NCBI GenBank assembly: GCA_000934665.2 | Contig: JYFJ02000293.1 | Span: 1-64,000, forward strand | DNA: 64,000 nt | From: Catajapyx aquilonaris | Taxonomy: Eukaryota | Direction of reading: 5' to 3' | In this document: in pieces, positions 1 to 64,000 of the stretch | How the letters are laid out: each line of letters opens with the position of its first letter | Position numbering within the stretch: position 1 is the stretch's first letter | Translations under genes and position numbers: made by a program | The notes under the pieces: model-generated | Seen by the model: only the letters and a program-made list of their open reading frames with translations | The model's database searches: none | What the model was told of the DNA's origin: nothing

Positions 1-259
1 CAAAAATAACAAATATTAAGCACACCTCCGAATACCATGTTTAAGTTGGCAAGTGTGAAAATGGCGCCTGCGCACAAGAACTTGCAGCCGGCAATAGCCC
101 ATATTAAATCGAGTTTAAAACGCAGATTCGAATGGAATGCATAGGATTGAACAGCGTTTACTGCTGCATCGGTCGCGTATGTTTCCCTGATTTTAGCCCT
201 TCTTATTAACATTCCAATTCTAGACTCTCATTTGATTAGCAAGTCGCTTCATTTCCACC

Positions 260-382
260 TTAATGGAATTTCTCTTGCTGTAACTTGGCAATTGCTCATG
301 TCCGAGGTATTGTTGAATTCTACAACACTGTTTCAATGTTTTAAGTGCAATGGCCAAGTTACAGCAAGAGAAATTCCATTAA
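260..382. mobile_element. small MITE-like inverted repeat
   Basis: About 36-bp arms TTAATGGAATTTCTCTTGCTGTAACTTGGC.. (260-295) and ..GCCAAGTTACAGCAAGAGAAATTCCATTAA (347-382); TTAA at both ends. Confidence 0.7.
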
Positions 383-1673
383 AATTTTCTGATGATTAAA
401 CTTCAGGTCGACCTGGAAAAACAAAGTTAGTGGTTTAGGTTGAAGAAGTTGAGAATGCCAGTAATTGACAACGACGTTGAACTTGGCCGTATTTCAGATC
501 TCACCACTTTTTACGGCCAAGCAGTCAGGAGAACTTGGCCTTTTTTTACAGAAATGTTTTTGGTTGTCTCTTTATTTTCTTAATTTGTACCTAGATTATA
601 CTATCATATTATGCTTTTTAGTTTCGAAGCTACTAATCGAACCACTGTCACTAGTGCAAATAAATGATGCATGATTCATGAACTCGGAAGGACCAAATAA
701 TATTATGTACACTGCAGAGTGCAAATTCGTATTACAATAAATGCAAACTATACCATCAATCTCGAGTCTCAACTGCAAACGCAGCTCACGAAATAATAGC
801 TTTTCTGCTCTGCCATTGCAAGGTACAGACCCAGAATATACACTGAGAGGATGGAAATACTCATGAAGTTGAAATAATTCTACTGTATTTGTATTGGAAA
901 AACACTTTATAGCTTACATCTAAGCTATGATTTACAATGAATATTCATTTGGGAATGGCCAATTGAAAATATTGGCATCGGATTAATATAAATAATTAAT
1001 ACGAACTTGTCACCAGTGTAGCTCAATAATCTCATTTCCTATTCCATTAATAAGCTGGAAAGAAAATGGGAAGACTACGAGGTTTGAATGAAAGGTGATA
1101 TTCTTTATTTCATATTATTTTTGCGATGTGCAGTGCAATACAAGAGCAATTGTACTGATATAAAGTTACATTTATGCTTTAAAAGATCATGGCTCATTTT
1201 TGTGCTTGGCAGGGTTTTACATGTAACTTATGCCGCATTGAGTAATTGACACATAATTATAAACTGATATGAAACAAGTAATAATACAGAGGTTTGAACA
1301 ATGCAAGAATATTAAGTTTTACGCACATTTAATAGGCATTGAAATCTATTCCATTAAAACAATCAGTTAATCTGAATGAATAAACGACGTGATTAATCTT
1401 GATCAATTTATTAAGAGTATGAATTACAGCCGCCAAGTACTGGGCATGATTTCGAAGGGTTATATTGCTAATTCATCAGTAATATGCATGAAATAATTAT
1501 GCAATTAACTCCGATAGAGATTAATATTCTTTTGTCAGGAACATTTAGAACAATAACAACAGCAGAATGAGGGTCAGGAACAGAAGTGTAAACATTAGCG
1601 GCCTTTAACAGCGAGCCACAATGAATTATGGGCGCATGTATTATGAGATGTTTCAACAGATGGAAATGTTACT

Positions 1674-3675
1674 TCAGTTTGCACACACACAGAGGATGTG
1701 CTCAGAAGCAAAACCTAAAAGAGAAATGGTCAAACCGACTAACCATAGGTTAAAGATGGCTGCAAGTTTTCCAAGGGTCAAGACGTCGTCTTCATGAGGA
1801 GACTTTTTGGCCTCCTGCGCTCTGATGTAATCTAATGACTGGAGAAATTGCATGTACATGTAATGCTCTTGGATCTTGAATGGCAAGGCTGTTTCCACTA
1901 TTAATCGAAGAAATCTTTGTACGAAGTAATGGGTCGCAGTGTTTGCACGGGTAAGACCAGAGGAAACATACGTCGGAAAGATCAGCTCCTCAGAGACCAG
2001 GATGGTTGGTGACCCAGTGGCCGTGTCTCTGAAGCGATACATTTCTCGAATCAGTAACAAGTCGATTCCAGCACAAGCTAGGTGCTCTTTCAAGGCCCTG
2101 TCCAGGCAACGTTGGACGCTGCCTCCCAACTTCATGGACTCAGTGAACTTGCTGTGCTTTGGGTTGTCCTGAAGCGAAACGTATTTTTGCAATATGAAGA
2201 ATTCCATTTGGTCAGCCTCGATCTTCCAGCCGGACTCGACCAGTTCTCGGAAATCGACAGGGACGAATTCCCTGGGAGGGTAGGTCAGGAAGGCGAATAA
2301 CTTGGCCTTGTATCCGGTGATGACCACCATTGAGAAGAAGAGGAAAGAAGAGGCCAGCACCAGGAAGTGACCCGCTTTCGGAAATGGCCTGGGCTGCTCG
2401 ATCAGGGCTCTCAATAAAATGTTGAATGATGTCAACAGCTTCTTTCTGTTGCTAAGTGATTGAGTTTGAGGTGCAAAACGTGACAACATGAATGCAGAAG
2501 CCCATAAAAACATTAGTGCGACGATAAATGTTACCCAAAAAGTGGGTGAGTACGGCCTGTACAACACTTTCCAGGTGACCTCACCTCCGGGCTTCCTCGT
2601 CAAAAAAGAACCATGAGCATAAATATGAGGTCTATTAAAGAGAAAATGCCTCATAGTTTCCTCGGAAAGAAATACAAAAAATGCTCCATCTATTTTGCCA
2701 GAGATCAGATCCCCGGTTAGTCTTACCCACGTTCCGTTTGAAAGAAGATGATCCAAATCTGCACTAGTAACCTCTCTCAGATGATACGTCACATGTGCAT
2801 TTAGTGATTTTTCTAGTAGAAGGAAAGCGCGTTCTATGTCTGTCAAATGCATTTCACCCAGGGTCTTTGCCCTCATCCTCACGTCTTCCATATCAACTTC
2901 GATGTGGTAATTACCCACCCGAAAGGTTTTATTGCTCATCCAGTTAGGCTCGTTAGGTCGAAAAACCGTGGTGTCGGCTGAAGTGTCCGAGAGGAATGAT
3001 TTCAGTTTGTCCTTGGTGTCCGCAAAAGAAGCAAACAGTGTCCATCCGAAGCTTGTCCGATTCCATCACTGTAGACACTTTGAGCCAGAGTGCACTTGCA
3101 GGAGGTGATTTCAACAACTGGTGAACTTTCTCTGTGCCTTTCGATTGGAAATGGATCAGGAACCGATCGTATGCAGGCCCCAACTTGACCATTGTGGCTG
3201 TGTACATGAGAAGCTGTGCAAACGAAGAGGGTTTTGAAGGCACGAGAAGGTGAAAGGTGCAGGGCAGTCCTGACCACGCCCTGGACATGATGTCCGGAGG
3301 GACAGTCCGAAAGTCCAGCATTTCCTTCTGACTTTTCACCCAGGGGAAGTCACGAAATGTGTATGGGAAAGTGGTCATCCGGAGATTGAATGAGGTCAGG
3401 TACTTGTCCCATTGTGACGAGAGGAGACCCCAAATGTCCTGTCCCAATCGTGTCTTGTCTGTGGACAGGACGAGCCCGCACTGTCTGAGGTCATCTCTTT
3501 CAGTCAGAAGAGTCTGAACCAGAAGAGAGACCAGGTTGTCTTCTTCCGTATTCACTGCAAGTGAAATGTTCCCAACTTGTCTAGGGTTCCCAACTCCATT
3601 CTTCGCTCGTCCTGACCTTGCGTCACCTCCAAATGTCACAAAAACCACGGAGAACCAAACGAGTGCTTGCAACAT
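1674..3675 (-). pseudogene. divergent ionotropic receptor (IR) copy 1, frameshifted
   Basis: ORFs 2953-3768 and 1674-2939 are the two halves of a protein close to copies 2 and 3; a 14-bp deletion at ~2965 breaks the frame; shared signal-peptide ATG at 3675. Confidence 0.85.
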
Positions 3676-4617
3676 GGCTAAGGCATATGTCATAAGTGAA
3701 TATGAACAGTACATATAAGCATATGCATTATAAATTAGGCTACGTAGGAGTGTTCCTATATATGGCATAGTATGATTTCAATCCGAACTGCGCACCTACA
3801 GCCAATGGAGATTGGATAGTAATCGCAGCAACAGGCTTGCACACTTGTCCAGTTCTCACGAGAAGACTAAGGCGGAAAGATAGTGTCTAATCTATACGCC
3901 TCAACTGGGGTTTCCCTCTGAGCACATTCTGTCATCGTACTGAGTAGTAATGAGCCATTAGTAAATGCAATTAGTGTGAAACAAGAATAATAAAGCGTTA
4001 ATATTGTTTCTTCTTCTCCTTTCTTATAATCCTACTACAGCTGCAGGTTGTTATGTTTGATACGATATAATTACGTACTACAGACTGTACCTCCTGTCGC
4101 ATAGCCCAAAATCAGTTATTCTAACACAGGCAGTCAATACCAATAACAGCACAGGTGCAAATCTCACTCGTTTCTAATTTAAATTTTTTTAGAACTGAAC
4201 CGAGATGAGTTAAAATTTGTAATGCGTCCAATTAACATAATATAATTACCCAGTTTTAGTGTGTTAATTTATTATTGAGAAGAGGGGAATATTGGTCGAA
4301 CCTATGGCTGTATATCAAAAACTGTAAACATATCGTGGAATTTTCGTCCCACTGCTATACTAGTTGTTGCTAGCAGTACTACCAATGTTGGCAATGGTAA
4401 GTCTAAGTTAGCAGTGTCTATAGCAGTGCCGCAGTGGGACTGTCACAGTTCCATGTGACAGAGTGGGAACGGTGCCATCTTGTCCAAAAAACCGATCTTT
4501 CCTAGGCAGCTCCTTTTCATCAAGAGCAAGACAGTGTAATCACGCAGTAATTATTGTGTCGAGCGCGGAAGGACTATAGGTAATGATGGTATTTATTTTG
4601 GTATTGTGAAGTTGAGT

Positions 4618-4690
4618 GCACCTAAAAAAGCAATAAAAATCACGGAGCACCAAACGAGTGCTTGCAACATGGCTACATGGCCTCTTACCT
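4618..4690 (-). pseudogene. 5' remnant (signal peptide only) of a fourth IR copy
   Basis: ATG 4670 reads MLQALVWCSVIFIAFLG versus MLQALVWFSVVLVAFGG in copy 3; homology ends abruptly at ~4618. Confidence 0.75.
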
Positions 4691-5901
4691 TTAGTATAGC
4701 CTTTATGCCCTTGACCACAAATCTCCTACTCGCTAAACACAATGGTGATATTTATAGCAGTCTTTTAGAGTAGAAGTAATCATCTGTTAGCAACAATATA
4801 ATTATAATATTCGGTCTCATGTACTATGGAACTAACACATTTTGCCCGACCAGCTTTTAACACCGCATCACACCCTATGTGATGGACAATATGCCATGCC
4901 TAACTCGTTTCCCGCCAACATTGGATCTTGCGGGTTTTGCTTTGCCGCTCCTTTAGCCTATCACATGAGAATCCAAAACACCACGTATGCTGTGTGCATG
5001 GACACAGTCGAAACTTTGTAAACGTGACAACACTGAGGATTTACATTGTTTGACGATTGTTTGAAGAGATTTGGAGGATACTGTGTGCACGGTTGGAGGA
5101 ATGTTTCAACATAAGCTGTGCATTACATCCCAATTGCACTGAGATTGTGAGAAAAAAGGATATATTCATCTCTCAGCTAAGTGGTACAGTCAATTGATAT
5201 ACTGTCTACACGTCATGTATCTCTATGCATGGGGTTGAACTTGACAGCTATAGAGAAGATTATGCCAAATCTAACTGAAGTCACTAGATATCGCTTCAAA
5301 TCTGTTCAAATCAGTGCACAGGATATAATCTGTCTCTAAGTCCCGCTGTGCATTTCAACATATAGAAGAATTTCATTATAAAAAATGTTATCCTATGCCA
5401 TTGAGATATCTTAGACAAATCTTGACTAGCAATAATTTTTGAAGATAGTCGAAATGAACCTATTTTCTGTTTTTTTTTTCCTTTTTTGCACCCAAATTTT
5501 AAAATACATGAAATTTGACAATCTGCACACACTAATGCTAACAACTGACAACAACTTAACAAAAGATGTAATTCCCGTTATTTTGGGTTCAAGTATAGTA
5601 AGTATTTACAGTTTGTATCTTTGAAAAGCAACTAGCAATTTATGACAAGAAATAATGAACGTGATGATTTGATAAATGCATTACAAAAATTTGACATGAA
5701 TTTTGAAATTAGAGATGGAATTGGTTTTGCCACAAATTTCAGGTACGATTCCCGTATGTAATTACTCCTGACATGTTACTGCCCCCAAGTTCCCGTTTCC
5801 CTATATTCCGCAATATCCCAATTGTTTTAACATTGTTGCTTGCATTGTTTGAATTGTTGTTTGAAATAAAATGAGTATTTGCCACATGCTTTCATTCCCA
5901 T

Positions 5902-5964
5902 TGTCATCCTGATAGTATTATGTTTAGCCCAAATTTGGCAAAACATAATACTATCAGGATGACA
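5902..5964. repeat. perfect 24-bp hairpin
   Basis: TGTCATCCTGATAGTATTATGTTT and its reverse complement separated by a 15-nt loop. Confidence 0.8.
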
Positions 5965-6706
5965 CTTGGACGATGTACCCAGCATGAATGGTGTTTTGGT
6001 GTTAGGGTCGATAGCCTGTGAAGTCTTCCCATTTCCTGTTCCATTAATAAGCTGGAAAGAAAATGGGAAGACTACGAGGTTTGAATGAAAGGTGGTAAAT
6101 GATGTGCATAGGCGTGTGATATTGTTTATTTCATATTATTTTTGCGATGTGCAGTGCAATACAAGAGCAATCGTACTGATATAAATTTATATTTATGCTT
6201 AAAAAATCATGGCGCATTTTTGTGCTTGGCCGAGTTTTACATGTTACTTATGCATTGAGTAATTGACACATAATTATAAACTGATATGAAACAAGTAATA
6301 ATACAGAGGTTTGAACAATATTAACAATATTAAGTTTTACGCACATTAAATAAGCATTGAAATCTATTCCATTAAAACAGTCAGTTAATCTGAATGAATA
6401 AACGACGTGATTAATCTTGATCAATTTATTAAGAGTATGAATTACAGCCGCCAAGTACTGGGCATGATTTCGAAGGGTTATATTGCTAATTCATCAGTAA
6501 TCTGCATGAAATAATAATATTATGTAATTCACTCCGATAGAGATTAATATTCTTTTGTCAGGAACATTTAGAACAATAACAACAGCAGAATGAGGGTCAG
6601 GAGCAGCAGTGTAAACATTAGGAACAGCAGCCTTTTAGTCACAGCGAGCCACAATGAATTATGGGCGCATGTATTACGAGATGTTTCAACAGATGGAAAT
6701 GTTACT

Positions 6707-8704
6707 TCAGTTTGCACACACACAGAGGATGTGCTCAGAAGCAAAACCTAAAAGAGAAATGGTCAAACCGACTAACCATAGGTTAAAGATGGCTGCAAGT
6801 TTTCCAAGGGTCAAGACGTCGTCTTCATGAGGAGACTTTTTGGCCTCCTGCGCTCTGATGTAATCTAATGACTGAAGAAATTGCATGTACATGTAATGCT
6901 CTTGGATCTTGAATGGCAGGGCTGTTTCCACTGCTAATCGAAGAAATCTTTGTACGAAGTAATGGGTCGCACTGTTTGCACGGGTAAGACCTCCGGAAAC
7001 ATACGTCGGAAAAATGATCTCTTCAGATATCAGGATGGTTGGTGACCCAGTGGACGTGTCTCTGAAGCGATACATTTCTCGAATCAGGAACAGGTCGATT
7101 CCAGCACAAGCTAGGTGCTCTTTCATGGCCCTGTCCAGACAACGCTGTACGCTGCCTCCCAACTGCATGGACTCAGTGAACTTGCTGTGCTGTGGGTTGT
7201 CCTGAAGCGAACCGTATTTTTGCAATATGAAGAAATCCAGTTGGTCAGCCTCGATCTTCCAGCCGGACTCGACCAGTTCTCGGAAATCGACAGGGACGAA
7301 TTCCCTGGGAGGGTAGGTCAGGAAGGCGAATAACTTGTCCTTGTATCCGGTGATGACCACCATTGAGAAGAAGAAGAAAGAAGAGGCCAGCACCAGGAAG
7401 TGACCAGCTTTGGGAAATGGCCTGGGCTGCTCGATCAGGGCTCTCAATAAAATGTTGAATGATGCCAACAGCTGCTTTCTGTCGGTAAGTGATTGACTTT
7501 GAGGTGAAAAACGTGACAACGCGAATGTAGATGCACATAAAAACATTAGTGCGACGATAAACGTTACCCAAAACGTTGGTGAGTACGGCCTGTACAGCAC
7601 TTTCCAAGTGACCTCACCTCCGGGCTTCCTCGTCAAAAAAGAGCCATGAGCATAAAAATGAGGTCTATTAAACAGAAAGTGCCTCATAGTTTCCTCGGAA
7701 AGAAATACAAAAAATGCTCCATCTATTTTGCCAGAGATCAGATCCCCGGTTAGTCCTACCCACGTTCCGTTTGAAAGTAGATGATCCAAATCTGCACTAG
7801 TAACCTCTCTCAGATGATATGTCACATGTGCATTTAGTGATTTTTCTAGTAGAAGGAAAGCACGTTCCATGTCCGTCAAATGCATTTCACCGAGAGTCTT
7901 TGCTCTCATCCTCACGTCTTCCATATCAACATTGATGTGGTAATTACCCACCCGAAATGTTTGATTGTTCATCCTGTTGGGCTCGTTATGTCGAAAAATA
8001 GGCGCAAGAAAACCGTGGTGTTGGCTGAAGTCTCCGAGAGGAATGAGTTCAGTTTGTCCTTGGTGTCCGCAAAAGAAGCAAACAGTGTCCATCCGAAGCT
8101 TGTCCGATTCCATCACTGTAGACACTTTGAGCCAGAGTGCACTTGCAGGAGGTGATTTCAACAACTGGTGAACCTTCTCTGTGCTTTTCGATTGGAAATG
8201 GATCAGGAACCGATCGTATGCAGGCGCCAACTTGACCATTGTGGCTGTGTATATGAGAAGCTGTGCAAACGAAGAGGGTTTCGATGGCAACAGAAGGTGA
8301 AAGGTGCAGGGCAGTCCGGACCACGCCCTGGACATGATGTCCGGAGGGACAGTCCGAAAGTCCAGCATTTCCTTCTGGCTTTTCACCCAGGGGAAGTCCC
8401 GAAATGTGTATGGGAAAGTGGTCATCCGGAGATTGAATGAGGTCAGGTACTTGTCCCATTGTGACGAGAAGAGACCCCAAATGTCCTGTCCCAATCGCGT
8501 CTTGTCTGTGGACAGGACGAGCCCGCACTGTCTGAGGTCATCTCTTTCAGTCAGAAGAGTCCTGACCAGCAGAGAGACCAGTTTGTCTTCTTCCTGATTC
8601 CCTACAAGTGATATGTTCCCAACTCCATTCTTCGCTCGTCCTGACCTTGCGTCACCTCCAAATGTCACAAAAACCACGGAGAACCAAGCGAGTACTTGCA
8701 ACAT
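6707..8704 (-). CDS. divergent ionotropic receptor (IR) copy 2, intronless, 665 aa
   Basis: Signal peptide MLQVLAWFSVVFVTFG; S1 GTWVGLTGDL; M1 PYSPTFWVTF; pore LLRALIEQP; SYTANLAAF-equivalent GYKDKLFAFLTYP; last TM LTLGKLAAIFNLWLVGLTISLLGFASE; ATG chosen because it is shared by all copies. Confidence 0.88.
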   Translation of the reverse strand: MLQVLAWFSVVFVTFGGDARSGRAKNGVGNISLVGNQEEDKLVSLLVRTLLTERDDLRQCGLVLSTDKTRLGQDIWGLFSSQWDKYLTSFNLRMTTFPYTFRDFPWVKSQKEMLDFRTVPPDIMSRAWSGLPCTFHLLLPSKPSSFAQLLIYTATMVKLAPAYDRFLIHFQSKSTEKVHQLLKSPPASALWLKVSTVMESDKLRMDTVCFFCGHQGQTELIPLGDFSQHHGFLAPIFRHNEPNRMNNQTFRVGNYHINVDMEDVRMRAKTLGEMHLTDMERAFLLLEKSLNAHVTYHLREVTSADLDHLLSNGTWVGLTGDLISGKIDGAFFVFLSEETMRHFLFNRPHFYAHGSFLTRKPGGEVTWKVLYRPYSPTFWVTFIVALMFLCASTFALSRFSPQSQSLTDRKQLLASFNILLRALIEQPRPFPKAGHFLVLASSFFFFSMVVITGYKDKLFAFLTYPPREFVPVDFRELVESGWKIEADQLDFFILQKYGSLQDNPQHSKFTESMQLGGSVQRCLDRAMKEHLACAGIDLFLIREMYRFRDTSTGSPTILISEEIIFPTYVSGGLTRANSATHYFVQRFLRLAVETALPFKIQEHYMYMQFLQSLDYIRAQEAKKSPHEDDVLTLGKLAAIFNLWLVGLTISLLGFASEHILCVCAN

Positions 8705-11145
8705 GGCTATGGCATCTGTCATAAGTGAATATGCACAGTACATATAAGCATATGCATTATAAATTAGGCTACGTAGGAGTGTTCCTATATGGCATAGTAT
8801 GATTTCAATCCGAACTGCGCACCTAACCAATAGAGATTGGATAGTAAAATGGAAGCAACAGGCCGGCTTGCGCAGTTCTCACGAGAAGACTAGGGAGGAA
8901 GAGATAGTGTCTAATCTATACGCCTCAACTGGGGTTTTCCGATGAGCACATTCTGTCATTGTACTGAGTAGTAATGAGCCATAAGGAAATGCAATTAGTG
9001 TGAAACAAGAATAATAAAAGTGTGAATCGTTTCTTCTTCTCCTTTCTTATAATCCTATCCGACATTTAATTCCAGCCATCTTAAGTTCAGCCATACCAGT
9101 GCATGTATGGAGGCATGACACCTCTCTCCTTCTGAAGTGTCTACCCTTGACCTTCTCTCCAAATCTTGCAAATTACACCCAACTTACATATTTAATTGGG
9201 TATATCCACAGCGAGCCGCTGTCAGACCAAGTGTGCAGTTATATCTTTAATTATTCACAAAGTTGGAGGCACTACCGCTACTTGTTGTTATACGTATGTT
9301 TGATACGGTATACGTACTATACACGCTGTACCTGTCGCATATAGCCCAAAATCAGTTATTGCAACATAGGCAACAGCACATGTGAAAATCTCACTCGTAT
9401 CTAATTTAATTTTTTTAGAAAATTAAAACAACCATAGACTTTAAGTTACGATATCTTTGTCACCGAGATTAGTTAAAATATGTGGCCTAAATAAAATGCG
9501 TCCTATTAGCATAATATAATTACCAAGTTTTATTGTGTTAATTATTGTGAAGAGGGGAATAATGGTCGAACCTGGCTGTAAATCAAAAGCTGTAAACATA
9601 TAATATGGATTTTTCGTCCCACTGCTACTAGTTGTTGCTAATGTAGGCAATGGTAAGTCTATAAGTTAGCAGTGTCTAGCAGTGGGCCTGTCACGTGACA
9701 AAGTGGGAACGGTGCCATCTCGTCCAAAAAAAAAAAAAACGATCTTCCCTAGGCAGCTCCTTTTCATCAAGAACAAGACAGTGTAATCACGCCGTAATTA
9801 TTGTTTCGAGCGTGGAAGGAATCTAGGTAATGATATCGTATTTATTTTGGTATTGTGAAGTTGAGTGAACAATACGACATGCCCCATAATTATTATTATG
9901 CTTTCTGAAATTTCTTTGTTGTGGACTAGTATTGGAGGGATTGATGTCCTGCCTATTTCTTTTTCTTCCCTTGTTTAAGTCATACAGTGTCCCCAACGGA
10001 CAGGGAGATCAGGCTAACATGGCCATACTTAAATCTGAGACTGAACCCGATTGAACCTGAAGAAAGGCTGGGGACAAGTTCAATTCTGGAATATTTAAGT
10101 CGATGTTAGACAGATATTGTGCAATATTTATTGAGGGGAGAAATCAGAAGTGAAATGCAATAATAATTATTGCATGACTCTGATAATGGGGGAGGTTATG
10201 TAAGTCTGTTTTCGAAACAATAAACCATGTCCTGAATGTCAAGTTCAGCATTATAGTCGATAAACTTGTTTGCGACGAAGGGAGAACTTATCACACAAAA
10301 TCATGGCCTTAATATTGATGAAGACTTACTGCGGAGTATGTCAGGTGGGACCAGGAAGGCGCCTATAGTGATTTTATGTTTTAATAATACTTCATGGAAT
10401 AGTTTCTTTTAGTGGTTTTAAAACATGAGCAGCCAATATTAAGCCATATACATAATTATGTAAGCTTATACAGTAATATAAGCTATATGCTAATTAGATA
10501 TGTCAAATACTGTATTTATAGCTTAGATCGCTAAGCTATATGAATAACAATGAATATCCATTTGGGAATGGCCAATAATTGAAAACACTGGCATCGGATT
10601 AATGTAAATAATTGATAAGAACTTGTCGCCAGTGTAGCTCAATAATAATCATCCTGTTCCAATAATAAAATTCAAGAAGGCTGGAAAGAAAATGGGAAGA
10701 CGGCGAGGTTTGAATGAAACGTTGATTCATGATGTGCAGGCGTGCGATGTTGTTTATTTCATATTATTTATGTGATGTGCAATACAAGAGCAATCGTACT
10801 GACATAAAGTTACATTATTTTATGCTTTAAAAATCAGAATGCATTTTTGTGCTTGGCAGATGGTAAAGTTTTACATAATGCATTGACACAGATACACTTG
10901 AAACAAGTAATAATACAGATGGATATTCTTTTGTCACGAACAACGCGTCACCATTTTATTATTACATATGAATAAGCGGTTTACAATGTATTATTAGAAC
11001 AATAAAAACAATAACACAACTTCAGCAAAAATAAGTGTCAGGAGAAGCAGCAGTAAAAACAATAGAAGCAACAGCCTTTATTCACGGGGAACCACAATGA
11101 ATAATGGGCATCTCTTACGAGATATTTCAACCAATGGAAACGTTA

Positions 11146-13140
11146 TCACAGTTTGCACACACAGAGGATGTGCTCAGAAGCAAAACCTAAAAGAGAAATT
11201 GCCAAACCGACTAACCATAGGTTAAAGATGGCTGCAAGTTTTCCAAGGGTCAAGACGTCGTCTTCATGAGGAGACTTTTTGGCCTCCTGCGCTCTGATGT
11301 ATTCTAATGACTGGAGAAATTGCATGTACATGTAATGCTCTTGGATCTTGAATGGCAGGGCTGTTTCCACTGCTAATCGTAGAAATCTTTGTACGAAGTA
11401 ATGGGTCACACTGTTTGCACGGGTAAGACCTCCGGAAACATACGTCGGAAAGATCAGCTCCTCAGAGACCAGGATGGTTGGTGACCCAGTGGCCGTGTCT
11501 CTGAAGCGATACATTTCTCGAATCAGTAACAAGTCGATTCCAGCACAAGCTAGGTGCTCTTTCAAGGCCCTGTCCAGGCAACGCTGGACGCTGCCTCCCA
11601 ACTTCATTGCCCGAATGAACTTGCTGTGCTTTGGGTTGTCCTGAAGCGAACCGTATTTTTGCAATATGAAGAAATCCATTTGGTCGGCTTCGATCTTCCA
11701 GCCGGACTCGACCAGTTCTGTGAAATCGACAGGGACGAATTCCCTGGGAGGGTAGGTCAGGTAGGCGAATAACTTGGCCTTGTATCCGGTGATGACCACC
11801 ATTGAGAAGAAGAGGAAAGAAGAGGCCAGCACCAGGAAGTGACCCGCTTTGGGAAATGGCCTGGGCTGCTCGATCATGGCTCTCAATAAAATGTTGAATG
11901 ATGCCAACAGCTTCTTTCTGTAGGTAAGTGATTGACTGTGAGGTGCAAAACGTGTCAACGCGAATGTAGATGCCCATAAAATCATTAGTGCGACGATAAA
12001 CGTTACCCAAAACGTTGGTGAGTACGGCCTGTACAGCACTTTCCAGGTGACCTCACCTCCGGGCTTCCTCGTCAAAAAAGAAGCATGAGCATAAAAATGA
12101 GGTCTATGAAAGAGAAAGTGCCTCATAGTTTCCTCCGAAAGAAATACAAAAAATGCTCCATCTATTTTGCCAGAGATCAGGTCCCCTGTTAGTCCGACCC
12201 AAGTTCCGTTTGAAAGGTGACGATCCAAATCTGGACTAGTAACCTCTCTCAGATGATACGTCACATGTGCATTTAGTGATTTCTCTAGTTCAAAAAAAGC
12301 GCGTTCCATATCTGTCAAATGCATTTCACCCATTGTTTTTGCCCTCATCCTCACGTCTTCCATATCAACATTGATGTGGTAATTACCCACCCGATATGTT
12401 TGATTGTTCATCCTATTAGGCTCGCTGGGTCGAAAAATAGGCGGAAGAAAACCGTGGTGTCGGCTGAAGTGTCCGAGAGGAATGAGTTCAGTTTGTCCTT
12501 GGTGTCCGCAAAAGAAGCAAACAGTGTCCATCCGAAGCTTGTCCGACTCCATCAGTGTAGACACTTTGAGCCAGAGTGCACTTGCAGGAGGTGATTTCAA
12601 CAACTGGTGAACCTTCTCTGTTCCTTTCGATTGGAAATGAATCAGGAACCGATCGTATGCAGGCACCAACTTGACCATTGTGGCTGTGTACATGAGAAGC
12701 TGTGCAAACGAAGAGGGTTTCGATGGCAACAGAAGGTGAAGGGTGCAGGGCAGTCCGGACCACGCCCTGGACATGATGTCCGGAGGGACAGTCGCAAAGT
12801 CCAGCATTTCCTTCTGACTTTTCAACCAGGGGAAGTCACGAAATGTGTATGGGAAAGTGGTCATCCGGAGAGTGAATGAGGTCAGGTACTTGTCCCATTG
12901 TGACGAGAGGAGACCCCAAATGTCCTGTCCCAATCGTGTCTTGTCTGTGGACAGGACGAGCCCGCACTGTCTGAGGTCATCTCTTTCAGTCAGAAGAGTC
13001 CTGACCAGCAGAGACACCAGTTTGTCTTCTTCCTGATTCACTACAAGTGATATGTTCCCAACTCCATTCTTCGCTCCTGACCTCGCGTCACCTCCAAAGG
13101 CCACTAAAACCACGGAGAACCAAACGAGCGCTTGCAACAT
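11146..13140 (-). CDS. divergent ionotropic receptor (IR) copy 3, intronless, 664 aa
   Basis: Same iGluR/IR architecture as copy 2 (GYKAKLFAYLTYP); uninterrupted ORF. Confidence 0.88.
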   Translation of the reverse strand: MLQALVWFSVVLVAFGGDARSGAKNGVGNISLVVNQEEDKLVSLLVRTLLTERDDLRQCGLVLSTDKTRLGQDIWGLLSSQWDKYLTSFTLRMTTFPYTFRDFPWLKSQKEMLDFATVPPDIMSRAWSGLPCTLHLLLPSKPSSFAQLLMYTATMVKLVPAYDRFLIHFQSKGTEKVHQLLKSPPASALWLKVSTLMESDKLRMDTVCFFCGHQGQTELIPLGHFSRHHGFLPPIFRPSEPNRMNNQTYRVGNYHINVDMEDVRMRAKTMGEMHLTDMERAFFELEKSLNAHVTYHLREVTSPDLDRHLSNGTWVGLTGDLISGKIDGAFFVFLSEETMRHFLFHRPHFYAHASFLTRKPGGEVTWKVLYRPYSPTFWVTFIVALMILWASTFALTRFAPHSQSLTYRKKLLASFNILLRAMIEQPRPFPKAGHFLVLASSFLFFSMVVITGYKAKLFAYLTYPPREFVPVDFTELVESGWKIEADQMDFFILQKYGSLQDNPKHSKFIRAMKLGGSVQRCLDRALKEHLACAGIDLLLIREMYRFRDTATGSPTILVSEELIFPTYVSGGLTRANSVTHYFVQRFLRLAVETALPFKIQEHYMYMQFLQSLEYIRAQEAKKSPHEDDVLTLGKLAAIFNLWLVGLAISLLGFASEHILCVCKL

Positions 13141-14755
13141 GTCCTCTAGCTTCTTACCTTCTGAAGCCTCTACCTTTGACGACCTTCTCTCCAAATGTCG
13201 CCAATTATTATTGCTACTCTATACATATTTAATTAGGCAGGTCCAAAGTGAGCCGCTGTCATACCAAGTGTGCAGTTACATCTTTAATTATTCGCACAGC
13301 AGTCGGAGGCACTACCGCTACATGCTGTCATGTTTGGTATGATATTACTTACTACAGACTGTATACCTGCTGTCACATATTAGACCAAAATCATTTATTC
13401 CAAAACAGGCAGTCAATACTCAATAACAGCACATGTACAAATTTCACTCATATCTAATTTTAATTTTTTCAGTAAAACTGAAACAACACATGACTTTAAG
13501 CGTCGATAACTTTATCACCGAGATGAGTTACAATTTCTGGCCTAACTAAATGCGTCCAATTAACCTAATATTATTACACAGTTTTATTGTGTTAATTATT
13601 TTGAAGAGATGAGAAATTGGTCGAACCTGGCTGTCAATAAAAAGCTGTAAACATAATATAGTGGATGTTTCTTCCAACTGCCACTAGTTGCTGCTAACTT
13701 AGTAGCACCAATCAATGTTGGCAATCATGGTAAGTCTAATAAGTTAGCAGTGGGACGAAAATTCCACCCATAATTATTTATTATGCACCTGGAAAGTATA
13801 GAAGGATAACATAACAGGCAGTTGGTTGCGTAATTAATTGTTTGTTTAATCTTCCATTGAAACAGCAGCCAAACAACAATAAAAACAGCAGCAATAACAG
13901 CGATGCAGCGATTGGTCGGTTGTGTTGTGTTGGGATATATAGTTACGTCACCTTTGACACATCTCGAGGTTTAAGCCACTTGTTCTGGTCGCAATGACCA
14001 TTTGGAATGTCGCGTTATCACTTCTTCTTTTTTTTTTACACACCTGTTTCGTCGTGTCCTCTGAGGTTGCTACGAGCTACTAAAGCATTGTTAGCGTTTA
14101 ATGTTGGCAGCCACGCAAAAGCACGGTTGGTCCTCTCTCAGTATACTCTTCCAGCTCTGTGGCTTTCGACTGAGACTATATAGCCAGGGTACTACCAGCT
14201 TCATCTTTTTTGTCTGGAATAGTACACCTGACATGTCTCAGACTAGGCCACACTGCACATGATAAAATTATTTGCTGGTAACACCGAAAATTTACCGTCT
14301 ACTTTTTCTCACAGAAAATACTCCTCTATACTCGATTAGGAGCTTGCGACACTTCGTCTGACTCTAACGTGTAATCCCTTGAAATTAAAATTAAAATTAA
14401 TTAATATTATATACTTCGCTGTATCCATATAATGTCCCATTTTTCTTTTGCATGTTGAACGTACAGACAAACGCTATAGTATATTCTGATCGACGATCTA
14501 GTTTGTTGATCTATTTGACTGTATGACACGAGTTTTACATGCTTTGTGATGCTTTATACACCTTGCAGCGCGGTTGGTAAAACCCGGTTTGGACCCAATA
14601 TTTCGGCAAATGGAAGACAACAATTTGTGCAAACGAAAATCGATGGAAATTGGCAAATCTTCTTTAAAAGCGATTAAGCACTTGCATAACCTTGCAATTA
14701 AGAGAAAGGAGATCATTTTACAGTACTTTGAGTAGTTGAAAGGAATTTTCTGCTT

Positions 14756-15210
14756 TAGATAAATTTTTTAGTACGAGCGCAACCGAGTGCGCACGTACAG
14801 TTGCGCAGCTCCATTGCCTTAGGTTCGTTTCTGAGATTTGGCAACGTCGCAAATGTCGGCCATTTTGTTTCGCCCCTCAAGCGTAGCGTTGGAAATAAAT
14901 GCAGAGCTTATTTACCAATACATCCACTATAGCCAGATCTTACCTATTATTTCTTTATAAGCGCAACTGAACAGTTCGCGCAAATTGTTTCCAACACTAC
15001 TTTTGAAGGGGTAACAATACGGTCGACTTTTGTGACATTACCAAGGCTCTGCAACGAAGAACAATAGACTTGCGCGAGCGTTTGTGCGCACTCGGTTGAG
15101 TTCGTAAACAATATTCATCTATAACCATTGATAATGCCAACCGTGCAGGCTGCGCGAACTGTGGTGCGCACTCGGTTGCGCTCGTTTTTTTTAAAAACTA
15201 GATATCATCC
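14756..15210. mobile_element. degenerate foldback/MITE with a duplicated right arm
   Basis: 14756-~14915 pairs imperfectly with ~14975-15121; ACGAGCGCAACCGAGTGCGCAC (14773) is also perfectly inverted at 15164-15185. Confidence 0.7.
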
Positions 15211-15499
15211 ATATTAGCCTAGTGTAATATGACTCCAACCCTCAAGCGAAAGTCTCATCCCAATCAAACTTCCACCAAATAAATTAATTACGTCTGTTGC
15301 TTCCATTTGCAAGGTAACCGCGGTTCGGTGTACGTAATTGACAACAATCAACCAGTAGTAGGGTTGACTCCCAAAAGACACGCCGGTCTTCAACATTATT
15401 TTTTTATCTTTTGGTCCTGCTAACGAAGCGCGCCGTAGTGTTGCGCCGTACTTGAAAATCTTCAAAATTTGCATCCTTCTCTGCAGCAGCTGGAGTTGT

Positions 15500-18400
15500 T
15501 CAGATGATGAGGTAGAAGGACCAGTAGACGGCGTTGAACAGCGTGAACGACACGGGAAAGATGACCCTCGAGTACTTGTCGATGATGTTGACGTCCTTGA
15601 TTTGCGGCATCGACACGTGCAGGTTGCGCGCCCTCTTGCGCAGCGACTGCAAGATTCGGTGGCCCTGTCCTTGCCCCTGATTGGCCGCCGCCGACGTTCT
15701 TTGGTAGTGATGCGCACGCGCGACCCTGATCGACGGAGGTAGACTCGACGATTTGTGGCGCATGCGCAAGGATGGGAGGGGCGACATGTTCAGATCCTCG
15801 GCTATTGGCAGGCGCTGCTGGGGGGCGGAGCCTCCCGATGAGTCTGCGCCTGCGCCGCTGGTTGCGCCTGCGCCGTCCGCGGCCATCTTTGACGCTTTCT
15901 TCTTCGCTCTTGCGCCCCAGTAGGTGTAGTTAACAGCTGCGTACTCCAGCAGCGCAGCGAACACGAACACGAAGCACATCACCAGGTATATGTCTATCGC
16001 TTTCACGTAAGAGATGCGCGGGAGGGAACTGCGCACGCCCGTGCTGATTGTCGTCATGGTTAGCACCGTTGTTATACCTGAAAGATATTAGTCGTTAGCT
16101 GAAGGATACGCAAGTCACGATAACTGTAGCGCTCCTCATGACGAGTTCAGCGCAACTGTTAGCGTGATTCGAGTACGTCTCATAAAGGTACAATCTTATA
16201 CGAGGGGCGCTGTTTTTAGACTTTTTCTTATCAAAAAAAGGTATGTCCGTCCGTGGACAGGTATCAGAGCCTAAACCGTAAGAGATAAGGACAAACGGTT
16301 TTCGGATTCGGATTTATCTGACCCTAAATAGGTTTCATGGCCAACTTCCACTTTTCCTGGGTTCACTCTATTCGCCAACGTCAAGTCTACACGATTTAGA
16401 CATTAATTTTGACCGGTTCATTGGCTAAGGGAAATGACGAGGCTGACAACATTCTATGTGATTGTTCTCCAATTAGAATCGCATCGTGTCGTATCGGTCA
16501 CATTCTAACAATTTCAACCAAGTTGTCAGCCTAATTTCTCGCTGCCCAATGAGAAAAAGTCTACTCGAATCGTGCTCCAAAAGTCTACTCGAATCACACT
16601 CGTTATTTGCCAATCTTGTTTTTTTGGTGGGGGTTCCTAACCGAGAGCTACTCTTGCGGACGTAGCCTCGTGGTTGATCCAGAAGGAGACCCAGGAGAGC
16701 ATGACGATGAGTATCGATGGTAGGTATGTCTGGAAGACGAAGTATCCGATGTTCCTCTGCATTAGGAAGGACAATGAGAGTCGTTGGTACACTCCGGTAG
16801 CCAGCTTCTCCTTCCTGTCCGTGGTTTCGTAGTTGAGGACAGTGAACTGCGGAAGACGTGTTTCTTCCACGCCCATCACCGGACTCGCCTTCCAGTACAT
16901 CACAACGTCGTTGACCGTGTATCCATCTGAAGTGTATCACATTATGAAGCAGATGGCTGTACTATAACACGCAAAAAGATTGTCGCACTGTGTTGTTAGA
17001 GCAAACAAAAAGTTGCGGACAACAGAGTGAGACAATCTTTTTGCGTGTTATAGTACAGCATATACTTACAGCTCTCAATTTCGACTGTACAGTTCTGAGT
17101 GTCCAGTGGGTAGTAGTGTAGGTCCATCATGCAGGCTAGTGTTGTGGTGAACCTCATGCCGTACGTGATGCTTCCGTCTCCGTGCAGCCGTACCATCTTG
17201 TTCCTTTCAGTCACATCGTGCAGGAAGCTGCTTTTGTCGTTGGCGAAGAAAGTGTCCGGCACCCAAATCCTTTCAGCAAAGTCTCCAGACAATGTCAGGA
17301 CGTCCTCTTCTTTGCTGAACGCCAACCGCTCATCCTTCCAGTACTGGTTCAGGTACATTGTGATGGTGTAGTCCTGTGGGTATAAGTAAATAGAAGAGGA
17401 AAAAAGCCCGGAAGTAATTAATTTCTGCTAAGCTTGCAAGACATTCTTGAACCTGCCGCAAAGCTGCATATAAAAATAGAAGCCACAGCATCGATTTAGT
17501 GGTATGCTACATTCAAAAATAAAAGGTCCGCAGGCTCTTTTTAAAATAACAACCATTATTTCATCCATTCATACTGCTGAGGAAGGGGGAAATTATAATA
17601 GACTTGGGATGCGTGTTGGAAGGGCTGTTGGCATCGGGTCTGCTGTTGTGCGCAATATCTCACAAGTTACTTGGCAACCGTGTGACGTCTTTAATCCGAA
17701 AAATCGGTTCTGAGATTTCGCCCTAAATGGAATAAAAAATACTTGTTTTCAACATTAAAAGTACAGCCTGATTTACTATTGTAAAGCAGCTGGATTTATC
17801 GTTGATTTTTGTCTCTTATCAGTTGCCCATGTATAGCCACAGAGAATTCATTAAAAAAGTGAAATCTGATCGAATTGGAATAAATTGTGATTGTCCTACT
17901 TACTAATTACGCATCATTGAGTCATGCTTCGTTTGCAACGGTAATTTGGCGTTACTATCACAGTGGTAACTAAAAATAACGAACATTCCCCGTCTAGTCT
18001 GGGTGTTATGCAAAAAGGAGGTAACCCCAGTGCACAAATAGAAATAGCTTAGTATTTTTGGGCAGCATAAAATGTGGATAGTATAAATTATAATAGTTTT
18101 GCTGCGCTCTGCGAAAAGAAAAAAAAATGTTGAAATGAGTTATGGATAGGGGGGGAAGAGAAAATTTGCAAAAACAAATAACGGATAAATTAGCAGAGGT
18201 CAAAAGCATATTCCGGGTGCCTCGAGGCAATTAACTCGACACAATATGAAATGCCATAATAACATTTCACAAAATAAGCTCGCATTGTGCAGTTAATCAC
18301 AGGAAATGGCGAAACAAGGCCTGCGCTGGAAACAATAAATGCTCATGCCAGCCAAATCTATTGGGCAGTATAATTTCACTCAGAAACTAGTTCTGCGTGT

Positions 18401-20317
18401 GTATACAAAACTTATTTGTTTTTAAAATTTTTGATAGAAGCGGGTCAGCAGTTAACTAACGACAACAAAAACTAGCACTAAAACAACTTCAGCTCCCACA
18501 GACATCAATTAACCAATTAACTTCCTAACAATTCCGCGTTTCTCAAAATTATAGCTGTATCTGGCCCGCCAAAATCCAGAATTATCTATAAATATAATAA
18601 GTTAAGTATACGTATGTGTATATGTACTGTATGTGCAATATAATCATTTTGTAGCGAAAATACATGTACTGAGCTTCTGCGCAGAGCACTTCGCACTACC
18701 CAAGTCCGCAGCAGTTAAAGGAAGGAATAATACTTGAGAAAATTGTGGATTGTTTACCCTCACATTTTAGTTTAAAGAGAAGCGACCTTATACGAGTATT
18801 TTGAGTTGAAAATTCACCCTTCAAATTGTTATCAAAAGTAATTTGTAATTTTTTTGAATAGATAAAGAAAATAAATAGCCTGGCCTTCAAATATCATGGA
18901 GAGAGTCACTGGTCTACATTACCCGAATTCGCATTTTTATTATGTATATAGTAAATTAAAGTAATTTTAATGTCCAAAAATAAAGCAACATACGGCACAA
19001 TGCACATGGCGGGGAACATTAGGCGACAATAGAGCAATTACGTCATAAAAATAGTTTGCAAAATTCTTGGTGCAAAAGATGTGCATGATATTCATGTACA
19101 AACGGTTACTCTATGAATGTTAATAAATACATTATTATTCTAGGTCAAGTTGCATAATATTGAGGCTGGTATGTGTTTCGTATGTCCTCAATTATTTTGA
19201 CAATATATTTACATTTAAAAATAAAAAAAATGAAATGCAGTATTGCAACTTTCAGGTACGAAAAGTTCTTGCTCCAAGCATAAGAGATGTGATTAAGAAA
19301 TGCTAATTGCTTCGAGAACACATCTATACATACATAGTCTAAAGGGATCGCTTGGATCCCAAGAGCTCCACTTATTTAAAAAATGTTCGTCCGAATCATT
19401 ACGAAAGCCTTTATTTCGATATATACTGTATATATTTAAATCCTTTGAATTACTATTGATTTGAACTAATACAATATCAGCCATATTTTATCAGAAAGTG
19501 AGGCTAACAGCATGCCACCTGTCGCACATGTGACATCACTTCTCTCAGCCCAATTTTTTTCCCCGGGCCTGTTGTCTCCACCCCAACTAATGATCAACCT
19601 ATAATAACTGATTGTTTCCCTTCGATCGCAAGTATTCGGACAAATTCCCCCAGTTCGCGTGTCGCCGCGCATAGCGAATCATTCACTTGCCGACTGATAT
19701 GTGTGTTTACGGTCCGGGTAATGGGTCTATTTTGAAATAAATAAATCCCCTGCTAGTGTAGCAGGGATTTGCCAAGCGCTATTCATCCTTCCAGAGAGTG
19801 ATCGATTGTTACCAAAATCATGCGCGCCGGCGCACCTGCAGCATCCAAAATGGACTCACCTTGCACACACACAACATCATCATCAAAAAAGGGGTGGGTG
19901 GGTGGAACTCACAACAACAACAACAACATTTATCGGGGAAAACCAATAAGAGCACTCACCATGTTCACCTCCGATATTGAATCGAAACTCGCTATGTTCA
20001 AGTCCATTCCGACGTAAAGAGCATCTCCTGCATATAGGATAAACAAATTACAGTGACATTGACCTAGTTGTCGATTTATATAGGACGTACCGCCAAAATT
20101 GGGCCTGAGCCGGATGTCATAGTCGTCCAGCATCGTCTGGAGGGTTTGAGTCACGTTATTCAGCCGGTTGCTGGACGTCGCCCCCAACATGTCACTTCTG
20201 CCAACATAACAAATGCGACACTGACATTGCAATAATTAAACTCCCCCCCGAAGACTAATTGAGCAATTACCTGGCTGCGAGGAAGAGGCTGAATCCGAGA
20301 ATGAGAGGCTGGGCCAT
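15500..20317 (-). CDS. Lcch3: GABA receptor beta-like Cys-loop subunit LCCH3, 462 aa
   Basis: Exons 20317-20271, 20197-20091, 20027-19960, 17373-17070, 16926-16642, 16077-15500 (1389 nt, GT-AG, phases consistent); signal peptide [26 protein letters not shown]; Cys-loop [16 protein letters not shown]2 region [41 protein letters not shown] typical of LCCH3. Confidence 0.95.
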
Positions 20318-20782
20318 TTCATCCAGGAGCCCAGAGCCACCGTCTTGTGGAGGATTCCCTGGATCCGACACCAGGGGGCAGCTAGGGCGGACGGCGCCGT
20401 CGTTGTCGCGATTTTGTCGCCGTCGTCACACCCACCCCACCCCACTCTTGGCCCACCCCAGCCTCCCAACCACCTCCTCCAAACACCACTTTAGTGTCAA
20501 CCTGGATTGGTGTCACCCACTTGGCAAACGATCGTATGTTGATGCCTTTTTTTTGTTGAAAGGGGTGTGGGTTAGATGGGAGGAAAAAGAAAGAAAGAAG
20601 AAGAAAAAAGTCATAAGATGCGGAAAAATGAGCGAAATATGTAAACACGCTCTAAATCTAGTGGTTGGAATATCCTCCAGTATGATTTGAAAAGTTGGAA
20701 CAGCTGGGTGGTCAATATAGGGAACATCTTGTATGTCATACTACACGTGCAGCATCGAGGGGTTAGTCACTTATGAAATCCT

Positions 20783-21187
20783 TCGTACACCGAGACTGAA
20801 GTCCGGCTCTAGTCTGGTCGAAGTCCAGGTGAAGTCGGGCCGATGTCGGGCCGATGTCGGGCCGAAGTCCGACTGAAGTCTGGTCGAAGTCCAGGTGAAG
20901 TTCGGTCTAAGTCGGGCCGATGTCGGGCCGAAGTCCGGTCGAAGTCTGGTCGAAGTCCGACTGAAGTCCGACTGAAGTCTGGTCGAAGTCCAGGTGAAGT
21001 CCGGCCGAAGTCTGGTCGGAGTCCGACTGAAATCTGGTCGAAGTCGGGCCGAAGTCCGGTCGAAGTCCGACTGAAGTCCGACTGAAGTCTGGTCGAAGTC
21101 GGGCCGATGTCGGGCCGATGTCGGGTCGAAGTCCTGTCGAAGTCTGGTCGAAGTCCGACTGAAGTCTGGTCGAAGTCCGTCGTACAC
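20783..21187. repeat. 11-bp minisatellite (GAAGTCYGGTC / GAAGTCCGACT / GATGTCGGGCC), ~35 units
   Basis: Tandem 11-mers at 20791-21179, bounded by the direct 8-mer TCGTACAC at 20783-20790 and 21180-21187. Confidence 0.9.
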
Positions 21188-21894
21188 TATTATTATAGTA
21201 TCAAATGACTTTTAACCCATCGTGCAGGATACTTCGTTTTAAGAAGTATATCCTGCAGGATATTCCTTCTAGGCTCAACATGATCTAAACTTTGGCCACG
21301 TCTCGAACGCGATTCTATTCCCAATGGGCCTACTAAACAAAGTCAGTAGGTTAGATCCATGAGGGCGGAATGATCAAAAATGTATGTGACTGTTGATGAC
21401 AAGGTGGGAGGAGGATCGGAACATATGACGTAATAATTTTGCAGTAGAGCAAAGTCCTGTGCCAAGTGATTATAAACCTGTCATCTGCCCAGAGGAGGAG
21501 GGAATGGTCCAAGCCTGGGAAGTGATGTCATTATTAAAGGCGTTAAAAGCAAAAAGGTGTTGCGAGCTCCCCAAAACTAATCGATTTTCACTGTTCCCTC
21601 AGCTTCATCGGGTACTAGTTAAGGTAATATTGCATCAGTGTGACAGTAGGATATGGAGAAGCTCAAGACGATTGTCATTAGGCACATTTGCGGATGAATG
21701 TATTAAAATTTTATATAACGTTTGTGCAATCTTTTCCGGTATTAATGAAGGTGCTTTACCGTCTCCCCATCAGTTCAGATTTCCTACAAAAATTACACCG
21801 TATTTAAAAGTGTCGCCAAAAAGAGATGCAATTGTCCGAATCATTTTTTGACATGTCGCATTGGGTTCAGCGGATTTCCAGTGAACTAATAGGA

Positions 21895-22172
21895 GCATCC
21901 TATTGGCTGTGAGACAACCTGCGCTTGACGAACTGCGCAGCCACGCATGCGCACAACCCACAGTCCATCCTATTGGCTGAGACTTCCCGCACCTGCGCAT
22001 AACAAACCGTGCAGGCATGCATGCGTACAATCAGTCCATCCTATTGGCTGTGAGACAACCTGCGCTTGACGAACTGCGCAGCCACGCATGCGCACAACCC
22101 ACAGTCCATCCTATTGGCTGAGACTTCCCGCACCTGCGCATCACAAACTGAGCAGCCAATGGGCATGCGCGC
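21895..22172. promoter_or_regulatory. tandem CCAAT-box / GCGCATGCGC-like array in the divergent GABA-subunit promoter
   Basis: 141-bp duplication made of ~70-bp subunits; CTATTGGCTG at ~21900, 21970, 22041, 22111; forward GCAGCCAAT at 22152; CGCATGCGCA at 21944 and 22085. Confidence 0.6.
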
Positions 22173-22345
22173 AACCCAGAGTACGCGGTTCACTACCTTC
22201 TGAACGCAACCAAATATCCAGACCCGGCCGTTGACCAACTGGGTGGTAATTCCGTCTTCTCACGTGATCGCCATAACTTTCGCTGGTCCTCTCTCCACGG
22301 GTGAGAGGGCGTCTTCTTTCGCACCCAGTTTCAACCAGGACGGCG

Positions 22346-25300
22346 ATGGAACCGGTACTGGCGGTGGTCCTCCTGGCCGTACTGGCGCCTGGATGTCTGG
22401 GCAACAGTTTTAGTTTCCTCAATCGCCACCAGTCGCTGAGGGCTGACACAGTGACGTCACTCCTGGACAGTCTATTGGCCCAGGGAAGATACGACAAGCG
22501 AATCAGGCCTCAGTTCGGAGGTGAATATATTTATTTAAAAAAAAAACGTGTGTCATTCGCTAAAAGAAAAAATGGTGCACATGTAATGGTTTTTTTTTCT
22601 ATTCGCAAAGAGTTGCACTATTTTTTTTACGACTTTCTGCATTTATAAACGCACCGGAGTTGAAAATAGAGGCGCCATTTGGCTGGCCTCAAGGTTTTTG
22701 CTTTGCTGGGTCGCCCATCATTCTTATAGCGACTGTCATTTTGCGGGGTTGTTTTTCTTATCCCTCTCGTCTGTAGGTCGTGACTCAATTTTTCGCTATC
22801 CAGCAGCTTTAATGTCCGCTCTCTCAAAGCCACACACACACCACCACAACCATGAAAACCAGGAATAGAACTGAAGACATTTCATTCACACTTAACACGC
22901 GTGCGGTATACTCTTTGCAGCTTCCGGTCGACTCCGCATATCTTTCTGGCCGCCCAAATTTACAAGGTGTTTCGCAATTCGGATTCTACGCGCCAAGAAT
23001 AATGTCCTATCATACTAGTCCACTGTGTTTTTATATAGTATGTCCCATCAGGTAGTAGTTAACCACAGTTTTAACTTTCCCTGTTCAACAATATAATTAG
23101 ATGACATAGCGGTCAGAGAGGGTACTTCTATCAACTGCTATTATAGCCAAACTCTCTTAGACAATCGCATGGTTTACTTCTTTTGGTCATTATGGGACAC
23201 ACTGTATTAATCTGAATCCCTGGAGTCGTTAGCTCAGTTTGCCAGGAAGTTATCCGAAGAGAGACGCGCCACAAAATTGGGTGTTTAACCGTGATGGAAG
23301 GTATCCGGTCATTAGCAAGGCACAACACATTGGGTGTATAAACCAGCTGTGTAAATGCAATAGGTGCTCCAACATTATTCTTGGTAAAATGTGCATCACA
23401 AGAGCAGTAAAAATTGATGCTCCATGCGATGCTAATGGTTTACTTACTGTTTACAGTGTCCACTAAGGTGATCTTACCATAATTGTCAAATGCTTCAGAC
23501 AATATGTCTCCACATATCCATCAGTGTTCTAGCAGCAATTGGCTTATTAGGAATAAGAAGGATTAGAGCCACGTGCCATGTGATTCATATCCGGTGGTGG
23601 TCAAAATAGTATAAGCGACTCAGATGCATCATTACGACATGACGTCGTTCAAGTTGCACAAATAGAGAGAGTACTTTGATCTCCCTAGTTGCGATTATGC
23701 CAGGTACTATCATTTCGCAGCATCATCTTTTCCATGTGTGTGGAATCACTTGAAGGCATAAATTTGCCTATGCTGGTTACATACACAAGTCAGCCAATCC
23801 TGGTTGTTGCCATGAACACTTTTTCGGTTCGTATTGCCCCCCATTTGACCAGCAGGAGTGCTAAATGTTTCAAGCAATATGTCTCTTCAACTATTCAGCA
23901 CACTGGTTACTCCTCCACATCCTGTACACCCTGTGGTCTTGAACACGTGCCGAAGCCCACAGGTGTCGGCATGTCCACGATGCAATCTCATTACACATCA
24001 TCCTTGAAATTCGTCACAAGAGATCCATAAGACGCCAAGAAATTGCTTGTTCAGCACTTGCGCCCCCTTCAAAAAAAAACAGTATTTTTTTTTTCTTTTT
24101 TAAAAAATGGGGGCGTCGTCGTATCGAATCGGGAATCAGGTCCAAACTAGTGTGGGATGGGGGACAGAGTTGGAATCCGGCTTCTCCGGAAATAAATATT
24201 GGGCAAGGCGGCAGCAACCACCTGCGCCCATTAATTACCATTCCCCCACCCCCAACCCCCTTTGCCTTGCCCGGGGGCGCCATCTTGGCTCCAGGATCCT
24301 TGGGATTGGAGCCAAGAGAAGCTTGTTCCAGAGAACCACCTAAAAAACTTCCGAGTTCTACAAGACACCAGACTATTATCTCCATCCTTACACAAACATC
24401 AACAACAAAACGTCGGCCTCGTTTCTCATGCCTTTCTTTCATTCACAACACGTCCCATCCAGACCATTGTCCCCTGCCATTACCAGACAGCTATTTTAGA
24501 TAATGGCCTCCCGACTGCTCATATGTACTCAACATGCTTTTTTCTCTCTCTCACTTGATGAGTCTGGGGCATTTCCAAGTGTTGTTAGCAGACAAAGCAG
24601 GGGGAATTTGTCTCCTTTCATTATTATAACCGGCGAAATATATTACTTTTGGCAAAATGCTGCCCGCGGACAATATTCGTCTCACAATAACCTTTTTCTT
24701 CTTTTAAAAAAGAGAAATTGCGGGAGGTATTTTTGAGGGAGGCCCAAAAATGCCTGGGAGTTAATCACTGTCGGTCTGTATCCACTAATTGAACGCGGTG
24801 AAGTACATTCAAAGGGGAAAAAAGCTTCGTCGTCGTTACATGCCCCATATGTGGTCACGCGCAAACCCGGCATGCGCGGAAGGATAACTGGTGTAGAGAA
24901 TCTGCGATCTTTGATATGTCTCAAGAGTGCTAACAAACTTCCAGAAATCTTTATCTTATATACATAATAAATAAAAGCACAGAAAGTTTGTCTGTATGTC
25001 CGCGGGCTACCTAGCCCACTTCTGGACTACTCAAGAGTACTGAAACTTGGCTGACTGGGGCGAAAACCGCACTGTTTCTTACATAATAAACCAGAAAGTT
25101 TGTCTGGATGTCCGGGATGAAACTTGGTTGATTGAGGGAATAGTCCGAAAACAACCGCACTTTTCTTACATGATAAAGCAGAAAGTTTGTCTGCATGTCC
25201 GGGATGAAACTTGGCTTGAGAGAATAGTCCGAAAACCGCACTTTTTCTTACATAATAAACCAGAAAGTTTGTCTGCATGTTCGGGCTACCTATATAGCCC

Positions 25301-27347
25301 ACTTCTGGACTGCTGATAGCTCTTGAACTTGGCTGATTGAGGGACGGGAACACGCATTTTTTATGAGTCTCAGTATACCGTTGTAAATTTTTTTTCTAGT
25401 CTTGCATACATCTTGATTTCAGGTCCACCAGTTGTCGTTACAGTCAACCTGTACATCAAAAGTATGGGACCTGTTTCAGAAAATGATGAGGTGAGTATAT
25501 ATGCCCTTTCCTCCGCGTGGTCAATTTTCATCCTGACATGATGCAACCCAATCGTTTTCCATAGACATTCTCGATGGACTGCTACATGAGACAGTTTTGG
25601 TACGACGACAGATTGACGTACAACAAGAGCCAGACCACGGAGTTCTCCATGAACTGGCTGTTCCTGGAGAAGCTGTGGAAGCCTGACACGTACTTTGTTA
25701 ATGGAAGGAAGTCTACGTTGCACAAGATCACCGTGCCTAACAAGTTCGTCCGGCTCAGATATGACGGGTTTCTCACCTACTCAATGCGGTACCGTACAGC
25801 AATGCAGTGCAGTGCGTTTCATAGATATATAATGATGAATGTACCCAGGTAGCACACTTCGTCGGCCCGATATCGGCGATTCGTCGGCCCGATATCGGCG
25901 AATGACACCGGGCCGATGTCGGGCCGATGTCGGGCCAATGTAAAACGGTTAACTTGTTGTCACATCGGGCCGACGTTGGCATCCGGTGTTGGGCCGATGT
26001 TGGCATACGGTGCTGACCCGATCTACATTATACCCTATTATATTGGTTGCAGATTGACAATAGCATCTCGATGTCCGATGCATTTGCACAAGTTTCCTCT
26101 GGATTTGCAAGCCTGTGCTCTGGATATTGGAAGCTGTAAGTATAGGGCACATTGTATCTATCGTCTGAAGTATCCCTTTTTAAATCATGTACACCGTGCA
26201 GATGGATACAGCAAGGAAGATGTGATATACCAGTGGTCCACAGTGGACAGCGTGACCCGAGAGAAGACGGTCAACTTGGCCCAGTACGACCTAGTGCATA
26301 TGAACACTTCAGAGCGTCTCACCAGACCAGCCTTTCAGGACAAAGGTACTGTCATCTTCCTGGTGATACATACATACATCTGATGACACTTTTTTATTTT
26401 CCATAAGGCAATATGAGTCGTCTCCGTGCCGTGTTTTACCTCCAGCGACACACGGGCTACTTCCTGCTCCAAGTGTACATTCCGTGCACACTGATCGTCT
26501 GCTGCTCTTGGGTCGCGTTTTGGATCGACGCCGAGGCGGTACCGGCAAGGATCACATTAGGTACAAACTGTCAACGACCTATTTGTTCAGAACAAGGACT
26601 ACCACTGTATACACTCTTTTTTCGAAACCAGACCGACGATGTACAAGTTGCAAGGTCGCCATGAAATTAGGGTCAGACTGTATAGTACAGGATGTCTGTA
26701 CTCCCCAAAAAAACACAGGTTTTTTTTTCCCATAATGATTTTAACAAATTTTTGTCATATTTTTAGGAGTGACAACGGTGCTGTCGATGACGACGCTGGG
26801 CTTCGGTGGTAGGTCGCAGATGCCTCGTGTGTCTTATGCGACGGCGCTGGACTGGTACGTGATCATATGCTTTGCGTTCGTGTTCGCTTCGCTGGTGGAG
26901 TTCGCAGTCCTCAACTTTGTCCAGAGAGTGGCCAAGCAGCGGAGGAAGATGGCCGCAGCAGCTGCAGCAGCAGCCACCGTGGACATATCTGAGGTGCCTC
27001 CTACGCCACCGACGGAGGAGCCGATGGATGTGGATGCCCCGATGAAGCCAGCCCGATGGCAGCAGCTGCGTCTGGTGGCCAGAGATGCACGTCGTCGCAT
27101 GGCCAGGGCGGCAGCTCAGATGAAGCAGATGAGGAGGGAGAAGATGGATGATGACGACGGCGGCGGAGCAGGAGCAGAGCTCCACGAGGAAGGGTTCTCC
27201 AGACTGGACCTCTACGCCAGGAAGTTCTTCCCGATTCTCTTCGCATTCCTCAATGCCATTTACTGGATCCTCTTCCTCTACTACCTCAGGGACCAGCACG
27301 AGCACCAGCAAGCCGCACCAAAGAAAAAGCTCATTGGTGGAGACTAG
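22346..27347 (+). CDS. GABA-A alpha-like Cys-loop subunit (PAR-type M2), 475 aa
   Basis: Exons 22346-22520, 25423-25490, 25565-25788, 26053-26135, 26202-26345, 26408-26560, 26767-27347 (1428 nt); signal peptide; YDKRIRPQFGG, SMGPVSE, SMDCYMRQ, WKPDTYFVNG; Cys-loop CPMHLHKFPLDLQAC; M2 VPARITLGVTTVLSMTTLGFGGR; SYATALDW; M4 LDLYARKFFP. Confidence 0.93.
24947..25345 (+). mobile_element. Helitron-like non-autonomous fragment with internal ~80-90 bp repeats
   Basis: Starts ATCT..TATATACATAATAAA followed by AGAAAGTTTGTCTGTATGTCCGCGGGCTACCTA; this block recurs four times and is homologous to the 48.8-49.4 kb array; Helitron class inferred from general resemblance. Confidence 0.5.
25843..26010. mobile_element. 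truncated DNA-transposon/MITE end with 11-bp subterminal repeats
   Basis: ACCCAGGTAGCACA start followed by GATGTCGGGCC / GATATCGGCG repeats; lies in intron 3 of the alpha-like gene; shares a unit with the 20.8 kb array. Confidence 0.5.
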
Positions 27348-28984
27348 TCCGCACAGAAAAAATATAAAGATCTGAATCCCCCAACTTTGTTTGTATGCCT
27401 AACACATACATAGCGCCTTGTATTTTACTAACACTTAATAAATTATAAGATAAAACACATTGCGTACTAGTTGTGGTAAAATAAACATGCGCATTTCCTG
27501 CCAACAGTATTTTTAATTAATTGGACCATCCATATAAAACACAGAAGGCAGTGTGAGCTGCTTGGTATACACTATACATGTCGATTATACACAAAAATCC
27601 AACCGTTTATTTTTTTTGTTCTTGACGGCTCCTTTTTGTTGGGAGTGAACTTTTTTTTTTTCCGGTAATAATTCTTTTCTTCTTCCATATATGGCAACAT
27701 TTGCTCGTGGATTTATTTTGTTAAGTCCGCAGGGCACAGTCACTGTCACAATCTTACGAAACTCTTTGACGATAAAAAAAAAAAGAAATGTCCCCCCTTT
27801 TGTTTCTTTGTACTTGAATAATAATGTTCGGTTACAACATATACTGGAAATGCAGCCAAAATATAAAAACAACTAGTATGAAAAACTGGGCTGTTGAAAA
27901 AAAAAAAAAATGAACCAAAAAAATTAAGGGAACTGTGTGACGAGCTTGGAATCGACTAGAAAAAAAAGTCTTGCCGTCCCCCCCTGCCTCAGCATATACA
28001 ATAATAAATACACTTTTTATAATCTTTTAGTGGGAGGGGGAAATAGCAAGGGGGGAGGTGCTTGAAAAGGAATGTGCATTGAACACCTGAACAACAAAGC
28101 AAAAAAATTTTAAATGCAGGCGAGGCCAAGTTGCGAGTCCACACACTTGGAAACGGGGGACAAGTAAAGGAAAGGGTGGGATGTGTTGTGTGTGGCCATT
28201 GCAATAAGTGTAGTAGTTCTCTTGCCGCACACAAGGCGAGGGTAGCACCTGCGGCTGAGCAATTCAACTACTATGGCACCTGTCCATAGTCAAATAAAAA
28301 GGTTGCATAAATTTTACGAACATCTTCTGCTGAAGAGTGGGATCTACCAGCATGGTTTATACTGGCCAACAGTGGCACAGACAAGGTGCTACCGCGCATT
28401 TTGGTCAAATAAGGGACCTACCACATTATTACGCCTGTCACTGGTTATGTTAACAATTCAATATCCGTCCATGTAATCATGTGAAAGAAGGGAGGGAGGG
28501 GACAAGGAATGGTTAAAAAGGCACTTTGGTCACATATCTTTCTCCTCCACTTTTGTGATTGGTCCTTTTCTCTGGTCGTTTTTTTAAAATACAAATGAAC
28601 ACTTAGGAACGCCCAATGTAAACACTCAGCACCATGATCCCTAACACAGTGATCGTCGCCATAAAAGGAGGGGGATCTCCTAACTTTTTGAGCACGAGTG
28701 CACATCATGGGCGCCCACATTAGGTACCAAAAAAAGAAAATACAAAAAATAATAATCAGGAAACACAAAAAAAAGAGAGACTCGACAGTCTCTGCGGAAT
28801 GTGAAAGCAAACATCCAGGATGAGTCAAAACGTGCCCTTGTTTGGTGCCAGCAAAAACAACACTCAGGCAAATCTAAATGGCCCCCGCACACCCCACTGT
28901 GATGGCAGAGGTTACACATACGATTACGCCAAAATTTGGACGGCACCATTTTGAGTCACCCTGTACTTTTGGAGGGAGGGACAG

Positions 28985-31900
28985 TCATATCCGGGGCTTG
29001 TACGTAAGGGTGATGTGGAAGGTGTGCATGTCCGTCTCGGTGCAGTCACGCTCTGTTATGGGAGGTTCCTCTGAAGAAGTCCCGCCTCCAGCACCTCCTG
29101 CTTCCCCAGTGGCCCCGCCCACTTCCATCTCGGCCCCTCCCCCTTCCATCTTGACTCCTCCCCCAGCACCGCCTCCTTCAACCTCTGCCCCACCCTCCAC
29201 AGCTCCTCCTCCTCCCACATCCCTGACCCTCCCTCCATTCTCCTTGTTCTTCTTGCTGCTCCCCCTCCTGAGAGGAATTCTCCTGTCCTTATCCCGACTG
29301 GACGTCCGGCGAAGCAGCTGCTTCAAGGACTCAGCACTGGCGCTCAGGCCACCTGTAACAACAATGCAGATATGTAAACGATTCCTGCGATTGATAGTAC
29401 GTCCAGGGAGCATATACTACATAAGAGGTGCAAACATTCGATTTCCGCGTCTCTCTGTTTGGGGCGTTGCCAAGGCTGGCGGCCATTGTGAAGTGGGGGC
29501 AACCTCAACGAGGTATAAATAGGGTACAGGCAATAATTGGGTCCGCCATCTTTGATTCGCCCGTGTTCTCGACGTGTAGTTGCCATGGCCGCCAAAACCA
29601 TCATAGATGGCGGACCCTATTTTTGCCTGTACGCAGTATCCTATTTATACCTCGTTGGCGTTCCCCACACTTCAAGATGGCCGCCAGCATTGGCAACGGC
29701 CCCAAACAGAGAGACGCGAACATCAAAGGCGCCGACAGAAGTTTGCGCCTCTTATGTAGTATATGCTCCCTGGTACGGCCAGCTGTCATAAGTCGACTCT
29801 TACAATAAAATAGAAAAGATAGTAATAATGCAGGGTCATAATTCCATAATTTGTTAGTTGGTTAACTTAATGGCTAAAGGTACGTATATTTGAAAAAAAC
29901 TCGCTCCTCATAATTGAGCAACCTAAGCGCTTTTAAAAAAATCAAGCACCTCAAACACGTAACACATGGATTTAGAACAACATTGATGCAATTGAGATGC
30001 AAGTCGTTAAATCGCATGTTAGAGAGCAATGTGTTCTAAAAAATTACCCGAAATGTCCTGACCTTATTGCCAACGGAAAGGACATGCACAATCCTAGCAG
30101 CAAACAATCCCACATCAAACCCAAATTCAGCAAACAGAAAGCAGACATAAATAGTGCATTTCAGTCCCAACGATAGGTTGGATAACATCCGCCGGTCACA
30201 TGGGGTCGGAATTAGTAAATTTCACCTTACAGTCAACACAAAAAAAAAGCCGGAGCGAACGGAAACGGGAGCTGGGACAGAGTACGGAACAAAAAAAAAA
30301 AACCCAATGAATTTCCCCCACATCTGACGGTAATCTTTGGACCCAACATGACTTGAGCCAAATCCCATCTCTCACAAGACTGAATGCACCGTTTTATTGA
30401 GCAGGCGACAGGGAGGGCTTGGATGACCCCTGACCTCTGTGCATCATGACCATCCCCTGTGGCTGGCACTGGTTGGCGAGACCAGTCTCTTCCCTGAGGA
30501 CGTGCAGGGAGGTGTCGGAGTCCGCCTCCAAGATGGCACTTTGAGGGCGGACCCCCAAGTGGTGCATTTGCTGGGTCATCTGCTGGTGCATCTGGTGCAG
30601 TTGCAGTGGGGACAGGAACCACTCCGAACGGGTGCGCATGCGGGCTGCCTGCCTCTCGTGGACCTGCAGCCCCCATATGCCACAGACAAAGGGAGGAGAA
30701 GAGAGGGACGGATCGGGGGAGGAGGGGGGGAGAACAGACCCAGAGAGAGACAGAGACCCAGTCAATAACACATGTGTCCACACACCAAAAACGTCCAATC
30801 TCTCGCACCATACATTTTTATCCCCCACAAGCCACTTTCGCTTCAACCACACACACACATGGGAGTATGTACAACTTAAATTCAGCACCTGCTAAGCTTT
30901 CTGAGCGGTAAGTTAACCACTGGAAGGGTCGTTCAGGTTTCAACCTTGCGACAAATCATATGTATTTCTTAATCTCTCTCAAAAAAATCCAATGATAGCT
31001 CACAATTTCATTGCGCAAGACAGAAAACAATTAAGGCATTTATCGCTCCTTTGTGAGATCAAAGCCCCTTCACGTACACATAAGGTTAGCCCATTGTGAG
31101 TTTTACAGTATTATTTAGCACCTTGACCTGGCCAGGGAATCCAATAGTTCTGCATTAATCAGCATAAGCCATATTAGCAGTGGGAGACAATTCGCAAACA
31201 TGATGACAAATTGTGCAAATTTATCATCATCGTACCGTTTCACAATAAATTTAATGCAAACCAACAGCAGCAAAAATGCCGACTTATGCCACCGTTTCAC
31301 TTCTGACTAGTGCATCACATAGCAGAATCCCCTAGTCACGTTGCCAATTACTGAACAAAGCAACTTCCTGTTGGGTGTTAGTATGTTAAATCTAATGATA
31401 CACATACCTCATTAAACATAATTTTGCATAATTATACAAGTGGTCATGCTAACCCATCCAATTCACCACCGTCCCAGAGCAGATGGTGAATTGCGGGTTG
31501 TGCACAATGTGCATGCAGCTAACAAATAAGTGAAAGAGGGTTAGACCATTGAAAGAGGTGCGGTTTGTGCAGGCAGCCCCAAGTGACTGACCTTCCACGG
31601 CTGGAAGCTCCTCCTTCCCAAGTCCGACTGTCCCGGCATCCATCCCGTCCATCCTTCCTTCCCAGGCCGCTCTCTGCCATGCTAAGCCAAGTTTCGGAGG
31701 GAGGAAGTGAAAAGAGGATGGGTGGGGTGGCGGTTGGGGGGGCAAGTGGGTAAAGGCAATGCCTATGTACAACCATGCTATGTACATGCGATCAAAATTG
31801 AGAGTACTGACCTGCGGGAGAAACGAGAGGCTCTTTGTGCTCTCGGCATAACGGTTGACCTGCTTAAGCTCCTCTAGGGTCATGTGGGGACTGGATGATC

Positions 31901-34900
31901 CGCTTGACGAAGGCGACCTTCCTCCCCCTTCCCCTCCGCCCCCTGCTTCTCCAGAAGCACCCTGGAACAGCCCATTCTCCTCCAGGCTAACACTCAATCT
32001 GGGGTAACTTCCCAAGAGGCTGTTTTCCGGGATGATCCCAAGCGACCCACTTCCTCCGGCAGCCTCCCCGGCCACAGGCGACACTCCTCCTCCTCCGCCC
32101 ACCCCACTTTCTCCGCCACCCACACCTGAGAGCGGGGCCGAGCTGGAGCCTGCGCCATCAAGGCTCTCTGGAAAAACACATCAGGTATTACAAACCGCAT
32201 TTGGTGTCTACGAGTGAGACACAGGCTAACAGACTACCTCTAAGATGAGTCTATCACTTTGGGAGGTTACCAACAAGTTAATTGGAAACAATAAATCAAA
32301 GTGCGCATGCATTGTTCAGGAGGCAATGCGGAAGCAAGAATGTTATCAACGGAATCATAATTGGAGATAGGGAATGCCAAAGCTTGCAACTTGCATTTAA
32401 ATAAGGAAAGGTTGGCGTATCAATCAGCATAATTTACTCGGCAATAACTGTCCACTAAAAATGAAATATCCATTCACCATATTGGCTCTACGTTTTTCCA
32501 TTCTGGCAATGAATCCTTCGATTGTCCAAATACAAATCTACTTTCATGTCGTTCACGTATTTCCGTAATATTCGACAGTTTACATGTCTCGTAATTATTA
32601 ATTCATTCTTATTCCAAAGATTTCCAAATAAACAAGACCCACAGAACTATTAGATGAAATTGCCCCATCAATTTTGTCAACATTTCAATAAGTGACAAAG
32701 GCTCAAACAAATTGCAACAGCCATTAATGGCCATCAGACAACAAAATAATTATCTTTAACAGGGTCTCATCACGGCCAATTACACATCCTGATTTCAATC
32801 CTGTTATGCACTGCACACCCATGAAGACTAGTTATCATCAATTAGCATGGAAAACAAGCAGCATGCATCGCATATCTAAAGCACATGTGACTAAAACACC
32901 TATTGCGCCTGCAGCAATAAAAGCCAAACGAGACAATCAGATCAAAGCAGTAGGCTAAAAAGATCAAGATGAAAGACACGAAAAGAAAAAAGAAAAAATA
33001 TGCAGCAGGCAGAGAGGTAGAGAGAAAAAATGAAGTTGTTTTTTTTTGGGAAAGAACTGAACACAACCAATACTAATCCCTACCTTCCAAATCGAGTCTG
33101 AGTCCCCACCTCTCACTCTCATATTGCAACCAAGTCTTTTCGGCCTCCATTGACAAGTGGCCTGCAGCAAAAAAGACGGACAAGGGGAAAAAAATCATAA
33201 TGATAACAATAATAATAAAATAATAAAATGGTCATGAAAAAAAAATAATGAAGAAGCCTCATCATATCAATAATAAAAATTAAAAAAAAAGCACAAACGC
33301 ACATGTACACACACTGTCATTGCTACTCGAGAAATTACTTCCTCTTTTTAAAACTCATTGCCACTCTCGTCAAGAGCAAGGCCTGTGGGTGTCCCAAAAT
33401 AAACAACAGTGAAAGCAATCATGCTTCAAATTGCCAAAATGCTAGATTCCAAATAAAAAATTGAAGTGCACAGAGCAAAAAAGTCTCATCAATTTTGATC
33501 ATATCCTTAGGTCAGCTGAAAGTTAAAAAACTATTTAACGCAAATCCACACTACAGCTGGAAAGTACAGTAATGAATTAATCGCATGGTAAGTAATTAGA
33601 TACTTTGTTTGTATGCTAATTAATAACTATTTCACTCCAGAGATGGTTGGTCAGAACTCCAGAAAATATTAAACTAAGAATTCTGCCTTTTCATGCAAAA
33701 TAACAGCTGCTGGACCGAGTGAATTTCCTCCTTGAACAGTATGACATTACAAAAAAAAAGTGACGCTGGTTCTGATGAAGAAGATATCGTTTACAACAAT
33801 AATATCGGAGTTCTGGACCAACATGTTTACTATTACATACTAACAAATCAAAAATTCTCGTTAAGAACATATGTCCACATTTTACACCCCCCAAAAAATC
33901 GCTGCTTAACACGAATGAGAGAAGAATCACTCACGCGAGACAAGTGCATCTGGTGGGTATCTGAAGCTGAAAATCCAGTCCTCCTCCACCTTGAGAATAC
34001 GGCCGGTGATACGGGCGTAATACTCGTAGTTCTCGCGCCCAAACAGGTTGCTCACGCCAAAGTTATCAATCAGGAACTTCATTATCTTGGTGGCCACCTG
34101 ATCCCAATGCAGCACACAAAAAGTTTTACGTTAAGACAAGCTAAAAATAATTCCATTCGTGAACCAACACCTACACATACACTTTTAAGCTGATTTGGAT
34201 CGCACAAATTGACAACTCTTTCGCTAAACCACTAGCTCCAATTAAATGCTGGTGTAGGATAATTGACATTAAGTGCATACGAAGCTCTCAGTTGGAGGCT
34301 AGTGGCTGCAAGCTGTACGTATCGCTAACAATATTCATAGAGTTCGCATTTCTCATTAAATGACATTCTTCAGATTGATCTGGCGTGCATTAATTAGCGC
34401 ACAAGCAAGATCAAGTCATGATTCCAGGACTTACACCAAGTTCAAGTTAATTAATTTCAGACTAACGATGGGCACAATTTGGATCTGAATTGATTTGCGC
34501 AACGCACCACTCGAGAGAGCACAGCTGAGTATAAAAAAAATAATGGCTATGAATCGACCTGAACATAAATGGGAAATGAATTGAATGAAGACGAATTGGA
34601 AGTTTTAATGCGAGACAAGTACCGCATGAATTTAATTAATTCAAAACGAATTTGTGCCCCACATCAGAGAACAGACAAAAAAAATACTCTCAATCCATAT
34701 CAGCTTTTCCTAAACTTGTGATAACATGCAAACTTTTTTTTCTCCTCTCCCACATTTTTTTTTAATGGTTCAAGTTTTTTTTTAAAGTCTACCAAAAAAA
34801 GGAACAAACACAGCTGCAAGAATTACACTGAAAAGATGCGCATGCTCTCTACTAATTACACACTGAGTGAAACGGGCCAACAATTAAAAACAATTTTTTT

Positions 34901-37790
34901 TTTTGCGCTTGTTACTGCCTAGCCTCGTGACACATGGAAAAATAATGTGAGCAAGATGCACTTCCCAACATGCTGCACAACAATACTTTGGTTTGGGATT
35001 TTTTTTTTGCTTTTTGCTTTTTTTTTTTTTGCATCTATCTGCCTGTACTTACATCCACTTCCGCCTTGATAATATTATTTGGAGGTGGGATGGAAACAGT
35101 GAGATCAACATTTATTATCAACGAATGGCGGAAGCATTTTTAAAAAAATAAAAAAGCCTTTCCTTTTGATCATATCAAGAGGCTTTTGAAAATATCCTAG
35201 TCACTTTTCTTACGTAATTTTTTCACTTGAAAATGAAATCAGACCTTAATTAGCTGTAACAAAACCTTCAAGTACAAACAATTTTAAATGTTAGTTAAAT
35301 AATTATTTGCCAATCAACATATTTTAACTACACACGCCCTACATGTTAAAACTTTACATTTTATTTACTAATAACACAATTTCCCTACAACTACTCTTTC
35401 TCCAGCACATAATGCAGTAGCCCCCAAAAAAGTTAATTAGATCTCTTGAAAAAAAAAAGCCCTTAGTAACTACAAACTAAGTCAGCCTCGTTTACACATA
35501 ATTATGCTCCTAACGAAACTACACGGAATATGTCCCATTGCCATAAGTCTCTACACGGCAACACACGGATGCAAATAATGTCAGGTGTGATTATTACGGG
35601 GGGAAAAAATAATAATCAATATCTTACATTCTAAATATCCCACGGTATCGAGCTTCATGCTTAAAATGTTCAAGGGCCTGCAATAAACTGACATCATATG
35701 GATTACTCTAAATGTTACCAAGACATTCAACGAATATTCTCGAAAAGTTTACTCACAAGGAAATCGCAAATTACGTCGGTTCTAGTCTTGACACTTGTTT
35801 CAAACACAGAAAACATTTTGCACCACTAAAATCAAACTGAATGAATTACTGATTACGGCTCAAGAACTGATAACAGCATATTGTGATGCCGAGTTCCAAA
35901 AAATATCAAGCAGCCATTTTTGTATCAAGCTAACCATGGCGTACAAAAGTGACAGTACGTACAAATGCATTCTTGATCTTGTTATTAATGCAAGAGCGTT
36001 TTTACCTGACATACAACATGTTTCAGTAGTCACAGTCATGAAAGGCCTCTTTTCGCATTTTAGCAAATAACGATATCAAAAGACATTGGCCGCAGCATTG
36101 CTTATAATAAAAGAGCAATGACACTAAAATCCAAACCCACAATCAAAAGAGGTCGTTTGCACTTGTAGCATAAGCATCCTTGAAGGAGGATTGGAGGCCA
36201 GAATTAGAAACTATGCAAGTGTAGAGCCATAAATAGACGGTACCAATAACAATGGCTTCCCCTTCAGTCTGCACCACTTACACAAAGCAGTTATGTCCAT
36301 TCATGCCGCTACGTAACAGCGGTTGAACCCAGAAGTTAGTTTCAATAAAATCAATGCTGCTTTTTAAAATTCGGACTACAAGTGACCCCCCAAAAAAAGG
36401 CCTTCGAACTGTGCATCCACTGAAACATCCGAACCTTTCCGGATTAAAAGTTACACAATGCTACAAACTACGTGATCTTATTCATAACCTTAATCTACAA
36501 AAAAAAAAGGCAAGAGGGAAAATACTGTAATCTATTTTAAAAACCCATCCTGCCCTACAAGGTCAAGAAGAGCAAATTCAAGATGCTAGTAACTTGTATG
36601 CAATATGAAGGACTAACAAGAACGGTTGCAGGAATCGGCTAGAACCCACAGAATGTCTACATGAACCGCAGATCCGATATCCGCATTCATGAGAACTTGC
36701 AAAGGATTGGTCAGAGAGAACAAACCGAGATCGGGTGAACGTTAAGGAAAGGTACTACGTGGAAATTTGAGAGAACTGGTGAGAACTGACTAGAGCTGGT
36801 AGAGAGTAATAACCAGACTAGATAAGCACCAATATTCCTATAATTAATAACTGCCCTTTATCCCCCCCGTATATAGCAACATGTAAGAAGTGCTCACCTT
36901 AAACCGAACGACATCCTCCATCTTGGCTTGCTTTCCATCCGACACGCAGCTGTGGAAGAAAGACGGTGCTACGGAGACACCCAGCGCTTCAGAGGTCATC
37001 CCCGTGTTGGCCCTCTCTGCGTTGGTGGCAATCACTCGGAAGGTTCCGAACAACAGCACCAGCAAATGCTGGGTCGGAACCGGCAAGGAGGTGACCAGCT
37101 GGTGGATGTGGTCTCTTTGATCTTCCAGCCGATCCATCTGGAGAAGCTGGAACAAGGATCGCTCCCCCTCACGTCCAAACACCCCGCCTGGCAGCTTGCG
37201 AAGTAATTTCTTGAGCACTGACGCTATCGTGTAGGTGGAGAAGTTGTCAATGTTGACAAGCCGGCCTGTCTGGAGGAAGTGGACTAGCTTCTTCATGTTG
37301 GCCGCATGGCCTGGCGCACGGAAAACATCCTTCTTCCAAGGTCCCTCCTTGTTCAGTTTCAGGACCATAACCAGCAACGGACCTGGGATATCATTGCGGC
37401 AAACCTCCTCCAAAGGGACGCCAAACTTCACTCTGTAATAAGCAGCCGGTAAAATCAGAAGGAATGTACCTGAAGGCGTACTGACTTCTCAAGCCTGGGA
37501 GGATAAGCAGGAACGTCCGGATGGCCGCAGGAGGTGACCACCGTTCCGATAGTGGCTGCCCTCCGGTGCATCCTCTGGGCCCAGCTGCCCATCCCTCCTC
37601 CGCCGCCTGAAGACGCACTCTTCACCACTAGAACCCCCTCGTCCCCTGCTCCGCTGCTGGGAGACCCCTCCCCATCTCCTCCCCCGCTGCCCCTCCCACG
37701 CATGATCCTTCCCCTGCGATGGTGGTTGGCAGGTGAGGAGGTAGAGGAAGAGGATGCTGATGAAGATGAGTCACCGCCACACATTCGCAT
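28985..37790 (-). CDS. Rho GTPase-activating protein, 677 aa
   Basis: Exons 37790-37486, 37432-36898, 34097-33935, 33161-33084, 32167-31812, 30663-30435, 29352-28985 (2034 nt); RhoGAP domain KFGVPLEEVC..DVFRAPG (arginine finger)..ASVLKKLLRKLP..MTSEALGVSVAPS; start codon tentative (acceptor at 37812 implies an upstream exon). Confidence 0.88.
29403..29773. mobile_element. foldback MITE, ~370 bp
   Basis: TIR CCAGGGAGCATATACTACATAAGAGG at both ends; arms pair over ~150 bp; degenerate flanking GTACGTC/GTACGGC. Confidence 0.85.
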
Positions 37791-39006
37791 CCACCACCCA
37801 ACTCCACCATCCTGAAGAAAATAAAATCACATTAAATAAATGCTTGCGCACATCACAATGTCATAGCGACTCTGAGTCACACACAAAGGTGAGTCACATC
37901 TTCCTGACTTTTCCAGCCAAAAGCCTTCATCACGTGGTATGAAATTATCTCCAAAGAACAGACCAACTTTGGAAAAACAAAGCTATGAAAAGGCTATCAC
38001 TGGTTCACAACAAAAACCGCTAATGAATCCACTAATCAACCCAGACTGACCTGATTGACAAATAAAATCCTGCTGGGCTCAGTTACCTCTTTTGTGGGCA
38101 TGATCCAACCAAATGAGTCACCCAGACTTCCATTTGCGAGTGACTAAACACAGAAACTGTGTATGGTGACGCAACAGTCGATGGAGATATGAACCTTTAA
38201 AACATAAAGCGACTCGGCTGTTTAAAAAGCAGCAAAAATGATAACACAATCGTAACCAGGCCGTGTGAAAAAAAGAGACGCACTAAAAGATACCCCATCA
38301 GTACAGATATATACTTCATGTATCTGACATGCAATATTGACATAAACAGTGTACAGAGCGTTTATGTACATAAAATATGCCCCGTTCAAGTGTATCAATG
38401 AGGTAATTACACTAGGCCAGCCAGGATACATGTTGACTCACCCACTGCACATAGACAATGACTCGGAAACAATGGAGCAGGTGCATGTACGTACAGTCTC
38501 GGCCAAATGTCTGGGGCATGTACACAAACCTGTGAAGCTTCCCATTGTAATTTTCATGTGCTATGCCTGTACATACATAAATTTATGTGACATGCTACAG
38601 GCATAAATCACACTTGTAAATAACGGTGCCAGTAATCGCATGTAGTAATTAGAGAAAATATCATGCAGTATCCGCAACTCCATGTGTGTTCACGTCGCAC
38701 GTGTCATTGCCATTGAACGTACTAGAAAAGATCACGCGTTGCACATGCAAGCGAGTTGGTGCTGATGAACTCCAACTTCCCCTGATAATAATTACGTCCA
38801 GCAAGTCCTTGGACTTGGAACACTGAAGGGCAGCGGAGCTACTCGCATTTCAATATCCGGCGACAACGACATTAGCCTGGTAATCAACATAACAATCCCT
38901 TCAAGGCCAACCTGCACAAACTGCAGCCAATTTCCAATCTCTCTTACTAGTGTTTACTAACTTACACTTACTTACGGTTGGTTACTGATGCCCCATTGCA
39001 CCAGCC

Positions 39007-39091
39007 GAAATTACAGATCTGATAGCTCCTACTAATGGATCCCTTTAAATGTGGCTAACGATCTGTTAGGAGCTATCGAATCGGTAATTTC
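39007..39091. repeat. imperfect hairpin
   Basis: GAAATTACAGATCTGATAGCTCCTA pairs with TAGGAGCTATCGAATCGGTAATTTC. Confidence 0.65.
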
Positions 39092-39227
39092 GTTAGACAT
39101 GAGCGCTGTACATGATAAAACAATTTCCCCCCCAGAAAATCCGAGAAAATCACTACATATTTGTACGGACTTTCCAAAAGAACCTAGGTTTTATATACTG
39201 ATCTTGGCGAAACCGGCACTTACATGT

Positions 39228-39690
39228 AATTACACTTACTAACTTACAAGTACTTACACTTACTAACTTACAAGTACTTACACTTATTAGTTACCAGTTC
39301 TTAAACGTACTAATTTACTCCACTTACTCGACTGACACTTACTAACTTACAAGTACTTACACTTACTAACTTACAAGTACTTACACTTACTAACTTACAA
39401 GTACTTACACTTACTAACTTACAAGTACTTACACTTATTAGTTACCAGTTCTTAAACGTACTAATTTACTCCACTTACTCGACTGACACTTACTAACTTA
39501 CAAGTACTTACACACTAATTAGTTATGAGTACTTATACTAATTTAATCCACTTCCACTTACAAGTACGGTACTTACTCGACAAACACTTACAAGTACAGA
39601 ACTTACACTTACAAGTACAGGACTTACACTTACAAGTACGGTACTTACACTTACTCCACTTACAAGTACAGTACTTATTACACTTACAAG
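39228..39690. repeat. ACTTAC/ACAAGT low-complexity minisatellite (resumes at 40029-40095)
   Basis: Units such as ACTTACTAACTTACAAGTACTTAC, with a higher-order duplication. Confidence 0.9.
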
Positions 39691-40028
39691 GGGGAGACGG
39701 AGTGGCGCTGTGGTAACGTATGCGCCCACGGATGTTAAGGTCCCGGGTTCGATCCCAGCCCGGGGACACCCCCTTCATCTCGTGCAGAGTTCGGGGTCAT
39801 CTCTGGCTTCGTCTCGGGTGGTATTTCCACAGACTAAACCACCCGGGGGAGTTCACTAAAAATGGCCACATAAAGACATTGCTCTGCACCTTGCACATCC
39901 CCTCCTGTCATCCTGCCCGTGGGCCCGGGTGCTTCGCAACAAGGTTCCAAAATGTGTACGACGACACAATAAAGGTCCGTGCTGAATACCGTAAGGTCAA
40001 GCACTACCCCCAGGATTATTATTATTAC
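39691..40028 (+). mobile_element. tRNA-derived SINE
   Basis: Pol III A-box TGGCGCTGTGG and B-box GGTTCGATCCC in the first 75 nt; ~250-nt body; 3' stem-loop; (ATT)n tail; flanking direct repeat TTACACTTACAAG (39678-39690 / 40029-40041). Confidence 0.8.
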
Positions 40029-40106
40029 TTACACTTACAAGTATTTACACTTACTCCCAATTACTTAGTATACATTTACTTACTACACTTACTAGGTACA
40101 TGTGTA

Positions 40107-40241
40107 ATAACCTCCTGAGACCCCTGGTACAGTATACTGTACCTTTGTTTTTGTTTTTTTTGTTAACGCGTTTGAGTTAGTCAGAAGGTGCTGGAAAAAC
40201 CAAAGGTACAGTATACTGTACCAGGGGTCTCAGGAGGATAA
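40107..40241. mobile_element. piggyBac-like MITE
   Basis: Perfect 37-bp TIRs CCTCCTGAGACCCCTGGTACAGTATACTGTACCTTTG (40111-40147 / 40201-40237); ATAA duplicated on both sides. Confidence 0.8.
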
Positions 40242-40704
40242 TTTAATGAACTGGACGGAATGGTTCCGGACGCAGGCTCTTTTTTCCAGTGTGGGCCTGC
40301 CTCACGCCTGTTTTCCCTTACTTTTTGTCCCACACAGTACCGGGTTCTTTGCCTTGTTTTGTTCCCAATCAATTCTCGGTCCATAAAAATGATTCGATGG
40401 AACAGGTACCCACCTCGTGTCAATTGGCACTCATTTCGGCCCCTCTTTCCTCTGGGGCCCTGATGGTGGTGGTGGTCCCCTTATTTCGGAGAGGAATAGG
40501 CCCAGGTGGGTGGGGGCAGCCCAACCCCCCGGGTCCAGCCCCGGCAAAAACCCCTCAAAAATTAATTAATTAAAAACTTGCAGGGTACGGCAAAGACCCT
40601 GGGCGAGGAGGAACTTCCAGTCCTAATAATGTTCCACTCGCCCCGTTCCTTTTTTTTTTTTTTCTTTCTTTTTTTTTCCTTTCCTTTCCCGACTCTCCCC
40701 GACG

Positions 40705-41009
40705 CAGGGTTGCCAGATCAGCAAAAACACGAACCTAAGCTTTCACTTTTTTAAATGAAGAAAGAAAGCACTTTTAATTTTACAAAGTACATCTGGTTGT
40801 ACGCCATTAAATATTAATTATTAACACTTGAACGCATCGTAAACTGTTGCACCCGCTAAAAATGTTCGACCGACACACATTTTACTAACAAAATTATTTA
40901 ATTAACTAATTAAGTGTGTTAATAATTTTAACTTATTTTAACATACTTTTTTTTGTTTAAATGTCACCATTAATTGGCGAGTTGTTCGGTGGTGCATCTG
41001 GCAACCTTG
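40705..41009. promoter_or_regulatory. inverted CAGGGTTGCCAGAT pair in the probable RhoGAP/INCENP divergent promoter
   Basis: CAGGGTTGCCAGAT (40705) and ATCTGGCAACCTTG (40996-41009) enclose an AT-rich spacer; probable INCENP 5' UTR donor CAG|GTGAG at 41230. Confidence 0.4.
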
Positions 41010-41395
41010 TTTCAAATTCAAAATCGGTCCGTTTTTTTTTTCCCTTCCCTTTCCCTTCTTTTTTGGCCAACGGTCGTTCCAGTTCCACGAGACGTGTTCG
41101 GCTCCTTTCTTCTCTTCGGGCCCATTTTTTGGTGGGGTTCTGTTCCCAACCAGACGAAGGTTCTACTTAGCTGCTGTGGGCAGCCCCCGGTTGCCTCGGG
41201 GCTCAGGTCTTCAAGAGTTGTCAGCTGCAGGTGAGAAGTTTTGGGCTGATTTTTTTTTTGTTCGATTTATATATGGAACATGGAACAAAAATGTTCCATT
41301 ATGGACAAGTTTCGCACTAATTTAAAGCCAATTAGTGGATTAAACTGTGTAAGATTAACCGTGGTTAGAATATGCACAAATATGTTGTCATTTTT

Positions 41396-42202
41396 ATGTA
41401 CTATCTGCAACAAGAAGGTTTTGGCCGCTTTGTATACTATCTGCGGCAAAAAGTTAGGCCGCTATTTACTATCTGTGACAAAAAGGTTTAGGCCGCTTTG
41501 TACTATCTGCGGCAAAAAGTTTGGGCCACTTTTTACTATCGGTGACAAAAAGATTGGCCCGCCTTTTACTATCTGCGGCAAAAAGTTTGGGCCGCTTTTT
41601 ACTATCTGCGGCAAAAAGATTGGCCCGCCTTTTACTATCTGTGACAAAAAGTTTGGGCCGCTTTTTACTGTCTGCGACAAACAGATTGGCCCGCCTTTTA
41701 CTATCTGCGGCAAAAAGTTTGGGCCGCTTTTTACTTTCTGCGACAAACAGATTGGCCCGCTTTTTACTATCTGCGACAAAAAGTTTGGGCCACTTTTTAC
41801 TATCTGCGGCAAAAAGATTGGCCCGCTTTTTACTATCTGCGGCAGAAAGTTTGGGCCGCTTTTTACTATCTGTGACAAAGTTTGGGTCGCTTTTTACTAT
41901 CTGCGACAAAAACTTGGGGCCACTTTTTACTATCTGCGACAAACAGATTGGCCCGCTTTTTACTATCTGCGGCAGAAAGTTTGGGCCGCTTTTTACTTTC
42001 TGTGACAAAAAGTTTGGGCCACTTTTTACTATCTGCGGCAAAAACATTGGCCCGCCTTTTACTATCTGTGACAAAAAGTTTGAGCCACTTTTTACTATCG
42101 GCGACAAAAAGAATGGCCCGCTTTTTACTATCGGCGACAAAAAAGTTTGGGCCGAAAATGTCAGGCGAAAGTGGCCCAACCGTTTTGTCACGGATAGTAC
42201 AT
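41396..42202. repeat. 33-bp minisatellite (~23 units) inside a TIR element in the INCENP 5' UTR intron
   Basis: Unit TTTTTACTATCTGCGGCAAAAAGTTTGGGCCGC; ends ATGTACTATC... and ...GATAGTACAT are inverted. Confidence 0.9.
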
Positions 42203-42255
42203 TCTGATAATGCTTACAGCGTTTATGATTGATTCTCCAGCAGATAGAGTTTACG

Positions 42256-44104
42256 ATGGGGGACGTTGGAGTTGCTGCGTACAACCGCGGCGTGGAGCGA
42301 TTCATGGGTCACATAGGGTCGCTCGCAAATGTAAGCACCGTCAGAGTGCATATGAACGCAATCTTGGAAATGAGCAAGGACAACATGAGTTGGCTGGAGC
42401 AGGTCAAGAGAGACTTTGCCGCACTCACCAAGCATGATGCTCTGCTGCCGTCCACTCCTGGGTTGAAGAGGAAGAGGCGGACCAAGCGGACAACCAGGCT
42501 GGAGCAGACTCGGAATGCGGAACCGGAGCCACGGCTGTCCACGCGGCCCAGGCGGCAAGCCTCGGACATGGCTCTTGTGCGGATGTCTCGAGTCAGAGAG
42601 CTGGAGTCGGCCACGAAGCTCCGGCAACCTAGTGAGGAGGAACTCAGGTCATCGCATGTCAAACAGCCGTTGGAGGAGCTGGATGAGGTACGTACTAAAT
42701 CAGCCGTTGTGTACGGACACTTACTAATAGTTTTTAACCACAGGCGGATGCTGAAGTCGAGAAGGTAGTTCCAGCCAAGAAGGCCAAGGTCTCCCCGCCG
42801 TCTCCGGAGCAGTCACCACCGATGAGGATGACCAGATCTCGTATGCGTAAGCCAGAAGCCATTGCAATTCCCAATCAGAATCAGCCGTCGGGGAGTAAGC
42901 TGACTCCGCCGATGCATGTGCCAGCCAGCCACAAGACAGCAACAGCGGAGAAGGTGACTCCAACGCAGCCTCCACCTAAACTAAGTCCAGGGTCGGTCAA
43001 AGCAAAGGTCGCAGCCTATGAAGAAGCTGTACAGAGCGGTGTGGCCTCAGAGCCGCGTCTGTCCAGCAGCCGCCTGTCCGTCGGGCAGCGTCTGGCCCGG
43101 AAGAGCATCGCCCGAGCCAAGCAAGTCCTGCGAGTGGCCAAGGTGCCGAAGAAGCGTGTGGGCGACCCATCCCCTGCGATTCAGGAGCGGATCAAAAGGC
43201 TGAAGACTCGCACCCTGAGTAATAATGCTAAGATGAAGGATACGCCCGGCAAGCTGATTGCCTGGGAGGAGCGTGAGGCGGAGGCCAGACGCAAGAAGGA
43301 GGAGCTGCAGAAGCGGAAGGCGGAAGAGATGCGGCTGCGCAACGAGGCAGACGCTCAGAGGGCCATGAGGGCACGGAAGCATCAGGAGACAAAGCAGAAG
43401 GAAGCGAGAGACGCATTCGAGGCTAAGGAGGCGGAGGCGCAGAAGAAAGTTGCGACTCCGGTTGCGATGCGAAAGGCGCTTCTGAAGCAACAGCACAGCA
43501 AGAAGGTTAACCAGAAGACGGGCGTGATCGTCGAGGAAGAGCCGCCTGCTGAAACCCCACCTGTCGTGGCAGCGGAAAACGCTGATGCCACTTTTACAAA
43601 GGCGGCTAACTCCACATTCACAATGGATACAACCGTCACCAAGGATTCCGCCAATCCCGTCACCAAAAGCACCGCCATGAAAGACGCCAACTCCACTTTC
43701 ACGTTGGACGCTAATTCGACATTCACCAAGGAGGCACCGGCGTCATACCAGGTACGTTCCTTCGTTTACACGGTACAAATTGCGGATCTAACAAAACAAA
43801 TTTCCAGGTGACGCCTACTCGCGATGAGCTTCCAGCTCCTCGGCGTCCTTCAGGCGATAAGGCCAACAATTACGATATTGCGGACATCGCTTCGGATGAT
43901 TCGACGGACGATGAGGATCAGCCCAAGAAGTACGTCCCGGAGTGGGCTTCTGGGAAGTGGCTGGATAAGGTCCTGGTTGCTCAGCAGGTCATCGGTGCCG
44001 AGGACATCTTCGGCCCTCCTCCGCAGACCTTCCGCTTGGAGGAGATCTTCGGAAAGGGGAAGGGATACATGAAGAGGACCTCGTCTGCCGTCTGGAATAA
44101 TTGA
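42256..44104 (+). CDS. INCENP: inner centromere protein, 578 aa
   Basis: Exons 42256-42687, 42744-43751, 43808-44104 (1737 nt); N-terminal WLEQ..LLPSTPGLKRKRR; charged single-alpha-helix region; IN-box NYDIADIASDDSTDDEDQPKKYVPEWA..KRTSSAVW. Confidence 0.92.
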
Positions 44105-44765
44105 GGCGTCTTTTTAAGGCTGATCGTTTCTTTTGTGATGCACTGTTGATATGAGTTCGCGTTTTATGCATATTAAAAAAATAGGAAGAATATACCAATC
44201 ATGACTTAAAAATCCGGTTGGTTATTATCGTACGCAAAAAGTGTAATTTTTTTTGAAAATGTAGGCACTCGTTACAAATTTTGACAAATTTTTAAGGAAT
44301 CAGCCCCCGGGGAAAAAAAACCTATTAAAAGGATTTACGACTGGAAATATGATCTGCAGTCTGATTGTTTTAAAAAATTATTATTATTATTGTAATATTT
44401 TTAATCCTCTTCCTAGTTTACAAACGGCTTATTTGGATTGATGGCGTGTTTTCTGCCTAATTATAGCAGCATTGCAATCATGACGAACCCTTCTTTTTAG
44501 AGACGTTAGGTTCGGCGTGAGTTTTACAAGAGCGTGTGGTTGTACAGTGAAATAATTGCCAGTGTGTGGTCAATGCGGCCAATATTTATGGAGCAATAAA
44601 ACTTTTGAGTTATTGAAGTACACGCCTGTTTGCTAACACCTGACGAGGTATTGACGATGTATGAAAATCATTGATTTTTTTAAAAAGGCGATTCATCCAA
44701 CATGAAGGCGTGGTCGTTACGTGCGCAATACCGCAGTCGGTTCAGAGTGTGAACGGTTTTCCGAT

Positions 44766-46014
44766 ATGGCTTTGATAGGTTCGGACCTTCCTGTGGGTAT
44801 CTACGAGTCGTTTGGTTCACTGGCTGGGCTGTCCCGAATATTTGGCATATTTTTTGTCGTTAGGACCGATCGGTATGCCCCAAAGTGGGCGTTGCTCGTA
44901 ATTGTGCCGACAGTGTGCATTGCGGCTAATGTCGCATGGCTCACTTGCACGCCTTGGAGGAACATGTTTTCGCTGAACAGCGTCATCCACTCCTTACACA
45001 TGTTCAATATCCTAAACATGACGTGCACCATGGTCGCCATGTACATAGCCTTTGCATCCAACTCCCACCGAGTTTGTACACTGCTCCTAACGTTCGAAGA
45101 GTTTGACCAAATTTACGGCGGTAATGAAGATGCGAACCAAAAAGCGCAAAGTATTGCCAGAGCCGCAACTACATTGTTTTTGGCCTACTTTTTTGGGATA
45201 GTCGCATTTTCAGTTGCGTACCACCCGTTTCATTACGGCTCATTTTGGATGCCCGTCATATTTGAGCTGCTGAACCAAACGGGGCGTCAGATATCGTTGG
45301 TGTTGCTGATGCAAGTTGTGTTCTTTTCCGAGTCGATTCGAGCCAGGTTCAAGCTGGTCAACACCCACATTGAATCAGTTATTGCGTATCTGCCGCAAAC
45401 CATCTCCCAATCGAACCACAGGAACAGGAAGTTTCCGCCACGATTGACCCAAATCAGCGGCGTTTACAACATCCTCTGTAATCTGGTCCGCACCACGAAT
45501 AGTTGCTACAGCATTCCAATAGCCGCCACGTACTTGTACTACTTCGTGGACGTTACTCTGACAGCTGCTGAGGTCCTCCTAAACTCCGGATCGCCACAAA
45601 ATACAATCCGTCACCTTGGATTCCTCCTGCCGAGAGTGATCGTACTATTCCTGGTCACATGCGTTTTAGAGCGATTGCCGCAAGAGGTACGGTTAACACT
45701 CGCTTTAAGTATGTCACATTTTTAAAATCCTAATTACAGGCCTCGGCTTCTATGCCTGGATTTCGCGGAGTCGACATATCATCATTCGACTTGGACAGCA
45801 AATTTCAGTTCCAAGCATTGGTCGCACAAATATCCGACAACAAAGCCGAGATCTCCGCTTGGTTTTTCCAAATCCGCAGCAGTATCATAGTTACGGTACG
45901 TACTTTTCAATCGCAAAACATGGAACGTACATAATGTTCAATATTTCACAGATGGCAACATCATGCATCACTTTCCTGATCGTTTTGGCGCAATTCAAAG
46001 GAGTCGAGCTGTAG
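44766..46014 (+). CDS. gustatory receptor (7TM chemoreceptor), 379 aa
   Basis: Exons 44766-45686, 45740-45895, 45952-46014; multiple TM segments; two C-terminal phase-0 introns; TM7 motif TFLIVLAQF (Gr consensus TYhhhhhQF). Confidence 0.88.
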
Positions 46015-46740
46015 CCGAATATTTATCCGCAAGGTGTACGCCCCGCTTTAATTTCACACGAAAAAAAAAATCGCTGTCCGCAACATTCATCGCAAAACAA
46101 TTTTTAACAAGGAAAAAATAAGCACATCAAAAAGTACTAAATAGCACTTCATTTACTGCAATAATTTTTAACAATAATAATAATAAAGAATAAAAACATG
46201 TTAGTTAACCCAATCAACCCTTTCAATTATTAAGTATTTTTTCCCCCCATCATTTCTTAAGTACAACAATTGCACTACGTCTTTGTTTTTTTTGTACCAC
46301 ACCATAATTATTATTAAAACAATGATGGTAATTTTTTTTAAAAAATGAAACGTTCCTGAGATTCGCAGACCCCAAAACAAACAAAAAATGGTCCCTGCCA
46401 GTTAAGGTTAAACTATGCAGATAATAATCTCTTCTTTTTTTTTCCCCTTATAAAATCTAATCTCTGTATAATAATACCAACGACGATATTTTTTTTGTAA
46501 ATCTCTCACTCGCCCATTAGTTTCCGAGCGTATAAAACAAACAAGCAGAGTATAAAATACTGGAATCTCTTGGACATTTCAGGTTGTTTTTTTTTTTTGT
46601 GTCGTAAGCGGCATCGAGTTTCACTCGCCTCGAGTTTTTAAGTACTGATTCTTGAAGATCTTTCGTTCTCTAGTAGTTCGTGGGGGGGAAGACACACGCT
46701 TCACAGCCTTCACATAAAAAATTGTTCATAATCTCTTCAT

Positions 46741-59246
<12,506 letters not shown>

Positions 59247-59439
59247 GGCTCGGTCTAATCCCACCAACACACTTCATGTCTCCTCTCCTCCCTTGTCTCT
59301 GGATGGTGGGTTTTACAACAGACAGGAACAACAGGAAGAAACGGGGAAGAAGAAGAAGTGAAAGTCTCTCTCTGGAAAAGAAGTCTGGGAATCGGAGGAG
59401 GGAGGGGCTTCAAGTGGGTGGAGCCTACACAATGGAATC

Positions 59440-59640
59440 CGGAATGCGATTGGGTCCAACCAAGCATTCGGACCAATCGGAGTGAAGCCCACACGCCGAT
59501 TCTGGCACTGATGGTTTGAACATGCACATACCCGCCACTAAACGCATGCGCACTGTGGATCCTACCCGTAAGTAAAGTATGGGGAGCACTGTAATACGAT
59601 GTTGAATGTGCAAACTGAAGGACGGGCCAATGAATCGAGA
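59440..59640. promoter_or_regulatory. probable Ptp10D / CCDC40-side divergent promoter
   Basis: ATTGG ~59449, CCAAT 59473 and 59627, CCCGCC 59531, CGCATGCGCA 59543. Confidence 0.45.
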
Positions 59641-60511
59641 GTATGTCGAGGTCTTGCCAAATTAGATGCTGAAATTCCATACGAGCCATACAAGTACACT
59701 ACTGTTCGTAGTACGTAGTGCGCATATTCGGACGCGGCCACCATTCGAATGAAAAAACTTTTTTTTTTTCTTCTTCTCCCGCGACATTTAAATATATTGA
59801 TCTATCGATTTGTTGTCATTTTTTTAATCCACTTTATTATTTTTTTGTCCCAGTTGCCGGGGTCTGGCCACTCTGCTCCCGGCAAAATAACCGATCAATT
59901 GATTGATCCAACTTTTCTGCTCGTAATTATAAGGAGCACAAGGCATTTTTTTTTGTACTAATTACAGCTAATTAGCATGTACCCCGCATGAGTAATTGTA
60001 TGCACAATAAGTGTGTGCGCTTTGGAGTAATAATATCTTGCGACAACCATACAAATTTAATGTACATTATTATTGTTAATTGCTAATTTTTTAATTAACC
60101 CCCTTATAGCTGGAAATGTTGTGGTTAATTGCTAATTAAAATGTCCATGATTAATTGTTCCTGTATGGACAATAGTGTACGTAGATTGCTTTCATGCCCT
60201 GTGCGCTGCTTTGGTGTTGCGACAACTGTACGCATTTAATGTACATTGTTAATTGCTAATTAACATGTTACGGTTTGATAGGTGACCTGTACGGACAATA
60301 ATTTCATGCCCGAGAGCAAGTACGCTGTGACATGAACTATAATTATTACAAGCGGACCAATGTGATTTAATGAATGAATTAACGTTGCTAAGTAGCGCTA
60401 AGTACATGCGTTTACATTGCCTTTCTTATTGTTGCGCACGAATGACTTCCCTTTGAACATGGCGCAGGTATTGACAAGGACAGCTCCGGTTCAATCGAGC
60501 GTAAGGAGGCG

Positions 60512-60613
60512 ATGCTGCTGAACTTCATCTTTGCAATGCTCATTTACTACGTGCTGAGGATCGTACTAGGCAAGATTTGGAACCGGATCCGTCCAGCGAG
60601 GGCCGCAATCTAA
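60512..60613 (+). CDS. putative 33-aa transmembrane micropeptide (uORF/smORF)
   Basis: MLLNFIFAMLIYYVLRIVLGKIWNRIRPARAAI; G/C-ending codons in an AT-rich region; flanked by acceptor CAG at 60467 and donor GTACGT at 60625. Confidence 0.5.
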   Translation: MLLNFIFAMLIYYVLRIVLGKIWNRIRPARAAI

Positions 60614-60803
60614 TTCGGATTAACGTACGTACCACCATGAAAATAGTATGGTCTCGTTACTTGTTGTATGAAACGTTACTTGCAGGTTTTACAGCCGGTA
60701 CCAAGTTCATCGCTGTCGTTACTTGCGATTGAGTTGCAGCAGGTAATTGTTGATCGGCTTTTATACTGGGAAGTGTCTCACTCTTTTTATGCTTTCTACA
60801 GCT

Positions 60804-63800
60804 ATGGACGGTGAGCGGGACGACCCAAGTGACGCCCAGGATGCGGATATTGAGGATGGCTCGGAGGCGGACAGGCGGAGTCCACGGTCGCCGGTGTACC
60901 GCCAGTCGATGCGGCTGCCATCGGTGTCCAACTTGGAGACGGGCGATCTCCAAGAAGCGATGCGTTTGCACGAGGCGATAAAAGTCGAGAAATCCAAGCC
61001 AGCCGCTGACAGTTCAGTCGAGAGCCACTTATCATCCACGTCGTATGGGTTGCCCCCTGCGACGGGCGGCTCCAGGCGTCAGTTTGAATCCTGGCAGCCA
61101 CCGGCACACATGCAGTTCAGGTGGTCCGTGGACAACAGAGAGGATCCGTCCGAAGAGGATTCGCTGTACCTCAACCCGGACCACCCGCTGATGACCCGCT
61201 ACCAGGAGACGCTCAAGACCTTTCTGATCCAAGCGCTGGAGAAGTATAAGATTGAAAAGCATGTCACGGTATGTAACCTGCAATTTAGAGACATACGGAC
61301 AGTTGAATTTTCCGCTCGTTGTTGTGCAGGACGGCGGATTGAAGAAGGCGAGGGAAGAGCGGAAGACCATAGCCAACCACTTGCTGACAGTGTCCGACTT
61401 GTACAAAGGCGCAGTCGAGACGTTTGACAAGACCCAAGCTGAGCTGGACCGGGCCGGAGTGGAGCGGGAGGAGATCGAGGACATGTTCAGGCAGGCGAGG
61501 GCCAAGTGGGAAGTACTGATGGACCAACAGGATTCGATGCGAGTGGAAGAGCGGGATCTGCGGAAGGCGCTGGAGATGATGCAGGTGAAGCAGTCGATGC
61601 TGGAGGGAGTGGACGAGCGGATGCTGATGGAGCTGCAGCTGCTCAAGTCGGCCGAGGGACGAGTAGCATCGCAGAAGCTGAAGACGGCCATAGCCAAAAA
61701 GGCGCAGGATATGCTTATCGACAACTTAACACGCAAGCAGGACGACTCCAGAAATCAGATCCTGACGTTCAAGGCACGGTTGGACGCGCAGAAAGAGGAG
61801 GTCGAACAGACTAGGACTCTGAAGATGGCCGGACGGCTGCAGGTACGTCCACTTGTTCGCTCACATGTACGTAACTAACATGCTTCCGATAGGTTGAAGA
61901 GGTTAAGCTGATGATCCGACGGATGCGGATCGACTGGGGCATGGCGCAGAAGATGCTGCACAACGCGGAGGAGAACGTGTACAAGCTGGATAAGGAGAAG
62001 GTGGAGCGGACGGCCTTGCGGCAGAACCTCAAGTTCGACTTCAGGTCGGCCTGTCGAGCGCTGGAGAACCAGCAGCGCGTTCACGAGCGGATGCAAGGCC
62101 ACAAGAACACGGTGGACCTGAAGGTGTTCCAGGCCAGGAAGCGGGCCAAGAACGAGGACGACAAGGTCACCAAGATGTACGAGGAGTGGCTCCAGAAGCA
62201 GCGGATCCTGGAGGAGGAAGAGCAGAAGCTCCAGACCGTCCTGCAGAAGCTCCGCGTCAAGGAGGCCCTCCGCGAGGAGTACCGCGAGCTCTTCAAGAAC
62301 GCGTACCAGGAGCGGTACGAGCTGCGGATCCAGCTGATGCGCAACCTGGAGGACCACTCCTGCACCGGGAAGGGCACCACCAGCCTCCACCAGCGGCTGG
62401 AGGCTCTCCAGAACCAGTCGGCCAACCTGAACCAGGAGCTGCATTTCGACAAGAACCGATTGGCAGGGCGGTACTTGGACCTGGAGGTTCAGGAGAACCG
62501 GCTTGCGACCAAGCGGAAGGAGCTGCAGGTGCTGCATGACGGGTTCCAGCAGCAGTGCGGCACGCTGGATAAGGTCGAGGTGGAGCTGAGCAACGCGGTG
62601 CTGGAGGAACGCCGCGGATTGGTGCAGCTGGACATTCTGACAGGTACGTACTGGCGGCCACTGTGGATTCCGCTCTAACGATGCGTCTCGTAGGCAAGCG
62701 GCATGAAGCGGAGGCCTACTACAAATCGAAGCAGGCTCAAGCCGGCCCGTTGCAGCACAAGCTCCACCGTATGGAGGAAACGGCGTCCGTCCTGAAGCGA
62801 TCCATTAAGGACATATTCGAGAGCTGGCGCGGAAAGCGGAATGGGCTTCTCCAGAAGACCCGGGCGCTTCACTCGCTGTCGACCACCCGGCACTACAGGC
62901 TGCAGGAGTCGGCCGCGCTGAGGCGGTACGTCCAGAAGGAGGAGACGAGGATGGAGGACCTGGCGAAGGAGGTGAAGAAGGAGGAGGACATCATCATGCG
63001 GATGGGAGAGCAGGTGTCGAAGCTGCACAGCGAGAAGAAGCTGCAGGCTGGCGTTAAGGTGGCGGCGAAATGGGGGAACGTGATACTGCAGGACGAGCAG
63101 GCTCATAAGGTACGTCGTCGTCGCTTCATGTCACGCAGGTACTAATCGCGGTTGTTCAGATACGGGAGCTTGAGAGCGCGACGTTGCGACTGGCGAGCGA
63201 CATCGAGGGGAACAAGGCGGGGCAGCAGCGGTTGGCCCTAGCCCTTCTGGACCGCCGGGACGAGCGGCTTTTCTGGGAGAAGCGGCTCCAGACGGCGCAG
63301 GAGGCCCGAGAGACCATCAAGACGGCGGAGGAGCCGGAGATGCACCACATGAAGCAGCAGATCCACCACATGGAGGTGCGGCTGAGGGAGCTGCTGCGGG
63401 TGCAGGAGAAGGTGCTGCAGGACATGGAGAAGGGCGTGGGTCAAAGGGCGCACATGTACACGAAGGCCGAGTGCAGGCTGAGGCGGTCCGAGACGGTCGC
63501 CAAGAGCAAGGAGGCCAAGCAGGAGAGGGCCATCCAGCTGCTGCAGTTCAAAGTCGAGAAGGCCAAGAAGGTAAGGCTCGCTTAACGAGAAGCTGCGGCA
63601 ATGTGACTGAAAGCGCGACGTTGCAGGAGTCGGCGTATTGGGAGCAAGCCGTTGATTCGATGCGAGTCAAATCCGTTAACCTGAAGACCAAAGTGGAGCT
63701 GGAGCAAGAGGGCGCTTGTCGAATGCACCACAACTTGGAGCGCTTGAAGGCGGACGTGCAGCACGCTTGGGTGCAGAAGATGCGGGGAGTCGAATCCATC

Positions 63801-64000
63801 GTGGCCCAGCAGAACAGGGTGAAGACGTACGAGGACATCAAGAAGGGGAAGGTGAAGGTGCCGTTAAGCAGGGAGCCCCAGGAGCTGGAGGATCTGATCC
63901 AGGAGCAGATGCGGTGCAGGGAGGCCATCGTGGAGATGCTGGTGCAGTGCATGCAGGACTGCAGGCCGCAGGGGCTGCTGCTCAAGAAGGCGTTGCACAT
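60804..64000 (+). CDS. CCDC40: coiled-coil domain-containing protein 40-like (axonemal ruler), 3'-truncated by window
   Basis: Exons 60804-61268, 61330-61842, 61893-62643, 62694-63109, 63160-63570, 63627->64000; acidic N-terminus, then LNPDHPLMTRYQETLK (recalled CCDC40 LDPDHPLM.RFQ motif), long coiled coils and LFWEKRLQ..QIHHMEVRL. Confidence 0.78.

What the first reader, a model, noticed from the sequence alone, without database searches (positions are those of the whole stretch)
15500..27347. Head-to-head beta/alpha GABA subunit pair predicted to form a vertebrate-style chloride channel
Seen: LCCH3 and a second subunit diverge with ATGs 2.0 kb apart. The partner has alpha-type complementary-face motifs (loop D DCYMRQ with Arg, loop E TVPNKFVRL). 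Its loop C lacks the principal-face Tyr (DKGNMSRL), whereas LCCH3 supplies EIESYGY and TGVYQRL. Its M2 starts PAR (anion-selectivity motif) with Thr at 2'. Established: insect GRD and CG8916 have ADR/SDR here, and GRD+LCCH3 forms a GABA-gated cation channel. Inference: this is not GRD/8916 but a separate alpha-like lineage (possibly nearer nematode LGC-37 or molluscan alpha-like subunits). It may be co-expressed with LCCH3 as an obligate heteromeric, non-RDL inhibitory receptor with distinct picrotoxin/fipronil sensitivity.
Basis: partly seen in the sequence, partly recalled or inferred. Interest (0 to 1): 0.78.

Follow-up and report, generated by a model that had tools for sequence, protein, structure and literature searches.

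The report
Known arthropod GABA-receptor gene pair
Two intact GABA-receptor genes face away from each other in an ancient, already described alpha/beta layout, and the second one is the known but functionally untested arthropod subunit HoCas, whose pore sequence predicts that the pair forms an inhibitory chloride channel.

Summary
Observation confirmed: LCCH3 (minus strand, 6 exons, 462 aa) and an alpha-like subunit (plus strand, 7 exons, 475 aa) diverge with ATGs 2,029 bp apart; all quoted motifs are present. The partner is not GRD or 8916 (AU p=1e-4), but it is not a new lineage. It nests at 100/99 support in the published arthropod clade HoCas (8916_2, GABA-3) with three named members. That paper (PMC11275251) already reports closeness to lcch3 and leaves function open. 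Head-to-head alpha/beta pairs are known from nematodes to vertebrates and are co-expressed in C. elegans (PMC5065314). Added here: the same divergent LCCH3/HoCas layout in 2 of 2 HoCas loci with upstream flank, and a clean pore split: no acid at -1' in 108 of 108 HoCas rows, Asp in 142 of 142 GRD/8916 rows. A GABA-gated chloride heteromer is likely (about 0.6) but untested. Loops D/E do not distinguish the clades, 'non-RDL' is unshown, and distinct picrotoxin/fipronil sensitivity is weakly supported. LGC-37 orthology was not tested. The scan's earlier notes held nothing similar.

The parts
15500..20317 (-). LCCH3 (beta-type GABA receptor subunit) gene, 6 coding exons, 462 aa; principal-face loops B and C; M2 begins SAR, Ala 2', Thr 13'; no Arg in loop D
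   Evidence: Gene model; Pfam; beta clade in tree; 87% core identity to a copepod orthologue, 80-81% to the beta genes of L001 and L002
22346..27347 (+). HoCas (8916_2 / GABA-3) alpha-like subunit gene, 7 coding exons, 475 aa; signal peptide, Cys-loop C163-C177, four TM helices
   Evidence: Gene model; hydropathy; tree (100/99); 66% core identity to Periplaneta 8916_2 versus 47-49% to GRD and 8916 anchors
20318..22345 (.). 2,028-bp divergent intergenic region, candidate shared (bidirectional) control region
   Evidence: Coordinates; shared control is inferred from C. elegans gab-1/lgc-37 (PMC5065314); no conserved DNA with L001 or L002 intergenic regions
25577..25594 (+). Partner loop D (Tyr and Arg of the complementary GABA face)
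   Evidence: the same Tyr/Arg pair in 107 of 108 HoCas, 12 of 12 GRD and 128 of 130 8916 rows, the rest gaps
25730..25756 (+). Partner loop E motif TVPNKFVRL
   Evidence: near-identical in GRD and 8916
26339..26424 (+). Partner loop C, across intron 5; Met where most hexapod-side HoCas have Phe or Tyr
   Evidence: 38 of 45 hexapod-side rows have F or Y here
26542..26556 (+). Partner M2 start: PAR at -2' to 0', Thr at 2'
   Evidence: vertebrate gamma-2 has the same AVPAR in the PDB alignment
26793..26795 (+). Partner Thr 13' (anion-type; GRD has Phe)
   Evidence: PMC11037462 for the meaning of the position
16652..16660 (-). LCCH3 M2 start SAR
   Evidence: matches SA at -2'/-1' described for louse LCCH3 (PMC11037462)
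16778..16798 (-). LCCH3 loop C TGVYQRL (principal-face Thr and Tyr)

Best explanation
This is the ancestral bilaterian head-to-head beta/alpha GABA-A gene pair, kept in an arthropod as LCCH3 (beta) plus HoCas (alpha-like). Shown: both genes are intact, the partner is HoCas, the layout recurs in two other arthropod loci, LCCH3 has the principal-face residues (loop B Glu/Tyr, loop C Thr/Tyr) but no loop D Arg, HoCas has the loop D Arg but no loop B Glu and no loop C aromatic, and neither carries an acidic residue at -1' or a hydrophobic one at 13'. Inferred: the 2-kb intergenic region drives both genes in the same neurons; the proteins co-assemble; GABA binds at LCCH3(+)/HoCas(-) interfaces; because in louse and bee LCCH3 is described as neutral for charge selectivity and its partner decides, a PAR/Thr13' partner makes the pore chloride-selective. 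The pair would be the inhibitory counterpart of the cationic GRD/LCCH3 and 8916/LCCH3 channels.
For: Gene models and motifs. Tree: partner inside HoCas with QQH14658.1, UOV21278.1 and XP_028968418.1 at 100/99, with the -2' to 0' columns left out. Divergent LCCH3/HoCas layout in L001 and L002, under 5 kb between the first matched exons; intron positions of the L001 gene match the partner's. No D/E at -1' in 108 of 108 HoCas rows, D in 12 of 12 GRD and 130 of 130 8916 rows (rows include isoforms and near-identical relatives, so they are not independent). Precedents: gab-1/lgc-37 head-to-head, co-expressed in 25 neuron classes from a shared intergenic region (PMC5065314); GAB-1 plus HG1/LGC-37 forms a GABA-gated heteromer while neither does alone (PMC8841521); LCCH3 gives anion channels with RDL and cation channels with GRD (PMC11037462).
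Against: No expression or functional data for this locus or, in the searched library, for any HoCas subunit. In louse, hocas transcripts far exceed lcch3, grd and rdl (PMC11275251), which does not fit tight one-to-one co-regulation. Only 40 of 108 HoCas rows keep the full PAR (37 AGR, 25 PGR, 6 others), so PAR is not a strict invariant of the clade. LCCH3 also partners RDL, GRD and 8916, and native stem-borer receptors held RDL with LCCH3 (PMC13207392). The intergenic DNA is not conserved with L001 or L002. Proximity to lcch3 is also true of 8916 in holometabolous insects, where the product is cationic.
Confidence: 0.6

Rival explanations
1. HoCas works mainly inside mixed receptors, with RDL or as a third subunit beside LCCH3 and GRD/8916 (an alpha-beta-gamma-like assembly), tuning charge selectivity or pharmacology rather than forming a stand-alone binary channel.
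For: Louse GRD/RDL and LCCH3/RDL injections gave GABA currents (PMC11037462; the authors note heteromers still need confirming). hocas, 8916 and lcch3 lie together in Hemiptera, Blattodea and Chelicerata (PMC11275251). HoCas and 8916 records share the same longest-contig length in several species, e.g. Stegodyphus 539,680 and Cryptotermes 1,746,769 (indirect).
Against: No third GABA subunit gene lies in this 64-kb window. The two genes supply exactly complementary binding faces. The nematode pair works as a binary receptor.
Confidence: 0.25
2. The linkage is inherited gene order without functional coupling: the genes are expressed apart, and HoCas needs another partner or ligand.
For: HoCas was lost in all Holometabola and is far more highly expressed than lcch3 in louse (PMC11275251). 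No conserved intergenic sequence.
Against: The divergent layout is kept in the window, L001 and L002 although their proteins are only 68-81% identical to the window's; the shared-promoter logic is shown in C. elegans; loop D Tyr/Arg is invariant in HoCas.
Confidence: 0.1
3. The heteromer forms but is cation-permeable or poorly selective, like GRD/LCCH3 and 8916/LCCH3.
For: Every tested LCCH3 heteromer with an arthropod alpha-like subunit was cationic (PMC11037462; Huang 2021 as cited in PMC13207392). LCCH3 here lacks the -2' Pro (SAR).
Against: Those partners carry Asp at -1' (142 of 142 rows); this one has Ala, with Pro -2', Arg 0' and Thr 13'. Vertebrate beta-type rows also lack the Pro (AAR) beside PAR alpha and gamma rows. 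LCCH3 in L001 and L002 itself carries PAR.
Confidence: 0.05

Closest known systems
HoCas / 8916_2 / GABA-3 subunit (Hashim et al. 2024, PMC11275251; Rispe et al. 2022, PMC9219234; Jones et al. 2021, not seen)
   Same: Same clade (100/99); 7 exons as in louse hocas; next to lcch3; PAR and Thr 13' as in Periplaneta 8916_2, whose GenBank record is already titled 'putative cys-loop ligand-gated anion channel subunit'.
   Different: Thr at 2' (6 of 108 rows) and Met in loop C where most hexapod-side members have Phe/Tyr; a very short 2.0-kb head-to-head gap; no 8916 gene beside it in the window. The HoCas paper gives no orientation and, in my term searches of its text, no pore-selectivity argument.
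C. elegans gab-1 / lgc-37 pair and the GAB-1/HG1 heteromer (PMC5065314, PMC8841521)
   Same: Head-to-head beta/alpha layout; neither subunit works alone; predicted shared control region.
   Different: Co-expression and heteromer function are shown there and only inferred here. Whether LGC-37 is the HoCas orthologue was not tested (no such sequence in my set).
Vertebrate GABA-A alpha/beta(/gamma) receptors and their gene clusters (PMC1934366)
   Same: Head-to-head alpha and beta genes; PAR-type alpha with a beta lacking the -2' Pro; loop D aromatic plus Arg; Thr 6' and Thr 13'.
   Different: Only 42-44% core identity; HoCas groups with protostome GRD/8916 (97/88), and a special HoCas-deuterostome clade is neither found nor rejected (p=0.055); no gamma gene in the window; 2' is Thr, not Val or Ser.
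Insect GRD/LCCH3 and 8916/LCCH3 GABA-gated cation channels
   Same: Same beta partner and the same complementary-face loops D and E.
   Different: Asp at -1' in both (and Phe 13' in GRD) versus Ala and Thr here; separate clade (AU p=1e-4).

Membership tests
HoCas (8916_2 / GABA-3) | Falls in the fifth arthropod GABA clade with Pa-8916_2, Ir-GABA-3 and Go-GABA-3 | tested here: met
   IQ-TREE, 66 rows, 22-row clade at 100/99 holding the three named accessions; same result in FastTree sets of 267 and 135 rows
HoCas (8916_2 / GABA-3) | Gene lies close to lcch3 | tested here: met
   2,029 bp ATG to ATG; same layout in L001 and L002; published for louse, Hemiptera, Blattodea and Chelicerata
HoCas (8916_2 / GABA-3) | Seven-exon gene with signal peptide, Cys-loop and four TM helices | tested here: met
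   intron positions match L001; louse gene has 7 exons, its intron positions were not compared
HoCas (8916_2 / GABA-3) | Host is a non-holometabolous arthropod | tested here: inconclusive
   Organism not given; the gene branches next to springtail plus insect HoCas (98/94), which fits a non-insect pancrustacean, from one gene tree only
GRD | Asp at -1' and Phe at 13'; GRD clade | tested here: not met
   Partner has Ala and Thr; 12 of 12 GRD rows have D and F; anchor Ixodes GABA-5 Grd-like; AU p=1e-4
8916 (CG8916) | Asp at -1' (SDR/ADR); 8916 clade | tested here: not met
   130 of 130 rows have D; anchors Apis mellifera 8916 and Ixodes GABA-4; 47% core identity; AU p=1e-4
LCCH3 (beta-type), for the minus-strand gene | Beta clade; SA at -2'/-1', Thr 13', loop B Glu/Tyr, no loop D Arg | tested here: met
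   Beta clade 99/96 with a hemichordate beta-3-like record; motifs as described for louse LCCH3. No sequence labelled LCCH3 was in my set
Nematode LGC-37 / HG1 | Orthology in a tree with a named LGC-37 | not tested
   No identifiable LGC-37 among the sequences fetched
Vertebrate GABA-A alpha subunit | One-to-one clade with deuterostome alpha/gamma | tested here: inconclusive
   Not in the best tree; forcing HoCas with deuterostome alpha/gamma costs 7.6 lnL, p-AU 0.055
Anion-selective Cys-loop channel | Pro -2', neutral -1', Arg 0', Thr 13' | tested here: met
   Sequence signature only (meaning from PMC4569296, PMC11037462)
Anion-selective Cys-loop channel | Measured GABA-gated chloride current | not testable with these tools
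   Needs electrophysiology

The most novel reading that the evidence does not exclude
LCCH3 plus HoCas is the surviving ancestral alpha/beta GABA-gated chloride channel of arthropods, the true functional counterpart of vertebrate GABA-A receptors, co-transcribed from a bidirectional promoter. GRD and 8916 are duplicates that turned cationic by one Asp at -1' before the protostomes split (a brachiopod has all three types on a contig of the same length), and holometabolous insects lost the anion-type copy. Lice, cockroaches, bugs, springtails, crustaceans and ticks would then have a second, non-RDL inhibitory GABA receptor that flies, bees and beetles lack.
Probability: 0.4. Interest if true: 0.65.

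Novelty: new member of a known kind. Interest (0 to 1): 0.33.

Why it matters
The gene and the layout are known kinds, so the locus itself is ordinary. Its value is a sharp, cheap prediction about an open question: HoCas has been cloned but, in the papers I could search, never expressed. If HoCas/LCCH3 is a chloride channel, arthropod GABA inhibition is not RDL-only outside Holometabola. That would explain why the Drosophila, bee and moth alpha/beta pairs look oddly excitatory, and it would bear on how GABA-receptor insecticides act in lice, cockroaches, bugs and ticks compared with bees, and on non-target soil and water arthropods.

Tried and rejected
No whole genome is held for the window. 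RNA runs: none was listed, so no reads were laid. The scan's earlier notes: no look-alike stretch, and the words lcch3 and hocas met no finding. No third GABA subunit gene in the window by tblastn with 6 queries. Intergenic DNA: no useful blastn match to L001 or L002 (one 13-base hit, E 0.69). A CCAAT plus GCATGCGC cluster at 21896-22182 looked like a bidirectional-promoter signature (a recalled idea), but it is one roughly 70-bp unit repeated 3.6 times and GCATGCGC is absent from both other intergenic regions, so it was not counted as evidence. Loops D and E were rejected as markers of a separate lineage because GRD and 8916 share them. Partner grouped with GRD+8916: rejected. Partner grouped only with brachiopod, clam and annelid PAR subunits: rejected. 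The ESM Atlas look-up with a springtail HoCas gave only generic GABA-A alpha clusters. No nematode LGC-37 could be identified in the fetched sets. Structure and complex prediction were not run: any two Cys-loop subunits would be expected to pass by likeness to solved GABA-A receptors. Four key papers were not held (Gisselmann 2004, Henry 2020, Jones 2021, Menard 2018). No supplements were opened; those of PMC11275251 and the unseen cockroach paper may already note the PAR motif or gene orientation.
Full report
1. Observation. Reading 15000-28500 and joining exons at GT-AG borders gives two intact genes: a 462-aa beta-type subunit on the minus strand (20317 to 15500, 6 exons) and a 475-aa subunit on the plus strand (22346 to 27347, 7 exons). 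Their ATGs are 2,029 bp apart and divergent. Pfam finds the ligand-binding or membrane domain in 4 of 4 exon translations given. The models lack RNA support, and the LCCH3 first exon is the weakest part.

2. What the partner is. Its third exon's best relatives are springtail and mayfly proteins at 68-72% (8 of 8 hits). A search with one of them listed 120 of 734 hits. Accession look-up showed three to be sequences that Hashim et al. 2024 (PMC11275251) name as members of a fifth arthropod GABA clade, HoCas: QQH14658.1 (Periplaneta 8916_2), UOV21278.1 (Ixodes GABA-3) and XP_028968418.1 (Galendromus GABA-3). Anchors for the other clades were Apis mellifera 8916 and Ixodes GABA-4 and Ixodes GABA-5 Grd-like. 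Deuterostome, beta, RDL-like and outgroup rows came from a search of cluster representatives (best 150 of 17,565 listed); 65 of its 139 new proteins had a near-complete domain and were used. Most of these rows are unnamed: the alpha and gamma labels rest on identity to the two halves of a turtle record and on the PDB gamma-2 alignment; the RDL, UNC-49, GlyR and GluCl labels are recalled from motifs.

An IQ-TREE mixture-model tree of 66 rows chosen by me from the 135-row set, with the three selectivity columns removed, puts the partner inside a 22-row arthropod clade with all three HoCas anchors (100/99), and within it next to springtails plus insects (98/94). FastTree sets of 267 and 135 rows agree. 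Holding the partner with GRD and 8916 is rejected (p-AU 1.0e-4), and so is holding it with the lophotrochozoan PAR subunits alone (p-AU 6.6e-5). Core identity is 66% to Periplaneta 8916_2, 68-71% to springtail-type genes, 53-55% to the chelicerate anchors, 47-49% to GRD and 8916, and 42-44% to vertebrate alpha and gamma rows. The partner is therefore a HoCas orthologue.

3. Deeper relations. Brachiopod, clam and annelid subunits with PAR sit beside arthropod HoCas in the best tree, unstarred (77/87). GRD and 8916 each have lophotrochozoan members carrying ADR or SDR (99/94 and 100/97). Lingula has one of each type, all with the same longest-contig length of 1,057,451, indirect evidence of one cluster. 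So the three alpha-like types, and the Asp at -1', appear to predate the protostome split (inference). A clade of HoCas with deuterostome alpha/gamma is neither found nor rejected (p-AU 0.055).

4. Gene order. A metagenome scan with a springtail HoCas gave 35 loci. I inspected the tblastn output for 11 of them. L001 and L002 are the two with 10 kb of upstream flank; both fall in HoCas, and both carry an LCCH3 gene on the opposite strand, diverging, under 5 kb between the first matched exons. The intron positions of the L001 gene match the partner's. The other inspected loci begin within or just before the alpha-like gene and showed no beta gene. No third GABA subunit lies in the window. Hashim et al. 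already report hocas close to lcch3 in louse and, with 8916, in Hemiptera, Blattodea and Chelicerata. Gendrel et al. (PMC5065314) state that alpha and beta genes lie head-to-head throughout animal genomes and show that C. elegans gab-1 and lgc-37 are co-expressed in 25 neuron classes from their shared intergenic region. The vertebrate case is described in PMC1934366. The layout is thus expected, not surprising.

5. Mechanism. Shown in sequence: LCCH3 has loop B Glu/Tyr and loop C Thr/Tyr but Asn in place of the loop D Arg; the partner has loop D Tyr/Arg but Gly in place of the loop B Glu and Met in loop C. By established GABA-A anatomy (recalled; faces described in PMC4569296) each lacks half of the site, so GABA should bind at LCCH3(+)/HoCas(-) interfaces. 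These loops are shared with GRD and 8916 and do not distinguish them. The pore does: among the 267 rows, 0 of 108 HoCas rows have D/E at -1' (PAR 40, AGR 37, PGR 25, AAR 3, SGR 2, DSR 1), against D in 12 of 12 GRD and 130 of 130 8916 rows; GRD also has Phe 13' (rows include isoforms and close relatives). In louse and bee the partner of LCCH3 sets the charge: anionic with RDL, cationic with GRD (PMC11037462), and cationic with 8916 (cited in PMC13207392). A PAR/Thr13' partner should therefore give a chloride channel. In L001 and L002 LCCH3 itself reads PAR. The nematode GAB-1/HG1 pair is a GABA-gated heteromer (PMC8841521; the passage gives no ion selectivity). Co-expression, assembly and chloride selectivity are all inferred; my combined estimate is 0.6.

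6. Against. Louse hocas is much more highly expressed than lcch3. PAR is complete in only 40 of 108 HoCas rows. LCCH3 has other partners, including RDL in native moth receptors. Position 2' in HoCas varies (A 44, S 30, Q 12, C 12, T 6, other 4 of 108), GRD has Ser there, and louse GRD/LCCH3 was blocked by picrotoxin and fipronil as well as RDL was, so the claim of distinct blocker sensitivity is weak, though 2' and 6' changes do matter in some RDLs (PMC9146934). The intergenic DNA is not conserved.

7. Literature seen. PMC11275251: term passages, part 2 of 5 of the text (late methods, results), the whole discussion and figure legends. PMC5065314: passages and one named section. Passages only: PMC11037462, PMC9219234, PMC8841521, PMC13207392, PMC4569296, PMC2064938, PMC1934366, PMC9146934 and bioRxiv 10.64898/2026.09.08.749565. 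Not seen, known only as cited: Gisselmann 2004, Henry 2020, Jones 2021, Menard 2018, Huang 2021, Feng 2002, Tsang 2007, Darlison 2005. I found no functional study of HoCas: 'HoCas'+'GABA' and '8916_2'+'cockroach'+'cys-loop' each returned only the 2024 paper, and the listings showed none by title. The library lacks most subscription journals, and no supplements were opened.

8. Verdict. A real, intact, ordinary member of a known gene pair: LCCH3 plus HoCas. What remains of interest is the untested and easily tested claim that HoCas/LCCH3 is a chloride channel. Novelty: new member of a known kind. Interest 0.33.

Noticed in passing
window 1677-13218, minus strand: Tandem array of three near-identical (91-93% DNA) intronless ionotropic-receptor-like genes (Pfam Lig_chan); the copy at about 1677-3777 is split over two frames near 3000, so it may be a pseudogene or an assembly slip.
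   Followed up: partly
L001:3248-3568 and L002:1380-1964, minus strand: The LCCH3 genes of these two springtail-like loci read PAR, not SAR, at the M2 start, so both subunits of the pair there carry the full anion motif.
   Followed up: partly
P0048 (WMV64439.1) and P0128 (T1E191): A spider record named 'GABA-gated anion channel Grd subunit' and its cluster mate fall in the HoCas clade (AGR, Thr 13'), not in GRD; spider 'GRD' labels may be HoCas.
   Followed up: partly
P0257 (ASY91959.1): A Chilo suppressalis record named GRD is in the 8916 clade (SDR), like the Bombyx mislabel noted in PMC11275251.
   Followed up: partly
P0009, P0097, P0342 (Lingula): A brachiopod has PAR-type, GRD-type and 8916-type alpha-like subunits with the same longest-contig length, hinting at a protostome-wide three-gene alpha cluster.
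   Followed up: partly
window 21896-22182: About 70-bp unit repeated 3.6 times, 160-450 bp upstream of the HoCas ATG, carrying five CCAAT boxes and three GCATGCGC motifs; not conserved in L001 or L002.
   Followed up: partly
window 20798-21179 and 25858-26022: An 11-bp-period GC-rich tandem repeat in the intergenic region, with related short arrays in HoCas intron 3.
   Followed up: no
window 44709-45722, plus strand: Long open frame with a 7tm_7 gustatory-receptor-like domain, lying between an INCENP-like stretch (label recalled; no Pfam hit) and a receptor tyrosine phosphatase gene with fn3 repeats at about 47300-53900.
   Followed up: no
window 31452-37488, minus strand: RhoGAP-domain gene downstream of HoCas, convergent with it.
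   Followed up: no
P0042, P0030, P0049, P0051, P0053, P0066, P0089 and relatives: Decapod and stomatopod HoCas records show alternative M2 versions, some with Lys or Asn at 13', apparently alternative exons in the pore-lining segment.
   Followed up: no

Follow-up and report, generated by a model that had tools for sequence, protein, structure and literature searches.

The window analysed here, i.e., a whole stretch of 64,000 nucleotides of Catajapyx aquilonaris DNA, ends within CCDC40, a core motile-cilia gene that encodes part of the axonemal CCDC39/40 ruler. The assignment made by the sequence-only reading holds for this gene, since two of the three exons searched against solved structures match CCDC40 chains (E 9e-4 and 1.8e-9; the third gives no match) and the similarity is to CCDC40/FAP172. 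Head-to-head with it stands a divergent gene whose translations point to a Ptp10D-like receptor tyrosine phosphatase, and the region between and around both contains the following features.

59094 to 59246, minus strand: signal-peptide-like first coding exon of the divergent neighbour (ORF list, donor 59093, downstream exons)
59449 to 59553, no strand assigned: probable bidirectional promoter, with CCAAT boxes at 59449 and 59473 and a CGCATGCG core at 59543 that we take to be NRF1-like (motif scans)
59522 to 59567, plus strand: best candidate first coding exon, in frame, ATG 59522 or 59546, phase-1 donor 59568 (5.7 bits)
59599 to 59710, plus strand: alternative first coding exon, ATG 59599, phase-1 donor 59711 (4.9 bits), predicted product of 85 residues
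59854 to 59922, plus strand: possible non-coding exon (acceptor 59853) whose inclusion would close the upstream frame by an in-frame stop
60384 to 60396, minus strand: X-box-like (RFX) site matching RYYRYY-N1-3-RRNRAC
60459 to 60521, plus strand: 20-codon ORF in another frame, its start context strong, codon score -4.4 bits
60468 to 60624, plus strand: candidate coding exon delimited by codon score and acceptor 60467, with 47 whole codons (60470-60610), stop 60611-60613, 11 further nt and donor 60625
60473 to 60508, plus strand: EF-hand-type loop of 12 residues (D-K-D-S-S-G-S-I-E-R-K-E), located before ATG 60512 in the same frame
60512 to 60613, plus strand: 33-codon ORF of the sequence-only reading, hydrophobic helix (60512-60568) and 14-residue tail (sequence, alignment-free models)
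60625 to 60685, plus strand: predicted intron, 61 nt, with three ATGs inside, 14.2 bits, GC 0.39
60686 to 60742, plus strand: predicted non-coding exon, 57 nt, frames at -1.4, -4.0 and -2.4 bits, GC 0.49
60743 to 60801, plus strand: predicted intron, 59 nt, 13.9 bits
60804 to 64000, plus strand: CCDC40 coding region, six exons and 975 stop-free codons, extending past the end of the window

The frame opened by ATG 60512 runs to the TAA ending at 60613 and encodes the 33 residues originally read from it, in codons that are coding-like as had been claimed: at a GC3 of 0.73, their synonymous-codon score of 10.7 bits lies beyond chance, none of 1338 non-coding windows and 5 out of 2000 dinucleotide shuffles scoring as high. 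The best 19-residue hydropathy of the peptide, 2.18, is attained by 6 of the 412 ATG ORFs of 25-70 aa in the window, and 2 of these 412 attain its per-codon score at a hydropathy cut-off of 1.6 (the ORF itself being counted both times); the other one, near 15.8 kb, overlaps by our reading a receptor exon region on the opposite strand. The tail carries 4 Lys/Arg and zero acidic residues. The membrane micropeptide initially described is thus borne out in its hydrophobic helix and basic tail, whereas its length of 33 residues is doubtful and the loop at 60473-60508 had been missed.

Where does the coding frame begin? A start at 60512 could not be confirmed, as the frame is open and coding-like already from 60470: the cumulative codon score rises from there and flattens near the stop, so that the bias sets in 14 codons before the ATG, precisely at splice acceptor 60467. 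The 47 codons score 16.7-17.0 bits, against a mean of 17.7 for true exons. None of 1314 background windows and two of 2000 dinucleotide shuffles get that far; in held-out presumed non-coding DNA, 18 of 37,580 windows do, all of them in one stretch near 34 kb that we infer to be an exon of another gene and its antisense shadow. The 14 codons preceding the ATG, which the earlier reading had not selected, contribute +6.1 bits (equalled by 159 of 39,956 held-out 14-codon windows), and the 8 codons before the acceptor -6.4 bits; the shuffle test of these 14 codons is modest and depends on the training (122, 154 and 328 per 5000). The start at 60512 is therefore probably wrong, and the peptide longer and entered by splicing. 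AlphaFold2 run without an alignment drew one long helix that takes in the loop region too. The use of acceptor 60467 would also render ATG 60459, whose context is stronger than that of ATG 60512 and whose ORF overlaps the latter, intronic, and would in this way remove a strong out-of-frame start.

The loop agrees with canonical EF-hands at 12 of 12 positions of the PROSITE consensus (as given in PMC9177970), including Gly6, Ile8 and Glu12, and also in the hydrophobic residue at -1 (PMC9177970, PMC4196763). This 12-position consensus occurs at 1 of 127,996 six-frame positions of the window, with a shuffle rate of 1.6e-6. The 13-position pattern, in contrast, fails at the Ala after Glu12. EF-hands have a non-polar residue at X-4 (PMC4196763); here, this position would be Pro with the best candidate first exon and Val with the second-best, and the canonical flanks, comprising this residue, a non-polar one after Glu12 and entry and exit helices, were not recovered. 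Unlike canonical EF-hands, the loop has no identified entry helix, is followed by Ala, is unpaired (it is the single loop pattern in the whole window) and has an exit helix that continues directly into the membrane segment.

Homologue searches with the 47-codon peptide gave no candidate in a word-index search (25-83 aa; searches of the same type with CCDC40 exons were likewise empty), no hit by phmmer at E up to 0.001 among 1.84 billion representatives, and none in the PDB at E up to 10. Pfam returned no match for six variants, including no EF-hand match for the exon alone; the 33-mer gave a weak match to PAP2 (E 0.12). None of 7 window ORFs was found by exact look-up, Rfam had nothing at gathering score over 57500-61000 and nothing over the ORF, and the window contains no paralogue or parent copy. 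Among the 596 stretches listed by a metagenome scan, at least two loci match, only in residues 1-19 and thus mostly in presumed intron, on contigs of 67% GC, and they were judged to be chance. Nothing relevant on CCDC40 and uORFs was found in the literature outside subscription journals. As leads only, EF-hand clusters of the Atlas score 0.84-0.86, the best clusters without EF-hand reach 0.83, and PF12763 (EH) is present in 37% of the members of the top cluster. The peptide presumably resembles the first half of an EH (Eps15-homology) domain, with the loop, then Ala and, further on, L-x-x-I-W. Compared with that domain (PMC8144573), it has some five residues more and a linker of strongly hydrophobic character, and it contains no second EF-hand; neither a profile or sequence match nor the two EF-hands with their conserved Trp pocket were found in Pfam and the PDB, the 0.86 of the Atlas being the only lead.

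The resemblance to regulins suggested by the sequence-only reading is supported neither by Pfam nor by the structure of the tail. As in phospholamban, sarcolipin and sarcolamban, there is a single membrane helix that contains an Asn close to its beginning (PMC8396278), although no alignment supports the equivalence of the Asn of the 33-mer to PLN Asn34. Regulins end at the helix or about 5 residues past it (same source), whereas here a 14-residue tail with 4 Lys/Arg follows and a loop precedes; neither a Pfam regulin match nor a C-terminal helix with at most a short luminal tail was obtained.

Upstream, the head-to-head layout of the genes and the motif scans make 59449-59553 a probable bidirectional promoter. 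Joined to 60468 by a predicted junction, the exon 59522-59567 would give 63 (ATG 59522) or 55 (ATG 59546) residues. Its codon score is neutral (-1.8 bits over 15 codons, a value reached from their respective sides by 48 of 430 coding and 297 of 1326 non-coding windows), and that of the exon 59599-59710 is non-coding-like (-13.8 bits over 37 codons). Among 63 GT sites, 9 combine an ATG-open frame with a hydrophobic X-4, a fair donor being present only at 59711, and a proper EF-hand entry helix comes from none of the candidate first exons. Acceptor 60467 scores low (2.8-3.5 bits, equalled by about 10% of background AG sites), and the pair 59568-60467, at 8.5 bits, falls just below the lowest of the 20 leave-one-out values; the strongest acceptor of the region, 59853 (11.7-12.1 bits), lies between the candidate first exon and 60467. 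The stretch 60038-60300 shows internal duplications resembling a decayed repeat. A putative duplication of the start contexts at 59515 and 60452 was discarded: a 10-mer is common to both, and the regions are unalignable (155 of 500 shuffles score equally). The X-box-like site may mark a nearer promoter of the cilia type; its consensus (PMC4168999) matches 41 times in the window, 7 of them with a perfect RGYAAC half, so that a single match is weak evidence.

Downstream of the ORF, the two GT..AG stretches reported earlier are present with their stated lengths, and the 57-nt exon between them has no ATG and a TGA in the CCDC40 frame, as described. Scored with a matrix built on 20 introns inferred within the window (leave-one-out range 8.9-24.2 bits), they stand out against background: 37,058 nt of DNA presumed to be non-coding yield 6 pairs of at least 14 bits, and none of the 551 background GT sites scores as high as the donor of the 59-nt intron. 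The stop is followed after 11 nt by a good donor, and 60614-60830 contains no poly(A) hexamer within one mismatch of AATAAA. From the codon bias, the intron-like pieces and this absence, the most economical reading is that of a coding ORF on a leader spliced into CCDC40. The claim that the two ORFs cannot fuse is right on the path that it considered (stop 60611, TGA in the 57-nt exon), but acceptor 60801 of CCDC40 shares its phase with two upstream donors, 59568 and 60501.

Starting from the observed frame, codon bias, loop pattern, hydrophobic helix, splice-like signals and CCDC40 identity, the explanation we favour, tentatively and with somewhat less than even confidence, is that 60468-60624 represents the second exon of a spliced protein of 55-85 residues (calcium-type loop, membrane helix and basic tail) whose mRNA continues into CCDC40. 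The exon would be entered by phase-1 splicing, so that the product would start in an upstream exon and count 55-85 residues instead of 33. The first exon would most simply be the one ending at 59567, expressed from a promoter common with the divergent phosphatase gene. In this protein, a short soluble N-terminal part carrying the one EF-hand-type loop would precede a lone membrane helix and the basic tail. Its insertion may be tail-anchored-like, and the loop might bind Ca2+ or Mg2+ at the surface of the membrane, though probably not unless it pairs with a second copy or a partner. Past the stop, two more splices would reach CCDC40 and thereby make the mRNA dicistronic, CCDC40 being possibly translated via leaky scanning, reinitiation or an alternative start near the X-box. 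Among flies, such mRNAs are common, with 159 gene pairs (PMC4528330).

Could the exon be a relic instead, captured from an EF-hand (possibly EH-domain) gene and lying untranslated in the CCDC40 leader or in an intron starting at 60468? Site 60468 is a better donor (6.7 bits) than 60467 is an acceptor and reaches 13.8 bits with acceptor 60685, and the want of a convincing entry helix, the repeat-like stretch at 60038-60300 and the EH content of the top Atlas cluster point the same way; the 47 codons are, nonetheless, intact, with an exon-level bias delimited by splice site and stop, and neither a parent copy in the window nor an EH or EF-hand match in Pfam or the PDB at E up to 10 accompanies them, which leaves this origin unlikely, albeit with appreciable weight. 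The model of the sequence-only reading, namely an RFX-type promoter near 60384-60500 and a 33-residue peptide translated from ATG 60512 as a CCDC40 uORF, is in our view quite unlikely: it leaves the 14 coding-like codons and the loop pattern unexplained and meets a better start context at 60459, although the 33 codons are coding-like by themselves, motile-cilia genes have X-boxes near their start (PMC4168999) and, in the fly, chordotonal neurons and testis express Ccdc40 (PMC6367277).

The microprotein might also be a separate small gene, spliced on its own mRNA that ends before or inside the leader, with CCDC40 having its own promoter. Two promoter-like regions (59449-59553 and near 60384) would suit this arrangement, and most fly dicistronic loci also make monocistronic forms, 45 of the 159 gene pairs being exclusively dicistronic (PMC4528330); the missing poly(A)-like hexamer and the good donor after the stop argue against it, and we consider it improbable. 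That the leader is an ordinary one, its open frame, codon pattern and motif being coincidental, appears very improbable: the ORF was chosen post hoc, the homologue searches are empty and a loose loop pattern is expected by chance about 0.2 times per whole window, but codon bias, loop pattern, membrane helix and splice boundary all fall in one frame, and at the hydropathy cut-off of 1.6 its per-codon score is attained by just the 2 of 412 short ORFs. The least credible alternative is an N-terminal extension of CCDC40, with donor 60501 (or 59568) joined in frame to 60802 to add a few residues, including most of the loop; the donors and the acceptor are all phase 1 in the CCDC40 frame, whereas donor 60501 is weak (3.1 bits; pair 6.4) and the coding-like membrane segment would become intronic.

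Since dicistronic mRNAs are ordinary in arthropods, the interest of the favoured dicistronic reading rests on the peptide, still unproven. If true, gene annotation would have overlooked a calcium-binding membrane protein of small size that is linked to a core motile-cilia gene, and the minimal design of one loop plus anchor would test how little a calcium sensor at the membrane requires. Through the long upstream ORF, one could then approach the control of the CCDC39/40 ruler dose. A further-reaching version, unlikely as a whole, sees in it an undescribed membrane microprotein of 55-85 residues with a single EF-hand loop immediately before its membrane anchor, translated from the CCDC40 mRNA and acting as a Ca2+-triggered self-pairing sensor in ciliated neurons or sperm, while its ORF throttles CCDC40 translation. 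Plant OEF18 (bioRxiv 10.64898/2026.08.13.744648) is likewise small and membrane-anchored, with one functional EF-hand and Ca2+ oligomerisation, and could serve as a functional analogy for how a lone loop works, no sequence relationship being claimed; it differs in its larger size, EF-hand domain pair and two predicted membrane helices. As to the arrangement, fly dicistronic loci and CPuORFs similarly combine a short upstream ORF with an unrelated main gene on one spliced mRNA, which is predicted here; they are defined by transcripts and Ka/Ks below 1. Fly Ccdc40 (CG41265) is missing from the polycistronic gene table (0 in the 12 supplement files searched, PMC4528330) and from the main text of the CPuORF paper (PMC2276209). 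The fly CPuORFs themselves span 15-179 aa, with a mean of about 70 (PMC4528330, PMC2276209).

The segment 60468-60624 is probably a real, unannotated coding exon that was mis-started in the sequence-only reading and that carries an unexpected calcium-type loop. That reading had proposed a membrane micropeptide of 33 residues (ATG 60512 to TAA 60613) in the CCDC40 leader, and the ORF, the two GT..AG pieces behind it and the ATG-free 57-nt piece between them are all present. Its 33 codons are indeed coding-like (10.7 bits of codon score, reached by none of 1338 background windows and 5 of 2000 shuffles), and they encode a hydrophobic helix and a basic tail with four Lys/Arg and no acid. The start at 60512 is probably wrong. 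Coding-like codons begin earlier, at 60470: the frame is open from 60446, and the cumulative codon score drops until 60470, climbs thereafter and flattens near the stop. A possible splice acceptor lies at 60467; the 14 codons running from there to the ATG at 60512 score +6.1 bits, and the 8 codons ahead of the acceptor -6.4. This 14-codon test is independent of how the ORF was selected, yet modest: of 5000 shuffles, 122, 154 or 328 equal its score, according to which training set is used, and so do 159 of 39,956 held-out windows. All 47 codons (60470-60610) reach 16.7-17.0 bits, level with real exons and equalled in 18 of 37,580 held-out windows, all on a single stretch near 34 kb that, by our reading, would be an exon of another gene.

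The predicted introns 60625-60685 and 60743-60801 score 14.2 and 13.9 bits on the splice matrix, mid-range among its 20 training introns, which were themselves deduced from reading frames and not from RNA. Pairs this good turn up 6 times across 37,058 nt of DNA presumed to be non-coding. Short introns are typical here (50-61 nt in 16 of the 20 introns inferred in the window). The word GTTACTTG occurs three times in 60657-60727, twice within the first predicted intron and once in the 57-nt exon; the copies are possibly RFX half-sites or splicing elements.

Within the 14 codons ahead of ATG 60512, every position of the 12-residue EF-hand loop consensus (PMC9177970) is matched, as nowhere else among the 127,996 six-frame positions of the window. 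The pattern arises in shuffled DNA at 1.6e-6 per position (12 hits in 7.68 million), and a stricter one at 1.3e-7 (1 hit in 7.68 million); the search was prompted by EF-hand clusters of the Atlas protein resource, at 0.84-0.86, so the motif was spotted after the fact and its true odds are less extreme than these rates. The residue following Glu12 is Ala. The peptide may also resemble an EH domain, an assignment rejected after empty Pfam and PDB searches. EF-hands have a non-polar residue at X-4, in the entry helix, and after Glu12 (PMC4196763, in part), and assignment to an EF-hand protein was dropped because the flanking features do not agree. The suggested likeness to regulins was likewise rejected, with no Pfam profile match and a tail unlike that of regulins (PMC8396278).

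Entering the frame at 60468 requires an upstream phase-1 donor. Donor 59568 joins in frame to ATG 59522 or 59546 (63 or 55 residues), through a codon-neutral exon that places Pro at X-4, and donor 59711 joins to ATG 59599 (85 residues), through non-coding-like codons; neither first exon is compelling. Acceptor 60467 is weak (2.8-3.5 bits; as a donor, the same junction reaches 6.7). The region's strongest acceptor is 59853, whose use would close the frame; it is followed by a GC-richer 69-nt piece and then by 45 nt that look like an intron (9.6 bits) and include a branch-like motif, and 59854-59967 possibly holds a leader exon. An identical 10-mer at 59515-59524 and 60452-60461, ending in ATGs 59522 and 60459, occurs nowhere else in the window, and its flanks do not align. 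The minus-strand gene starting at 59246 is, judging by its translations, presumably a Ptp10D-like receptor tyrosine phosphatase, so that 59250-59600, with CCAAT boxes at 59449 and 59473, probably serves as a bidirectional promoter. A further promoter, of the cilia type, could be marked by an X-box-like site at 60384-60396; the window has 41 matches to the consensus of PMC4168999, and 7 sites whose half-site is perfect. Such a promoter would be expected from fly Ccdc40 expression in chordotonal neurons and testis (PMC6367277). Just upstream of the X-box-like site, AT-rich sequence in 60038-60311 is duplicated internally in short pieces (35-53 nt, about 80% identity), resembling a decayed repeat.

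The identity of the downstream gene as CCDC40 is borne out: two of three exons searched match CCDC40/FAP172 chains (E 9e-4 and 1.8e-9), the third finding no match among solved structures, and the model from 60804 comprises six exons and 975 stop-free codons. Word-index protein searches with two of its exons returned nothing at E up to 0.001. This animal's CCDC40 is thus divergent and, since such searches miss even CCDC40, the empty ones for its 47-residue neighbour say little.

The best reading, which we hold at a little short of even, combines a spliced coding exon, a tail-anchored-type loop protein and an mRNA shared with CCDC40. What the sequence shows is the frame, codon bias, loop pattern, helix, basic tail and splice-like signals; the junctions, topology, metal binding and shared mRNA are what we infer. 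The exon would be spliced onto an upstream first exon and yield a tail-anchored-type membrane protein; basic tails typically go with targeting to mitochondria or peroxisomes. The lone loop may bind Ca2+ or Mg2+ through pairing in trans, plant OEF18, which oligomerises with Ca2+ (bioRxiv 10.64898/2026.08.13.744648, in part), serving as analogy only; were the helix to insert N-out, the loop would face a lumen. The RNA would run on into CCDC40. The start codon of CCDC40 sits in a strong context, and leaky scanning, reinitiation or a different 5' end would have to give access to it. The arrangement would work like the 159 dicistronic gene pairs (PMC4528330) and 44 CPuORFs (PMC2276209) of flies, which are defined by transcript and Ka/Ks. 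Fly Ccdc40 is absent from the polycistronic table of PMC4528330 in the supplement files searched (all but one), and our literature search returned no paper tying CCDC40 to an upstream peptide.

The rankings of this reading and its rivals are judgements, not computed values. A relic or intronic exon is unlikely, and the 33-mer begun at 60512 slightly more so. A separate gene is still more doubtful; no poly(A)-like hexamer occurs in 60614-60830. Chance seems very improbable. An N-terminal extension of CCDC40 is hardly to be expected. Splicing donor 59568 straight onto acceptor 60801 would keep the frame and give CCDC40 16 more residues, so that a single first exon could feed either protein. Pooling the best reading and its rivals, it is fairly likely that some peptide is made from the frame 60470-60610.

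Elsewhere in the window, the long, nearly self-complementary stretch 57531-57706 probably represents a small element of the inverted-repeat type within the first intron of the phosphatase gene (Rfam gave plant-miRNA-type matches only, far below gathering score, the best at 39 of 105 bits). At 57990-58990, a 31-nt unit forms two arrays of opposite orientation, whose arms reach 184 nt in length and about 83% complementarity, in the manner of a foldback or MITE-type element. The ORF list adds three similar long blocks, apparently a tandem paralogue cluster (1677-13218, minus strand) with one copy split across two frames, and repeats:

about 1677-3777, minus strand, long ORF block
about 6710-8878, minus strand, long ORF block
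about 11149-13218, minus strand, long ORF block
41470-42210, tandem repeat array making long meaningless open frames
48850-49400, tandem repeat array of the same kind
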